This document shows, in pieces, positions 1-51,270 of a stretch of DNA of 51,270 nt. The stretch covers positions 1 to 51,270 of the forward strand of contig JAGVYP010000033.1 in NCBI GenBank assembly GCA_018303205.1. The letters are read 5' to 3'. The notes beneath the pieces are model-generated. The model did no database searches and had not been told where the DNA came from. It saw only the letters and a program-made list of their open reading frames with translations. The stretch comes from Candidatus Woesearchaeota archaeon. Lineage in GTDB: Archaea > Nanobdellota > Nanobdellia > Woesearchaeales > JAGWAF01. Made by a program: the position numbers and the translations under genes. Each line of letters starts with the position of its first letter. Within the stretch, counting starts at the first letter, position 1.

Positions 1-1
1 C

Positions 2-943
2 TATGATAATCCACCATTAATAGGAAAAGATAGTCGTCCATTAATATTTTTTATAAGAACTGATAGGATTTCAAGTCATGATGAAAATAGGGGAGAAGTT
101 CCCTTGAAAGGACAGATTCTTGCAGCAAATCACAATTACATGTTAAGGATGTTAGCAAGAATCATGTCTCATGCGCAAATTGATGTGGGATTGCCAGATA
201 ATGCTATTGTTTCTGTACAAGAACAGTTAACACAAATTCCTGTTGAAATGGTCGTAAGAGGATACATGGCTGAAAGTACTACAGATACTTCACTTTTTCA
301 TCATTATGTTAAGCAAGAATTACGTGTATTTTGTGGTCATGAACTTCCCAATGATCTTGTTGCAAACGGTCCTTTACCATATCCGATGGATACACCTTCT
401 TCAAAAGCAGGCAGAGATGTTTCTATGTCTCCGGAAGAACTTTTTGCAGCAGATTTGTGCACACCACAACAATATGCACATCTGAGAGGAAAAGCCTTGT
501 TTGCTTTCGGATTTATTAGTCATCTTGTAGGAGGAATTCGTGTTACAGATCCTTCTTTAGATGTTGGACGTGAAGGATTAATTGCGGTAGATACAAAAAC
601 AGAACATGGTATTGATAGATACGGCCGTATACTTGCACAGGATGAACTTTATACTTTAGATTCTTCTCGCTTTTGGGATAGAAAAGAATATGAAACTCAA
701 TTAGCAGAATTAATAAGAGGAGAAAGGAGAGAATTAAAACCAAGATCTTTCTCAAAAGAATTCGCAAGACAATTCTCCAAAGGTAAAGAGCATTATACTC
801 CAGAACAAGTTATTGAAATTGCAGTAAGATATATCTTGGGTATTCAAGCATTATTAAATAGCGAATTCGTTCCTGATACCAGACCAAGAGATATACAAGT
901 CATATCAGGATTAGAACACGTTGTACAAAGATTAGCAGCATAG
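2..943 (+). CDS. purC: SAICAR synthetase (PurC), 5' end cut by the window edge
   Basis: The frame is open from nt 2. Upstream residues FFIRTDRISSHDENRGEVPLKGQIL match the PurC DRISAFD...IPxKG motif. VVRGYMAES matches RGYxxGS, and DTKTEHG...LDSSRFWD matches the D.K.E.G...D.sR.W block. The TTG at 104 in the ORF track is not the real start. Confidence 0.9.
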   Translation, partial: YDNPPLIGKDSRPLIFFIRTDRISSHDENRGEVPLKGQILAANHNYMLRMLARIMSHAQIDVGLPDNAIVSVQEQLTQIPVEMVVRGYMAESTTDTSLFHHYVKQELRVFCGHELPNDLVANGPLPYPMDTPSSKAGRDVSMSPEELFAADLCTPQQYAHLRGKALFAFGFISHLVGGIRVTDPSLDVGREGLIAVDTKTEHGIDRYGRILAQDELYTLDSSRFWDRKEYETQLAELIRGERRELKPRSFSKEFARQFSKGKEHYTPEQVIEIAVRYILGIQALLNSEFVPDTRPRDIQVISGLEHVVQRLAA

Positions 944-953
944 AGGTAGAAAC

Positions 954-2408
954 ATGGTAACAACTGAAGAGTATGTTGATGAAGTTATTAGGAAAGGAGA
1001 CAAAGGTTCTGCTTTGTTAAGAAAACTTACAGCACCTACGTTGTATTATCGTCCTGATTTAGTCCAAGTCTTAGGAGAAGGAATGAATGAAACAAGTGTG
1101 CTTCGCGTTCCACAAGATCAATGTGTTGTCGTCCATGCAGCAGCAGGAAATCCACAAGAAAAAGATCTTGCTTCTTACACAGCATCGCTTGTTCAACGTT
1201 TAGTACAGCAAGCAAGAGATATGGGTGTTGAACCTGTTGCTTTTTCTGAAGTTGTAGGAACACCCGCCAGTGATCCTGATAAGCTTACTATTATTGGTAA
1301 CACGCTTACAGATGCTTCTTATAGTCATCGTTTAGTTATTTTGAATGGTGAAAACGCTGTTCTTGGAGAAAGAGTTACTGTTGATGCAAACATATCAGGA
1401 GTTATGATAAGCTTAATAGAAAAAAAACGTGTTCATAGTCTTAGATATCACGCAAGAGCAAATCACATAACCATTGCAGTTTTTGATCCCCAAGGAAGAC
1501 CCGTGTATATGAATAATGATGGTGAAGGCACGAAAGCTGAATTTTATGAACGATTAGGAAATTTTAAGGGAAGTATTGATAATCTTTTAGCGATGAATTT
1601 AGATGACACTGCTAAGCTTGGTGCGCGAGCAGAAGTAGTTGCTGCTCTTGTTGAAACACAAGGACGTATACCTGTAAGAAGAATGAGGCATAAACTCAAA
1701 CAAAGAGCGAGAGAGTTAGGAATAACAAGTTTTTTAGTATCAGAAGATTTGAATAGTCGCATACAAAGTTATAAGCCAGGACTTCGAGCTTATAATCTTG
1801 ATGGAGCTGTTGTAAGTACGATAGACGAAGAAAGATTAGCACACCCTTTAATTCCGGAAGAAGGCGATCATCTTTTGGCAATACGAGGAAGACCCAATCC
1901 CAGATCAAATGGGATAAGTAGCAGGAGAGAAATACTTATCCGAAAGCTAGGGTTAGAATGGCATAGAACAGAAGAAGGAAGAGCATTATTAAGATACGTA
2001 TCAGCACCTTCTACGATTCTTTATCCTGTCTTTCGAGCATTAATTGAACAAGGCTTGGCAACAAGCGTATTTCACATGAGTGGTGGCGCATATGAAGGAA
2101 AACTTGCACGACCGCTGGCAAGGCATGGGTTATATGTTGAAATGAGAGGCATTTTTAGTCCAAATCCTAAAGAAGCATTTTTTCTTGAGGGTGTTCCTAA
2201 TGAAGTTGCTTATGCACAATGGCCCATGGGCAATGATGGCTTTGTAACGACAAAAGATCCTGTAAGAAGTGGGGAAGTGATACGATCGCATCGTCTTCAT
2301 GCAGTGCCTGTCGGCATAGTAAGAAGGGATGGGACAAGAACAGGAATTGAGCTTATTGGAATTAAAGCATCAAATGGTGAAAATGTGAAATATTCAGGAA
2401 AATATTGA
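954..2408 (+). CDS. AIR synthetase-like protein (PurM/PurL superfamily) with an extra N-terminal AIRS-type module
   Basis: Residues ~180-484 are collinear with PurM: NNDGEGTK (DGVGTK), LLAMNLDD..LGA, PNPRSNGIS (HSNGYS), HMSGGAY (HxTGGG). Residues ~57-158 repeat the PurM N-domain pattern: MGVEPVAFSEVV (GAEPLFFLDY) and LNGENAVLG (GGETAEMPG). It is 484 aa against ~345 aa for a typical PurM. It sits in the purine operon. Confidence 0.6.
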   Translation: MVTTEEYVDEVIRKGDKGSALLRKLTAPTLYYRPDLVQVLGEGMNETSVLRVPQDQCVVVHAAAGNPQEKDLASYTASLVQRLVQQARDMGVEPVAFSEVVGTPASDPDKLTIIGNTLTDASYSHRLVILNGENAVLGERVTVDANISGVMISLIEKKRVHSLRYHARANHITIAVFDPQGRPVYMNNDGEGTKAEFYERLGNFKGSIDNLLAMNLDDTAKLGARAEVVAALVETQGRIPVRRMRHKLKQRARELGITSFLVSEDLNSRIQSYKPGLRAYNLDGAVVSTIDEERLAHPLIPEEGDHLLAIRGRPNPRSNGISSRREILIRKLGLEWHRTEEGRALLRYVSAPSTILYPVFRALIEQGLATSVFHMSGGAYEGKLARPLARHGLYVEMRGIFSPNPKEAFFLEGVPNEVAYAQWPMGNDGFVTTKDPVRSGEVIRSHRLHAVPVGIVRRDGTRTGIELIGIKASNGENVKYSGKY

Positions 2409-2414
2409 GGAGGA

Positions 2415-3695
2415 ATGAAAATGACAAAGGTATTAGTAATTGGACGTGGTGGAAGAGAACATGCATTAGGTTGGAGATTAGGGAAAGATAAAGAAGGAGA
2501 AGTGTTATACGCACCTGGTAATGCTGGAACTGAAATAGAACCGGAAACAAGAAATGTTGATATTAAAGAAGATGATTTTGATGGATTAACAAGATTAGTA
2601 AAAACAGAAAGTATTGATCTCGTTGTTGTTGGTCCTGAAGGTCCTTTAGCAAATGGATTAGTTGATCATTTTTATGAAAGAGGGATTAGACAAGTCTTTG
2701 GACCAACAAAAGCTGGTGCAAGAATAGAAGCAGATAAGTTTTATTCTTTTGAAGTTATGAGAGAATTAGGAATTCCCCAAGCTCACTCTAGTCCTTGTGA
2801 GGAAGCTAGAGATATAGAAGCAGCTGTCAGAACTCTAGCTTCTGAGAACGGTGTTGTACTCAAAGCAAGAGGTTTACATGGTGGAAAAGGTGTACGAGTG
2901 TATGATTCAGCAGCTCAAGCAATTGATGATATTTTCCCATTTATTAGTGAATTTGGGGATGATGTTTTAGTTTCTGAACGATTATTTGGTGAAGAATTTT
3001 CCGTGTTTGGAATTTCAGATGGAACAAATGTTCATCTTCTTCCTGTTGGAATTCAGGATCATAAAAGGTTAAGAGAAAATGATCAAGGACCAAATACAGG
3101 AGGCATGGGTGCATATGGACCTGCAAGTGTTGCTGATTTACAAACCTTAGAATCTGTTCGTGATGATGTTATGATTCCTGTTGTACAATGCATGAATGAC
3201 AGAGGAACGCCTTATATTGGTTTCTTCTATGCTGGAATGATGATGACCAAAGAAGGTCCTAAAGCTTTAGAATTTAATTGCAGATTAGGAGATCCTGAAA
3301 CACAAGTTCTTATGATGTTATTAGAAGGAGATCTTTATCGCGCATTGTCTTCTGCTGTACAGGACGATATTTCTTCTCTTGACCTGAGCATTCGGGAAGG
3401 CGCTGCTTTAGGAGTTGTACTTGCATCGCAAGGTTATCCTGGAAAACCTGTAACTGGAAAAAGAATTTATGGATTAGGTGATATAAAAGATCCGAATGTG
3501 AAGGTATTTCACATGGGAACAAAAGTTGAAGAAGGAAATTTAGTAACCGGTGGTGGAAGAGTGCTTTGCGTAACAGCATATGGAGTAAATTTAGGAGAAG
3601 CACGGAAAAGAGCATACCAGGCTGCAGGAGAAGTTAAATTTGACGATATGCAATACAGAATAGACATCGGAGCAAAAGCATTAAGAGGAAATTAA
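2415..3695 (+). CDS. purD: Phosphoribosylamine-glycine ligase (GAR synthetase, PurD)
   Basis: KVLVIGRGGREHALGWRL is the classic PurD N-terminus. It has an ATP-grasp core (EEFSVFGISDG, GPNTGGMGAY) and the C-terminal GGRVL block. GGAGG precedes the ATG. Confidence 0.95.
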   Translation: MKMTKVLVIGRGGREHALGWRLGKDKEGEVLYAPGNAGTEIEPETRNVDIKEDDFDGLTRLVKTESIDLVVVGPEGPLANGLVDHFYERGIRQVFGPTKAGARIEADKFYSFEVMRELGIPQAHSSPCEEARDIEAAVRTLASENGVVLKARGLHGGKGVRVYDSAAQAIDDIFPFISEFGDDVLVSERLFGEEFSVFGISDGTNVHLLPVGIQDHKRLRENDQGPNTGGMGAYGPASVADLQTLESVRDDVMIPVVQCMNDRGTPYIGFFYAGMMMTKEGPKALEFNCRLGDPETQVLMMLLEGDLYRALSSAVQDDISSLDLSIREGAALGVVLASQGYPGKPVTGKRIYGLGDIKDPNVKVFHMGTKVEEGNLVTGGGRVLCVTAYGVNLGEARKRAYQAAGEVKFDDMQYRIDIGAKALRGN

Positions 3696-3698
3696 AAC

Positions 3699-4595
3699 AT
3701 GTCAATTGATCTAACAGTAGCAGAAGAAAATTTCACAAGAATTTACACGCCAGTAGATGGTAAAGTCATGCATACTTTAGTTTTTGCTTCTGGCAGCGGA
3801 ACAAATTTTGAACAAGGAGTTTTAGAATCAAGAGAACCAGAGAGTAACTTTGATATTGGTTTATTAGTTACAGATAAAGAAAGAAGTAGAGGAAAAAGAA
3901 TTGGTGCTTTAACTCTTGCACAACAATTTAGTATTGATGCAATTACTTTAGACGGATTTAAAGCTTGTGGAAATTGGAAAGAAGCACAAAAATCAGAAAA
4001 AGGAAGAGCAGAATATCAAATAAAGATGAAAGTTTTTAATGAATTATTACTAGAAAAAATCCATGCGTATGAAAGAGAACATGGCTTTACTTTTGATCTT
4101 GCAGTATTAGCAGGATATATGCGTTGGGTAAAAGATCCTTTATTAGCATATTTCAGAAACAGAATGATCAATGTGCATCCTGCACGATTAGATGTTTTTA
4201 GAGAAGGTGAACCTTATCAGAGAAGATTTGTCGGTGGAAATGCAGTGTATGATGCTTTACGCACGGGAGAAACTTCAACAAGATCTTCTGTAATCATGGT
4301 TGCTGATGGAGAGGATAGCGGTGCAGTACTCGCTTCTGGTCCTTGGGTTCTTTACACAGGACAACTTCCTGTAACACAAGAACGTGCTGATCAACACCAA
4401 GACAAACAAAAAAGAGAAAGTGATCACCCTACCTTGCGTTTTGTTTTGAGAGCAATCGCTCGTGGAGAAATAGGATTGCACAGAACATTAACTTATCCTG
4501 ATGGCAATCCTTTAGTAGTGTATAAAAATCAATTACAAGGTTATCAAGGTGTTGACTTAGCACAAAGACCTGAATTATTAAGGAGGGTAGGATAA
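3699..4595 (+). CDS. purN: GAR formyltransferase-like (PurN family), with insertions
   Basis: Formyl_trans_N landmarks are present: LVFASGSGTNFEQ, DLAVLAGYMRWV, and MINVHPARL (the N-x-H of the NiHPSLLP motif), followed by VADGEDSGAVL. It is longer than a typical PurN (298 vs ~200 aa). Confidence 0.75.
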   Translation: MSIDLTVAEENFTRIYTPVDGKVMHTLVFASGSGTNFEQGVLESREPESNFDIGLLVTDKERSRGKRIGALTLAQQFSIDAITLDGFKACGNWKEAQKSEKGRAEYQIKMKVFNELLLEKIHAYEREHGFTFDLAVLAGYMRWVKDPLLAYFRNRMINVHPARLDVFREGEPYQRRFVGGNAVYDALRTGETSTRSSVIMVADGEDSGAVLASGPWVLYTGQLPVTQERADQHQDKQKRESDHPTLRFVLRAIARGEIGLHRTLTYPDGNPLVVYKNQLQGYQGVDLAQRPELLRRVG

Positions 4596-4597
4596 CT

Positions 4598-5581
4598 ATG
4601 AAACTACATCTACTCACTGGTTCAACAAATGATTGGGAAAAAATACATCCTGGTCTAGTCCAGTTTACGACAGATTTTCCAGATCTTGTTGTTCAAGTGT
4701 ATTTTGCTTCTGCTGATAATGGTCCTGAGAAAGTCGATATGGCTCTGATAAAGATATTTATTGAAACAGACGCTCCAAGAGTGTTATCAAGCGGAGCTGG
4801 GATGGCAAATATATTAACAGGAGTTGTTAAACAATCTGCAGAGCTGAGTGATCTAGTTTTAGGAATGCCTATCTCCGATTCAATGTTTGCAGGATTATCA
4901 AGTTTTCTTTCAACTTCAGAAAAACCTCCAAGAAATGCAGTGTTAACAGTTCCCATCGATCAATCCTATACCGCTGCAAATGTTGCAAGAAAATTTTTAT
5001 TACCCCAAGAAAGAAGAATTGTTGTTGTGCAAGATCTCTATGAAGGTGAAAAAGAAAGAAGATATCAAAGAGAAGTTGCAGCAAACGTTGGAGCAGAATT
5101 AAAAAGATATCAACTTGAATTTTCATTATTGCCTTCCTCTGCAATAAGCTCAGATGATCTTGTCATAACACCCTTCTGCCTTTCACCTGAAAATCCGGGA
5201 TACTTGACAGCATACGCAACTGCAAATCAAAGAGCAGTACAAGCTATTGATACAAGACTATCTCAAGGTACAGGAATACAGATAGCTGTAAAAGATACAA
5301 GTCGGGTATTATATCCTGGAAATAAACAACTATCTCCTGAACAAGAAGATAATCAATCAAGAGCAATAACTGCATATCATCACTTAGTAAGTCTTCCCTT
5401 ACCATCAACAGGATTTACCAGTGCCGGATGGTACGTCAATGCAGCGCAACTTGCAGCAGTGCTCGCAAGAAATCAAACTGCCCTAGCACAATTCGGAACT
5501 GAAAAAACAAGAAAAGCAGTAGAGTTAGCTGCACATCCGGGATATCTGGTACAAGCAGGAAGAGTAATACAACTATCATAG
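4598..5581 (+). CDS. PurE-like (AIR carboxylase/N5-CAIR mutase fold) protein, apparently a tandem duplication, with the conserved His residues replaced
   Basis: The N-half aligns to PurE: GSTNDW (GSxSDW), ASADNGPEK (SAHRtPd), SGAGMANILTG (AGAGGAAHLPG), LGMPI (GVPV), GLSSFLS...PPRNAVLT (G.DSL.S.VQMP.G.PV.T). The C-half (~140-327) again ends with a PurE-like helix, GFTSAGWYVNAAQLAAVLA. Confidence 0.55.
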   Translation: MKLHLLTGSTNDWEKIHPGLVQFTTDFPDLVVQVYFASADNGPEKVDMALIKIFIETDAPRVLSSGAGMANILTGVVKQSAELSDLVLGMPISDSMFAGLSSFLSTSEKPPRNAVLTVPIDQSYTAANVARKFLLPQERRIVVVQDLYEGEKERRYQREVAANVGAELKRYQLEFSLLPSSAISSDDLVITPFCLSPENPGYLTAYATANQRAVQAIDTRLSQGTGIQIAVKDTSRVLYPGNKQLSPEQEDNQSRAITAYHHLVSLPLPSTGFTSAGWYVNAAQLAAVLARNQTALAQFGTEKTRKAVELAAHPGYLVQAGRVIQLS

Positions 5582-5779
5582 TTTTTTATGTTTGTTGCTA
5601 ACATATTTATTATATAGTTACTTACATAATAGTATGGTAATATTTACATGAAAAGGTAAGGAAAATATTTATCATACTTTAAACTCTTATTTTTACTCAG
5701 TATTAATGACAACAACCAAAAAGAAAGTCTTAAAAGCCTATCAAGACTGCATAAAAAGAGGTAGAGGGAGGGAAGAACA

Positions 5780-6568
5780 ATGACAATAAGAGAAATTCAA
5801 CATGAAATTGATGATTCAATACCTGTAGAAAATGTATTGATCTCTGTTTTTGACAAAACTAATTTGGGAGAATTGGCAAATGGATTACTTGAAATAAATC
5901 CTGGTCTCAGAATTTTTTCTACAGGAGGAACATATATCGCATTAAGAGATAAAATTTTATCTCCAGACCAACAAGGATCTTTAATTACTGTTGAAGAATA
6001 TACAGATCTTCCTGAAATAGAAGGTGGTTTAGTAAAAACATTACATCCTTTGTTGCACACAGGATTATTAGGAGAGCGACATAATCCTGCACATCAAGCA
6101 TATTTACAAAGATTAAGTAGAAGAGTAACCTTATTTGGTCCTGATGGACAACCTGTAACTAATCCAGAACCTGGACAAAATTATACAGCAACAGTAACAC
6201 AAGGAAATGGCGTCTTCTTTGATTTAGTTGTTGTTAATTTATATCCTTTTGAAAGTGTATCTGTTGAACCAGGAGCGACATTTGAATCATCAAGAGGAAA
6301 CATTGATATTGGTGGACCAGCAATGTTGCGTGCAGCAGCTAAGAACTTTTTAAGTGCTGCACCTTTTATTGATCCAAAACGTTATGGAGAATTATTAGCT
6401 CATATAAGAGAAAATAGAGGTAGTACTCGTTTTGACTATAGAAGACAACTTGCAGGAGAAGTATTTGAGTTAACAGGTGGTTATGATACAGCAATTTCTG
6501 CTTGGTGGAAAACTCAAACTCCTGAAGCTGCAAGAGCAAGATACACTTTTGCTCAAAGAGGTGCATGA
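5780..6568 (+). CDS. purH: IMP cyclohydrolase domain of PurH (MGS-like), encoded as a separate ORF
   Basis: VLISVFDKTNL, STGGTYIAL, GGLVKTLHPLLHTGLL, FDLVVVNLYPF and NIDIGGPAMLRAAAKNF are all PurH N-domain signatures. The ORF ends at the TGA at 6566-6568. Confidence 0.9.
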   Translation: MTIREIQHEIDDSIPVENVLISVFDKTNLGELANGLLEINPGLRIFSTGGTYIALRDKILSPDQQGSLITVEEYTDLPEIEGGLVKTLHPLLHTGLLGERHNPAHQAYLQRLSRRVTLFGPDGQPVTNPEPGQNYTATVTQGNGVFFDLVVVNLYPFESVSVEPGATFESSRGNIDIGGPAMLRAAAKNFLSAAPFIDPKRYGELLAHIRENRGSTRFDYRRQLAGEVFELTGGYDTAISAWWKTQTPEAARARYTFAQRGA

Positions 6569-6571
6569 ACC

Positions 6572-7939
6572 ATGGCAGACTTTCCCGATGAAATAAGAGT
6601 AACATGGAGAAAATCACATAAATTGCGTGGGGGAGAGAATGGTCATCAAGGCGCAGCTGATTACGAAAGAGTTGCTACGCCTGAAGATAAAAGATCAATC
6701 GGAATGATGGATCTTCCTAATTTGGGAAGTGCTCCTCCAGAAAGTTACAGTGCTACCAATCTTGAAGATGGACAATCACTTCTCCATCTAGTGACCCACG
6801 CTGAACAAGAGATGAGAACTTATTTTGCTGGAAGAAGAACTCCTCAGCTAGTAGCAAATGCAAAACACGGAAGACCTGTAGTTACAGGATTTGCAGAAAC
6901 ACAAGCAGATGCATTCATAAAAATGTTTTTAGGTGATGCAGATTCTCCTTTTGGTGGATGGTTTGTTTTTAACAGTCCTGTGGAATATGCAACTGCTGAA
7001 CTTTTAAAATCCATGATGTTTGTAGGCATTATTGCTCCTGGATATCATGACGACGTAGCAGGACTCTTATTAGGAACAGACAAAACAAAAGATCCCCGAA
7101 ATAGAAGCGGTCATGCTGGTCGTTATTTGTTAAATTCAACAGGACTTACCTTAGACCATATCACAGGAAACTTCGGAGGACAACCAAGATTTATCGGAAG
7201 TGACAAGCTTCTTGTACAAGACTGGGACCACACACCATGGAATCCGAGAACAGATGCTGTTATTGCTGCAGGAAATTCTGGCATTGAAAATATGGTTACT
7301 TTAGGACAAGGCACTCTTGATAACTTGTTTCTTTCTGGCTTAATGGCAAGACATTATAATTCCAATCTTGTCTTTTTCTGGTATGACGGAGCATTAGTAG
7401 GATTAGGCGATGGTTGCGGTTCAAGAGTGAAAGCAGCAAAAAAAGCAAGAGAAGGAATGGAAACATCACCTTTCGGAGCATGGACTTACGGAACTGATGA
7501 TGCTTGGAAAAGAGTACTAGAAGGAAGACCATTTACAAGAGAACAATTTGAAAGAGTTTTACGCAGTGGAAGAAAACTTATAGCTTTTTCTGACGCATTT
7601 TATCCCCATCCTGACGGTTATATTGAAACAACAGGAAGGGACAGAACAGACTTTCCAGAAGGTAAAGTTACACTTCATACAAAAAAAGGTGCGGAAACAC
7701 CATTCTGGTTAAGTAGAGTAAATTATAATGCAGAATATCCAAGACAACTTATTCCACAAATTGTTGTACAACCCGGAGGATCTGATAAAGACTATCAAAC
7801 CTTAGCATTAGCAGATCAATTTGGAATCCCCCTGGTCTTTACCATGAATCCAGAACAGTTTGCAAGATATAAATCTGTTACTGAAGGTGGGAAATTACCA
7901 ACAGGAAGAAGATTCTTTGGACACCCACCCTTGTTTTGA
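6572..7939 (+). CDS. purH: AICAR formyltransferase domain of PurH, encoded as a separate ORF
   Basis: LRGGENGHQ (LRYGENPHQ), AKHGRPV (KH.nPCG), DADSPFGGWFVFN (D..SAFGGi.a.N), SNLVFF..DGALVGLGDGCGSRV (KSNAI...GiGaGQ.SRV), FSDAFYPHPDG, VQPGGSDKD and RRFFGH. It is in the same reading frame as the upstream ORF. Confidence 0.9.
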   Translation: MADFPDEIRVTWRKSHKLRGGENGHQGAADYERVATPEDKRSIGMMDLPNLGSAPPESYSATNLEDGQSLLHLVTHAEQEMRTYFAGRRTPQLVANAKHGRPVVTGFAETQADAFIKMFLGDADSPFGGWFVFNSPVEYATAELLKSMMFVGIIAPGYHDDVAGLLLGTDKTKDPRNRSGHAGRYLLNSTGLTLDHITGNFGGQPRFIGSDKLLVQDWDHTPWNPRTDAVIAAGNSGIENMVTLGQGTLDNLFLSGLMARHYNSNLVFFWYDGALVGLGDGCGSRVKAAKKAREGMETSPFGAWTYGTDDAWKRVLEGRPFTREQFERVLRSGRKLIAFSDAFYPHPDGYIETTGRDRTDFPEGKVTLHTKKGAETPFWLSRVNYNAEYPRQLIPQIVVQPGGSDKDYQTLALADQFGIPLVFTMNPEQFARYKSVTEGGKLPTGRRFFGHPPLF

Positions 7940-7951
7940 AGGAGGAAAAAA

Positions 7952-9379
7952 ATGCAACCATCTGGTTTAAGCGCGGAAGAATTGTTTAAAAGAGGTTTAG
8001 GGATTACCTATCTTGATTTTTCTGTTTTAGACACATTCAAGACAAGTATACCTAGAACTTCTATAGATCTTTCTACTGATTTAGGCAAAGGAGTGAAATT
8101 AGCAACGCCGATTATTGCTTCTCCTATGGATACAGTAACGAATGCAGAATTATGCATCGCTTTGGCTGAAGAAGGAGGCATTGGTGTATTGCATTTTAAT
8201 CACAAAAAACCTGATGGAAGCAAAGACCTTGAAGCGCAAATGTTGGAAATAGAAAGAGTGAAGCGCTCTCAAAGCGGTTTTATTGAAAATCCTGTTACAG
8301 TTGCTCCACATCATACGATTAGAGAAGCTGTAGAAATAGGAACAAGATATAAAGTTGGCAATTCACGTATAGATACTTTTCCTGTTACAGAAGATGGAAA
8401 AAGTGATGGAAAACTTGTTGGTTTACTGAGAAAACAAGATTATTCTCCTGTTCAACATACAGGTATGCGTGTGGGTGATCGCATGCTTCATATGGGCAAA
8501 CTTACATACGGCAATTGGCCATTAACTTTAGAAAGAGCAAATCAAATTCTTTGGGACGAGCACATACCATCTTTACCGATTGTTGATGAACACGGACATT
8601 TGAAATATTTAGTTACAAGAAAAGATATTGATAAAGGTGAACAATTTCCACTTGCAACAAAAGATGAAAAAGGAAGATTAAGAGTTTTATTTTCAGTAAG
8701 CACACATGATGATGATCGTGTACGTGTAGAAGCAGGTTTTGCTGCCGGAGCTGATGGTGTTGTTATTGATACTTCACAAGGTTTTACAATATATGAAGAA
8801 CAAACAATCTTATATATTATACAAAATCATCCTGATAAACTAGTATTAGGGGGAAATATTTCTACTCCTGAAGCTGCCATCTTTTTATCAGATCTTCATT
8901 CAGATTCATATCGTAATGGTCAAGGTTCAGGTTCTATTTGTACGACTGCAGGAGCTCTTGGCATTTCAAGAGCAGGAGCAGCAGGAGTATATAATTGTGC
9001 ACGTGAATTAAAAGGAACAAATCTTAGGACCATTGCAGATGGCGGACTCAGAGAAGTGGGAGATATTCTCAAAGCAATAGCAAGCGGTGCTCATGCAGTA
9101 ATGTTAGGAAACATGTTAGCAGGATGTGATGAAGGACCAGGAGAAGTAGTTATACATGAATCAGGAAAACCTGTTAAAGAATATCGTGGCATGGGTTCAA
9201 AAGAAGCAAATGTGGGTGGAATAAGAGGATATTCAAGATTACCTCAAGGTGTGAAAGGTCAAGTTCCTTATCGTGGAAGTATTCATACATGGATTCCATT
9301 AATTAGAGATGGTTTGCTTTCAGCATTCCATGTACTTAATTGCCAAAATCAGCAATCAGGAATTCATGATTTAGTATAG
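7952..9379 (+). CDS. guaB: IMP dehydrogenase (GuaB)
   Basis: LTYxD-like start (GITYLDFSVL), PIIASPMDTVT, a CBS-pair insert, the catalytic loop GQGSGSICTT, and IADGGLREVGDILKAIASGAHAVMLGNMLAG. AGGAGG precedes the ATG. Confidence 0.93.
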   Translation: MQPSGLSAEELFKRGLGITYLDFSVLDTFKTSIPRTSIDLSTDLGKGVKLATPIIASPMDTVTNAELCIALAEEGGIGVLHFNHKKPDGSKDLEAQMLEIERVKRSQSGFIENPVTVAPHHTIREAVEIGTRYKVGNSRIDTFPVTEDGKSDGKLVGLLRKQDYSPVQHTGMRVGDRMLHMGKLTYGNWPLTLERANQILWDEHIPSLPIVDEHGHLKYLVTRKDIDKGEQFPLATKDEKGRLRVLFSVSTHDDDRVRVEAGFAAGADGVVIDTSQGFTIYEEQTILYIIQNHPDKLVLGGNISTPEAAIFLSDLHSDSYRNGQGSGSICTTAGALGISRAGAAGVYNCARELKGTNLRTIADGGLREVGDILKAIASGAHAVMLGNMLAGCDEGPGEVVIHESGKPVKEYRGMGSKEANVGGIRGYSRLPQGVKGQVPYRGSIHTWIPLIRDGLLSAFHVLNCQNQQSGIHDLV

Positions 9380-9394
9380 TGGGGTTGACAATTC

Positions 9395-10720
9395 ATGATA
9401 AAAAAGATTGCATTAATAGGATTGCAGGCTGGAGATGAAGGGAAAGGAAAAATAGAAACTTGGTTTTTAGAACAGCTTTTGCAAATTGCAGAGCCTTCTG
9501 AAGTGATGTCAGAGCGTTGGCATGGTGCTGACAATGCAGGACATACTGTTGTTGTAGATGGTAAAAAACATCATTTTCATGGATTACCTTCTGGTTTAGT
9601 GTATGAAGGTGTTTTCAATCTTATCAGTGGTGGTTGTTATGTTTCTCCCATAAACTTAATGAATGAAATAACAAGATTGCAAGGAGAAGGTCTTACTATT
9701 ACTTCTGAAACATTAGGTATTGCTGCCAATGCAGGATTAAAATTAGAATATCATATAGCGGCTGATAAAAAAGGCAGAGAGAAAAAAGGTACTCAAGCAT
9801 CTTCACACACTACTACAGGGTCAGGTGTTGGTCCTGCTGCAGTAGATCGTTATGCTAGAACTGGAATGAATCTCATGCATTTTATGGACGAGGAATTTTT
9901 TAGACAACAAGTTTCTGAAAAATTTCCAGAAGGAAACATTCCTGTTACCAGAAAAGAAGGAGATCAAGTGATTATAGAAAGAAAATCTCTTGACGAATTT
10001 GTAGAAATGTACAGGACTTCTAGAGAATTTTTAAGACCTTTTCTTGTTGAAGAAACTTCTGCAAGACAAGGAAGAACATACAGGTTGTATGAAGGTGCTC
10101 ATGGTGCGGATCTTGATATCATCACCGGTATGTATCGTGGAGCAACATGTTCAGAACCAACCCGAGTTCCGAATGATACTGATCTTATTGTTGGTGTTTT
10201 CAAATTATATGAAAGCAGTGTAGGTTGGGGAGATAGGGCATTTCCATCTTATTTTGGAGAAGAATTAGCAAGCCAAGTAAGGGATATATGGGGTGAGAGA
10301 GGAACTACTACGGGAAAACCAAGAGATCTTGGCTGGTTTGATATAGTCAAAGCAAAGCATAACCTTGCAGTAACTAGTGCGCATGAAATTGTCGGAACTT
10401 GTGGTGATAGATTAACTGATTTACATGGGAAAGTAGACAAAATAAAACTAGTTGTAGGATACGAAATTGATGATCAAGTTTATACAGAATGGCAGAAAGA
10501 ATTTGCAGATGTCAGATACTTAAAGAGAGTAAAATGTGTTTTCGAAGAATTTGATACTTGGGAAAGATTTACAGAAGACGATGGAACTCTTTCAGAAAAC
10601 GCAGCAAAATACGTAAACAGAATAGAAGAGTTATTGGGCAGAAAATTCTCACTATTAGGAACTGGTCCAGGTTCAAAACAAATGATCGTCTATAGAAATC
10701 CATTAAAGAGAGCTGGGTAA
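9395..10720 (+). CDS. purA: Adenylosuccinate synthetase (PurA)
   Basis: GLQAGDEGKGK (GxQWGDEGKGK), GADNAGHTVV, FHGLPSG, TTGSGVGPA and TTTGKPRDLGWFD match PurA signatures. Confidence 0.93.
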   Translation: MIKKIALIGLQAGDEGKGKIETWFLEQLLQIAEPSEVMSERWHGADNAGHTVVVDGKKHHFHGLPSGLVYEGVFNLISGGCYVSPINLMNEITRLQGEGLTITSETLGIAANAGLKLEYHIAADKKGREKKGTQASSHTTTGSGVGPAAVDRYARTGMNLMHFMDEEFFRQQVSEKFPEGNIPVTRKEGDQVIIERKSLDEFVEMYRTSREFLRPFLVEETSARQGRTYRLYEGAHGADLDIITGMYRGATCSEPTRVPNDTDLIVGVFKLYESSVGWGDRAFPSYFGEELASQVRDIWGERGTTTGKPRDLGWFDIVKAKHNLAVTSAHEIVGTCGDRLTDLHGKVDKIKLVVGYEIDDQVYTEWQKEFADVRYLKRVKCVFEEFDTWERFTEDDGTLSENAAKYVNRIEELLGRKFSLLGTGPGSKQMIVYRNPLKRAG

Positions 10721-10722
10721 AA

Positions 10723-12594
10723 ATGTCTGGCAAACCTGTTATTCCTTTGAGAGGAAGATATTCTAGTAAAGAAATGCAAGACTTTTTTCCAGCTGATCCT
10801 CAGCATGATTATCGTTTTCAATGTTCTGCTGAAATGAGAAGTGTCTTTTCTGAAGACGCAAAGTATCTTGGTTGGAGGGATATGTGGATTATTCTTGCTC
10901 AAGAACAACAAAGATTAGGATTGTCTATCACTGATGAACAACTTACTGCATTAAGAGCAACAAGAGATACTATAGATCATGATCTTGCTAGACAATACGA
11001 AAGAGCAACTAAACATGATGTCATGGCTTACTTGAGAGAATTTAAAGAAAAAGCAGATGCTATTTGTCCTGGTGCAGGAGGAATTCTTCATGCAGGAGCA
11101 ACAAGTTGTGAAATAACTGACAATCAAGAAGTAAAAGCAATGCGAAATGGTCTTGATATTCTGATAGCAAAAACACAAAGATTGCAAAGCGCTGGAGATT
11201 ATCAAGGAGTGAATGTTGCATTGACAGAATTGCAATATAGACGTAGTGCTCTCAAAGCTCGCGGAGCAAAAGGAGCTACAGGAACACAAGATAGTTTTCT
11301 TACGCTTTTTAATGGTGATCATGAAAAAGTGAAGAGTCTTGATACAGCAGTTGCTCAAGCACTTGGATTTGAAGAAAGTTATGCACTCACAGGACAAACG
11401 TATCCAAGAATTGTTGATTATCAAGTCTTAAGTTCTTTGGGAGTTCTTGCAGCAGCTTTAGCTGATGTACTTCCTCATGATGATCAAACGATGGGAGCAC
11501 TGCAAGACATTTGGAATAAAACAACACAAGCAGCACAGATGGCTTCTCAACAATGGCTAGAAAGAAGCTTGGATGATTCTGCAGAGCGAAGAATGATTAT
11601 TTCTGAAGCGTTTTATCATATTGATCATCTTCTTGAAAGAGCACTTACTGAAGAAAAAGTAGAGAAAGAAATTCCTGCTCAAAACAAGTTACCTCAGTTA
11701 GAAGAAGCATTAACGTTAGTGAGAAATAAAACTGCTGCAACAATAAGTAGAATGCATGACTTTGCAATAAAACAGAGAGATACTCTTTGCACAGGATATA
11801 CTCATGGACAATTTGCACAACCTGCGACGTATGGAAAACGTATTGATTTATGGAATTATCAGTTAGTTCTAGCACTCCAGGATTTGGAAACAATAGATAC
11901 TAAAACAGCTCCTAGTAGAGCATGGAATTATCTTGTTAATTCAAGATTAACTCAAGTTGCTATTGCTGCTGGAAAAACAGCAGTGGACATAAGATTATTA
12001 CAGCATGATGGAGAAGTGAATGAGCCATTTGCAAATTCACAAGTAGGATCAAGTGCAATGGCTTATAAGAAAAATCCTATGAAAGCTGAAAGAATAAATG
12101 GTCTTGCAAGACATAAAATAGGATCAACTATCCCAGGAACATTAAGAGATTATGATCTTTTGTGTACAGATGCTATGCTTAATTTAATGCTTGCAATATT
12201 TGTAGAAGATACACAAGATCAAACAGGATTCACTGTGCATGCTTTAGCAGCAAGAAGAAACTTAGTTCGCTACATGCCATTCCTTGCATCTGAGGAAATT
12301 CTCATGCATGCTCTTGCACAAGGAGGAGATAGACAAACTCTGCATGAGCAGATGAGGGTAGCATTACAAACAGCAAGAACAAATTTTGATAGGGGAGAAG
12401 ATGATCGAGCTCTTGACTTGCTTCTTGATGCAGGATTTCCTATTGATACATCAAGGGTAGCTATGTATCTTGATCCAGAAACACATGTTGGCAGGGCAAG
12501 AGAACAAGTTGATGAGTTTGAACAAAAAATGATACACCCTATCAGAGAAAGATATAAAGATGCGCTTCAACTTACAAGTGATGTAAGAGTATAA
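10723..12594 (+). CDS. purB: Adenylosuccinate lyase (PurB, ADSL-type), 623 aa with a non-collinear motif order
   Basis: All ADSL signatures are present: GATSCEITDN, GAKGATGTQDSF, TGQTYPR, QQWLERSLDDSAERR, YTHGQFAQPATYGKR, DIRLL, VGSSAMAYKKNPMKAE, PFLASEEILM, GGDRQTLHEQMR. They are not in the canonical order (see findings). Confidence 0.85.
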   Translation: MSGKPVIPLRGRYSSKEMQDFFPADPQHDYRFQCSAEMRSVFSEDAKYLGWRDMWIILAQEQQRLGLSITDEQLTALRATRDTIDHDLARQYERATKHDVMAYLREFKEKADAICPGAGGILHAGATSCEITDNQEVKAMRNGLDILIAKTQRLQSAGDYQGVNVALTELQYRRSALKARGAKGATGTQDSFLTLFNGDHEKVKSLDTAVAQALGFEESYALTGQTYPRIVDYQVLSSLGVLAAALADVLPHDDQTMGALQDIWNKTTQAAQMASQQWLERSLDDSAERRMIISEAFYHIDHLLERALTEEKVEKEIPAQNKLPQLEEALTLVRNKTAATISRMHDFAIKQRDTLCTGYTHGQFAQPATYGKRIDLWNYQLVLALQDLETIDTKTAPSRAWNYLVNSRLTQVAIAAGKTAVDIRLLQHDGEVNEPFANSQVGSSAMAYKKNPMKAERINGLARHKIGSTIPGTLRDYDLLCTDAMLNLMLAIFVEDTQDQTGFTVHALAARRNLVRYMPFLASEEILMHALAQGGDRQTLHEQMRVALQTARTNFDRGEDDRALDLLLDAGFPIDTSRVAMYLDPETHVGRAREQVDEFEQKMIHPIRERYKDALQLTSDVRV

Positions 12595-12647
12595 TAGAAA
12601 AATAAATTTTTATTAAGTATTTTTATAAAAAAGAAGATAAAAAAAAA

Positions 12648-14522
12648 TTAGTAATTCAACAATATTTCTACGTCTTTTCCGAAGATATTTTTCAAGTCTT
12701 CAAAAATAGGTTGTTTGATAAAGACCTTGGGTGGGATTTCCACTTTTGCCAGATATTGTTCTAGCTCTTCCAAAGAAGACTTCTGTGTTGTACCGAGACC
12801 ACCATCTTTTTCTATCGGTGCTTTGCTGATTTCCTTTTCTTCCTGATCTTTATCATGGATAATAAAAGCAACATCATCAAACAAGAGCACTTCACCATAC
12901 CTATTCCCATGTTTTACTCTGATGCGCGCACGCTCAAGTTCTCTTCCGCGCTTGCGTTGCATGTACTCAACAATAAACTTGATAAGCTCATTGGCATTTT
13001 TCTTCACGTTCTGCACATCTGCTCTGGTTAATTTGTTTGCGTCATAGTCCTTCTTTGCTTTGATCACTTCATTTAAAATACGCAAAAACTTTTCTGGAAT
13101 TCTGCCCGTATGCACTAATTCTTGTTCAAAGACTTTGATAATTTCGACGTCTGAGACTTTTTCTACACCTTCCATACGAAGACAGTCCCTGATCATGGTT
13201 ATAATAGTTTCATAGACATGCAGCATGGTATCTTTTTCTTTGATTTCTTCAATTTGCCCAAATAATTTTTTTACCCTTTGCAAGTAATCTTCAGCATCTT
13301 GGAGAAGTTCATCTACTTCTTTTCCTGACAGATCTTTTTTTGTTCCGTGCTCAAGTTCTTTTCTAATTTGGATATTTTTTCTCAGAATCTCAATCCATTT
13401 GGGCTCAAGCAATTTTAATTTTTTTACAAACATCTCCTCCATGACATCAGGAGTTTCCCTCGGTGTGGGAGGTGCTACTCCATGCATCATGATAGCAGCC
13501 TGGCTCGGAGTAAGAATTGCGTAATACGTGTCTTCCATACCAATTTCCTTAATTCTTGCTCGCACTCTTTGAATCATTTGCTCTCCGGAATGCATGAACA
13601 TATCAATGGATTCAGGGCTTGGCTTGATTTTTCCCATTCTTAGCAACTGCTTCCAAGGCATGAAAATTCCCCTGTCATAGAAGGGAACACCATCCCTCAA
13701 GAGAGTATAGATAATAGGATTTGCTTCTCTCAAAGAATCCCAGAAATCAGTAAGAATGTACACTTGAATATTTAATTTGTTTCTAATACCGGTCATGTCA
13801 CCTGCATCAAGACCCATACCAATAATAATTGCTCTCAACTTATCCTTAAGTTCTGCACGTGTCATCTTTTTTACGTCAGTATCATCAATCACAATCCAAA
13901 CATCAATATCACTGGTAGGCGTTGCTTTACCTTGGGTAAGGGAACCTGCAAGCACATAACTGACAATATACTTTTCAAACTTTTTGAGAACCATATTTTT
14001 ATGGATTTCAGCAATCTTAATAGCTTGTAACATTCCCCTATCAAAAAGAGGAGCGCCCATCGCGACAAGCGCGAGCATTTCTGATTTGCCGTCATAACAA
14101 TTCTGCCACAGCTCGGAGAGGATTATGGTTTGTGGAAAAATATTTTTATCATTTTCTTTTGCAATATTTTCCATAATTGCTGCAAGCTTGTCTTTGAGTT
14201 CTAACTTGGACATCTTTTGGCTATCACGATCATCTACGAGAATGAAAAGGTCAACACGATCTTTGTTGATCTGTTCTCCCTCTTTTGGTTTTGGCGGGGG
14301 GAGTAAGGAAATGCCCATGATATACTTGTCAAATTTTTTCAGCACTTCATCCTTGTACTTGTCCAATTTTATTTTCAATTCCTTAATTTTATCTTGAACA
14401 TCTTTGGGTAATCGTTCTAATTGTTCTTGAATAGGATCAATAGGTTTACTTTCTACAGGGTTTTGTTTATTCTCTTTTTTTGTTTCTTGAGCGTCTTTTT
14501 GTTTTTTTGCCATCGTCTTCAT
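12648..14522 (-). CDS. Fused nucleotidyltransferase (two Pol-beta-type modules, the first degenerate) plus HEPN-like protein
   Basis: LAGSLTQGKATPTSDIDVWIVIDD is the minimal NTase G-S-x(n)-D-x-D signature. An earlier module (DRVDLFILVDD) lacks GS/DxD. IQIRKELEHG...EVDELLQDAEDYLQRV fits a HEPN R-x4-H helix followed by the usual acidic helix. A second weaker HEPN-like segment is KDYDANKLTRADV...ANELIKFIVEY. Its start overlaps the upstream stop as ATGA. Confidence 0.55.
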   Translation of the reverse strand: MKTMAKKQKDAQETKKENKQNPVESKPIDPIQEQLERLPKDVQDKIKELKIKLDKYKDEVLKKFDKYIMGISLLPPPKPKEGEQINKDRVDLFILVDDRDSQKMSKLELKDKLAAIMENIAKENDKNIFPQTIILSELWQNCYDGKSEMLALVAMGAPLFDRGMLQAIKIAEIHKNMVLKKFEKYIVSYVLAGSLTQGKATPTSDIDVWIVIDDTDVKKMTRAELKDKLRAIIIGMGLDAGDMTGIRNKLNIQVYILTDFWDSLREANPIIYTLLRDGVPFYDRGIFMPWKQLLRMGKIKPSPESIDMFMHSGEQMIQRVRARIKEIGMEDTYYAILTPSQAAIMMHGVAPPTPRETPDVMEEMFVKKLKLLEPKWIEILRKNIQIRKELEHGTKKDLSGKEVDELLQDAEDYLQRVKKLFGQIEEIKEKDTMLHVYETIITMIRDCLRMEGVEKVSDVEIIKVFEQELVHTGRIPEKFLRILNEVIKAKKDYDANKLTRADVQNVKKNANELIKFIVEYMQRKRGRELERARIRVKHGNRYGEVLLFDDVAFIIHDKDQEEKEISKAPIEKDGGLGTTQKSSLEELEQYLAKVEIPPKVFIKQPIFEDLKNIFGKDVEILLNY

Positions 14523-15271
14523 ACCTCACAAGTTTGTTGTACTAAGGAATGGAATACTCCAAGAGGATCATTTCCTTCTTTGAGTTTGTTTTTTACAAAT
14601 GCAAAAGCAACATTATGCACTCCATTCAGTGCAGGTTGCACATCAAAATGATCCTGAAGTTGCGCAATATGATGTTCTCTGATCGTTTGAATCCATGCGA
14701 TGCTGAACGCGTATGCTTTTGCTTCTTCACTACGCTGATTAATGAGAGGAGGGCTCATCACATGACCGATCTCATGGCCTATGGTAAGCATGACTTGTGC
14801 TAAGCTTCCTGCACGAATGAACAATTCTGAAATGCCAAAACCCCTTCTGTTCAATGAAAATCCAAGAATAGAACCTAACATAGCCTCAGTCCTTTTTCCT
14901 GTCAAATTATGATGTAACTCGTCAAATTTTTGAGAAGGACATACGGTAATATTCATATCTTGAGGAAATGCATGACCCGTTACTTTTTCAAAAGCAGAAC
15001 AAATGTAGTGTTGTAAGGGCTCTGCATCATCAACAAAACGAGAAGGTTGCGTGATAAAGGGAAGAGGATCAAAATGATACTCAACATGAACATGTGAAGA
15101 ATATTTTTTTTCTTGAGATTCTTTTTTTTCATGAGGATTTTGATAAAAAGAAGAAGGAGAAAAGGAATGGGGTTGGGAAATAAGCGTGCTGATATTTTGT
15201 TGTGTTTCCTGATACGGTGTTGCTACACTGTACAAGAGTGTTTCCACAGTGGTGTAAGGTTGTTGATACAT
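14519..15271 (-). CDS. Putative zinc metallopeptidase (HEXXH, ImmA/IrrE-like context)
   Basis: HEIGH is encoded at 14762-14776 within MLTIGHEIGHVMSPPL. The start is set at the ATG at 15271, one nt after the upstream TAA; the longer ORF-track start at 15358 would overlap that gene. Confidence 0.5.
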   Translation of the reverse strand: MYQQPYTTVETLLYSVATPYQETQQNISTLISQPHSFSPSSFYQNPHEKKESQEKKYSSHVHVEYHFDPLPFITQPSRFVDDAEPLQHYICSAFEKVTGHAFPQDMNITVCPSQKFDELHHNLTGKRTEAMLGSILGFSLNRRGFGISELFIRAGSLAQVMLTIGHEIGHVMSPPLINQRSEEAKAYAFSIAWIQTIREHHIAQLQDHFDVQPALNGVHNVAFAFVKNKLKEGNDPLGVFHSLVQQTCEV

Positions 15272-15272
15272 C

Positions 15273-15503
15273 TTACTTAATTTCTTCTTCCAGTTTTTTT
15301 CCTGGTTTTTTTGGAGCTCCTGCTTGTTGTTTTGCCTGAGCTGCCAAGTCAATGCCAAGATCTTTCAATGCCTTAATGTGCATTTTCATGAGCTGTTCGA
15401 CAATGCCAAGAATCTTCTGCATTTCTTCGCGTTCCTTTGCCAAGGTCGTTAATGCTCCTTTATGGAATCCGATTTGTTCATCTTTGTTGACTTCTTTTGC
15501 CAT
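15273..15503 (-). CDS. Small (76 aa) predicted coiled-coil protein, first gene of the minus-strand operon
   Basis: An ORF with the heptad-like helical sequence EREEMQKILGIVEQLMKMHIKALKDL. GGGGG lies 8-12 nt upstream of the ATG. It is tightly coupled to the next gene. Confidence 0.45.
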   Translation of the reverse strand: MAKEVNKDEQIGFHKGALTTLAKEREEMQKILGIVEQLMKMHIKALKDLGIDLAAQAKQQAGAPKKPGKKLEEEIK

Positions 15504-15525
15504 GCTAAGCCCCCGATGACGAATA

Positions 15526-15545
15526 TGTCACAGTACTCTTTAAAG
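15526..15545 (-). promoter_or_regulatory. Shared TATA-proximal motif, copy 1 (upstream of the 76-aa gene)
   Basis: The minus strand reads CTTTAAAGAGTACTGTGACA, ending 22 nt before the ATG. Confidence 0.35.
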
Positions 15546-15695
15546 TGGCCTGGTTTTATATAGACATAGACACTCAAGAAAATAAGAGTGGGACAATCTG
15601 ATCATGAGGAAAGGAGTGAGAGAACATTCTTTTTATTTATAAATATTTCGTAAAATAGAGAAAGATATATAAATTACTTATCTTTAATAAGAAAG

Positions 15696-16280
15696 ATGAA
15701 ACGCGGAGAAATCATTTATAGGGAAATGCTCTATCAAGCTATGGAAAAGAAAAACAGGGTTTTAACACAGTCTTCGCTCTCAAAAGATTTGCAGATTTCT
15801 CTCAGCATGGTACATAAAGCATTATCCCCTCTTAGAAACATGGGCGCAATAGAAGTACATCAAAGAAACTTTCATGTCCTAGACATTAAAAAAATACTCT
15901 ATTACTGGGCAAGTGTTCGAAATATAAAAAAAGACGTCCTCTACGCAACAAGGACAAATCTTCCTGTAAAAGAAATAGAAAGACTTATGCCGGACACCAT
16001 CAACTTCGGAGCATATAGTGCGTATAAACTTACTTTTGATGACGTACCTGCAGATTACTCAGAAGTCTATGTCTATGGAACAGAAGAATTAAAAGAAAGA
16101 TTTCCAGAACAGAAAGGAATTCCTAATCTTTTTGTATTGCATCAAGATCCTCTTCAAAAAAAATATGGGAAAATGACAACACTTGCGCAAACCTTTGTTG
16201 ATCTGTGGAATCTGAAAGAATGGTATGCCAAAGAATTTGTTAATGCCCTGGAGAAAAAACTCAATGCAATTTTGGAATAG
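15696..16280 (+). CDS. Winged-helix DNA-binding protein (possible AbiEi-like partner)
   Basis: The N-terminal LTQSSLSKDLQISLSMVHKALSPLRNMGAIEV has a wHTH pattern. It overlaps or abuts the downstream NTase gene. Confidence 0.45.
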   Translation: MKRGEIIYREMLYQAMEKKNRVLTQSSLSKDLQISLSMVHKALSPLRNMGAIEVHQRNFHVLDIKKILYYWASVRNIKKDVLYATRTNLPVKEIERLMPDTINFGAYSAYKLTFDDVPADYSEVYVYGTEELKERFPEQKGIPNLFVLHQDPLQKKYGKMTTLAQTFVDLWNLKEWYAKEFVNALEKKLNAILE

Positions 16281-16878
16281 CCAACTGACAGAAAAAAGCT
16301 GGAATATCATGCAGGATATAAAGAAAGAAGGCTGGAGATTTATTGTCATCGGAGGCTGGGCAACCTACTTATGGACAAGACAACATAAATCAAAAGACAT
16401 TGACATCATCATTCCTGACTTTGATACCTTATCCGTCCTCAAGAAAAAATACGATCTTAAAAAAAACGACCATCTTAAAAAATACGAAATACTCTTTGGA
16501 GCTATTGATGTAGACCTTTATGTTCCTTATTATTCACAGCTTACATTACCCATCGAGATCATAGCAAAACAAACTTCCTTCGTTGAAGGATTTGAAGTGA
16601 TAAAACCAGAAGTGCTTCTCATCCTCAAACAAGGAGCAGAACAGGACAGGAGTTACAGCGTCAAAGGACAGAAGGACAGAATAGACATCATGACTTTGCT
16701 CTGCTTTACAGAGATTGATTTTGCATGGTATAGGCAACTGCTTAAAACCCATCATCTGGAACCCTATAGGCTAAAGCTGAAAAATATTATTCAGACATTC
16801 AAAGATTTGAAATACCTTGAAATGAATGCACAGAAATATGCAAAAATAAAAAAAGATTTGCTTAAAAAAATAGGATGA
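16264..16878 (+). CDS. Minimal nucleotidyltransferase-fold protein (possible AbiEii-like); start uncertain (16264 or 16309)
   Basis: IVIGGWATYLWTRQHKSKDIDIIIP fits G-G-x(13)-D-x-D, and a third acidic motif, AIDVDLYV, follows. Confidence 0.45.
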   Translation: MQFWNSQLTEKSWNIMQDIKKEGWRFIVIGGWATYLWTRQHKSKDIDIIIPDFDTLSVLKKKYDLKKNDHLKKYEILFGAIDVDLYVPYYSQLTLPIEIIAKQTSFVEGFEVIKPEVLLILKQGAEQDRSYSVKGQKDRIDIMTLLCFTEIDFAWYRQLLKTHHLEPYRLKLKNIIQTFKDLKYLEMNAQKYAKIKKDLLKKIG

Positions 16879-17118
16879 TTGAGAGATAAAAAAGTGAGAC
16901 ACAAGACAAAAGTCTAGTTTTCGTTTATTCTTATATTTTTTTTTATAAAAAATTCCAAACAAAAATACAAAAAAAGACGGATTTTAGATACGATAAGATA
17001 ATGATTAAAAAAATAAGAAGATAGAAAATACTAAAAAACATAAAAGGGTATGCACAAAGAAGGGAAAAAGAGGTTAGGAATGCTAACCTATAAAAAAAGA
17101 GAGTGTTCTAAATAAGAG

Positions 17119-17784
17119 ATGACAGAAAATGAAGAAATGAGGGATTTAGAAATAAGACTTTCCCTTGATCCTTGGGATGTTGATGCGTATATAGAAAAAG
17201 CAATGTTACTGAATGATCGAGGAAAACAGGAAGAAGTTTCTCAATGTTTAGAAACTGCAGAAATTATTACCGGTGGCATAGAAGATGATCTGGAAAGAAA
17301 AACCATACAGAGTACAATTTATTTTGTACGCTCGAAACTGGAACAAGAAGATCCACAAAAATATCTTGCAAACCTTGGGATCGTTATCCAATTGAGAGCA
17401 AGTGAAGAACATGTGGGTTACGCCTACGAACTGTTAGGAGACCATTTCTTAAAGAGGGAAGAATTTGATCTTGCCACAGAAGCCTATTGCGCCGCATTCC
17501 AAACAATGCCGACTGCAGAAGTGCTTTATAAATGGGCAGCTAGCTATTACAAAAATGACGACTACCTTGGAACATTGATTGTGCTTTTCCAACATAAAGA
17601 AATGGGTGCTACTGAATCAAGATTTCCCATATTAAGAGCGTATGCAGAATATAAATTGGGAAATATAAAAAATGCTACCGAAGAGCTTGGGAACGCAAGA
17701 GAATTAGGAAAACTTGAAGCTGACCAAGAAGAATTATTCGCATATCTTTTAAAAGAACCACAAGAAAATCAGGGAACCTGGTAG
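17119..17784 (+). CDS. Hypothetical helical-repeat (TPR-like) protein
   Basis: A 221-aa ORF with repeated A/Y/L-spaced helix pairs, e.g. YAYELLGDHFLKREEFDLATEAYCAAF. Confidence 0.35.
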   Translation: MTENEEMRDLEIRLSLDPWDVDAYIEKAMLLNDRGKQEEVSQCLETAEIITGGIEDDLERKTIQSTIYFVRSKLEQEDPQKYLANLGIVIQLRASEEHVGYAYELLGDHFLKREEFDLATEAYCAAFQTMPTAEVLYKWAASYYKNDDYLGTLIVLFQHKEMGATESRFPILRAYAEYKLGNIKNATEELGNARELGKLEADQEELFAYLLKEPQENQGTW

Positions 17785-17918
17785 CTGACCTTCTCCCTTC
17801 TAAGAAAAAAAGAGAAAACTCCTTCTAGACTTTTTATTATTATTTTAAAAAAAAAAATGAAACAAAATAAAAAAAGTGAAGAAAGGAGAAAGAAAAATTA
17901 AAACAAATTAAAAAAATG

Positions 17919-18443
17919 TCAAAAAAATAAGAAAACTTTTAAAGAGAGAGTTTGTTCTGGAAGCTCTTTGATAATATCCTTACTCATTTCTGGAATTTGT
18001 TGATACATGATTTCCAATTTCAAAGGGTTTAACGCAGTCTTATATTGTTCAAGCGTATCTTCTATAATATTTTGCACTGCAATCTGTCGCAAATAAGAAG
18101 ATTTGAGCATTTCTTTTCTGAATTTAGGAACATCAAGTTTGAATTGGGAAACCAGACGATGAATGCTTCTCCTGTCAATCTCTGCAAGCTCCGCAACCCT
18201 GGAGATATTTCCAAAATTGCTTTCTAAGAGTTGTTGAAGGTATTTTTTTTTGAATTGCTCCTTTGCTTTTTTAAAACTCATGGAGGGATCAAAAGAGAAA
18301 TCAAGTAGAGGATTTCGTTTGATTTTGTCGGTAATGTCACTTTCAATTTCAGAAACCGTAATGCCTAAGGAGCGGTGCATGGCCTGGTCTAGGATGGGCT
18401 TTACTTTTTGCTGCATGGTTTTTTCTAAGTCTTCCTTTGCCAT
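17919..18443 (-). CDS. Fis/NtrC-type HTH (HTH_8-like) DNA-binding protein
   Basis: NFGNISRVAELAEIDRRSIHRLV matches the GN.s.aA..LGi.R.tL.rk HTH_8 pattern. Confidence 0.5.
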   Translation of the reverse strand: MAKEDLEKTMQQKVKPILDQAMHRSLGITVSEIESDITDKIKRNPLLDFSFDPSMSFKKAKEQFKKKYLQQLLESNFGNISRVAELAEIDRRSIHRLVSQFKLDVPKFRKEMLKSSYLRQIAVQNIIEDTLEQYKTALNPLKLEIMYQQIPEMSKDIIKELPEQTLSLKVFLFF

Positions 18444-18451
18444 GATCTTTT

Positions 18452-18474
18452 TGTCACAGTATTCTTTTTATGAG
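18452..18474 (-). promoter_or_regulatory. Shared TATA-proximal motif, copy 2 (upstream of the Fis-type HTH gene)
   Basis: The minus strand reads CTCATAAAAAGAATACTGTGACA, ending 8 nt before the ATG. Confidence 0.35.
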
Positions 18475-18643
18475 TATATATAGTTTTTCTCTCAAAATAG
18501 TTACAATATGGAAAATAATATTTTAACTACTTAAAAGTAACAAAAATAGAAACATTTATATACTAGGACTGCCTATAATGATCCTATAACTTTAAATAGA
18601 ACAATACTCTAGAACATTTATAGTAACAAAAGAGGTAACAACT

Positions 18644-19501
18644 ATGAGTCACGGAAGCAAACACAAAGGACACGGAAGCCAAGGAGATTTAGAAGGATTG
18701 GCAACCGAAGGAGCAAAAGAAGCAGTAAAAAAAGCTGCTGAAACCCAAACTGCAGAAGCACAAGATGTTGCATTATTCGAAGAATCGGAATTAGGACTTT
18801 CTGCTGGACATGTACATGGCCCTGAAGGAGACAAAGGTGTTGCTAATTACGTTGAATCTGTATTTCAATTTCTCCATACTACTGAAGATGAAGATCATGC
18901 ACTTAATCCCTTATATGGCAAATTAGAAGATGATAAGGTAAAAAGAGAAACTGTAGCTGATGTTTTAGAAAGAATTGTTCTTACACTCGGAAGAGGATAT
19001 AACCTTACTCGCGTCATGATTGACGGAGAAGGAGGCTATTCTGAAAGAAAAGAAAAAATGGACGCTGAAACAAGAATCCAAGAATTGAAAAAAATTGGAA
19101 AATACCTTGGATTAAATGAACAAAGTCAACAAGTACAAACTGCTTATGCAGAACTTGAAGAAGGCATAGAATCAGGAGAAAAAGCTGAACAAAGAAGTGC
19201 AGTGCAAAAGTTTAAACAGATAGTACAAAGCGCAATGCTCAGTGAGAATTTCAGATTAAAACGACAAGCTCCAGAACAATTTAGAGAATCACCTGTTGCA
19301 GCATATAAATGGCTCCAAGAAGAGGGATACGAATTATCAAAAGGCATTGGCGAATCTGCTGCTCAAGGATACCAACCTGCTGTCCAAGCATATAGTGCAT
19401 ACCAAGCACAAGAAACACAGCAGAGAGTATTGGGAAGAAAAACAGGTATTAGAAGGCCTGACCCCACAGTACACAACAAAAGTCATGCAAAACACCATTA
19501 A
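18644..19501 (+). CDS. Hypothetical acidic protein with His/Lys-rich termini
   Basis: A 285-aa ORF with AGAGG upstream of the ATG. I recognised no family. Confidence 0.4.
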   Translation: MSHGSKHKGHGSQGDLEGLATEGAKEAVKKAAETQTAEAQDVALFEESELGLSAGHVHGPEGDKGVANYVESVFQFLHTTEDEDHALNPLYGKLEDDKVKRETVADVLERIVLTLGRGYNLTRVMIDGEGGYSERKEKMDAETRIQELKKIGKYLGLNEQSQQVQTAYAELEEGIESGEKAEQRSAVQKFKQIVQSAMLSENFRLKRQAPEQFRESPVAAYKWLQEEGYELSKGIGESAAQGYQPAVQAYSAYQAQETQQRVLGRKTGIRRPDPTVHNKSHAKHH

Positions 19502-19623
19502 ATTTTTTGATTTTTTTAATCTTATCAGATTCTTAATTTTTTTTTCAAAACGATCACAAGTAAGAAAATGATTTTGGATGTATTGACGATAAAAAAAGAA
19601 AAAATAAGCGGACTGAAAAGTTC

Positions 19624-19959
19624 TTAACCCACAATAATTTCAGGATTTAACATTTTCTCAGTCTCTAACTTTGTGATGATATTATCTAATTTAATTAATT
19701 CTTTTACCCAGAGATTCTTTGTATTCAGCTTGTAGAGTTGCGCATTCCCTACTTTTCTTGTAAGTAAAACAATATCCTTGCCTACTAATTTAGGCCAAAG
19801 TTCAGAAAAAGCTGTCCAGCCAACGCCTGAATTTTTAGCTATTTCAGTTAAACTATAGTCCATATCTCTAGAAAGGATTAAAAAGTCTAAAACTCTAATG
19901 AGAGGGTAATTCCCAAAGTACTCTACAAAAACGCTGTTTTCTTCAATTAGTTCTGCCAT
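19624..19959 (-). CDS. Archaeal winged-helix transcriptional regulator
   Basis: IRVLDFLILSRDMDYSLTEIAKNSGVGWTAFSELWPKLVGKDIVLLTRKVGNAQLYKLN is a typical wHTH plus wing. Confidence 0.55.
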   Translation of the reverse strand: MAELIEENSVFVEYFGNYPLIRVLDFLILSRDMDYSLTEIAKNSGVGWTAFSELWPKLVGKDIVLLTRKVGNAQLYKLNTKNLWVKELIKLDNIITKLETEKMLNPEIIVG

Positions 19960-20050
19960 AGCATCTAATAAGGAGAGGTCATATATAAATCTTTTCTAAA
20001 AAAAGAGCCTTCATTCACATAACGATAACTATATATATGAGTACTCCCTT

Positions 20051-20314
20051 ATGGAGATAATGGATGAAGCGCTCATAATCAAAAAGTATATTATTAGAAA
20101 GCTGTATAGGAAAAGAATTTGGATGCATAAGCATACAAGCATTAATAACCTTCAAAAAGGTCTTTCTAATGAACTAAGGTCGTCTAGAGAAGTTAAAAAA
20201 GTTATTGAAGAACTTTTAAAAGAGCAAATACTTTTGTCTAAACCTACAAATTATGGTTTAGAGGTTAGCCTGAATATTAAAAAGAAAAAAGAGATTGAAG
20301 ACTTAATTGAATGA
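20051..20314 (+). CDS. Small basic hypothetical protein (possible wHTH)
   Basis: An 87-aa ORF divergent from the wHTH gene. It contains VKKVIEELLKEQILLSKPTNYGLEVSL. Confidence 0.3.
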   Translation: MEIMDEALIIKKYIIRKLYRKRIWMHKHTSINNLQKGLSNELRSSREVKKVIEELLKEQILLSKPTNYGLEVSLNIKKKKEIEDLIE

Positions 20315-20382
20315 GAGATAGACATTTTACTTTAAATTAGAATATTGAGAGATCTGAAATAATCAAATACTACTCAAATTCT

Positions 20383-20754
20383 CTATACCAAAATCACTTT
20401 TAAATCATCAATTTGTTTTAAATCTTTATCTGCTGTTATAAGTTGAAGATCATGAATCATACAGATGGAGGCGATAAAAATGTCAAGTTTGCCTATCGGT
20501 TTCCCTTTTTTTGAGAGCGTTTCTTCAATGAGAACACTTTTTTGAGCAGCAGCTTCATCAAAAGGCAGGATATGCATTGTTTTTATAAATTCCTGAATAA
20601 TCTCTCTTTCTTTTCCTTGTACTCCTATACTTATTTCATTTAGCGTAATCGCACTCATAGCAGCTGCTTCATACAGAAGATATTGTTGTATCTCTTTGCC
20701 TTTCTGTGTTCCTCTGATGAGTTCAATAATTGCAGAAGTGTCCAGAACAATCAT
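20383..20754 (-). CDS. vapC: PIN-domain toxin (VapC)
   Basis: MIVLDTSAIIELI (first acidic residue) and LITADKDL (last acidic residue). It is 123 aa and lies one nt downstream of the antitoxin. Confidence 0.8.
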   Translation of the reverse strand: MIVLDTSAIIELIRGTQKGKEIQQYLLYEAAAMSAITLNEISIGVQGKEREIIQEFIKTMHILPFDEAAAQKSVLIEETLSKKGKPIGKLDIFIASICMIHDLQLITADKDLKQIDDLKVILV

Positions 20755-20755
20755 G

Positions 20756-21001
20756 TTAGCTCAGCTTATATTTTTTTGCTCTTTGAAGAAATTCCTTTTC
20801 AAGAGACATACGTCTTGATTTGACTTGTTGTTGAAGTTTTTTTCCTTCGAAAGAAGATACTGCGCCAAAAAATTTTGCTGCAGAACCCACTTTTTCCGTA
20901 GAGAGCCTGAGAATAACATCACTAAAGCTTTCATGCCCCATTTTGAGCGTTTTAAGAGCTTCATACGCATGTTCCGTAATGGTTAAGGACTTGATGACCA
21001 T
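20756..21001 (-). CDS. vapB: VapB-type antitoxin (archaeal putative-antitoxin family)
   Basis: LTITEHAYEALKTLKMGHESFSDVILRL matches the archaeal tItI..e.Ye.Lk..K...ESFSdvI.rL antitoxin pattern. Confidence 0.65.
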   Translation of the reverse strand: MVIKSLTITEHAYEALKTLKMGHESFSDVILRLSTEKVGSAAKFFGAVSSFEGKKLQQQVKSRRMSLEKEFLQRAKKYKLS

Positions 21002-21147
21002 ACTACACTTAAGGGTACACTTATATTTAAAACTTTGCTTGTATCATTTTCTATTTCCTTTGAGACGTTCGTATGACCTTTTTGTCCCACTTTTATTTTT
21101 TTCTTTTCTCAAATCTTTTTAAATAAAGAACACTTAAGCACTACGCT

Positions 21148-21915
21148 ATGACTCCCTTGTCCTATTCTGTAAGCGGATTACACCTTGATGAGAGAATAAG
21201 CCAACCAGAACTTACCTTACTGAATCATCTTGCTCCGAATGTAAGAAGAGGAGGAGGATATTTTCATCAAATAAGAAGAGATCTGGGAGAGGCAGAAGCA
21301 CATTTGGATGATTACGTGAAAAGCCATTATGGAGAAGTGCATATCAAAGGACCTTTAACAGCAGATATGAGCAAAAGCCCCTTACCTGGAGCAAAGCACA
21401 TCGTTGCAGCATACGTAGGAGAACCCAGAAAAGGAGGATACTTATTTGCTGACAGCAATATTGAGACAAAAGTAAAAGAGTTTGGAACACATCACGGATT
21501 ATCTACCAAAGCAGCAGGCATTTACGTATTACTCCACGAACTAGGACACGCTTATCACGGTCATGAAGAAATCAGAGCAGAAGCATTCGTAGACATGGTA
21601 GCAAGATACATTGCACAAAGAATAAAAGACCCGCAAGAAAAAGCAATGTACATGAAAATCGCAGACGCTGCAAGAAACAGATTTAACATGGCGAAACAAA
21701 TTGATGGAAAAAAAAGACAAATGATCAGAAGAGAACAAAGTTCAGCGCTTTACAACAAAGAAAGAATTGCAAATTATCTTACCATGACTCAAGCTGCACA
21801 GTATGATAGAAGTGAAACTCGAGAGGGTAATGAAGAAACAGAAAAAGACAAAAGAAAGAAGAAAAAAGACAAAAAAAAAGAAAAAGGAAAGAAAAGTAAA
21901 GGAGGAAAAAAATAA
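21148..21915 (+). CDS. Putative HEXXH metallopeptidase with a poly-Lys C-terminal tail
   Basis: HELGH is encoded at 21535-21549 (VLLHELGHAYHGHEE). The tail reads KDKRKKKKDKKKEKGKKSKGGKK. Confidence 0.4.
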   Translation: MTPLSYSVSGLHLDERISQPELTLLNHLAPNVRRGGGYFHQIRRDLGEAEAHLDDYVKSHYGEVHIKGPLTADMSKSPLPGAKHIVAAYVGEPRKGGYLFADSNIETKVKEFGTHHGLSTKAAGIYVLLHELGHAYHGHEEIRAEAFVDMVARYIAQRIKDPQEKAMYMKIADAARNRFNMAKQIDGKKRQMIRREQSSALYNKERIANYLTMTQAAQYDRSETREGNEETEKDKRKKKKDKKKEKGKKSKGGKK

Positions 21916-22217
21916 TGGGATACTGCAGATCATCTTGTAGTACTTATGGAATCCAGGATAGTATTCCCTATACCTTGGACGCTGCACGAGACCAAAAAGC
22001 ATTGCCTGATACAGTTGCACAAAGCTTAGGAATTTCAGCTTCCTATGATGCAAAAGGAGGATATGCAAGCGCAAGCACTCATTCTGGAACACGATCTGCT
22101 TCTTACTTTGCTACCCTTCCCAGAGGAGATTACAGCGGAACAACACCTCCTGAAAGAAGCTTCATGACACCCGGAGAAAGAAATCCTGGCATTATGTTGA
22201 AAGGATCACGACTATAA
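21915..22217 (+). CDS. Hypothetical protein (100 aa)
   Basis: Its ATG overlaps the upstream TAA by 1 nt (TAATG). The composition is Ser/Thr/Gly/Ala-rich. No family recognised. Confidence 0.3.
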   Translation: MGYCRSSCSTYGIQDSIPYTLDAARDQKALPDTVAQSLGISASYDAKGGYASASTHSGTRSASYFATLPRGDYSGTTPPERSFMTPGERNPGIMLKGSRL

Positions 22218-22343
22218 CAAAAAGTTTCTTTATGTATATCTTTAATTTTTAAAAAATGATTCTTTCAAAAAAATTATAAAGAAGAGTTGAAAAATAAAAT
22301 AGTTGAAAAAGACCATTGATAAAAAGATAAAAGTGATAAGAAA

Positions 22344-23189
22344 TTACTCGCTTACCCTTCTCGTTGCCTTATATATTAAAATTCTGAAATACGTATACGT
22401 GGGAATAACAATAAGGAGAGCAAAGGCAAGGGAAATAAGCGTATTCCAATCCATAAAAATAATTTTTGTAAACACGATCGCAACAATAGCGAATACCAGA
22501 TAGAGAAGGAATAAATAAGAAAAATGCTCAAAAGGCTTCTTAAAAATGTTTCTGACCCAATTTTTTGTAACCAGAAAACTGTAGGAATAAACACAGAGGT
22601 AATCAACAAGAAGACCCAGAAGAATAAAAACAGTAGTTACAAAACTCGTACTGCCCTCTTTGCTTAAAAGAGTTACATTCCCCACAGTAACAGTCTTTGT
22701 TTGTGAGAAAAGTACGAGAAAAAACAGAAAAAGAATAAGCTGAACAGCACTAATGATTGCAAAGCGAGCAAGAAATTTACCAAAACTCTTCTTATTTAAG
22801 GAACATCCTCTTTCAGCAAGATGCATCGTATACCACGCAATACCCTCTAGAATGATATAAAAAATAAGACCAAAAAAAAGCATGGTAGCAAAAACTTTCA
22901 GAATAGTGTTATAATAGGCTTGTGCAGCCTGATTTGCAAGAAACAACTGATTCATGACTTCAGGAGTAATTTGTTCTTCAATACCAATACCTTCCATCAC
23001 ACTGAGAAGATTATTCGTATTTTCATAAAGCGAAGGAGTGTACTGTGCTATCAAAAAAAATAAGGAAATCACAAAAAGGAGATCAAGAACGAAAGCAAGA
23101 AAAAATTTCTTTTTTTCACTTCTCAAACAGTTCCAAGACTCCTTAGCGTCTTCTTTTAAGAAAAGTAGTTTTTGTTTCATGAATATCAC
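22344..23189 (-). CDS. Polytopic membrane protein
   Basis: A 281-aa ORF with about 6 hydrophobic spans, e.g. FFLAFVLDLLFVISLFFLIA and AIISAVQLILFLFFLVLF. Confidence 0.55.
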   Translation of the reverse strand: MIFMKQKLLFLKEDAKESWNCLRSEKKKFFLAFVLDLLFVISLFFLIAQYTPSLYENTNNLLSVMEGIGIEEQITPEVMNQLFLANQAAQAYYNTILKVFATMLFFGLIFYIILEGIAWYTMHLAERGCSLNKKSFGKFLARFAIISAVQLILFLFFLVLFSQTKTVTVGNVTLLSKEGSTSFVTTVFILLGLLVDYLCVYSYSFLVTKNWVRNIFKKPFEHFSYLFLLYLVFAIVAIVFTKIIFMDWNTLISLAFALLIVIPTYTYFRILIYKATRRVSE

Positions 23190-23250
23190 TATTTTTTTAG
23201 TATTTTATTATTATTATTATTTATTTTTTCAAATTTCTTTTCTTTATATT

Positions 23251-23374
23251 TGTTTAGCATCTTCTCGCGAAGTAATGAAATCTGCATTTCAACGCTCATT
23301 CCCCGTAAGGGACAACCCCCTTTCGCTTTACCTATTTTTTTCGTTTAAATCGCTCGACCTGAGGATGCTAAACA
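23251..23374. other. 124-nt intergenic element closed by a 14-bp inverted repeat (possible structured RNA)
   Basis: TGTTTAGCATCTTC (23251-23264) pairs with GAGGATGCTAAACA (23361-23374), with one G-U. Internal hairpins include TGAAATCTGCATTTCA, and the core is locally GC-rich (CCCCGTAAGGGACAACCCCC). Confidence 0.3.
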
Positions 23375-23382
23375 AATATTCT

Positions 23383-24126
23383 TTATTTTTTATAATACTC
23401 ATCAAATTTCTGCTGTGCAAAAGTTTTCTTTTTTCTCTCATGCAATATCGTAAAGATCAAAATGACAATTAACAACACAAGGATAAAACCAATAACAACA
23501 AACACTGCAGTTCTTTTCGGTTGTATCGGTGGAGCTTCCTGCACTTCAGTAACGCTCGGAGCAAAATCAGGTTCTTCTAAAGGAGAAACAGCGTCTGTGA
23601 AACCCTCAGTAGGCAACTGACAATCAGGTTCTCCCGTTATACAATCACTGTCACAAATGCCATCTTGCTGATAAGAACAATATCCGTCACCGATAAGCGT
23701 ACAATCATCAGGACAGACAAGATTATTTTCTTTTTCCTGACAGATATCATCATGATTACAAAACAAACCTTCTATATTCTTTTCAAAAATCGTTTTTCCA
23801 TTCTTTTCAACACGCAACGCATTCCAAGTAGGATCACATAAGGCTTGAACAGAAGCACTGGTCTGATCTGTTTCTCCTACATCACTGATGTAAAAAATTG
23901 CAGGAACTCCTTTTTTGATGGTTGTTGCACCCTGAAACACAGCTTGATAAGACGAAGAGGAATGTCGATCATCTCTTGCTGTGTCATCAAATGCTGCATA
24001 ATCTCTTAATGTGACCTGATCATTTTTGTTTATCGAAAAGGTAAACTCACACACAGGAACAGCTATTGCTAGAGAAGAAAAAATAATAAAAAACAACAAC
24101 GTTGGAATTATGTTTTTGGTTTTCAT
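23383..24126 (-). CDS. Secreted Cys-rich protein with a C-terminal membrane anchor
   Basis: The start is set at MKTKNIIPTLLFFIIFSSLAIA (signal peptide). It has the Cys-rich block CNHDDICQEKENNLVCPDDCTLIGDGYCSYQQDGICDSDCITGEPDC and the C-terminal TM segment AVFVVIGFILVLLIVILIFTIL followed by KKK. Confidence 0.55.
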   Translation of the reverse strand: MKTKNIIPTLLFFIIFSSLAIAVPVCEFTFSINKNDQVTLRDYAAFDDTARDDRHSSSSYQAVFQGATTIKKGVPAIFYISDVGETDQTSASVQALCDPTWNALRVEKNGKTIFEKNIEGLFCNHDDICQEKENNLVCPDDCTLIGDGYCSYQQDGICDSDCITGEPDCQLPTEGFTDAVSPLEEPDFAPSVTEVQEAPPIQPKRTAVFVVIGFILVLLIVILIFTILHERKKKTFAQQKFDEYYKK

Positions 24127-24153
24127 TGTATACCTACCTTTATTTTTTGATAT

Positions 24154-24253
24154 GCACTCTTGCGGAGATCTGCTGCTTCCTTGTCGCAGATTTTGCGTCG
24201 GCAGCACTGCATGAATCGTGCTGCCTCCTGTTTTTGCTCCAAGGCAAGAGTGC
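24154..24253 (+). repeat. Copy A of a ~100-nt structured intergenic element (candidate ncRNA or recombination site); transcribed strand unknown
   Basis: GCACTCTTGC-GGAGA...CGCAGATTTTGCG-TC-GGCAGCAC-TGCATGAATC-GTGCTGCC-...TTTTGCTCCAAG-GCAAGAGTGC. Both the outer stem and the inner hairpin are perfect. Confidence 0.8.
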
Positions 24254-24271
24254 TATTTAAGTAAACAGTTT

Positions 24272-27200
24272 TCATGATATCGCATCTTTATCATCTCTTT
24301 GAAATCCACAGTACAGATCAGTCATACTACCCATAAACTCATAGTGTGTTTGTTCACCTGCACAAAATCCACTAATACCTTTTAATCTTTGCACATTATA
24401 AAGTTCATTTTCAGGCTGACCAGGACAATCAAGCTTAAGTGCATCAGTATCACAGTTAAGTGGGAATGTATTTAGACAACGATTAGGGGCTATATCTTGA
24501 AGATTATAGTCAGTAAACTTGTACACGTCACACAAACCAAAAGTGTGACCTAACTCATGGGACACAATACCTGCAGAACTCAACTGACCGTTTGTGACTA
24601 CAACTGATTCCCCATTACGACGTGTATACCCTAAAGTGTTATGTCTTTCCGGACTAAATAATTCAGTTCCTGATTTTCGAGAAAATCCAATAACTTTCTT
24701 ATAAGGTTTTCCAATAATATTTCTTAAAGCATCAGCACAGGTTTTAATATCGTCTAATAAAGTACCCATAAGCTCATCAGTCATATAAGTTTTTGAAGGA
24801 TCAAGAAGCGCTGTACATTTATCATTTTGTGCTAACCTCATTTGTTCTTCTGTAACTACAATAAAGCCTGTTCTTTCATTTTCAAAGTTTGTTGCCTTTT
24901 TGAAGATTTCAGAGCCTTTCATTGCAGCATCCCTATATCTTTCAAATTGATTACCTTGCCAACTATGCAAGGGAAGCCAATAGAAATAATCCGTACAATC
25001 ACCTGAGGTTATACAATCATCATCACCGTCATAACCTAATAAAGAACTTGATCCTGCTTGTCCTACCTTAATCGTAATCGTGCCTTGACCTGCTGAAGTT
25101 CCATCATATCTTGTAAATTGATAATTCAAAACATGATCCCCTCTTTCTCCTGAGTCAAAGTCTGCAAACCAAGTGTTAGGAGTGATAGTATGTTTTGTAA
25201 CCGTGAGACTAGTATCAGCATAAGAGATGGTCATAGGATCTGTTTGTTTTCCTTGATCATTAGTCGTGATAAGAACCTTTATTCGAGTATTTACAGGCAT
25301 TCTTCCATCATCAGGAGAATATCGCGCTCCGGTAGTAAGATCAATAAATTCAATATTAGTAATACCAGTTACTAACGGAGCACTTGCACTCCCTCCATCC
25401 CTGCTGCAGAGCACATTAAAAGTGATAGTTTTCTGTTGGAGTTCACCATTAAAAATGGTTATCGCATTTGATCTTGTCCAACCAGCACCTGTGGTAGAAC
25501 CTGCCCTTCCAGCATCATAAAGTGTAAAGGTAATACTAAAAGTGTCCTGATAACGAGCACTTCTTGCAGGATCTTGAGGATTACACTGGGTTTGTCCAGG
25601 AGAAGCATAACCACTTTGTCCTATGTTCATCCAGTTACCATCAAAACGAATAATAGGCCTATCAACAACGGTTTCACCATCAGTATTCAAAACAAAACGA
25701 GGATCAGGAATATTATAATTACTAGCAACTAATTGCCCGTGCTGATTTTTAATATCCCAAATAAGATATTTAGTAAACTCACATTCACCTGCAGAACATT
25801 GTTGAAGACCTGGAATGTCTTGTAAAATACGCAAATTGTTAAACTTAATTTCCTCATCCAAGATGAAGCCTTGTCTTCCTGAAAGATAGTTAGGAGTTAC
25901 ACTCTCAGGCTGAAGGAACCTAGCGCTACCCACACCTTCAAGAGTTTCTTCATATTGACAAGTAAACGCTCCTGCAACTTGTCTAAACTTACACTGAGGT
26001 GGATGAGCAGAGCCATGCGTTGTTATTCTCCTTTCTATAGGAGTTCCTTCAACATATTCGCCTTGATTATTCACATACTGGAATGTTAATCTTACCTTAT
26101 CAAAGCGCACTGCTTCCTGCAAATTTGCCTCATAGAGTTTTTCAAAGTTCGCTCCAGAACTTAATGAGCCAGTTTCTACAGTTCGAATAACTTTTCCGCT
26201 ACCCAATTCATGCGAGCCTGCACAATCACATCTTCCACCTTCAAAACCATAACCTGAACACGTATGATCATCTGAACACACTAATTGCAATTGGTACTGC
26301 ATATCAGCACCTGCATCAATAAGGAAAGGAACTGTATACCTATGCATAGGATACATGCTCACACCAAATCCTGGGCTCATAAATTCTCTCTGTGCTGAAA
26401 TAATAAAAGGCTGAGGAGCAATAGGAAGATCATTAATGCTATCTGTGATAATATCATCAAGATCAAGGTCATAATTTCCTGTAAAAGACCACAAACAAAT
26501 AGCATTCATCAATTTCTTCTCAAGGAATAAGTTCTTGTAAAAAGTAGTTCCCCCATATCTTTTACTTACACCGTCTGTAACCGTACTAAAGCCTTGCCTC
26601 ATAGCATACGTAATATCCCTTCCTGTTTGAACAACACCCCGTACAGCACTACTAATAAAACCAAGACCTAACCTGTCCATGGTTGTAGGAACTAAACTTT
26701 CCCCGCCAATACGAGAACCAGGAGCGTCACCAACCGTATTTACAACACACCGTAAAATATCTATAACCACATCACAAATACTTGCGCTTAACACTTCCTG
26801 ACAAACAGAAGGATCACCATTACCTGTGTACTGTACTTGTTTAAAGCAAGAAGACACTGCAGACAATCTTCCACGCCAGATTTCCAAAGATTTGTGTAAG
26901 CCACCAAGACAAACACACTGTGCACTTCTCAATAAAGAAGAAGTAGGATCAACAATATAAGGCTTATTCGCAGTTCCTAATTCCTGTTTTATTCTCACCC
27001 ACAAGCTTTGCACTAATGCAGGATTATCACAACCGCTAGGAATCCCAGTACAGAGTTTTGCTTTAAATAATTCGGGTGCTTGTTCTTGAGTAACAACTTC
27101 ACCAGTAAAAAATTCGCTCATATCAATTTGCCGATGAAACTTCTTCTGATCTTGAATGATACTATCACCATAAGGATCTGAAGGATTCACAGGAGAACCT

Positions 27201-30200
27201 TGCGTATCAAAATAGAAATAACCTCGTTCTACTTTTACAACTCCTCCTTCTGTTGTGAAAAGACCTCGTGTAGGATCTAATCTCATCACACGAACAATAA
27301 GTTCAGGACTACCTCTGGGCTCTGCCCATTGCGGAGCAAAGCCAGTAACATCAAGAGGATCTAAACCGGAAATGATTCCACTATAGCCACTTGCTGAAGC
27401 TCTTTCCTCAGTTGGCTCAATGGAAGTTGAGCGAGCAGGAATAGGAACTACTGTTGTTGCAATTCCTCCTTCATATTTCAGCGTCATACCTGTTCGCAAA
27501 TGCTGAGGAGCAACACCACCCAGTTTGTTACCCTTTGCTTCACACATTCCAGCAAGAGCATTAAAAAGCTTAGGACAACTGAGGGTTTCTCCTGGTGAAG
27601 GTGGACCGTCAAAACCCTCAGGTAACGGTATACTTAATGTTGGATCCACATTTTCGTTTTGCGCAGCATAACAAACACTTTGCTTCAACTCATTCATACC
27701 CAAGCACGCACTGTTCCACTCACCCATATACTCAACACCGCAACATTTGGAATCAGAAGGATGCAAGCCATAACAATTCAAATCAGTTTCTTTATACAGA
27801 TAAGGTGTTTCATCCCCCTTAAACCAAGAAGTAGGCTTTAACAAATTTGTACCATGCTTGTCTTTTTGAGTTTTATAATCCTCATAAATTGTTCTTACAC
27901 TATTATACGTTGTTGGGGTAATAAAGTTTCCAGCACTATTGGTTACTGCACAGCTACTTCCCCCATAATAATTCTTTCCTCTCACATTCACAACCGTAAG
28001 TGCTTGACTAGCTGCACCTACCTGTTGTTCTTTAATATAATTCTGCAACGTAGGAGCTGCAGGACAAGCAAGCCTGTCACCGAGCATGTTACCCCATCCT
28101 TGGATCTGCTTGAGTCTAAGAATTGCTTTAGAACATTCCATACACGTAAGATATTGTTCAGCATTCCCATCCTCACCCACTAAATATTTCTGATTGCATA
28201 AACCGTATCTTGCCACATTCACATCCAGAGGAGATTGACCATGAAACACAGAAAGCATACCTCGTCCTGTGCACTTCCACGCAGTTGTTCCTGCTTGCAC
28301 AAATTCAATAACCTTCATTCCACCCCAAAGCAAGAAAATCGTATTCTCCACTTTTCTAATAGGTTCTAAAACTTTATCAATAAGTTTTACAGCATCATCC
28401 AAAACCTTAGCTGTTCCTTCAAAAGCACCGGGAGCTAAAGATTGGAATGTAACTGTTTTATCAATGGCAATTTCAAACTTAGGATAACACACCTTCTGCA
28501 CTTTTGTTTCAGAAAGAAAATCACCTGTAACAGCTCCCCCAATTCCAGTTTGAGAAATAACACCTCCCTCAGGAGTAGTCTGATATCCAGGCCTGTTTTC
28601 AATATACTGAATTTCTAATTCCAAAGGAACTTTAATACAACCGTAGATATCACCCGCTAAGCCTTCTGCACACTCTCCTTTGTTAGTGTCTGCAATTTTA
28701 TCAAGACTCTCTTGCCTATCATCAGACTCCTCATCACCAAAATCATAACCATGAACACTGATACTTGCAGCTCCATGCTTAAACTCCCTGTCCCAAATAA
28801 GCGTAGGAGCACCTACTTGGTCTATTTGTTCTATCTCATCATGCTCCTGCCTGTTCAAAGGAGGAATGTGTAATGCAGGAGGCCTTGCAATTTGATAACG
28901 AGGATACTCCCTTCCATTGACAGTAAATTTTTCTTCAGAAGGATACGTAAGATGCAGAGTAAAGAACACTTCTGCAGTACCATCAAGAATTTCATCAGGA
29001 TGCACTAATCGTGTAGGAGCTTCAAGTTGCACACCAAATATCCCACTCTGCCCACACTTTGCAAAAATAAGATCATAGATATGATCATCAATGGTTTCAA
29101 AACCCGCAGAGTCAACTGCTTTTATTTTAACACGATTATGCCAGCCAGAACTCTCTGCAGAACCAACACTTGCTCCTGGAATGCTCGCTTCAAACAAGTC
29201 AGGATCTCGTGCTAATTCAACCTCTGCAGTAAAATAACCGGTATCATCAGTAGGCACAATCATCGTAGGAGTATCTGCATCAATATCCTCATTCACATAA
29301 ATATAGACTGCCGCAGGTTCTGTTATCTTTCCCCTAATTTTTGCAACATCATCATAAACAGGAGAAAGATCAGCAATATTAGTTTCTTCCATGACAAAAG
29401 CAGGAGCTTGCGTGTCGTACAAGATTTCAGCTATTTGTTCTGCAATGTTACCAGCAGCATCAACTACTCTAATTGTAATAAGATTTCTTCCTTCATAAAG
29501 CGTAACTGATTGAGTAAAAGGACCTTGTACTTGCGTTCCTTGACTTCCCCCACTTTGACAAGAAAGATCAACAGGAGTTAGAGTAGGAAGAGTTCCTCCA
29601 CTTCCATCAAATGCAACTTCCAACGGAGCACTCACATCACTCACACGACAATTACTCGTTACTCCTGCAACCGTAAAAAGAACCCGTGTTCCAGGAGCAC
29701 CCTGCTGAAAAACATACTCTTCCTGGGGAACTTCTGCAATGAGAATACCATTTGCATATACCGCATAAGAAGAGAAAGCAGGATCAAGATTCCAATGCAA
29801 GCGAGCAGTATCAGGACCTGCAGGATCAACAAGAATAGGAGGAGCAAGTACAGGAAGAGAAGATGCTCCTAGCAATTCAGCAGTAACCGAGAGTGTAACA
29901 GGCTCACTCACATCTCCTGAAATCTGAAATGCTGCAGAGACTGCCGCAGGAAGAGGTTGAAGAGTAAGAAGAGGAGGAGAAATATCTACCAAAACATTTT
30001 TTATGACCTCACTTGATGAACCACTTGCATCACTCACCACAACACGCACTTCATTAGTCTGGTCAGGCTGCAAAGGAACATCATAAAACATGACAAAGCC
30101 CGAATCACCTGTTTCTGTTGGTGAACTTACCCTTTTTCTTACGCCATTCACAAAAACTTCTACTTTTGCTCGAGGAATAGTTTGCACAGGAATATCTAAA

Positions 30201-30901
30201 CTTGTTCTTGAAGAAGCATCAGGAAGAGTTGTGTCCAATTGAATCTGCATCTGTGCACCTTCTCCTGCGCCTGCAACAAACGTTTCTGGATCAGAACGAG
30301 AACAAAGACCTGCCTCATTACAAGATTCTACAAAGAAATAATGCACTTGATCTCTTTGAGTAGGAATAATGAGTTCATGTTGTAATGCAGTACCCTGCGT
30401 GTCTCTTGATTGGTCAGGAGCTGTTAAACCATAATACACTTTAGTTGTTGCAGGAACATTGGTAGTCCAGGTTATTGCTGTTGTTCCTGGCGAAAGAACC
30501 CGTGCGCGAACATCTGAGATGACTGGAGGAATAGTGGGAGAAGATTCTTGCCCAAGAATAAATGTATAAAATTGTCCACTGTTATCATCCACAATACTTT
30601 CTTGGCTGTTAAAAGCAACGATTTGGTAATAATAACGCTGTCCTGGAATAAGACCCGCAAGATCAATCGTATGTGTGGTTCTTCTCGTGCTTCCTGGATT
30701 GGGTTGAAGTGCCATACTCTCTGATGTTGCTTGTTCGCTGTAGTAAATGTGCACGATACTATCCGGATTTGTTATAATGGAAAAGCGAACACTGCTGCCT
30801 GTTATGATTTCGACGGTGTTTTGGTCAATAGTTAATGCAAAAGAGAAAGGGAGCACTAGCAAAAAGCAGACTAGCAGTGTGAGGAACATTTTTTTGTTCA
30901 T
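24272..30901 (-). CDS. Giant (2209 aa) secreted Cys-rich surface protein with N-terminal FN3/Ig-like repeats and a C-terminal HEXXH zincin-like module
   Basis: Uninterrupted 6.6-kb ORF. The Sec signal is MNKKMFLTLLVCFLLVLPFSFA. There are two FN3-like units (..GQRYYYQIVAFN.., ..TAITWTTNVPATTKVYYG..). HELGH is encoded at 24545-24559 within IVSHELGHTFGLCDVY (HExxHxxGxxD, M64-like DxY context). Confidence 0.8.
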   Translation of the reverse strand: MNKKMFLTLLVCFLLVLPFSFALTIDQNTVEIITGSSVRFSIITNPDSIVHIYYSEQATSESMALQPNPGSTRRTTHTIDLAGLIPGQRYYYQIVAFNSQESIVDDNSGQFYTFILGQESSPTIPPVISDVRARVLSPGTTAITWTTNVPATTKVYYGLTAPDQSRDTQGTALQHELIIPTQRDQVHYFFVESCNEAGLCSRSDPETFVAGAGEGAQMQIQLDTTLPDASSRTSLDIPVQTIPRAKVEVFVNGVRKRVSSPTETGDSGFVMFYDVPLQPDQTNEVRVVVSDASGSSSEVIKNVLVDISPPLLTLQPLPAAVSAAFQISGDVSEPVTLSVTAELLGASSLPVLAPPILVDPAGPDTARLHWNLDPAFSSYAVYANGILIAEVPQEEYVFQQGAPGTRVLFTVAGVTSNCRVSDVSAPLEVAFDGSGGTLPTLTPVDLSCQSGGSQGTQVQGPFTQSVTLYEGRNLITIRVVDAAGNIAEQIAEILYDTQAPAFVMEETNIADLSPVYDDVAKIRGKITEPAAVYIYVNEDIDADTPTMIVPTDDTGYFTAEVELARDPDLFEASIPGASVGSAESSGWHNRVKIKAVDSAGFETIDDHIYDLIFAKCGQSGIFGVQLEAPTRLVHPDEILDGTAEVFFTLHLTYPSEEKFTVNGREYPRYQIARPPALHIPPLNRQEHDEIEQIDQVGAPTLIWDREFKHGAASISVHGYDFGDEESDDRQESLDKIADTNKGECAEGLAGDIYGCIKVPLELEIQYIENRPGYQTTPEGGVISQTGIGGAVTGDFLSETKVQKVCYPKFEIAIDKTVTFQSLAPGAFEGTAKVLDDAVKLIDKVLEPIRKVENTIFLLWGGMKVIEFVQAGTTAWKCTGRGMLSVFHGQSPLDVNVARYGLCNQKYLVGEDGNAEQYLTCMECSKAILRLKQIQGWGNMLGDRLACPAAPTLQNYIKEQQVGAASQALTVVNVRGKNYYGGSSCAVTNSAGNFITPTTYNSVRTIYEDYKTQKDKHGTNLLKPTSWFKGDETPYLYKETDLNCYGLHPSDSKCCGVEYMGEWNSACLGMNELKQSVCYAAQNENVDPTLSIPLPEGFDGPPSPGETLSCPKLFNALAGMCEAKGNKLGGVAPQHLRTGMTLKYEGGIATTVVPIPARSTSIEPTEERASASGYSGIISGLDPLDVTGFAPQWAEPRGSPELIVRVMRLDPTRGLFTTEGGVVKVERGYFYFDTQGSPVNPSDPYGDSIIQDQKKFHRQIDMSEFFTGEVVTQEQAPELFKAKLCTGIPSGCDNPALVQSLWVRIKQELGTANKPYIVDPTSSLLRSAQCVCLGGLHKSLEIWRGRLSAVSSCFKQVQYTGNGDPSVCQEVLSASICDVVIDILRCVVNTVGDAPGSRIGGESLVPTTMDRLGLGFISSAVRGVVQTGRDITYAMRQGFSTVTDGVSKRYGGTTFYKNLFLEKKLMNAICLWSFTGNYDLDLDDIITDSINDLPIAPQPFIISAQREFMSPGFGVSMYPMHRYTVPFLIDAGADMQYQLQLVCSDDHTCSGYGFEGGRCDCAGSHELGSGKVIRTVETGSLSSGANFEKLYEANLQEAVRFDKVRLTFQYVNNQGEYVEGTPIERRITTHGSAHPPQCKFRQVAGAFTCQYEETLEGVGSARFLQPESVTPNYLSGRQGFILDEEIKFNNLRILQDIPGLQQCSAGECEFTKYLIWDIKNQHGQLVASNYNIPDPRFVLNTDGETVVDRPIIRFDGNWMNIGQSGYASPGQTQCNPQDPARSARYQDTFSITFTLYDAGRAGSTTGAGWTRSNAITIFNGELQQKTITFNVLCSRDGGSASAPLVTGITNIEFIDLTTGARYSPDDGRMPVNTRIKVLITTNDQGKQTDPMTISYADTSLTVTKHTITPNTWFADFDSGERGDHVLNYQFTRYDGTSAGQGTITIKVGQAGSSSLLGYDGDDDCITSGDCTDYFYWLPLHSWQGNQFERYRDAAMKGSEIFKKATNFENERTGFIVVTEEQMRLAQNDKCTALLDPSKTYMTDELMGTLLDDIKTCADALRNIIGKPYKKVIGFSRKSGTELFSPERHNTLGYTRRNGESVVVTNGQLSSAGIVSHELGHTFGLCDVYKFTDYNLQDIAPNRCLNTFPLNCDTDALKLDCPGQPENELYNVQRLKGISGFCAGEQTHYEFMGSMTDLYCGFQRDDKDAIS

Positions 30902-30933
30902 GGTATTTTTTATATTGTCTTGTTTCTTTTTAT

Positions 30934-31070
30934 TTTTTTATCAATATTTTTTGTGTATTTTTCAATGATATTTTATCAAATGTCTATTTTTTGTAATCTT
31001 CTTATTTTATCAATGTTTTTTGTGAATTTATTTTTTTAATGAATTCTTTATCAAACGTCCTGTTTTAATT
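30934..31070. repeat. Three to four degenerate ~35-bp tandem repeats between element copy B and the giant-gene start
   Basis: TTATCAA[TA] boxes start at 30938, 30973, 31007 and 31048. The first three are each followed by TTTTTTGT[GA]. Confidence 0.55.
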
Positions 31071-31075
31071 TTTTC

Positions 31076-31176
31076 GCACCATTGCGGAGACTTACTGTTC
31101 CGTTGATCGCAGATTTTGCGTCGAAGCTGCTGCATGAATCGCAGCTTCTCCTGGTTTTGCTCCAAGGCAATGGTGC
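31076..31176 (+). repeat. Copy B of the same element
   Basis: GCACCATTGC-GGAGA...CGCAGATTTTGCG-TC-GAAGCTGC-TGCATGAATC-GCAGCTTC-...TTTTGCTCCAAG-GCAATGGTGC. Relative to copy A, the substitutions in both stems are compensatory. Confidence 0.8.
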
Positions 31177-31208
31177 TTTGTGTGTTATTCCTCTTTTTTG
31201 TAACATTT

Positions 31209-33215
31209 TCATGTGAAGCTCGGTTGTAAGGCAGTGTTTAATCTTCCTGAATATATTTGGTCAAAGAGACGCATTTGATAGTTTTCATCTTCAAGATTGA
31301 TAGGTCTTGATTCAAGCACATAAAAAGTTATGGTTTGCGCCCCTCCAATATCTGAGTAGGAAATGGTCAAGTTTTCATCATGATAACCTCCTACGATAGT
31401 ACCCATCTGCGTATGCATAAGATCTGCTTCATACTGTGCAGTATCATCAATAAGTTCTATCAGAGTAGCATTTTCTTCATTCGGCCAGTCATAAATAATG
31501 TCATACTCAACACCTTTAGGATGCAAATAAAGCGAAATTTCGTCTTGAACGCGCAGATCTTCCTGAGGATAGAAAGCTTGATCTTCTTCACTAGAATACA
31601 CATACGGAAGTTTCTTAATTGCAATATTCAACTTTCTGAGCTTAAGCATTTCGACAGTTAATGCTCTTTCTGTCAATTGTGCTGTTGCTGGTAAATACCC
31701 TTCCTTAGTAAAAGTGATAAAAGGATTACCGCAAGAGCTAGGAATATTTGTTGTAAGCACATTTGCTCCTTGTCTGGCAACAATAGTTCCCAACTCACAA
31801 TGATTACTAAAACACGTAGAGCTTACGTTTACATTAGTAAGTTCTGACTGATACCCATATGCGTCATAACCTATAGCTTTGAAATCAAAAAAGATATCTC
31901 CTCTTTCTTGACAAAATTCTTCTCCAACACTATAATCAGTAAATTGTTGTTCACTGTACACTCCCCTACTTGGTTCATTATGATGCACTAACACGGTAAA
32001 GGCAAACTTGAAATTGTACCCTTCACCACGATAACTCTCATCATCACGCACAGTAACAAGCACAGGATAGATAACATCGTACGTAAAATGATACTGATTC
32101 ATACACAGAAAGCGCAACCAGATAGGAAATTGTGAAGCAACATTACTCTGCAAAAACCCATTCGTATTAGGATGCCCATTAAAGTTCATATCCCAATAAG
32201 GACTATAATGAAACTTTACTTTCAAATCATTTTCCGGAGTTCCCACATCAAAGAATCCATGAAAATACGCAAACCTGTCATCAGGAAGATCATCCCTATC
32301 AGGCCATTCAATGGATTGAAGATCCTCATAACTTTCAGAACCCTCAAGAGACTCCTGAATTCTTTCATATTCATCACGCAACTCCTCATAGACACTTTCA
32401 TCCTGCAAGAAAGGGGTATATTGCGTATCTTTCACACGAACCTGATTAAGTACTTCACTCATAAGTTTTTTATTTTTTTCTTCCAAAACATCAAGACGCC
32501 ACTTCTCAGGACGACAACTAAACACAAGACCATCAAAAGGAAGTTCCTTACTCAAGATCATAGCATCAAGAGTTAATTTTTCAAGAAACTGCTGCTCATT
32601 CTCTGCATACATAATTCTTTTCGCAAGCTCATACACCTTCTTGATGCGCACGGGAATATTTGTTGTAAAATCTTTCAACGCTACACTACGTTCTTTACCA
32701 ATAAGGTCTGCCTGCAAAGGCCAAGCAAGACGCACCGTAACATCATTTTCTGTAAAGAGAACACTCGCTTGAGGAGGAGCTTCTTGCACGATTTTATATT
32801 GCGGAAAAGCAGCAAAGCTTTGCACACAGAATGCTAGTCCTTGTTCAACATGCAGTTTTACCTCATTTTGCATAAAAGGAATACTGGGAATTCTTAACTC
32901 ATTATTATAAGACCAATACGGAACTTTAAGCAAAGCATTACTATCTAAAGGAAGAAAGCTTGCCCTCATTCTAGAAATCGTATTAGGAAGCTGCACATAA
33001 CCTCCTTGATTAGCCATAATATTAAGCGCTTCTTGACCTAACGTGTTCATACAACTCTTGACATACTCATAGATAGGCTTGGCATCTTCAGGAACAAGAG
33101 CTTCTTCTACATTAATCTGTTCTTTCGATTGAATCATGTAGATAATGAGACCAGCAGAAATAATAATAATCAGGCCAATAATGATAAAGACCGTGATCTG
33201 ACCCCTCTTTCCCAT
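31209..33215 (-). CDS. Large (668 aa) protein with an archaeal class III (type IV pilin-like) signal peptide
   Basis: The N-terminus MGKRGQITVFIIIGLIIIISAGLIIY has [KR]-G-Q followed by a hydrophobic helix, as in EppA/PibD-processed archaeal pilins. The remainder is unassigned. Confidence 0.5.
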   Translation of the reverse strand: MGKRGQITVFIIIGLIIIISAGLIIYMIQSKEQINVEEALVPEDAKPIYEYVKSCMNTLGQEALNIMANQGGYVQLPNTISRMRASFLPLDSNALLKVPYWSYNNELRIPSIPFMQNEVKLHVEQGLAFCVQSFAAFPQYKIVQEAPPQASVLFTENDVTVRLAWPLQADLIGKERSVALKDFTTNIPVRIKKVYELAKRIMYAENEQQFLEKLTLDAMILSKELPFDGLVFSCRPEKWRLDVLEEKNKKLMSEVLNQVRVKDTQYTPFLQDESVYEELRDEYERIQESLEGSESYEDLQSIEWPDRDDLPDDRFAYFHGFFDVGTPENDLKVKFHYSPYWDMNFNGHPNTNGFLQSNVASQFPIWLRFLCMNQYHFTYDVIYPVLVTVRDDESYRGEGYNFKFAFTVLVHHNEPSRGVYSEQQFTDYSVGEEFCQERGDIFFDFKAIGYDAYGYQSELTNVNVSSTCFSNHCELGTIVARQGANVLTTNIPSSCGNPFITFTKEGYLPATAQLTERALTVEMLKLRKLNIAIKKLPYVYSSEEDQAFYPQEDLRVQDEISLYLHPKGVEYDIIYDWPNEENATLIELIDDTAQYEADLMHTQMGTIVGGYHDENLTISYSDIGGAQTITFYVLESRPINLEDENYQMRLFDQIYSGRLNTALQPSFT

Positions 33216-33353
33216 GCCCCACCTCTTTTGAGTAAAATCACAAAAAAGAGTATTTAAAGCTACCTATTTTTTGCGAGGAAAAGAAGGCCCAACAATTCCT
33301 AAGATAGATTAAGAATTTAATAAAAAGAAGATAAAACAATAAATAAAAGAAGT

Positions 33354-33782
33354 TTACTCTTTCTTTTCTGATTTTTCACTAGGACCCAGAGGAGTAGTGC
33401 CTTCTGTCACTGCTTTTACATTGATCTGCGCAGTTTCTCTTGAGATGGTATTTCCTGCAACGGTTTTTCTCGTTCTCATACCTTTCATGGATCTTTTTCC
33501 TTTTTTGTCCTTACCACGATACTTTTTTTTATTATTGACACCGATGCCTTTGACAGTGAGAATTTTTTTTCTTCCCATACCAGGAACATCACTTCTCATG
33601 GGAAATCCTGCTTTATCGCTTCCCCCTGTTATCTTAAATTCCCAACCCGTAAAATTAAGTGATTCGCCTTTGATGATTTCCCCGATTTTTTTGTCTAGAA
33701 ATATTTTACTGTCTGCTTCTGGGATGATCTTTTGAACAGATTTACCATCTTTTGTTCCGATTACAAGCTTGTATTCTGGCAT
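33354..33782 (-). CDS. rps6e: 30S ribosomal protein S6e
   Basis: KITGGSDKAGFPMRSDV...RKTVAGNTISRETAQINVK matches archaeal S6e. The start is set at MPEYKLVIG, because the ORF-track start at 33800 adds 6 residues. Confidence 0.9.
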   Translation of the reverse strand: MPEYKLVIGTKDGKSVQKIIPEADSKIFLDKKIGEIIKGESLNFTGWEFKITGGSDKAGFPMRSDVPGMGRKKILTVKGIGVNNKKKYRGKDKKGKRSMKGMRTRKTVAGNTISRETAQINVKAVTEGTTPLGPSEKSEKKE

Positions 33783-33939
33783 TTTTTCAACCCCGAGCAT
33801 TGCATCTTTGTGCGTACTCAGCGAGCACTACAACTCTCTGCTTCTATATATAGGTAGTGGTAAGATAATTTTTAACAATATTGTTAATAATTTTACGTGA
33901 GCTATTTTCTTATCAATTTATATAACCCCTTTTCTTAAA

Positions 33940-34383
33940 ATGACTATGCATAGTTCATTACAAGTTTATCAAAAGAATTATGTTCAAGCATTATACCAAA
34001 ACATGATGAACCTTTCCCATCATAAGATAGCAATGGGCTTAGTTATTGGCATCTTTTTTTCTGTTCTGCCCACCTTTGGATTAGGACTCTTCTTTTCATT
34101 ACTTCTCTCATGGCTTAGGAAATGGAATCTCATTGCAACCTTTACCTCATCACTTCTTTCAAACTTTTTGATTATTCCCTCTATTTATTTCTACGATTTT
34201 ATTGTGGGAAATTGGATTCTTGGACAACGCTATGCAGGACAAATAGTGATCACTCCCAAAAGTCTTGAATACCTTGGATTAGAAGTGTATCTGGGAGGAA
34301 TCATTCTAGCAACAATAAGCTGTGTACTACTCTACCTTTTTATCCATACTGCTGCACGGTATTACCCCGAGAAAAAAAGATAA
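33940..34383 (+). CDS. DUF2062-like small membrane protein
   Basis: HHKIAMGLVIGIFFSVLPTFGLGLFFSLLLSWLRKWN...NFLIIP fits the DUF2062 pattern. Confidence 0.5.
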   Translation: MTMHSSLQVYQKNYVQALYQNMMNLSHHKIAMGLVIGIFFSVLPTFGLGLFFSLLLSWLRKWNLIATFTSSLLSNFLIIPSIYFYDFIVGNWILGQRYAGQIVITPKSLEYLGLEVYLGGIILATISCVLLYLFIHTAARYYPEKKR

Positions 34384-34595
34384 TCCCTGTTCTTTCACCG
34401 TTTATTCTGGTTACCTTTTTATCTTTTTGATCATTGAACATTTTTTAACAATGAAAAAAGAGTAAGAAAGAAAAAGAAATCATCGTGCGATAATGACTAT
34501 GAAGCAGAAGAATCTTCAAGAAAACTAAACGAGAAAAGAGCTATTTTGAATTTTGAGGAGGCAAAACTTTTAAATCCTCATTTTTCAATAATATT

Positions 34596-35141
34596 ATGGT
34601 AACGAAAATCACTTATTTTGTTCATGGAACTACAACCGATAACGAACAGGAAATCTCCTCTGGCTGGTTTGATGTTGATTTATCGGAGTTAGGGGTTCAA
34701 CAATCAGTTGAATTGTGGGATAAAATCAAAGACAAGCATTTTGATGTTGTTTTCTGTTCTGACTTAAAACGGGCTGTGCATTCTGCTGAATTAACCTTTA
34801 AAGATAAAGTAAAAATTATTCCAGACAAACGATTGAGGGAATGTAATTATGGAAAATATAATGCACAGCCCTCTGAAATTGTTGAACCCCCTCAAGAGCA
34901 ATATGTAACGAGGAGATTTCCTGACGGAGAAAGTTACGAGGATGTCAAAATGAGAATAAGTGATTTTCTTGATTTTTTGAAGAAAAATTATGATGGAAAG
35001 TCGGTTGCCATTGTTGCACACAAAGCCCCGCAATTAGCATTAGATGTTTTGTTGAAGAATAAAACTTGGGAACAGGCTTTTGCTGATGACTGGCGAAAAA
35101 CAAAAGCATGGCAACCGGGCTGGGATTATACTTTGGAATGA
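34596..35141 (+). CDS. Histidine phosphatase superfamily (phosphoglycerate mutase-like) protein
   Basis: ITYFVHGTTTDNE..G..DVDLSELGVQQ...VFCSDLKRAVHSAE...AIVAHKAP parallels RHGeT..N...D..Lt..G..QA...sSpl.Ra..TA...vsH, with Val replacing the first Arg. Confidence 0.6.
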   Translation: MVTKITYFVHGTTTDNEQEISSGWFDVDLSELGVQQSVELWDKIKDKHFDVVFCSDLKRAVHSAELTFKDKVKIIPDKRLRECNYGKYNAQPSEIVEPPQEQYVTRRFPDGESYEDVKMRISDFLDFLKKNYDGKSVAIVAHKAPQLALDVLLKNKTWEQAFADDWRKTKAWQPGWDYTLE

Positions 35142-35317
35142 AAGTTTTGCCCCTTTTATTATGAACGCTCTTTTCTCGACTCACTCCGCTTCGTTCCGTG
35201 CCACGCTGCGCTTTCGCTCCACCTCGTTCCTCTTACCCTTAAGACGATATAACTCCATGATACTGATAATTACATAAAATCAAAACTCTTAAAAAGTCAG
35301 TATTAATAAAAAGCGAT

Positions 35318-35920
35318 ATGATTGTGAATGAAACAATAAATGTGACGATGAATACGACCCTGCAGGAAAGTCAGGGAAATGCTGTGATTTCTTTCTTCTC
35401 CCTTATTCAAGATCGTATTATAGAACTCATCACTGCCCCTTCAAGATATCCTGAAATGCTTTGGATGGCCATCCCTCTTATTTTTACGCTTTTTGTCATG
35501 CAACTTTATTTTGGAAGATACATCAAAGAAGAATTAGGCTGGAATACCGCAGTAGGAAATAGCATGGTTTTAATCTTTATCTCGATTGATTTGTTCAGGT
35601 ATATTTACAATCATTTTGAACCTCACCACTGGATCGTGTATTTTTATCAATACAAGAAAAGTCTTATCGCACTGCTTATTCTTGTGCAAGGAATGATTCT
35701 CTGGAAGGAAAACTTTTTTCACAAATGGCCAAAGAAAATAGCTTTTTTTATTTCATCACCGATCTGTGTAAACCTTATTGCCTATGTAGCATTGGCGTCA
35801 GTTTACTCGAATGTTCCCTTTGATGGCATTACCTTAATCGCAGCATTAGTCATCTTCTTTATTCTTGCGGGAATCTTTCACCTTATTCACAAAGTTGAAT
35901 ATGTGCCTGAGCAAACTTAA
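35318..35920 (+). CDS. Hypothetical membrane protein
   Basis: A 200-aa ORF with 4-5 hydrophobic spans. Confidence 0.45.
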   Translation: MIVNETINVTMNTTLQESQGNAVISFFSLIQDRIIELITAPSRYPEMLWMAIPLIFTLFVMQLYFGRYIKEELGWNTAVGNSMVLIFISIDLFRYIYNHFEPHHWIVYFYQYKKSLIALLILVQGMILWKENFFHKWPKKIAFFISSPICVNLIAYVALASVYSNVPFDGITLIAALVIFFILAGIFHLIHKVEYVPEQT

Positions 35921-35926
35921 GATTGA

Positions 35927-36187
35927 TTATTCTTGGATGAGCTTTATCACAAAAGAAGCATGATATTTTTTTAAATGTGTTATTACTTTTTCAGTGTATT
36001 GAGAAGGTAAAAGAAGAACTGCTTCCAAAGGCTTTTCATAAGCAAGGGAAGACAAGAGTCCAGGTCTGTCATACTCATACTTTCCATGATGAGAACTATC
36101 CCGATACCCATAAAGCTCTCGTGTAAATCTTATTCTGAGCTTTGGAAGAATGCTTCCTAGACTGTAACAGATGATAACATGAGGCAT
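35927..36187 (-). CDS. Small hypothetical protein
   Basis: An ORF starting at MPHVIICYSL. No family securely recognised. Confidence 0.3.
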   Translation of the reverse strand: MPHVIICYSLGSILPKLRIRFTRELYGYRDSSHHGKYEYDRPGLLSSLAYEKPLEAVLLLPSQYTEKVITHLKKYHASFVIKLIQE

Positions 36188-36219
36188 AGTAAAGGAAAAA
36201 CAAGACAAGTATATAAATT

Positions 36220-36259
36220 TTACTGTTTTATAGTACAGTAACTTGTCTTTTTAAGACAA
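36220..36259. promoter_or_regulatory. Two adjacent perfect 7-bp dyads in the divergent promoter region upstream of paralog 1
   Basis: TTACTGT-N8-ACAGTAA (36220-36241) and TTGTCTT-TTT-AAGACAA (36243-36259). They lie just downstream of a TATATAAA box. Confidence 0.35.
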
Positions 36260-36305
36260 AAAAAAGAGTAGAAAAGTTTAAAAGAAAAGCAGGATTAGGA
36301 TATCC

Positions 36306-37700
36306 ATGATGCCCGATTTTTCATCTTCTACCTTTTATCCAGAAGGAAAAAGATTTTGCTATTTTTATATGCATTACCTCATTGTGCATCAATCTTGTCG
36401 TAAGAAAGGACCTTGGCCACATCACGTAAATGTTCTCGCAGGGTATAAGAATCATCTTGCAGATTGGTATATCAGAGTAGAATCTTATGATCAATTTGAT
36501 GACTATCTTCATCGATTTATGAAAAAAGCTTCTTTATTAGAAGAACTAGAGAAGTACACTCTTAAAATAAAAAATGAAACCGTGAAAAGATTAAAAAAAA
36601 TACCTGATGATACAAGAGAATTAAAAAAGTTAGTTACGTATTATTATCAGCAAATAGAAAATATTATTTTAGTAGCCGGTACTTTACGTTGCGTTGATAG
36701 ATCACTGCTCAAAAAATTCAAGAGCATATTACCTCATGAAGAAGCCATAGCATTAGCGTCCATAAGCGAAAGACCAAGTTTTACGTCAGAAGAAGAAAAA
36801 GCATTGCTTCAACTTGCACTACAACTCAAAAAGCAAAAAAGACAACCCACAAAACAAGATGTTTTACCCATAAAAAACACATTTTGCTGGTCAGGAATGG
36901 GGTACTATAATGAAAAACCAAAAACGATTGAAACTTATCTTATTTTAGTGAAAGAAATGTTAAAAAAAGATCCGCAAAGTATCTTAGAACAAAGAAAGCA
37001 ACATCTCAAAAAAGATCTCACACAAAGAAAAAAACTCATCAGTACGCTTAGTAAAGAAGGAAAATTACTCGCACAAATTGCTGCTACCAGTAGCTTTCTA
37101 AAAGACTATTACAAAGCAAACACCAATGAAATAACCTATCACGGAGAAAAACTCTTTACAAAAATAGCAGAAAAAACCCATACCCCTTCAGAAATGATAA
37201 AAGACCTTCTCCCAGAAGAAACAAATAATTTGCTAGACAAAAAAGAAATAGATTGGACCACTGTCAAAGAACGTATAAAACAAAGTATTTGCATAACAGA
37301 TGAAAAAAAAATAAGCATCCTGATAGGAAAAGAAGCAGAGACCTTTGAAAAAAAATATTTGTCTTGCCAAGATAAAAATAAGAACAGTTTTAAGGGAAGA
37401 ATAGCGTGCAAAGGAAGAGCAAAGGGAAAAGCAAAGATTATTCTTGGTACAAAAGATTTTCACAAACTCAAAAAAGGAGACATCCTTGTAGTGTCCAATA
37501 CAAGCCCTGATTACATACCCATCCTCACCAAGGCAGTGGCTATTATTGCAGAAGAAGGAGGATTAACAGCACATGTTTCTTTAGTGAGTAGAGAATTAAA
37601 CATCCCCTGCATCGTAGGCATCCCTAACATTGTTACTCTCCTTAAAGATAATGAAGAAATAGAAGTTAACGCTAATAAGGGTATCGTGAGGAAATTATAA
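36306..37700 (+). CDS. PpsA/rifampin-phosphotransferase-like protein lacking an ATP-grasp half: helical N-domain plus PEP-utiliser swivel (phosphohistidine) domain, paralog 1
   Basis: The C-terminus GRIACKGRAKGKAKII...GDILVVSNTSPDYIPILTKAVAIIAEEGGLTAHVSLVSRELNIPCIVG...IEVNANKGIV is the PEP-utilisers mobile domain with its conserved His. Confidence 0.8.
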   Translation: MMPDFSSSTFYPEGKRFCYFYMHYLIVHQSCRKKGPWPHHVNVLAGYKNHLADWYIRVESYDQFDDYLHRFMKKASLLEELEKYTLKIKNETVKRLKKIPDDTRELKKLVTYYYQQIENIILVAGTLRCVDRSLLKKFKSILPHEEAIALASISERPSFTSEEEKALLQLALQLKKQKRQPTKQDVLPIKNTFCWSGMGYYNEKPKTIETYLILVKEMLKKDPQSILEQRKQHLKKDLTQRKKLISTLSKEGKLLAQIAATSSFLKDYYKANTNEITYHGEKLFTKIAEKTHTPSEMIKDLLPEETNNLLDKKEIDWTTVKERIKQSICITDEKKISILIGKEAETFEKKYLSCQDKNKNSFKGRIACKGRAKGKAKIILGTKDFHKLKKGDILVVSNTSPDYIPILTKAVAIIAEEGGLTAHVSLVSRELNIPCIVGIPNIVTLLKDNEEIEVNANKGIVRKL

Positions 37701-39136
37701 TGATCAAATGGGCTTGGCAATTTCAACGTATGATGGACCTGTTGCGTAGTCATAGTTTTGCAACAGCATTTGCTAACAATCTCAAAAATCTTGCTTATCT
37801 TACGAGAAATGGTAAAGTGGACTGTTATTGGGATGATGACATGGCAGATAAAAAATCATTAGAATACCTTGCACAAATAAAAGCTTCTCCAAAATTTCTT
37901 CAAGACTGGTCAAAAAATTGTGAGAAAAAATGTAAAGCGTTAGTAGAATTTGCAAAAAATACGCACAAAAAAGACATCAAAAGACTTTCAATCGAAGAAA
38001 TTTACCAACTTTATGATGTATTTGTTTCTTTAAACACCCATGCAGGTTTTTTTGCTTGGTTTATTAGGTGTATTGTTCATAAAGCAGTTCCTGAATTTGA
38101 AAAGCTTTTAAAACAAAAAGTTGGTAATGAGGAAAAATTTCAAAAATATCGAAACATATTAACAGCAACTTCAAAAGAAAGTTTTGTGGGTGAAGAAGAG
38201 CGAGAAATACATGCATTAGCTTTTGAAATTATCGAGAAAAAACTTGAATTAAATGATGATAAGGTAATACAAAAAATAAAAAAACATGAAGCTAAATTCA
38301 AATGGATTCCTTGCAGTTATTATGATGAAGAGCCTTATAAAACCGAATATTTCTTACAAAAAATAAAACATATCATCGATGATCAACAAACAGCAAAAAG
38401 AGTATTACACACAATAAAAGGTATGAGGAAGAAATTACAGCAACAACAAGAAAAAATAATGAAAGAACTAGATTTTGATGAACCAACACAAAATCTTATC
38501 CAGTGTCTCCAAGAATGCGTTTACTATAAAGATTTTGTCAGAGGAGCATTAAACAAAAGCTATTGTTATCTCTATCCTTTTTTTGAAGAATTGGGAAAAC
38601 GATGTAATCTTAGCAAAAGAGAAATTAAATATTTATTTCCAGAGGAAGTGAAAGAAACATTATTCAACAATAAAGACTATATCCCACTTATCAAAGAAAG
38701 AATAAAATTTAATGTTTTGATAAATAAAGATGGTAAATTGATAACGTTGTTTGGAAAAGAAGCGCAAGCATTAGTTGATGAAATTGAACAAGCAACCGTA
38801 AAAGAAGTTACCGAAATTAAGGGCATGTGTGCAAGTCCTGGTTACGCAAAAGCCAAAGTAAAAATAGTCATAGATTTTGGCGATATTCAAAATGAAACCC
38901 ATGACTTTATTCTTGTGGCAAGCATGACAACTCCAGAATATACCGTAGCGATGGAAAAAGCATTAGCTATTGTAACAGACGAAGGCGGAATTACGTGCCA
39001 TGCGGCTATTGTTGCTCGGGAAATGAATAAGCCCTGTGTTATCGGAACGAAAATAGCAACAAAAGTCTTCCATCACGGCGATATCATTGAAGTAGATGCT
39101 AATAAAGGTATCGTGAGAAAGATCCAAAAGGCTTAA
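37700..39136 (+). CDS. Same family, paralog 2
   Basis: The C-terminus is GMCASPGYAKAKVKIV...FILVASMTTPEYTVAMEKALAIVTDEGGITCHAAIVAREMNKPCVIG...IEVDANKGIV, with the His codon at 38999-39001. Its start overlaps the paralog 1 stop (ATAATGA). Confidence 0.85.
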   Translation: MIKWAWQFQRMMDLLRSHSFATAFANNLKNLAYLTRNGKVDCYWDDDMADKKSLEYLAQIKASPKFLQDWSKNCEKKCKALVEFAKNTHKKDIKRLSIEEIYQLYDVFVSLNTHAGFFAWFIRCIVHKAVPEFEKLLKQKVGNEEKFQKYRNILTATSKESFVGEEEREIHALAFEIIEKKLELNDDKVIQKIKKHEAKFKWIPCSYYDEEPYKTEYFLQKIKHIIDDQQTAKRVLHTIKGMRKKLQQQQEKIMKELDFDEPTQNLIQCLQECVYYKDFVRGALNKSYCYLYPFFEELGKRCNLSKREIKYLFPEEVKETLFNNKDYIPLIKERIKFNVLINKDGKLITLFGKEAQALVDEIEQATVKEVTEIKGMCASPGYAKAKVKIVIDFGDIQNETHDFILVASMTTPEYTVAMEKALAIVTDEGGITCHAAIVAREMNKPCVIGTKIATKVFHHGDIIEVDANKGIVRKIQKA

Positions 39137-39172
39137 AAAAAGGAGTAGCTTAAGGCTCTCTGAGGAACACCC

Positions 39173-40168
39173 ATGATTGACATTGACAAGATTATTCAGG
39201 AAAAAGCAAAAGAACGCAAAGCAAAAATCGTTATCGCAGAAGGCTGGGATGAAAGAGTCTTACGAGCAGTACATGATCTCAAAAACATGGCACAGTTTGT
39301 TCTGCTAGGAAATCCAAAAACTATTCTTGAAAATGTAAAAAAATGGAACTTAGACATAGGAAAAACAGAAATCATCGACCATCTTAAAACAAAAGAAAAA
39401 GAAGAACTCGCACAAAAACTCTTTGAGCTGAGAAAAGAAAAAGGATTAACACTTCCAGAAGCACAAGAACTCGTCAAAGATGTCAACTATTTTGGCTGCA
39501 TGATGGTCTTTACAGGAAAAGCTGAAGGAGTAGCAAGCAGCGTCATTTGCCCAACAGCAGCAATCATGAGACCCGCACTGCAAATCTTAAAGAAAAAAGG
39601 AACCTTAGCAAATGAGTTTTCTGTGATGAAAGACAAAAAAAACAATCGCGTCTTATTCATGACAGACGGCTCATTAAATATTAATCCAAGCTCAGAAGAT
39701 CTTGCAAACATCGCAAAGAACTCTGCAGAGTTTGTACAATCACTGGATGTTACTCCCAAAGTTGCTTTTCTGAGCTTCTCGACCAAAGGCAGCGGAGGAG
39801 ATGGTCCTGAAGTCATGATTGTGAGAAAAGCAACAAAACTCTTCAAAGAAAAAATGCCTTCTGTTATTTGTGACGGAGAAATGCAATTTGACGCAGCAAC
39901 AAATCCTTATGCTGCTGGTAGAAAATGTCCTGATTCCCCTCTTAAAGGAGATGCTAATATTCTTGTGCTTCCCAACTTAACTGCGGGAAATATTCTTTTC
40001 CATGCTCTCATGCAAGTTTCAGACGTAATCATGGCCTATGGTTTTATTCTCGGAACAGCAAGACCAGTGACCATCTTGGGAAGAAGTACCTCTTTGGAAA
40101 TCGTCAAAGGAGCATTACTAGCTAACATGATGGAATGCAACTTAAAAGCAGATGAAAAACATTCTTGA
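39173..40168 (+). CDS. pta: Phosphate acetyltransferase (Pta, PTA_PTB family)
   Basis: IVIAEGWDERVLRAV, ELRKEKGLT..A, YFGCMMV..GKAEGVAS, FMTDGSLNINPS, VAFLSFSTKGSG, DGEMQFDAA and LVLPNLTAGNILFH track the Pta consensus along its full length. Confidence 0.9.
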   Translation: MIDIDKIIQEKAKERKAKIVIAEGWDERVLRAVHDLKNMAQFVLLGNPKTILENVKKWNLDIGKTEIIDHLKTKEKEELAQKLFELRKEKGLTLPEAQELVKDVNYFGCMMVFTGKAEGVASSVICPTAAIMRPALQILKKKGTLANEFSVMKDKKNNRVLFMTDGSLNINPSSEDLANIAKNSAEFVQSLDVTPKVAFLSFSTKGSGGDGPEVMIVRKATKLFKEKMPSVICDGEMQFDAATNPYAAGRKCPDSPLKGDANILVLPNLTAGNILFHALMQVSDVIMAYGFILGTARPVTILGRSTSLEIVKGALLANMMECNLKADEKHS

Positions 40169-41612
40169 AATAATAAGAAAAAGAAATTGGCACAGACAAG
40201 GAGGCGCTGCAGTACTCCATCTCATGGTTACACCACTGTTTCCAGCAGTAGAAGGCCTCTATCAGGAAACAGGAGTAAGTTACGGTATGACTGTTGCATA
40301 TTCTCAAAAAGGCTTAGGAAACTGGTACCTCGAAAAAACTTATTTGAAAGAAATGGGAGACCATTTTTTGAAAAAAACAAAAAAAGAATTGCAAGAAATA
40401 AAAAAAGAATGGAAAAAAAGAGACAACATTTTTCAAAAAGAAGTACAAAAAATATTGTCAATGGATCTTAAGAAACTTGATGAGAAAAAAATATTGCAAA
40501 TCTACAAAAAATTTTATGAGATCAATTACTCCATGTGGATTCCCTACGTGTTTTGCGATGCCTACGACCTTACCGGAGAAAACATCATCAAAGAAAGACT
40601 AGAAAAACAAAAAATAACATTAACTGATCAAGAAATTCACATAATGCTCGCTACCGAAGAGCCCTCGTGGTCACAACGAGAAAAAATAAATCTCCTCAAG
40701 TTGAACATTGAAGCAAGCAAGAAAAAGAATTTTTTACACGATAACCTCTTTCTTGCAAAAGTGCAAAAACATCGTGATACCTATTACTGGTATAAGAATG
40801 ACTATCAAAAAGTATGGAGTTTAGATCTCAACTATTTTCTTGAAAAAATACAAAAAGGAAAAGAACATCCTCAAGCTTGCAAGCAAGAACTTGAAAAAAT
40901 TGAACAAGAACAGCAACAAACCAAAAAAAATAAAAAATTAATAGTCAAACAAAAGAAAATTCCTAAAAACACAGTAGAACTCTTTGACTTCTTTGCTTTA
41001 ATCACCCAATGGAGGGATTATAGAAAAAGAAACAATCAGATCAGCAATGAAGTACTTGTTACTTTGCTCAAAGCATTAGGAGAAAAAAGAAAAATACCTC
41101 TTGCAGCTATGTTATACACACTCCCTCAAGAAGTACTGCAAGAGACCATTCCTAACAAAGAAATACTACAAAAAAGAGAGGAAGAGGGATGCATACACCT
41201 TCTTATAAGAGAAGAGAAACCCTTATTGTTAGAAGGAAAAGAAGTAAATGACTTCAAAAAAGAACTTGATAAAAAATTATTTAATGAGATAAAAGAATTA
41301 AAAGGAATGGTAGCATTTAGTGGAAAAGTAAAAGGGATCGTAAAAATAATAAGACAATCAAGCGACTTTCAAAAATTTAAACAAGGAAACATTCTCGTAG
41401 CACAAATGACAAGACCTGAATATCTTCCTTTAATGGAAAAAGCTGCAGCAATAATCACAGACGAGGGAGGAATTACGTGCCACGCTGCTATCGTTGCAAG
41501 AGAATTAAAAAAAACTTGCATCGTCGGAACGGGAAATGCAACTGACATCTTAAAAGATTGTATGGAAGTTGAAGTGGATGCTGAAAAGGGAGTAGTGAAG
41601 ATTATACACTAA
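40152..41612 (+). CDS. Same family, paralog 3
   Basis: The C-terminus is GMVAFSGKVKGIVKII...GNILVAQMTRPEYLPLMEKAAAIITDEGGITCHAAIVARELKKTCIVG...VEVDAEKGVV. It overlaps the pta 3' end by 17 nt. Confidence 0.85.
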   Translation: MKNILEIIRKRNWHRQGGAAVLHLMVTPLFPAVEGLYQETGVSYGMTVAYSQKGLGNWYLEKTYLKEMGDHFLKKTKKELQEIKKEWKKRDNIFQKEVQKILSMDLKKLDEKKILQIYKKFYEINYSMWIPYVFCDAYDLTGENIIKERLEKQKITLTDQEIHIMLATEEPSWSQREKINLLKLNIEASKKKNFLHDNLFLAKVQKHRDTYYWYKNDYQKVWSLDLNYFLEKIQKGKEHPQACKQELEKIEQEQQQTKKNKKLIVKQKKIPKNTVELFDFFALITQWRDYRKRNNQISNEVLVTLLKALGEKRKIPLAAMLYTLPQEVLQETIPNKEILQKREEEGCIHLLIREEKPLLLEGKEVNDFKKELDKKLFNEIKELKGMVAFSGKVKGIVKIIRQSSDFQKFKQGNILVAQMTRPEYLPLMEKAAAIITDEGGITCHAAIVARELKKTCIVGTGNATDILKDCMEVEVDAEKGVVKIIH

Positions 41613-42094
41613 TCAATCTTGAACTTTGCTAATTCTTCAGGAAGAGCATTTCTAAGATAATTCTTATCCTGTCTTAATAACATTTTGTAGTAACCATCAT
41701 CAGAAACTATAGGTACCTCTTCTACAAGTTTTATACGATAAGGTACTCCCCTTGTATCCTGTTCACTTTCAATCTCTTTTATCGCTCTTCGCCAATCACT
41801 TAAACCATAAACAGTAACTAATAATTTTCGTCCTTCAAGAAGATGTGATCTTGCGCGATGATGACCTCCATCTGTTATGTTATTAACGTCAGGAGAAGGG
41901 TACATAGGAATCAAAATATAAGTTCTTCTGTCAAGTTGACAAACAGGTACTGCTGGAAATGTATCTCCTGCTTGAATACCCCTTCTCATGCTTGCTAAGA
42001 TTCTATCATATATCCTGTTTTGCCAACCGAGTAAAACAATGTTTTCTAAAGGTAATGCTTTTTCTCCGAGTTGAAAAGACATTTTCTTGCTCAT
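41609..42094 (-). CDS. ParB/sulfiredoxin-like (ParBc) domain protein; start uncertain
   Basis: NITDGGHHRARSHLLEG matches the ParB-N DGxHR..A motif. I chose the ATG at 42094 (MSKKMSF) because the ORF-track start at 42223 leaves only 14 nt to the divergent gene. Confidence 0.45.
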   Translation of the reverse strand: MSKKMSFQLGEKALPLENIVLLGWQNRIYDRILASMRRGIQAGDTFPAVPVCQLDRRTYILIPMYPSPDVNNITDGGHHRARSHLLEGRKLLVTVYGLSDWRRAIKEIESEQDTRGVPYRIKLVEEVPIVSDDGYYKMLLRQDKNYLRNALPEELAKFKID

Positions 42095-42237
42095 ATACCT
42101 TTGAATCGAAGTTGGTATATAAAACTGAGCTAGGGCAAAATAGGCAAATACACCGTCTTGTAATTCTTCAAAGTCCAAAAGAAGCACTGGACATTCGCAA
42201 ATAAGGTATATAAACCAGTTCATGTCTTCTTTCTATT

Positions 42238-43068
42238 ATGGAAAAACATAGTAATCTCGTAGTTTTTGACGATAAAAAAATAAGAAGAATATGGCATAAT
42301 GATCAATGGTACTTTTCTGTAGTTGACATTATAGGAAGTTTAGCAGAAAGTTCTGATGCACGAAATTACTGGAAAGTACTTAAACATAGGCTACTAAAAG
42401 AAGGAAGCGAGGTGGTTACAAAGTGTAACCAACTGAAACTCCAAGCTTCTGATGGTAAATATTATGAATCTGACTGTGCTAATACAGAAACCCTTTTTCG
42501 TCTCATACAATCAATACCTTCTCCGAAAGCTGAGCCTTTCAAACTCTGGCTTGCTCAAGTTGGTTATGAGAGAGTTCAGGAAATTGAAAATCCAGAGCTA
42601 GCTCAAGAAAGGATGAAAGAACTTTATAGACAAAAAGGTTACAGTGAAGAATGGATTGAAAAAAGAGTAAGGGGAATAGCAGTACGACAAGAGTTAGTCG
42701 ATGAGTGGAAAAAGAGGGATGTAAAAAATATTGAATTTGGTATTTTAACCAATGAGATTAGTAAAGCTGCTTTTGATAAAACAGTTGACGAATACAAACA
42801 ACACAAAAAACTCAAAAAAGAAAATCTCAGGGATCATATGAACGATTTAGAATTGATTTTTACCATGCTGGGGGAAGCATCTACTACCACTATAGCAAAA
42901 GCAAGAGATGCAAAAGGTTTTGATCATAATAAGGCAGTTGCTAGAAAAGGTGGTAGTATTGCTGGAGAAGCAAGAAAGCAATTGGAAATCGCGTCAGGAA
43001 AGTCTATCGTTTCTCAAGAAAATTATCTTGATGAGCCAGAAAAAGTAAAGAAGAAAAGACTCAAATAA
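42238..43068 (+). CDS. Bro-N domain / DinD-like (phage antirepressor-type) protein
   Basis: IRRIWHNDQWYFSVVDIIGSL...ARNYWKVLKHRL...SDGKYYESDCANTETLFRLIQSIPSPKAEPFKLWLAQVGYERVQEIENPELA is the widespread Bro-N/DinD-like family pattern. Confidence 0.75.
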   Translation: MEKHSNLVVFDDKKIRRIWHNDQWYFSVVDIIGSLAESSDARNYWKVLKHRLLKEGSEVVTKCNQLKLQASDGKYYESDCANTETLFRLIQSIPSPKAEPFKLWLAQVGYERVQEIENPELAQERMKELYRQKGYSEEWIEKRVRGIAVRQELVDEWKKRDVKNIEFGILTNEISKAAFDKTVDEYKQHKKLKKENLRDHMNDLELIFTMLGEASTTTIAKARDAKGFDHNKAVARKGGSIAGEARKQLEIASGKSIVSQENYLDEPEKVKKKRLK

Positions 43069-43112
43069 CTGCAGTAACCTTTATAAAGTGGCATACTCCT
43101 CTTTGAATTACC

Positions 43113-44621
43113 GTGGATTACCTCAAAGGCTTGCTGAAAAAAAAACTAGAAAAGTGGAATCATAAAAAATGGTATCATCAAAGATTTGATGGTGCACCCT
43201 ATTTCTTACATTATATCGCAGAAGCTGAAATCAACACACACAAAGAACGAAAGAAAGGAGGAAATTTTACTGTTCATTATTGTTTCTTCCATAATGACAA
43301 AGCTGATTGGTATATTGCCATGGAAGATATTGAGAAAGTCTATACGAGTATCCTACAACAGGGAAAAAAGAATCCAAAAATCAGCAAGGATTTTATGGAC
43401 CAATGGAAACATGATGAAAAAGCATTTTATCAAATCTGTGCTGAAATAGAAAAAAAAGATATTAAAAAATTATCTGATCAGAAACTTATACAGTTTCATA
43501 ATACCTTCATGGAAATTACGTTAAAGAGAAATAGTTCCAGCTCCCTTATTGACGGATTTGCACTGGGTACAGACGAACTTATTGCAGAAGAAATAAAGAA
43601 AGTGTATGAACAAAGTACTATAAAGACAAGCATGCGTTTTACAGAACTTTTCTCCGCACTTACAGCTCCCATTCACCTATCTTTTATCAATGACGCTGAA
43701 GTTGCACTTCTAGAACTTGCGATACAGGTACAAAAAAAACCAGAAAAGAAAAAGCAACTGATAACACAACATCAAAAAAAATATTTTTGGATCCATAACA
43801 ATTACGTTGCTGATAATATCTTAAGTGCTGATTATTTTGAGAAAGAAATAGAAAACATCTTCAAAACAAAAATAGAAATTCCTAAAGAGATAAAAAAAAT
43901 AAAAAATATCCCTAAAGAAAACAAAAAAAGAAAACAAGAGCTTATCAAACAATTAGAATTGAGTAACGAGCTCAAATTGCTTATTACCATTTCTGAAGAT
44001 TTCACATCCTGGCAGGACGAGAGAAAAAAAGCAACGTTTTGGACAACACACTATTTTAGTATCCTTTTACAAGAAATAGGAAAAAGAACAAGAATTCCCC
44101 TTGAAGAAATAAAATACCTTTCCCCCAGAGAGGTAAACATGATCTTTCAACAAAAACCGGAAAGAAAAATGCTACAAGAACGAAGAAAAAATAGTGTTTT
44201 TTTCTGGGATGAACAAGGACACGAAGCAATGATCGGACAAGATGTGGAAGAAATACGCAAAGCCATTCTTGGAGAAATGAATTTTTCAGATCTTAATGAT
44301 TTTCGCGGATTAACTGCCTGCCTTGGTATGGCAAGAGGTCCAGTAAAAGTGGTAAAAAGTGCACAAGACATTGACAAAGTAAAAAAAGGAGATATCCTCG
44401 TAGCAGTAATGACCAGGCCAGATTATATCCCTGCAATGAGAAGAGCTGCTGCTATTGTGACTGACGAAGGAGGAGTAACTTGTCATGCTGCAATTGTTTC
44501 AAGAGAACTAAGAATACCCTGTATCATTGGAACAAAAATAGCAACAAAAGTTTTGAAAGATCACCAACACGTAGAAGTCAATGCTAATCATGGTAGAGTA
44601 ATAATTCTCAAAAATGATTGA
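43113..44621 (+). CDS. Same family, paralog 4 (GTG start)
   Basis: The C-terminus is GLTACLGMARGPVKVV...GDILVAVMTRPDYIPAMRRAAAIVTDEGGVTCHAAIVSRELRIPCIIG...VEVNANHGRV. TTTATAAA lies ~30 nt upstream. Confidence 0.85.
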   Translation: MDYLKGLLKKKLEKWNHKKWYHQRFDGAPYFLHYIAEAEINTHKERKKGGNFTVHYCFFHNDKADWYIAMEDIEKVYTSILQQGKKNPKISKDFMDQWKHDEKAFYQICAEIEKKDIKKLSDQKLIQFHNTFMEITLKRNSSSSLIDGFALGTDELIAEEIKKVYEQSTIKTSMRFTELFSALTAPIHLSFINDAEVALLELAIQVQKKPEKKKQLITQHQKKYFWIHNNYVADNILSADYFEKEIENIFKTKIEIPKEIKKIKNIPKENKKRKQELIKQLELSNELKLLITISEDFTSWQDERKKATFWTTHYFSILLQEIGKRTRIPLEEIKYLSPREVNMIFQQKPERKMLQERRKNSVFFWDEQGHEAMIGQDVEEIRKAILGEMNFSDLNDFRGLTACLGMARGPVKVVKSAQDIDKVKKGDILVAVMTRPDYIPAMRRAAAIVTDEGGVTCHAAIVSRELRIPCIIGTKIATKVLKDHQHVEVNANHGRVIILKND

Positions 44622-44672
44622 TCCAAAAAAAGAATTGTTCAAGTGGGGGCCTATTGATAGCAGACCTATATT

Positions 44673-45977
44673 TTGTGGATTCATGAAGAGAAAATAACCT
44701 TTGTTACTGAATATCAGCAGCTATATGATCAAGGAGAGTTATCTTTCAAAAAATTTATTCTGGATGATCAACAATTTAAAAAAAACTATAGCGAATGGAA
44801 AAGTCTTGTTGATGAAATCCTTTCTTTTTTTGCTACCGTAACGAAAAAATCATTAGCTAAAAAATCTAAAGAAGAGCTTGCTCAGTCCTATACTCAATTC
44901 CTGAAGATAGTCTGCCTTTTTTGGACTGTCGGTTTACTTCCAGAAATAGCTAACTGGGGCGGGGAGCAATTGCTCAAAAGAAAATTGCAAAAAATTCTTT
45001 CTAAGAATAATTTTATTCGTGTTTTTGAGCGTTTGACAGCTCCGCAAGATTATTCTTTTTATCAAGATGAAGAAATTGATTTGTTCAATATAAAATTAGG
45101 TAAAAGAACGTTAAAAGAACATCAAGAAAAGTTTTTTTGGATGCTCAACAGTTATCATCATACAAAAGTTTTGCCCATCTCTTATTTTCAGGAGCGTTTA
45201 GATACTTTATCACTTGGAGAAGCAAAAAAAAGATTAAAAACTTTACAATCTTTCCCAGAAGAAACAAAACAAGCAAAAAAAAAGATTATAAAAAAGTATC
45301 ATTTATCAAATGAGGTTGCAAAGATAGCACAGCGATTGTCATTTTGTATCTGGTGGCAAGATCTACGTAAAAAATATATTTTCATGATCAATCACCAACT
45401 TGATCTCTATGTAGATGCGATAACGGTTCATTTTAAAATAGATGCTCACAAACTGCATTATTATACGGTTGAAGAATTAAAAATCTTATTAGAAAAAAAT
45501 AAACAGATATCTCAAGAGATGATAAAAAATCGTTTGAATTATTTTGTTGAAATATACCATCAAAAAGAAAATAGTGTTGAACATTCTTTTGGAATGCGAT
45601 GCAAACAGAAGATACAACCTTTTTTAAAACAAACATTTGATCCTGCACAAAAGAAACTAAAAGGGTTAGTAGTCAGTTCAGGAAAAAAAGTGCAGGGAAA
45701 AGCAAAAATAATTTTATCTCCGAAAGATTTTTCTAAGATGCAAAAAAATGATGTTTTGGTATGTCCTATGACTGCTCCTGATTATATTGTAGCAATGCGC
45801 AAAGCTGTTGCTATCGTTACTGACGAAGGTGGTATGACGTGCCATGCTGCAATTGTTGCAAGAGAGTTAGGTATTCCTTGTATTGTTGCAACCAAAATTG
45901 CCACAAAGCTTTTAAAGGATAATGATCTTGTTGAAGTAGACACTGAGTTGGGGATTGTGAGGAAATTATCTGAGTAA
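44673..45977 (+). CDS. Same family, paralog 5; the N-terminus appears frameshifted (true start probably the ATG at 44614)
   Basis: The C-terminus is GLVVSSGKKVQGKAKII...NDVLVCPMTAPDYIVAMRKAVAIVTDEGGMTCHAAIVARELGIPCIVA...VEVDTELGIV. The family N-terminal motif is encoded in another frame at 44614-44673. Confidence 0.75.
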   Translation: MWIHEEKITFVTEYQQLYDQGELSFKKFILDDQQFKKNYSEWKSLVDEILSFFATVTKKSLAKKSKEELAQSYTQFLKIVCLFWTVGLLPEIANWGGEQLLKRKLQKILSKNNFIRVFERLTAPQDYSFYQDEEIDLFNIKLGKRTLKEHQEKFFWMLNSYHHTKVLPISYFQERLDTLSLGEAKKRLKTLQSFPEETKQAKKKIIKKYHLSNEVAKIAQRLSFCIWWQDLRKKYIFMINHQLDLYVDAITVHFKIDAHKLHYYTVEELKILLEKNKQISQEMIKNRLNYFVEIYHQKENSVEHSFGMRCKQKIQPFLKQTFDPAQKKLKGLVVSSGKKVQGKAKIILSPKDFSKMQKNDVLVCPMTAPDYIVAMRKAVAIVTDEGGMTCHAAIVARELGIPCIVATKIATKLLKDNDLVEVDTELGIVRKLSE

Positions 45978-46370
45978 CTGCATAAGCTCAGTTGTAGAAA
46001 TAATACTTACTTCATCCTGTTCTTTTAATTTTTTATCGTTTGACCAAATAGGGCATTTTAATTTCATTGCTAATGCAAAATAAATGCTATCACCGTTATC
46101 AGGAGAGATAGTTTTTGCTTTTTCTATGTAATCTTCATATTCTTCTTCTGGTATTATAACAATGATATCTTGGAGTATATGCAAGATCTGGATAAGTTCT
46201 TCTCTTGTTCGTTTTGTTTTTTCTTGAAGATAATTTATGTATTTAAGATATTCTTCACTAAAAAAATCAGGGGAATAAAGTTGTATATTTTTTTCAAAGA
46301 GAAGTTTTGCATTTGTCCCTTCTTTGATAAGTGCAGAAAAAATAATATTTGCGTCAATAATAAAGTTCAT
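45966..46370 (-). CDS. PIN-domain protein (toxin)
   Basis: MNFIIDANIIFSAL...IWSNDKKL. It is 134 aa and overlaps the upstream antitoxin gene by 4 nt. Confidence 0.7.
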   Translation of the reverse strand: MNFIIDANIIFSALIKEGTNAKLLFEKNIQLYSPDFFSEEYLKYINYLQEKTKRTREELIQILHILQDIIVIIPEEEYEDYIEKAKTISPDNGDSIYFALAMKLKCPIWSNDKKLKEQDEVSIISTTELMQLLR

Positions 46371-46594
46371 TGTAAAGCTTTATGTCTTTTTGCCATCCCT
46401 GCTTTGACTTTTCTTCCCAGTTCTATAGCATCTTCTTCTGTGAGAGTGCTATCCTTAGTAAATTCTCGAAATTGTCTTAACAAGGAAAGTTTCTTCTGAA
46501 TAGCAGATCTCGCAACAGCGCTCCAATTAATATCTTGGAATTTGTCCATTTCTTGTTTCATCTCTTCAGGTACTGCCAATGTTATACTTACCAT
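46367..46594 (-). CDS. Ribbon-helix-helix (CopG-like) antitoxin
   Basis: MVSITLAVPEEMKQEMDKFQDINWSAVARSAIQKKL is an RHH pattern. The start is set at the internal ATG at 46594 rather than 46663. Confidence 0.55.
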   Translation of the reverse strand: MVSITLAVPEEMKQEMDKFQDINWSAVARSAIQKKLSLLRQFREFTKDSTLTEEDAIELGRKVKAGMAKRHKALQ

Positions 46595-46701
46595 AAAAAC
46601 ACCTCCGTATATTACGTTTATTACGTGTAATACGTTTAAATATTTAAATCTTTCGGTTTGCACTCTAAAACATTTAAAAACTCAAGCCTTTTCTTTAGGC
46701 T

Positions 46702-47814
46702 ATGAATCAAAAAGAACGCATTAAAGCAGCAGTGCAAGAACTTCTCTCAACAGATAAAATGACGATAGAAGTACCCATCGATAATCATCATATCAATATT
46801 TTGCCTTTGCCAAAGTTATGGTATAACAAATCTATTTTTTTCATTCAAAAGTGGATGGTTCCCAGTCATTTCAAAAATGCGCTGATGAGAACAACAGGCG
46901 CAAAGATTGGCAAGGATTGTTGTTTGCCTCATTATCATATTTGGGATGCATATTTTCCTGAATTGATTCAACTAGGTGAGGGAGTGCTTATTGGAGGTTT
47001 AACTACTCTAAAAGCGCATGAAATCAAAGAAAATAAGCTTATTCTTGGAAAAATCATTTTGGAAAAAAGAACCATGACAGGAGGAGATACCATCCTTCAT
47101 CCTGGAACTATTATTAGAGAAGGAGGCATGACAGGATTTCGCACCGATTTTCAAGGAGAAATAAAAAAAGGAGAAATCTGGATGGGCAATCCTCCCTTCT
47201 TGTTTAGCACCTTAGACCAAGCAGGAATAGACAAATACTTCAAAAAAAAAGAAATGCACCACAAAGAATATTATAAAGATGCACGAAAACAAATTAATGC
47301 ATTCTTGAAAGACAAGAATCAGATGTTCTTTAAACTGTATTATGGTGGAAAAAGAGCAGGACCGGGAAATGACTGGTGGAGAGCAAGACCTGTCTGGAAA
47401 ATTTGGTATAATGGTATTTTAGTTGAACTTTCAAGACTCATGCCAACAAGTGGTTTACGAAAATTATGTTATCGTCTCATGGGTGCAACCATTGGCAAAA
47501 ATGTCTATTTGGGAAAAAATGTTATCTTTGATCATATTTATGGGGATTTAGTTACGTTAGAAGATGATGTTGTTTTAGAAGATGATACGTATGTAGATGG
47601 GCATTCTTATACTATGTCACAAACTGTTTTCGGAAGAGTGCTTGTCAAAAAAGGAGCAAGAGTAAAAAAAGGCGCAATGCTTTACTGTGGAACCCTTATT
47701 GGAGAAGGAAGCATTATTGAACCTTACAGCTTAGCACAAAAAGAAATTCCTGCAGGGGAAGTTTGGGGTGGAATGCCTGCAAAGTTTATCAGAAAGGTAC
47801 ATGAAAAAGAATAA
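46702..47814 (+). CDS. Tandem left-handed beta-helix (hexapeptide-repeat) acyltransferase-like protein
   Basis: Two similar halves: GAKIGKDCCL...LGEGVLIGG...IWMGNPP and GATIGKNVYLGKNVIF...VLEDDTYVDG...GEVWGGMPAKFIRK. Confidence 0.55.
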   Translation: MNQKERIKAAVQELLSTDKMTIEVPIDNHHINILPLPKLWYNKSIFFIQKWMVPSHFKNALMRTTGAKIGKDCCLPHYHIWDAYFPELIQLGEGVLIGGLTTLKAHEIKENKLILGKIILEKRTMTGGDTILHPGTIIREGGMTGFRTDFQGEIKKGEIWMGNPPFLFSTLDQAGIDKYFKKKEMHHKEYYKDARKQINAFLKDKNQMFFKLYYGGKRAGPGNDWWRARPVWKIWYNGILVELSRLMPTSGLRKLCYRLMGATIGKNVYLGKNVIFDHIYGDLVTLEDDVVLEDDTYVDGHSYTMSQTVFGRVLVKKGARVKKGAMLYCGTLIGEGSIIEPYSLAQKEIPAGEVWGGMPAKFIRKVHEKE

Positions 47815-47871
47815 ACCATAAAATAAAAAGGATAACGAAGCTGTACTGTCCTCAGGTTGAAGAAGTACATT

Positions 47872-47973
47872 GTGATCATTGCCTTGGAGCAAAACCAGAA
47901 AAACAAGCGATTCATGCAGCTTGTTTTTCGCAAGATCTGCGACAAGGGAGCAGTATGTCTCCGCAATGATCAC
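47872..47973 (-). repeat. Copy C of the same element (inverted orientation)
   Basis: The reverse complement reads GTGATCATTGC-GGAGA...CGCAGATCTTGCG-AAA-AACAAGC-TGCATGAATC-GCTTGTT-...TTTTGCTCCAAG-GCAATGATCAC. Confidence 0.8.
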
Positions 47974-48084
47974 AAAAAAGATAAAAAGGTGATAAGCAGC
48001 AAACCTCCGTGATGACCCCATCAAAAAATTCTACAAGGTAAAAATAGAAAAAATTGATAAAAAGATTATAACAAAAGTCAAAGA

Positions 48085-48873
48085 ATGATGGAAAAAAAAG
48101 AATTAAAAAAAAGATTAGCTTCTCTTGACTTATTTCTTATTGATATCGATGATACGATTGCTCCGCACATGACCGTAGGTATAGCAAATACTCTTGCACG
48201 TGATGTTATCAGTTCTTGTTTTTTTAATGAAAAATTAGAAAACCCAGACCATATTATTACTACAAAAGAAAATGTTTCTTTTATTTTGAAATCTTTTTTT
48301 AAAAATAAAATAGTATTCACAAAAAATAAAAAACAGTATAAAGATCTTTTTTTTGTTTTATATTATGGAATAAAACTTCATATTTTAAAATTATTATTCA
48401 ATCTTACCAATGCGTCAAAAATATATCATGTAAGTAATGAATGCTTAATCAATAATTTTCTTCTTTTGTTGAAAAAAACAAATACTAATATAACAAAATA
48501 TCAGTATAATAATCAACAATTACAAAAGAGTTTGTTTCCCGGTGTTAAGGAGTTTCTTGAAAAAATAAAAACAACAAAAATTGCGATGAGCCAAAGTTTT
48601 GATGTTGGAACATATAAGCAATTGCTTCATTTCGATAAAATAATTGATAACAACATAAATAAAATACAAATCAAAAACAGCAACGACAAATATAGAATCG
48701 CAAAAAATTTGTCCAAAGACAAAAAAGAGATTGGCATTCTGATGAATGACTATGAAGATGAAGAGTTGCTCAAGTTGTCAAATGTAAAGTTGATTATTAT
48801 GAAAAGTCCTCCTTGGAGATTAAAGAAAAAAGCGGATGTGATTATCCAGAAAGATTATGAATATCTTCTTTAA
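48085..48873 (+). CDS. HAD-superfamily hydrolase-like protein
   Basis: DLFLIDIDDTIAP carries the DxDxT motif I. There is a late acidic motif, ILMNDYEDEE. The sequence is very AT/Lys/Asn-rich. Confidence 0.45.
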   Translation: MMEKKELKKRLASLDLFLIDIDDTIAPHMTVGIANTLARDVISSCFFNEKLENPDHIITTKENVSFILKSFFKNKIVFTKNKKQYKDLFFVLYYGIKLHILKLLFNLTNASKIYHVSNECLINNFLLLLKKTNTNITKYQYNNQQLQKSLFPGVKEFLEKIKTTKIAMSQSFDVGTYKQLLHFDKIIDNNINKIQIKNSNDKYRIAKNLSKDKKEIGILMNDYEDEELLKLSNVKLIIMKSPPWRLKKKADVIIQKDYEYLL

Positions 48874-48891
48874 TTGCCATCCATTATTATT

Positions 48892-51270
48892 TTATTTTTT
48901 ATAAGGTATAACTTGTTTTCCTAAATCGATCACGTGCAATACTCGTTGTTTTCCTTTTGCAGTAAACCGATAGAGGTCGATATTAACACCCATCTGGTCA
49001 GTTCCTTCAGTTCCCAGCGTAGTCACAACAAGTTCATTACTAAAACGAAAGTAAGCACCTCCGACATCACCACCATAACGACCAAATCTCATACTGCTAA
49101 TTCCACTGGGAGCACTGTATCTCCTATCATCTTCTGCAGTTGCATGAAGGTGTGCTCTGAAAAGCGGAAAATATCCCTCTTGTAATTGAGAGTCCGATCT
49201 TGCTGACTCATCATTCGTAACCTGTTGTATAAGGTTTAATCCTGGATTAAAAGGAATTTCCTTTATGCTATTGGGTTTATTTGCTACGAAAACAAGTTTT
49301 CCATCTTGGTAATATACGTCAAAACTGAGTTCTGTTGGGAAATGTTTACCAGTAGCACCTTCTTTATATTCGTTGATATCACTCCAAGCTAGATTACCCA
49401 TAAATGTTTTTGCTTTGTCTATTGATAGTGCATCATAAAGTAGTTTTATTTGTAAGAGTTCAAAATGAGAAAGAAGAGAAAGATCTGGTCTTTCTTGATG
49501 TTCATCTGTTCCATTGGAATCAGTTCTCACAACAGGTGCAGTGTCGTATATTTTTTGTACTGCTTTTTCTAGTTCTCCACGATTTTGGTAGGTTGCAAGA
49601 AGCGTTTTATCAGTTTGCAAAGCAGCAACTAAACCCATGTCATATCTTGAAAGTTTTCCATGATCCTCATAAATTTCTTTAATAAGGTTTGTATCTATGC
49701 TCTCTCCACGTTCTACAAACCATGCAAGAGTGTCTTTTTCAAAAACGACATATCTTGCACGTTTGTCTTTCATAACAAAAGTTCTTAGTTTTTCATCTGC
49801 AGCTATAGGAAGAAGATGAGCTATTTCAACATCACTAAGATCAGTATTTCCATTAGCAACCAATCCTTCTAAGAATGCTCGACCATCATAAGCTCCTAAT
49901 CTGCTCAATAAGTCCAGCTCTGAGAGTACCATACCCTCTCTTTGAGCAATATGTTCTTGATACAGAGTTACATATTCTTCTCCTCCTTGTCTTGCGAGAT
50001 GAAGCAAATAAGTAGCACTTTCTTGTCCAAAAACACCTTCTAATGGGCCATACAATCGTTCCATAAGCTGGCTGAGACCTCCTAGATTAAACTCAGCAGT
50101 GTCTAAATAAACAAGAAATGACTTCTGTGCTTCTAGCTCAGCTAAGAGAACCAAATCTAAAGAATTCTCTAGCTTACCACCAAAGGGGCTCTCTACCATC
50201 CCGCTTATACTGGTAGCGTGAAGATCCTCTTTTAAGAATGTTAAAAAATCAAGAGAAACAACATCAAGAGCATCAATATCTTTTCCGTAAAAAATATTTT
50301 TTCCAAAATGTTCTTTACAATAGTCTATTTTTTCTTTTAATGCATCAGTAGTTGCTGCTTGAAAACCATAACGTTCCATAAAAAAATCATAGTCAGCATT
50401 GGGATTTTGAGGTGTAGCAAAACCTGGCGATAGATTACTATCTAATGTAAATAGTCCATCAAAAATATGAAGTCCAAATGCTTGATAACGATCGTAAAGA
50501 GCAAACATTTTTTCAGAAGTAAAAAATTCAAAATTTCTTTGCCCTCGTTCAAAGCGTCCTTTTCTATCTCTAACTTCATGTTCAGCTAGTTCACGATAAT
50601 CTTCTAATTGTGGTTCACGCGCTTTGCCTGTTTTTTCATCTATAAATTTCTCAGGATGTGTCTTAAACAATTGAGAATCCCATGCAAATCCTTTCCGTTG
50701 TTTTTCTTCAACTGTGAGTGTTGGTTCTTGCAATCCAAAAGCGATACTCCCTAAAGTATGGAATATGCGGTCATAATCTGTTGCCGCTGTTTTAACATAA
50801 TTAAATAATCGTTTTAATTTGTCTATTTGTTCATCACTAAGGTTTGATATAGCTTCAAAGTATATATCTGAAATTTCGTTTTCAAGTCTATGAAGAAGAT
50901 TTATTTTTGCTGATGGTTGATCATACCCATCTTCAGTATGCTTTGGTTCTGGTAACACGTCATAGAATTCAGCTAAAATCTCTAAACCACGAAAATGAGC
51001 TTCTTGTCTTAACTGTGTAAGGTATTCTTCACTAAAATGATCAGGAGATTCTGGGGTAGGTTTTTTTGTATCATACCCAAATCGATTTTTGAGTAAATAG
51101 TGCAGTTGTTCTTCAGAAACAAGTACTTGCTCTAAACTAGGTTTAACAAGCTGTGTTATATCTTGGTTACCTTCATCATCTGAATTATCATATACCTGTG
51201 CCTGTCCAGCTTGTTGTGAAGTATCATGAGTACTATTCGGAACAGTATCAGCTGCACATCCTGCAAGTGC
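48892..51270 (-). CDS. Large hypothetical lipoprotein, N-terminus cut by the window edge
   Basis: The frame stays open from the GTG at 50958 up to nt 51270. Translation there begins ALAGCAADTVPNSTHD, i.e. an L-A-G-C lipobox at the edge. I recognised no family in the remaining ~790 aa. Confidence 0.6.
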   Translation of the reverse strand, partial: ALAGCAADTVPNSTHDTSQQAGQAQVYDNSDDEGNQDITQLVKPSLEQVLVSEEQLHYLLKNRFGYDTKKPTPESPDHFSEEYLTQLRQEAHFRGLEILAEFYDVLPEPKHTEDGYDQPSAKINLLHRLENEISDIYFEAISNLSDEQIDKLKRLFNYVKTAATDYDRIFHTLGSIAFGLQEPTLTVEEKQRKGFAWDSQLFKTHPEKFIDEKTGKAREPQLEDYRELAEHEVRDRKGRFERGQRNFEFFTSEKMFALYDRYQAFGLHIFDGLFTLDSNLSPGFATPQNPNADYDFFMERYGFQAATTDALKEKIDYCKEHFGKNIFYGKDIDALDVVSLDFLTFLKEDLHATSISGMVESPFGGKLENSLDLVLLAELEAQKSFLVYLDTAEFNLGGLSQLMERLYGPLEGVFGQESATYLLHLARQGGEEYVTLYQEHIAQREGMVLSELDLLSRLGAYDGRAFLEGLVANGNTDLSDVEIAHLLPIAADEKLRTFVMKDKRARYVVFEKDTLAWFVERGESIDTNLIKEIYEDHGKLSRYDMGLVAALQTDKTLLATYQNRGELEKAVQKIYDTAPVVRTDSNGTDEHQERPDLSLLSHFELLQIKLLYDALSIDKAKTFMGNLAWSDINEYKEGATGKHFPTELSFDVYYQDGKLVFVANKPNSIKEIPFNPGLNLIQQVTNDESARSDSQLQEGYFPLFRAHLHATAEDDRRYSAPSGISSMRFGRYGGDVGGAYFRFSNELVVTTLGTEGTDQMGVNIDLYRFTAKGKQRVLHVIDLGKQVIPYKK

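Follow-up and report, generated by a model that had tools for sequence, protein, structure and literature searches.

The three similar segments found in the window, i.e. the whole stretch of 51,270 nt of Candidatus Woesearchaeota DNA that was analysed, are probably copies of a dispersed repeat of the MITE type, a non-autonomous DNA transposon known so far only from the Woesearchaeota/Nanoarchaeota group of DPANN archaea. This reading is based on insertion polymorphism, terminal repeats, target-site duplications and copy number. The region of ~100 nt to which the original prediction drew attention is the conserved interior of the element. Insertion is intergenic, in either orientation and often exactly at gene junctions. 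We found no published description of the element family or of its conserved fold.

The three copies and their surroundings

The window belongs to the chromosome of a DPANN archaeon of low GC content; it includes a purine-biosynthesis operon and genes for PIN toxins and for ribosomal protein S6e, and no tRNA gene was found in it. The contig is also part of the ENA assemblies ERZ27254845/ERZ27254754. A covariance model (R1) built from 23 homologues detects exactly three copies, A at 24154-24253 (+), B at 31076-31176 (+) and C at 47870-47975 (-), with scores of 101-111 bits (E ~1e-31 to 1e-35), and no further site in the window at E<=1. The copies lie where they had been predicted, copy C extending to the limits given here. 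Their alignment has a mean identity of 81%, the stems holding most of the differences. The stems quoted in the original prediction are exact, except that the outer stem of copy C (TTGTGATCATTGC/GCAATGATCACAA) is longer than announced; the inner stem of this copy has 11 bp. Within the window, exact matches to the 16-mer TTTTGCTCCAAGGCAA and the 10-mer TGCATGAATC are limited to the three copies. As DNA, either strand of the copies folds better than 200 of 200 shuffled sequences (z -2.7 to -6.5). Each copy is intergenic, and in all three cases the sense strand of the flanking genes is the reverse complement of the orientation used in the prediction. A small conserved ORF across the element was rejected because indels break the frame: the 1-nt indel between copies A and B disrupts any common reading frame.

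In the model orientation the conserved core of copy A (24154..24253, + strand, 107.3 bits) is a three-way junction. The two arms of P1 are at 24154-24163 (5') and 24244-24253 (3'). The invariant GGAG (24164-24167) faces CUCC (24237-24240), followed by the AAG bulge (24241-24243). The P2 hairpin occupies 24173..24189, CTGC pairing with GCAG (24173-24176 with 24186-24189) around a pyrimidine-rich loop of 9 nt. The P3 hairpin (24197..24228) has G24197-C24228 as its closing pair, a stem formed by 24200-24207 with 24218-24225, and the invariant loop TGCATGAATC at 24208-24217; all these parts are on the + strand.

Copy A lies between two exact copies of an 8-mer, GTTTTCAT (ATGAAAAC on the minus strand). 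The one at 24119..24126 contains the start codon of the downstream 247-aa gene, and the one at 24268..24275 provides the TGA stop of the 2209-aa gene. The orthologue of the downstream gene in the syntenic relative L237 itself begins ATGAAAAC. These 8-mers look like an 8-bp target-site duplication flanking an insert of 141 nt. The whole inserted unit of copy A would thus probably be 24127..24267 (+), i.e. an arm of 27 nt, the core and an arm of 14 nt; its tips, TGTATAC and GTAAACA, form a weak inverted repeat (6/7 match). With such a duplication, insertion at a gene junction leaves both reading frames intact.

The core of copy B (31076..31176, +, 101.1 bits) has P2 at 31095-31112, P3 at 31120-31151 and the P3 loop at 31131-31140, in a spacer of 307 nt (30902..31208). 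That of copy C (47870..47975, -, 111.4 bits) has a P1 of 13 bp, P3 at 47898-47929 and the loop at 47909-47918, in a spacer of 270 nt (47815..48084). For these two copies we sought clean element boundaries and a target-site duplication, and neither could be defined. The homology between their long outer arms is not significant (score 66, against a mean of 62 after shuffling), and terminal repeats are clear in the window for the inner arms (P1) only.

On the gene-sense strand, each of the three copies is closely preceded by one of the 12 CATGAAAA words of the window, at 24269-24276, 31206-31213 (minus) and 47800-47807 (plus); in each case this word overlaps the upstream gene at its end. Its position could reflect a preferred target, the terminus of the element or an effect of gene junctions, where stops and starts overlap. 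Words akin to CATGAAAA (AATGAAAA, CATTAAAA and CATCAAAA) are also observed downstream of the window copies.

Several features of the genes of the window were observed in passing. The 2209-aa protein (24272-30901, -) is a secreted protein with weak fibronectin/cadherin-like matches and a C-terminal HExxH motif; its single full-length homologue, P0002, is 43% identical, and in both cases synteny with a 668/671-aa protein, itself without a Pfam match, is conserved. Between 36306 and 45977 there are five paralogous genes (36306-37700, 37700-39136, 40152-41612, 43113-44621 and 44673-45977) whose sole Pfam match is the C-terminal mobile domain of PEP-utilising enzymes. They surround a phosphotransacetylase gene (39173-40168), an arrangement also present in L234 and L239. 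A Bro-N domain protein is encoded at 42238-43068. In the purine operon two adjacent ORFs, 5780-6568 and 6572-7939, share between them the match to AICARFT/IMPCHase (purH). The PIN-domain toxin genes at 45966-46663 and 20383-21001 each have a small upstream partner, a ribbon-helix-helix protein in the case of the former.

Fold and covariation of the core

The consensus fold of the family is a three-way junction made of P1, the GGAG/CUCC helix with its AAG bulge, P2 and P3. P1 has 10-13 bp and, like P3, is free in sequence while keeping its Watson-Crick pairing. The pairing of GGAG with CTCC across the AAG bulge, which had been put forward as an extension of the outer stem, is a helix conserved family-wide: it has 4 bp, is nearly invariant, and carries the 3-nt bulge on its 3' strand. 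That it is a genuine helix follows from one variant, GAAA/UUUC, which keeps the pairing. P3 (10-11 bp) has an AU-rich base and a GC-rich top, with a C-G pair closing the invariant loop UGCAUGAAUC, of which UGCAUAAAUC and UGCACCAAUC are variants.

P2 is a short variable helix (CUGC/GCAG) over a pyrimidine-rich loop, and longer alternative forms of it exist. The hairpin CGCAGAT[TC]TTGCG (CGCAGATTTTGCG) predicted in this region has no support outside the window; the conserved helix of this region is P2. In some relatives the P2 domain carries insertions of 42-63 nt. Within one near-identical family, L194, L198, L204 and L233 differ from L205 by 42-47 nt inserted into the P2 loop, with a short CGT repeat flanking the insertion; at the same place L200 and L217:12098 have a different, branched insertion of 62-63 nt.

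The words quoted as invariant are confined, within the window, to the three copies. Family-wide, few invariants are left: besides some junction bases, these are the P3 loop (C)UGCAURAAUC(G) and GGAG/CUCC with its AAG bulge. Even TTGC/GCAA covaries across the family (TCAC/GTGA, CCGC/GCGG).

The compensatory changes from which a real fold had been predicted are borne out on two alignments. With 40 sequences, 92.4% of the cells are paired versus 65.2% after shuffling, and double changes occur at 27 of the 29 pairs. An independent set of 60 sequences gives 89.9% versus 62.2%. When the partner is slid by 1-3 columns, pairing amounts to 35-48%.

An RNA made from one strand normally has a large excess of G·U over A·C pairs, and an A·C pair is a G·U pair on the opposite strand. 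Here the counts of G·U and A·C are 26/23, 32/36 and 35/41, each about 2% of the cells. With G·U pairs just as infrequent as A·C pairs, neither strand has the look of an RNA under selection. This, together with the mixed orientation of the copies, goes against the functional folded RNA that the original prediction favoured. On the reverse strand A is enriched in the unpaired positions, of which it makes up 33%.

Copies of one metagenome have identical P1 and different P3 stems; orthologous copies with ~80%-identical flanks have entirely different P3 stems; and between two near-identical loci one segment of the junction has been replaced as a block. These patterns suggest short-tract exchange between copies, anchored on the invariant segments, which would swap whole stems. 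Part of the apparent covariation would then be due to such swapping, which probably shuffles entire stems between copies. The diversity of the stems must nevertheless have arisen under a constraint of pairing.

Empty sites, element ends and distribution

For all three copies of the window we found syntenic relatives in which the site is free of the element. Sites A and B are empty in L237, which gives no covariance-model match; in this relative the genes for the orthologous proteins of 671, 2148 and 229 aa are separated by gaps of 91 nt (the spacer corresponding to that of copy B) and roughly 10-35 nt. Site C is empty in L238 (protein 86% identical), where the acetyltransferase gene overlaps the next gene. 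Additional pairs of filled and empty sites are provided by L026 vs L211 and by L004 vs L201.

In several lineages the element has terminal inverted repeats and clear target-site duplications of 7-9 bp. In the lineages with young copies the core sits inside a sharply bounded unit of 155-225 bp. Overall, cores are 100-110 nt and whole units 141-225 nt long, and they are non-coding. The terminal repeats are perfect over 12-13 bp in two lineages, and a third has an 11-bp subterminal repeat. One lineage has the ends GGTAAAGTCAAC...GTTGACTTTACC and, in three copies, duplications of 7-8 bp (TATTTTA, TTTAATC and CTGATTTA). Another has the ends GGCTAATATGAA...TTCATATTAGCC and 9-bp duplications in 3-4 copies (GAACTTTAA, ATTTTTCTC and CTTGTCTGT/CTTGTTTGT). 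The ends CCACATTGAAAAGTT.../...AACTTTTCAATATCGCC are common to at least 9 contigs, many of which are broken at the repeat. Exact direct repeats of at least 9 nt flank 17% of the copies, versus 4% in mismatched-flank controls; for direct repeats scoring at least 8 the values are 20% and 8.7%. Presence/absence polymorphism and target-site duplications thus indicate that the element arrives by insertion. The claim that covariation excludes a transposable element is not supported in view of the empty sites, the terminal repeats, the duplications and a copy number of at least 15 in single MAGs.

A few loci show more complex arrangements. In L193/L201 and in L006 a lone remnant of the 3' end (GCTCCAAGGCAC, CGTCCAAGGCGA) lies 10-12 nt downstream of a full copy; L193 and L201 share the right flank and not the left one. 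In L310 two copies are head to head (384-491 and 476-583). The remnants and the L310 pair look like nested insertion, recombination between copies or assembly chimeras. Beside the element of L004, at ~4100-4200 on the reverse strand, a non-coding block of ~100 nt (TTCAAGGAAGACCGT...GGACTGTGTAGTACGGACAATTGGTAACGGCGG) with a counterpart in L201 is conserved far better than the rest of the spacer; this block may be an RNA gene.

Homologues were sought by pattern scans of one genome per species with several different anchors, chosen so that no single conserved block was presupposed, and by one metagenome scan; all candidates were confirmed by the covariance model. This search of relatives, which the original prediction had proposed as a check, gives ~130 matches above 60 bits, nearly all in MAGs and metagenomes of Candidatus Woesearchaeota/Nanoarchaeota, and chance pattern matches in bacteria do not exceed 31 bits. 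No match was found among IMG/VR loci, phage records or plasmid records, and a viral, phage or plasmid origin was rejected for this reason. By exact-anchor scans alone, there are at least 15 copies in A_NAN_12, at least 15 in MFD02832.bin.4.205 and at least 12 in UBA10207.

A few element-bearing MAGs are labelled Methanosarcinales or Euryarchaeota. Those named "uncultured Methanosarcinales archaeon" and "Euryarchaeota archaeon SM23-78" have several copies (loci L038, L076, L091, L017, L061, L250, L281, L284, L292, L300 and others). The Methanosarcinales-labelled loci L017, L038 and L076 have genes in common with Woesearchaeota loci. Mislabelling is one possible cause, joint binning of DPANN contigs with those of their hosts another.

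Relative to the neighbouring genes, the orientation classes number 13 (--), 12 (++), 9 (+-, convergent) and 5 (-+, divergent), counts that are approximate because gene calls in high-GC loci are crude. One copy lies between two divergent TATA boxes (leaderless promoters). The copies lie ~10-60 nt from a stop codon. Copies A and B have the same orientation, as have three copies in L217; in L004, L008 and L230 neighbouring copies are mutually inverted. The neighbours are unrelated housekeeping genes: an all-against-all BLAST and a Pfam search of 150 neighbouring ORFs yielded no recurrent partner gene, and we found no conserved TATA box, promoter or terminator at a fixed distance from the element. 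The flanks of ~65 copies, taken in the model orientation, differ in composition: pyrimidines prevail over the 15 nt that precede P1 (T 40-54%, A 11-25%), and the downstream side is mildly A-rich. This polarity is a property either of the element or of the target.

Mechanism, alternatives and relation to known systems

We propose that the element is moved by an enzyme whose gene lies elsewhere in the genome and which cuts the target in a staggered manner. The duplication lengths fit several DDE families and are diagnostic of none. The conserved core would be the part recognised by a conserved factor, on folded DNA (hairpin, cruciform or single strand) rather than on RNA of a given strand. During mobilisation the stems would give the shape, and the loops and the bulge the sequence contacts. 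Folded DNA is suggested by the strand-symmetric pairing, by an orientation that is free with respect to transcription and by the presence of at least one copy between divergent promoters; recognition by a conserved factor is favoured because the core is conserved across lineages whose tips differ. A role of the core as RNA is possible, as a processing or protein-binding module that makes insertions in operons tolerable. We retain it because of the intact cores of old copies, the A-rich loops of the reverse strand and the modular, RNA-like architecture. More tentatively, the core might be a functional module for a conserved DPANN factor, its stems varying and being swapped between copies: either the folded-DNA site of an undescribed, structure-guided mobility, or a transposon-borne small RNA selected at each insertion. 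The element would be of more interest if its core had a function of its own.

Some observations fit poorly with a MITE. The tips differ by lineage and the interior is conserved, the reverse of ordinary IS/MITE families. The length of the duplication apparently varies (7-10 bp, with one case of 15), and in many copies neither a duplication nor an outer repeat can be recognised. The copies of one MAG lack recognisable outer arms, yet their core is perfect. That old copies keep a perfect core when their arms have decayed hints that selection acts on each inserted copy, at the level of the host or for an RNA function; alternatively, this could be a lineage with short arms. Terminal-repeat and Pfam searches of the examined loci and of the window revealed neither an autonomous element nor a transposase with matching ends. 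One genome-wide scan for autonomous copies with the lineage-specific terminal repeats, which include GGCTAATATGAA, GGTAAAGTCAAC and ATTGAAAAGTT, was empty.

Other readings account for part of these data. Small structured non-coding RNA genes that form a family, or an RNA module on an element, with a conserved cellular partner, are an unlikely explanation; the P3 loop and the junction would then be a binding or catalytic surface, spread by duplication or by hitch-hiking on a transposon. The architecture does look like that of an RNA: the stems covary, the loops are invariant, the 3-nt bulge is conserved, and P2 is of variable length and receives insertions; old copies with decayed outer arms retain an intact core, the loops of the reverse strand are A-rich as in real RNAs, and in 3 of 3 window copies this strand is the sense strand of the flanking genes. 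But G·U is not in excess on either strand, no promoter or terminator is conserved at a constant distance, the copies point either way relative to genes and have unrelated neighbours, one copy lies between divergent promoters, and polymorphism and target-site duplications show arrival by insertion. Rfam 15 contains no match at gathering thresholds or at E<=10, the best hits being noise at E>0.7; the original prediction, too, had named no matching RNA family. A match to Rfam or to a MITE had been named as grounds against the original prediction: the former is absent, and the element is a MITE in kind, though no previously named MITE matches. We judge even less probable a folded single-stranded DNA site for recombination or transposition of the attC, REP/REPIN or IS200/IS605 kind, handled by a tyrosine recombinase or an HUH enzyme without staggered cuts. 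This second option of the original prediction comes closer to the data than its RNA options. The pairing is Watson-Crick only and strand-symmetric. As in attC sites, loops and the extrahelical AAG are conserved with free stems; copies directly follow gene ends, and copies A and B, like the three of L217, have one orientation. However, several lineages have clear duplications and terminal inverted repeats, which attC, REP and IS200 systems do not make; neither RYYYAAC/GTTRRRY boxes nor a GTAG head are seen at the base of the stem; the window and the neighbouring loci contain no gene for an integrase, a Y1 or a RAYT-like protein; and neighbouring copies can be mutually inverted.

A cis-acting mRNA element for the adjacent gene (3'-UTR stabiliser, processing site or riboswitch) is the least credible reading, with hardly any chance of being right. 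It would agree with the short distance of copies from stop codons and with copy A lying inside a former operon junction, where it must be transcribed. It is largely refuted by the mixed orientation and by orthologous genes that lack the element in relatives; moreover the neighbours are unrelated housekeeping genes, and insertion at gene junctions accounts for the proximity to gene ends. A riboswitch or 3'-UTR element was rejected on the same mixed orientation and unrelated neighbours. Specific RNA motifs were rejected as well. The pairs flanking the AAG bulge are Watson-Crick and not the tandem G·A of a kink-turn. The 4-bp helix and one 3-nt bulge fit an archaeal bulge-helix-bulge on the reverse strand, but the second bulge and the inner helix are missing. 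The motifs of hammerhead, twister or pistol-like cores are absent, as are those of retron-like ncRNAs, and there is no adjacent reverse transcriptase. A guide-like function was discarded because no relation of the variable stems to the flanking target was seen in families that share the core and have different duplications.

DPANN genomes are tiny and tightly packed, and an element present in at least 15 copies in single MAGs, often at gene junctions, marks recent genome change. It is also a practical cause of broken assemblies. The usual rule of transposon families is inverted, since the tips vary and the folded interior is conserved; this anatomy may point to a new partner protein, or to recognition by DNA or RNA shape. 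The element is also a cautionary case: covariation of textbook quality does not by itself prove a functional RNA, and it has to be complemented by orientation, by comparison with empty sites and by a check of whether wobble pairs are strand-symmetric.

Hairpin-folding MITEs of prokaryotes include the Correia elements of Neisseria, ERIC and RUP/BOX, and archaea have MITEs such as SM1 of Sulfolobus. Like them, as far as is generally known, the element is short and non-coding, with many dispersed intergenic copies in either orientation, terminal inverted repeats, short target-site duplications and insertion polymorphism between relatives, and would be co-transcribed with its neighbours when inserted in operons. 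Unlike them, it has lineage-variable tips around an internal module of ~100 nt conserved group-wide, this module is a branched, asymmetric fold with invariant loops and heavy covariation, and no cognate transposase was found in the loci examined. In a census of MITEs, a Woesearchaea genome is among the most MITE-dense archaeal genomes (PMC11602168).

The element resembles candidate structured RNAs of the Rfam type by its multi-stem junction, covariation, conserved loops and one stem with insertions of variable length; it differs from them by the lack of wobble strand asymmetry and of a fixed genetic context, and by its behaviour as a mobile repeat. The PATE elements derived from IS200/IS605 have subterminal hairpins, neither terminal repeats nor duplication, and insert 3' of a fixed tetranucleotide; here, terminal repeats and duplications are present and no flanking tetranucleotide is fixed across lineages.

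With the REP/REPIN-RAYT system (PMC3116915) the element has in common extragenic, highly repeated hairpin units whose structure is conserved above sequence; these bacterial units are thought to act as folded single-stranded DNA. REPINs are simple hairpins made of two REPs, with a GTAG head and no target-site duplication, whereas the element is a three-way junction with duplications; it has no GTAG head, and the window and neighbouring loci have no RAYT-like gene. Like integron attC sites, it is defined by its fold, has extrahelical bases, lies just after ORFs and would function at the level of single-stranded DNA. Unlike them, it has no R/L core boxes, integrase or cassette arrays, occurs in both orientations and has flanking duplications. 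The attC core sites (RYYYAAC ... GTTRRRY) are absent: the stem base is variable, and the conserved part is TTGC-GGAG / CUCC-AAG-GCAA. A Pfam search of the window gave no integron integrase or recombinase, and the copies are dispersed and sometimes inverted. The DUF1874 motif has been discussed as a possible complex attC (PMC5737381); it is in Rfam, yet the Rfam search gave no match to the element. Without the defining features of REPINs and attC sites, the element is one that behaves as a hairpin-forming MITE and has in common with both the principle of structure over sequence.

Follow-up and report, generated by a model that had tools for sequence, protein, structure and literature searches.

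An array of five phosphohistidine swivel proteins resembling split dikinases in a Woesearchaeota archaeon

Described dikinases and the composition of the array

HpeHI of Rhodococcus, CreHI of Corynebacterium and PpsAB of Thauera/Aromatoleum are published two-component dikinases with exactly the split seen in the proteins described here, and HpeH on its own performs the second phosphotransfer (PMC12167813). In all three systems a substrate-binding domain of the rifampin phosphotransferase (RPH) type and a C-terminal swivel histidine make up one subunit, H, and the ATP-grasp domain is a separate protein, I, of roughly 315–345 aa; both components are required. These systems pair one H with one I subunit, act on phenolic substrates and belong to ordinary bacteria. 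The array in the window (the whole 51,270-nt stretch of DNA analysed) is probably of this known two-part enzyme type, expanded in a way for which we found no description. Against zero or one I gene, the window holds five diverged H-type genes and relatives up to about 11; polyproteins of 2–8 modules also occur in relatives. The arrays are found in DPANN archaea and CPR bacteria, and the window swivels, unlike those of the three described systems, retain the PpsA-type threonine of T-x-H. The earlier note, made from the letters alone, knew of no described system with this layout. For the split itself this does not hold, whereas a literature search found no description of arrays or polyproteins with many modules per ATP-grasp.

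Other relatives share parts of the architecture. RPH of Listeria (RPH-Lm; 5FBS/5FBT/5FBU, 5HV1) has the same order of substrate-binding domain and swivel, and an active-site motif that aligns with the window paralogs, but is a single polypeptide with an N-terminal ATP-grasp and only 15–17% identity to them; the paralogs score 51–63 bits against the NCBIfam RPH equivalog cut-off of 999. PpsA and PPDK have the dikinase logic in common, and PpsA is nearest in sequence to both the window swivels and the ATP-grasp proteins of relatives; the window proteins differ in lacking the TIM barrel (PF02896), in the C-terminal rather than central swivel and in the fold of the substrate domain. The prodiginine ligases PigC and RedH are three-domain, RPH-like single polypeptides with an ATP-grasp; their NCBIfam models align partly into the window N-domains, with scores far under the cut-offs. 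Alpha-glucan, water dikinase (GWD) runs from a substrate-binding region through a His domain to a C-terminal nucleotide-binding domain, the order also seen in locus L114 and in a 785-aa protein of locus L002; it has starch-binding modules and a polymer substrate, and none of the window proteins has the fused form.

All five reading frames lie exactly where they had been placed from the sequence (Table 1). The first junctions are tight: the stop of paralog 1 and the start of paralog 2 overlap as TAA/ATG at 37698–37702, a gap of 36 nt with GAGGA at 39162–39166, 6 nt upstream of the start, precedes pta, and the 3' end of pta overlaps paralog 3 by 17 nt. Further on, the array is broken between paralogs 3 and 4 by a minus-strand ORF and a Bro-N gene, which are probably outside the system. 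Because these genes split the array, tight coupling with pta is limited to paralogs 1, 2 and 3, and the proposed translational coupling of the array stands only up to that point. The junction read at 44614–44621 contains ATGATTGA, but its ATG is out of frame with paralog 5; a longer N-terminus starting from this ATG (44614) is possible, assuming a 1-nt frameshift. The host is an archaeon with a tiny genome.

Table 1. Features of the array and its surroundings in the window (nucleotide positions)
Feature	Position	Strand	Length (aa)	Catalytic His (motif; nt)	Active-site motif (nt)	Remarks
Histidine phosphatase (His_Phos_1)	34596–35141	+	181			upstream of array
Paralog 1	36306–37700	+	464	His423 (GGLTAH; 37572–37574)	LKDYYK (37098–37115)	RPH-type substrate-binding domain ~1–357, swivel domain 362–464
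Paralog 2	37700–39136	+	478	His434 (GGITCH; 38999–39001, CAT)	YKDFVR (38525–38542)	N-domain + swivel; start overlaps paralog 1 stop
Pta-like PTA_PTB family protein	39173–40168	+	331			PF01515, E 1e-84
Paralog 3	40152–41612	+	486	His444 (GGITCH; 41481–41483)	WRDYRK (41010–41027)	N-domain + swivel
Array interruption, part 1	41609–42223	-	204			ORF, family match absent
Array interruption, part 2	42238–43068	+				Bro-N domain protein
Paralog 4	43113–44621	+	502	His458 (GGVTCH; 44484–44486)	WQDERK (44010–44027)	used for structure model
Paralog 5	44673–45977	+	434	His391 (GGMTCH; 45843–45845)	WQDLRK (45354–45371)	counted from TTG 44673
PIN-domain toxin	45966–46370	-				between paralog 5 and acetyltransferase gene
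Partner of PIN-domain toxin	46367–46663	-	98			same insertion
Double left-handed beta-helix (hexapeptide) O-acetyltransferase-like protein	46702–47814	+	370			
262-aa protein	48085–48873	+	262			no Pfam match; DIDDT motif near N-terminus (by eye)

Domain content, active-site motif and predicted fold

A Pfam profile search returned one C-terminal PF00391 match in each of the five paralogs (E 6.5e-22 to 2.4e-26). The shared C-terminal block is thus the mobile domain of PEP-utilising enzymes, as the earlier note had read it, and the histidine codon it singled out in paralog 2 is the swivel histidine. The same search found ATP-grasp (PF01326) and TIM barrel (PF02896) domains in none of the five, in agreement with the reading by eye. 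Identity between paralogs is 27–31% overall and falls to about 23% in the N-domain, in keeping with the greater divergence ascribed to it. BLAST E-values of 1e-31 to 1e-59 among the paralogs exclude chance and mark them as truly homologous, and each finds reciprocal-best orthologues of its own in other arrays.

The swivel domains are far closer to archaeal PEP synthase (8a8e, E 2e-45) than to RPH (5fbs, 1e-24), and their motif GGxTCHAAIVSRE is of the PpsA type. The NCBIfam models of RPH, PigC and PRK06241 align well into the N-domains (99–501 of paralog 4 corresponding to 415–821 of an 827-position model), whereas the PpsA-alpha/HpeH-type model PRK08296 leaves them unmatched outside the swivel. 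Two landmarks had been proposed for the N-domains. All five paralogs keep the tryptophan and tyrosine of KKYFWIHNNY and its counterparts; W-[QR]-D-x-R-K is exact in only three, the other two having LKDYYK and YKDFVR, with the aspartate invariant. In a profile alignment the second landmark of paralog 4, Q301-D302-x-x-K305, falls on R666-E667-x-x-K670 of RPH, residues that touch the transferred phosphate; with R666A or E667A, rifampin is no longer inactivated (PMC4844700). In four of the five paralogs, however, Gln or Lys takes the place of Arg666.

The AlphaFold (AF2) model of paralog 4 (pLDDT 92.4, pTM 0.87) has its best PDB matches in RPH-Lm (5hv1, 5fbu and 5fbt; E about 1e-13, TMq 0.53), which cover the entire query; the remaining matches are to the swivel alone. 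As the model fits Listeria RPH over its full length, the N-domain of paralog 4 is predicted to be an RPH-type substrate-binding domain, the outcome of the structural comparison suggested from the sequence. Paralog 4 represents the most conserved subfamily, with orthologues 57–66% identical in DPANN and CPR alike and a dN/dS of 0.12 against a 97.6%-identical strain. Many of its CPR orthologues (P0078, P0080 and others) carry an XRE-type HTH domain at the N-terminus, and TrmB regulators adjoin several arrays, both of which would suit phospho-carriers or sensors of a regulatory His-phosphorelay directed at proteins or transcription rather than at small molecules. We regard such a role as highly improbable: the HTH fusions are limited to one subfamily, all five N-domains keep the RPH-type phosphotransfer motif, and every characterised relative (RPH, HpeH and others cited in the HpeHI paper) acts on small molecules.

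The candidate phosphodonor

With both the ATP-grasp and the TIM barrel absent, modules consisting of substrate-binding and swivel domains would have to be phosphorylated in trans, which bears out the earlier note; of the two donors it named, an orphan ATP-grasp protein has gained strong backing and acetyl phosphate from Pta has not. Searches of the 51-kb window by tblastn, and of its remaining ORFs with Pfam, found no ATP-grasp gene. In related genomes paralog arrays are widespread, and stand-alone genes for a PPDK_N-type ATP-grasp (PF01326) protein of ~315 aa, here called GRASP, lie in or beside equivalent DPANN and CPR arrays (L011, L023, L025, L089, L093, L095–L098 and others). Rosetta-stone fusions of module and GRASP occur in P0055, L015, L019, L031, L034, L037, L101, L108 and L114; a single 3761-aa ORF comprises one GRASP and eight modules, and another of 2836 aa comprises six modules directly 3' of a GRASP gene. 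When the search starts from the GRASP side, family genes are present at 10–11 of the 12 stand-alone loci whose flanks are long enough, although GRASP is seen within 10-kb flanks of only about 5 of 16 arrays. GRASP proteins are 54–69% identical across DPANN and CPR, invariably keep a lysine aligned with RPH Lys22, a VAVRSSAT segment and QSRPITT, and are closest in sequence to PpsA. Judged from these sequences, a stand-alone PPDK_N ATP-grasp protein of ~315 aa, encoded outside the window, is the most likely phosphodonor.

The five proteins are thus likely to be H-type subunits of two-component, RPH-like small-molecule dikinases charged by such a protein. The I-type subunit would take up ATP and charge the swivel histidine (GGxT[CA]H) of each paralog, releasing AMP and Pi. 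The swivel would then swing back to its own N-domain, where [KRQ]-D-x-x-[KR], the equivalent of the RPH motif with an invariant Asp and flanking basic residues, would orient the phosphohistidine for transfer to a substrate in each paralog's own diverged cleft. In this manner one ATP-grasp might serve several modules of differing specificity. An ordinary cellular PEP synthase or PPDK might instead do the charging, as might a fused family member; this would agree with the PpsA-like swivels and with locus L002, whose sole visible ATP-grasp is fused to a family member at the array end. Such charging appears quite unlikely, given that the arrays are physically linked to a dedicated family of stand-alone GRASP proteins with high conservation, and that no PpsA or PPDK gene was found in the window.

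The other proposed donor, acetyl phosphate from the co-located Pta with no ATP-grasp involved, draws on the packing of pta between paralogs 2 and 3, on the paralog–pta–paralog order repeated in L002 and L005, and on the missing ATP-grasp of the window. The recurrence of pta is restricted to these three of ~16 arrays, which judging by the names of their best hits are all Woesearchaeota-like; pta is present in none of 80 loci retrieved from the ATP-grasp side. L002 carries pta together with its PF01326 member, so pta and ATP-grasp do not exclude each other. With a score of 252.7, the Pta-like protein falls short of the NCBIfam Pta cut-off of 311, and its active-site region reads LGRSTSLEIV vs the canonical LSRGCSxEDI. 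At the positions of Ser309 and Asp316 of Methanosarcina Pta, implicated in catalysis, all three Pta-like copies have Gly and Ile/Thr/Ser. We know of no precedent for direct phosphorylation of the swivel histidine of a PEP-utilising enzyme by acetyl phosphate. On this sequence evidence the idea is poorly supported and charging by acetyl phosphate very unlikely.

Neighbouring genes

The hexapeptide protein, whose best matches are O-acetyltransferases, also accompanies the arrays in L002, L004 and L005 as a conserved neighbour; methyltransferases, HAD and Nudix proteins are further array neighbours in relatives. At a guess from gene neighbourhood, the acetyltransferase, the Pta-like protein and the phosphatases, along with these further neighbours in relatives, probably process substrates or products. 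Compatible with ATP-grasp charging would be a route in which one or more modules turn carboxylates into acyl phosphates, which become acyl-CoA through the Pta-like protein, and finally substrates of the hexapeptide acyltransferase, or one in which Pta simply gives acetyl-CoA to the acetyltransferase. The window, L002 and L005 have pta and the acyltransferase together, L004 has the acyltransferase alone, and transfer from phosphohistidine to a carboxylate looks energetically plausible by our estimate from standard phosphoryl-transfer potentials. These routes nevertheless seem unlikely, as their basis is the gene neighbourhood of a single lineage and the active site of the Pta-like protein is non-canonical; to our knowledge no RPH-type dikinase yields an acyl phosphate.

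The PIN-domain toxin and its 98-aa partner are probably outside the system. A link of the histidine phosphatase to the array is possible, and its family also adjoins the CPR array L089. Homologues of the 262-aa protein adjoin the arrays in L002 and L004.

Domain composition of the five paralogs

The five plus-strand reading frames delimited in the earlier note are exact in their coordinates (table). The PEP-utilising enzyme mobile domain (PF00391) is the single significant Pfam domain in all five, and lies at the extreme C-terminus (E-values 6.5e-22 to 2.4e-26). When the proteins were tested for the motif T/S-x-x-G-G-x-x-x-H, GGxT[CA]H with the catalytic His of the swivel was found in every one, and the codon named for this residue (CAT 38999-39001) is correct. 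The absence of an ATP-grasp half and of a TIM barrel, originally judged by eye, holds in Pfam searches, which detect neither PF01326 nor PF02896 in any of the five. The proteins consequently lack the layout of PEP synthase and PPDK, an ATP-grasp domain followed by a central swivel and a PF02896 barrel, and models of PpsA align only with positions around 310-460. That these are ordinary PpsA-like kinases, an alternative raised in the earlier note itself, is ruled out by the lack of PPDK_N from all five.

Coding features of the window and of related loci
Feature	Coordinates	Strand	Remarks
484-aa ORF	954-2408		purine operon
PurH signature, first ORF	5780-6568
PurH signature, second ORF	6572-7939
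2209-aa ORF	24272-30901	-
668-aa ORF	31209-33215	-	no Pfam match
Paralog 1	36306-37700	+	464 aa
Paralog 2	37700-39136	+	478 aa
Pta-like gene	39173-40168
Paralog 3	40152-41612	+	486 aa
Minus-strand ORF and Bro-N gene	41609-43068		between paralogs 3 and 4
Paralog 4	43113-44621	+	502 aa
Paralog 5	44673-45977	+	434 aa
PIN toxin pair	45966-46663		after paralog 5; PIN toxin and 98-aa partner
688-aa ORF	48892-50958	-	no Pfam match
Locus L002, Pta-like copy	15720-16706
Locus L005, Pta-like copy	1-705
Locus L019, 3761-aa ORF	6212-17497		Woesearchaeota MAG
Locus L093, 2836-aa ORF	5817-14327		Woesearchaeota MAG

The paralogs are 27-31% identical to each other overall and ~23% identical in the N-terminal domain (pairwise E-values 1e-31 to 1e-59). 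Among the landmarks proposed for this domain, the Trp and Tyr of KKYFWIHNNY and its counterparts are invariant, as is the Asp of W-[QR]-D-x-R-K, but only three of the five match the full W-[QR]-D-x-R-K motif exactly.

No Pfam model covers the N-terminal domain. The structure was modelled for paralog 4, to which the remaining paralogs are homologous at E-values of 1e-47 to 1e-59; the AlphaFold2 model, with 59 homologues, reached a pLDDT of 92.4 and a pTM of 0.87. Compared with the PDB by Foldseek, it gave six best matches that are all Listeria rifampin phosphotransferase (RPH), with the whole query aligned (E-values 2e-13 to 9e-12, TMq up to 0.53), and all other PDB matches cover the swivel alone. 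The family profile aligns to RPH residues 615-866, and the NCBIfam models of the RPH/PRK06241/PigC/RedH group reach deep into the N-terminal domains, residues 99-501 of paralog 4, for example, corresponding to model positions 415-821 of 827. In a sequence-profile alignment, Q301-D302-E-R-K305 of paralog 4 falls on R666-E667-Y-P-K670 of RPH. In RPH these residues make contact with the catalytic His and with the phosphate that is passed on, and the replacements R666A and E667A abolish rifampin inactivation (PMC4844700). Across paralogs 1-5, the residues aligned with position 666 are K, K, R, Q and Q, that aligned with position 667 is D throughout, and those aligned with position 670 are K, R, K, K and K; the acidic and the distal basic positions are thus conserved, and four of the five have Lys or Gln in place of Arg666. 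Taken together, the structural matches, the profile and NCBIfam alignments and the overlay on R666-E667-x-x-K670 point to a substrate-binding domain of the RPH type in which a phosphotransfer site can be recognised.

RPH combines the ATP-grasp, the rifampin-binding domain and the swivel in a single polypeptide, whereas the paralogs have no ATP-grasp, and their scores against the RPH equivalogs are 51-63 bits under a cut-off of 999 (NF041857) and 37-43 bits under one of 1700 (NF000283). The PpsA-alpha-like models (PRK08296 group) score 46-101 bits against cut-offs of 578-730, with matches spanning only the last ~100-130 model positions, and no window paralog reaches the NCBIfam cut-offs for PpsA-alpha-like, RPH, PigC or PpsA proteins. 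Relative to the PpsA-alpha-like models, the window proteins are a branch of their own that has diverged deeply. The swivel domains, and the PPDK_N-type ATP-grasp domains of relatives (GRASP), bear the closest likeness to archaeal PEP synthase.

The five proteins are probably the H-type halves, that is, the substrate-binding and swivel subunits, of two-component RPH-like dikinases, and the donor that charges them from ATP would most likely be a separate PPDK_N ATP-grasp protein. Known two-component dikinases of this kind are phenylphosphate synthase (PpsAB), CreHI and HpeHI, and HpeH catalyses phosphotransfer between substrates without its partner (PMC12167813). In these systems one protein carries an RPH-type substrate domain and the swivel and a second carries the ATP-grasp; the window paralogs would correspond to the first. 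As this split has already been published for PpsAB, CreHI and HpeHI, the statement that no system with such a layout had been described was too strong. The kind of enzyme is known, and what is new is the organisation of many modules (N-terminal domain plus swivel) per ATP-grasp in DPANN and CPR. Literature on PEP-utilising enzymes of DPANN, Patescibacteria and CPR, on PF00391, and on PEP synthase and Pta in Woesearchaeota yielded no description of the arrays; the expansion to 5-11 diverged H-type genes for each ATP-grasp, the polyproteins of several modules and the distribution over DPANN and CPR are not described in the literature found. The array does not represent a known defence system, PADLOC having given only a 19-bit match to a restriction endonuclease model.

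ATP-grasp partners and module arrays in relatives

No ATP-grasp gene was found in the 51-kb window by tblastn with the ATP-grasp domain or by the GRASP profile, and PF01326 is absent from the other window ORFs checked against Pfam. With paralog 4 as the query, the proteins retrieved included over 6800 relatives of ~500 aa in which PF00391 is the sole domain, from Woesearchaeota, Nanoarchaeota and Patescibacteria, and one protein of 837 aa (P0055) consisting of PPDK_N and an entire paralog-4 sequence. Loci of relatives (L numbers) were fetched and scanned with our own profiles for the N-terminal domain, the swivel and the ATP-grasp. In a contig scan with the family alignment, the swivel pattern drew mostly ordinary PpsA genes, and family members are confined to the first ~35 loci.

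Stand-alone GRASP genes of ~312-345 aa lie in or beside the arrays of L011, L023 and L025, and a separate ATP-grasp subunit is also present in L089, L093, L095-L098, L104, L109 and L116-L118. The CPR operon L089 consists of GRASP, two modules, a HAD gene and a third module, and in the Woesearchaeota locus L093 a stand-alone GRASP gene adjoins the array. Fusions occur in both orders, GRASP-N-swivel (P0055, L037, L101) and N-swivel-GRASP (L114 and the 785-aa last gene of L002). The GRASP-domain profile retrieves thousands of PF01326-only proteins of ~315 aa, for instance from Patescibacteria, Woesearchaeota (P0250) and Micrarchaeota (P0283), and a metagenome scan found family genes in 10-11 of the 12 stand-alone GRASP loci with enough flanking sequence. 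GRASP domains from archaea and bacteria share 54-69% identity, with an invariant Lys aligned with RPH Lys22 and invariant VAVRSSAT and QSRPITT segments. Such linkage, fusion and conservation in relatives is the classic signature of subunits working together, and one ATP-grasp appears to serve several modules. The orphan ATP-grasp suggested as donor in the earlier note is thereby backed by the stand-alone genes beside arrays and by the fusions in relatives, although none lies in the 51-kb window.

Paralog arrays recur in relatives, as the profile scan of the fetched loci established. The loci surveyed hold ten family genes plus a fused one (L002), six (L003, L005 and L025), nine (L004), eight (L010), about 11 (L011), 11 (L012) and seven (L016); these nine are a lower bound, further arrays having been seen. 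Other relatives encode multi-module polyproteins of 1198, 1307, 1752 and 1994 aa, and two loci carry far longer single ORFs: the one in L093, of 2836 aa, holds six modules and begins 48 nt behind a GRASP gene, and the one in L019, of 3761 aa, combines one GRASP with eight modules. A strict search for GG[IVL]T[CSQ]HAAI found it intact in five of the six and seven of the eight modules, respectively. Relatives give up to ~20 kb of contiguous DNA to the family, either in arrays of some 5-11 paralogs or in single polyproteins of 2836-3761 aa. A profile of the five window N-terminal domains matches at least 4345 clusters (50% identity, E <= 1e-3), of which many are multi-module, and the representative library holds many more multi-module proteins, of 983-2648 aa.

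Each window paralog has a reciprocal-best orthologue of its own in other arrays, with identities of 57-63% for paralog 4 (CPR bacteria included), 42-46% for paralog 5 and 31-37% for paralogs 1-3. Conservation of individual paralogs extends over the divide between archaea and bacteria, paralog 4 retaining 57-66% identity. The paralogs are therefore old, distinct subfamilies; recent tandem duplication is ruled out by these orthologues and by the 27-31% identity among the paralogs. In CPR orthologues of paralog 4 (P0078, P0080 and P0084-P0099, ~585 aa) an XRE-type helix-turn-helix precedes the complete protein, which suggests that some members of the family double as transcription regulators. Phosphatases of the His_Phos_1, HAD, Nudix and LMW-PTP families recur beside arrays, as do methyltransferases, a PLP enzyme and TrmB regulators. 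Some of the typical arrays, among them those of L011, L020, L022, L029 and L035, stem from MAGs that bear the title 'uncultured Gammaproteobacteria' (TPA assemblies), labels that may be wrong given the gene content.

DPANN archaea and CPR bacteria have ~1-Mb genomes and miss many biosynthetic pathways. If one ATP-grasp charges many substrate-specific modules, the arrays would constitute a one-to-many system of phosphoryl distribution and a tractable entry into what these symbionts take from their hosts. Such a system would add to the two-component dikinases, a class recognised only recently, and would point to many phosphorylated metabolites in these symbionts that are still uncharacterised.

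The Pta-like protein and the phosphodonor

The gene between paralogs 2 and 3 encodes a PF01515 (PTA_PTB) protein (E 1e-84). The earlier note was right in viewing the paralogs as substrate-binding and swivel modules without an ATP-grasp, and of the two donors in trans that it proposed, a separate ATP-grasp protein is the most likely one; its other proposal, that acetyl phosphate charges the modules, we consider highly unlikely. The linkage behind that proposal is real, since pta is flanked by two paralogs in the window, in L002 and in L005, but none of the remaining arrays and none of the 80 GRASP-side loci has it. Moreover, L002 holds both pta and an ATP-grasp domain, so that pta is no replacement for the ATP-grasp. 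The paralog-4 orthologues of the pta- or acetyltransferase-linked loci (L002, L004 and L005) are 61-63% identical to that of the window and the named ones belong to Woesearchaeota, so the recurrence of this neighbourhood partly reflects shared ancestry.

The protein itself also speaks against acetyl phosphate as donor. It scores below the equivalog cut-offs (252.7 against 311.2 for TIGR00651, 271.6 against 310 for PRK09653), and its active-site residues are altered. In Methanosarcina thermophila Pta, Asp316 is the proposed base and Ser309 stabilises the substrate, and replacements of Ser309 or Arg310 strongly affect kcat. The window protein keeps Arg310 but has Gly for Ser309 and Ile for Asp316; the copies of L002 and L005 are substituted at the same two sites, with Gly at 309 and Thr or Ser at 316. 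Four solved Ptas read L-S-R-G-[CS]-x-x-E-D in this segment, against L-G-R-S-T-S-L-E-I in the window, LGRSTPVDT in L002 and LGRSNSAES in L005. The protein is a member of the PTA_PTB superfamily, and its residues leave it uncertain whether it has canonical Pta activity. Its LGRST.. motif is similar to that of the PTA-like domain of malic enzymes (VLQRTTTVDG), which appears in the same alignment output.

A gene resembling double hexapeptide O-acetyltransferases is conserved in the window, L002, L004 and L005, and a 262-aa protein in the window, L002 and L004. Judging from this neighbourhood, it would be more economical for the Pta-like enzyme to work with the adjacent acyltransferase, giving acetyl-CoA or processing acyl phosphates, than to supply acetyl phosphate as donor. 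A broader, rather improbable reading would make the arrays, the non-canonical Pta-like protein and the acyltransferase a new activation pathway of ultra-small symbionts: a battery of phosphohistidine modules, which a single ATP-grasp or, in this lineage, acyl-phosphate chemistry would charge, would turn scavenged metabolites into phosphorylated or acyl-phosphate intermediates, passed on by the Pta-like enzyme and the acyltransferase. Pta would then be a mechanistic part of the system and not a bystander, and many modules per ATP-grasp would amount to a metabolite-capture system specific to DPANN and CPR.

Interruptions, strain variation and other genes of the window

The array is not unbroken: a minus-strand ORF and a Bro-N gene separate paralogs 3 and 4. 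The elements that split it look mobile, namely a 204-aa minus-strand ORF with no family match, the Bro-N protein and the PIN toxin pair; a PIN/VapB pair also lies within the L005 array. The details given for the gene junctions are borne out except at paralog 5, which begins at TTG 44673, out of frame with ATG 44614 in ATGATTGA. This ATG overlaps the stop of paralog 4 and opens a 27-codon ORF (MIDPKKELFKWGPIDSRPIFCGFMKRK) in a frame different from that of paralog 5. One nucleotide gained or lost in the T4 run (44671-44674) or in the A7 run (about 44625-44631) would fuse the two, and either TTG 44673 is the true start or there is a frameshift or assembly indel.

Contig L094 is 97.6% identical in nucleotides to window positions 42652-44590 and shares the Bro-N gene and paralog 4. 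The likeness ends at 44590, and a 108-aa gene and a metallophosphatase stand in place of paralog 5, an arrangement also seen in L001; array composition thus varies even among close strains. Paralog 4 has a dN/dS of 0.12 against the 97.6%-identical strain, which indicates purifying selection and rules out pseudogene decay.

Elsewhere, the window encodes ribosomal protein S6e, recognised by eye, and a purine operon, and the named best matches are from Woesearchaeota and Nanoarchaeota, which makes the host an archaeon of the DPANN type. The 484-aa ORF of the purine operon matches no Pfam family; its similarity to PurM is weak and partial (TIGR00878, E 4e-11, well under the cut-off), and it may be an AIR synthase that has diverged strongly. 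Two adjacent ORFs share the AICARFT/IMPCHase (PurH) signature between them.
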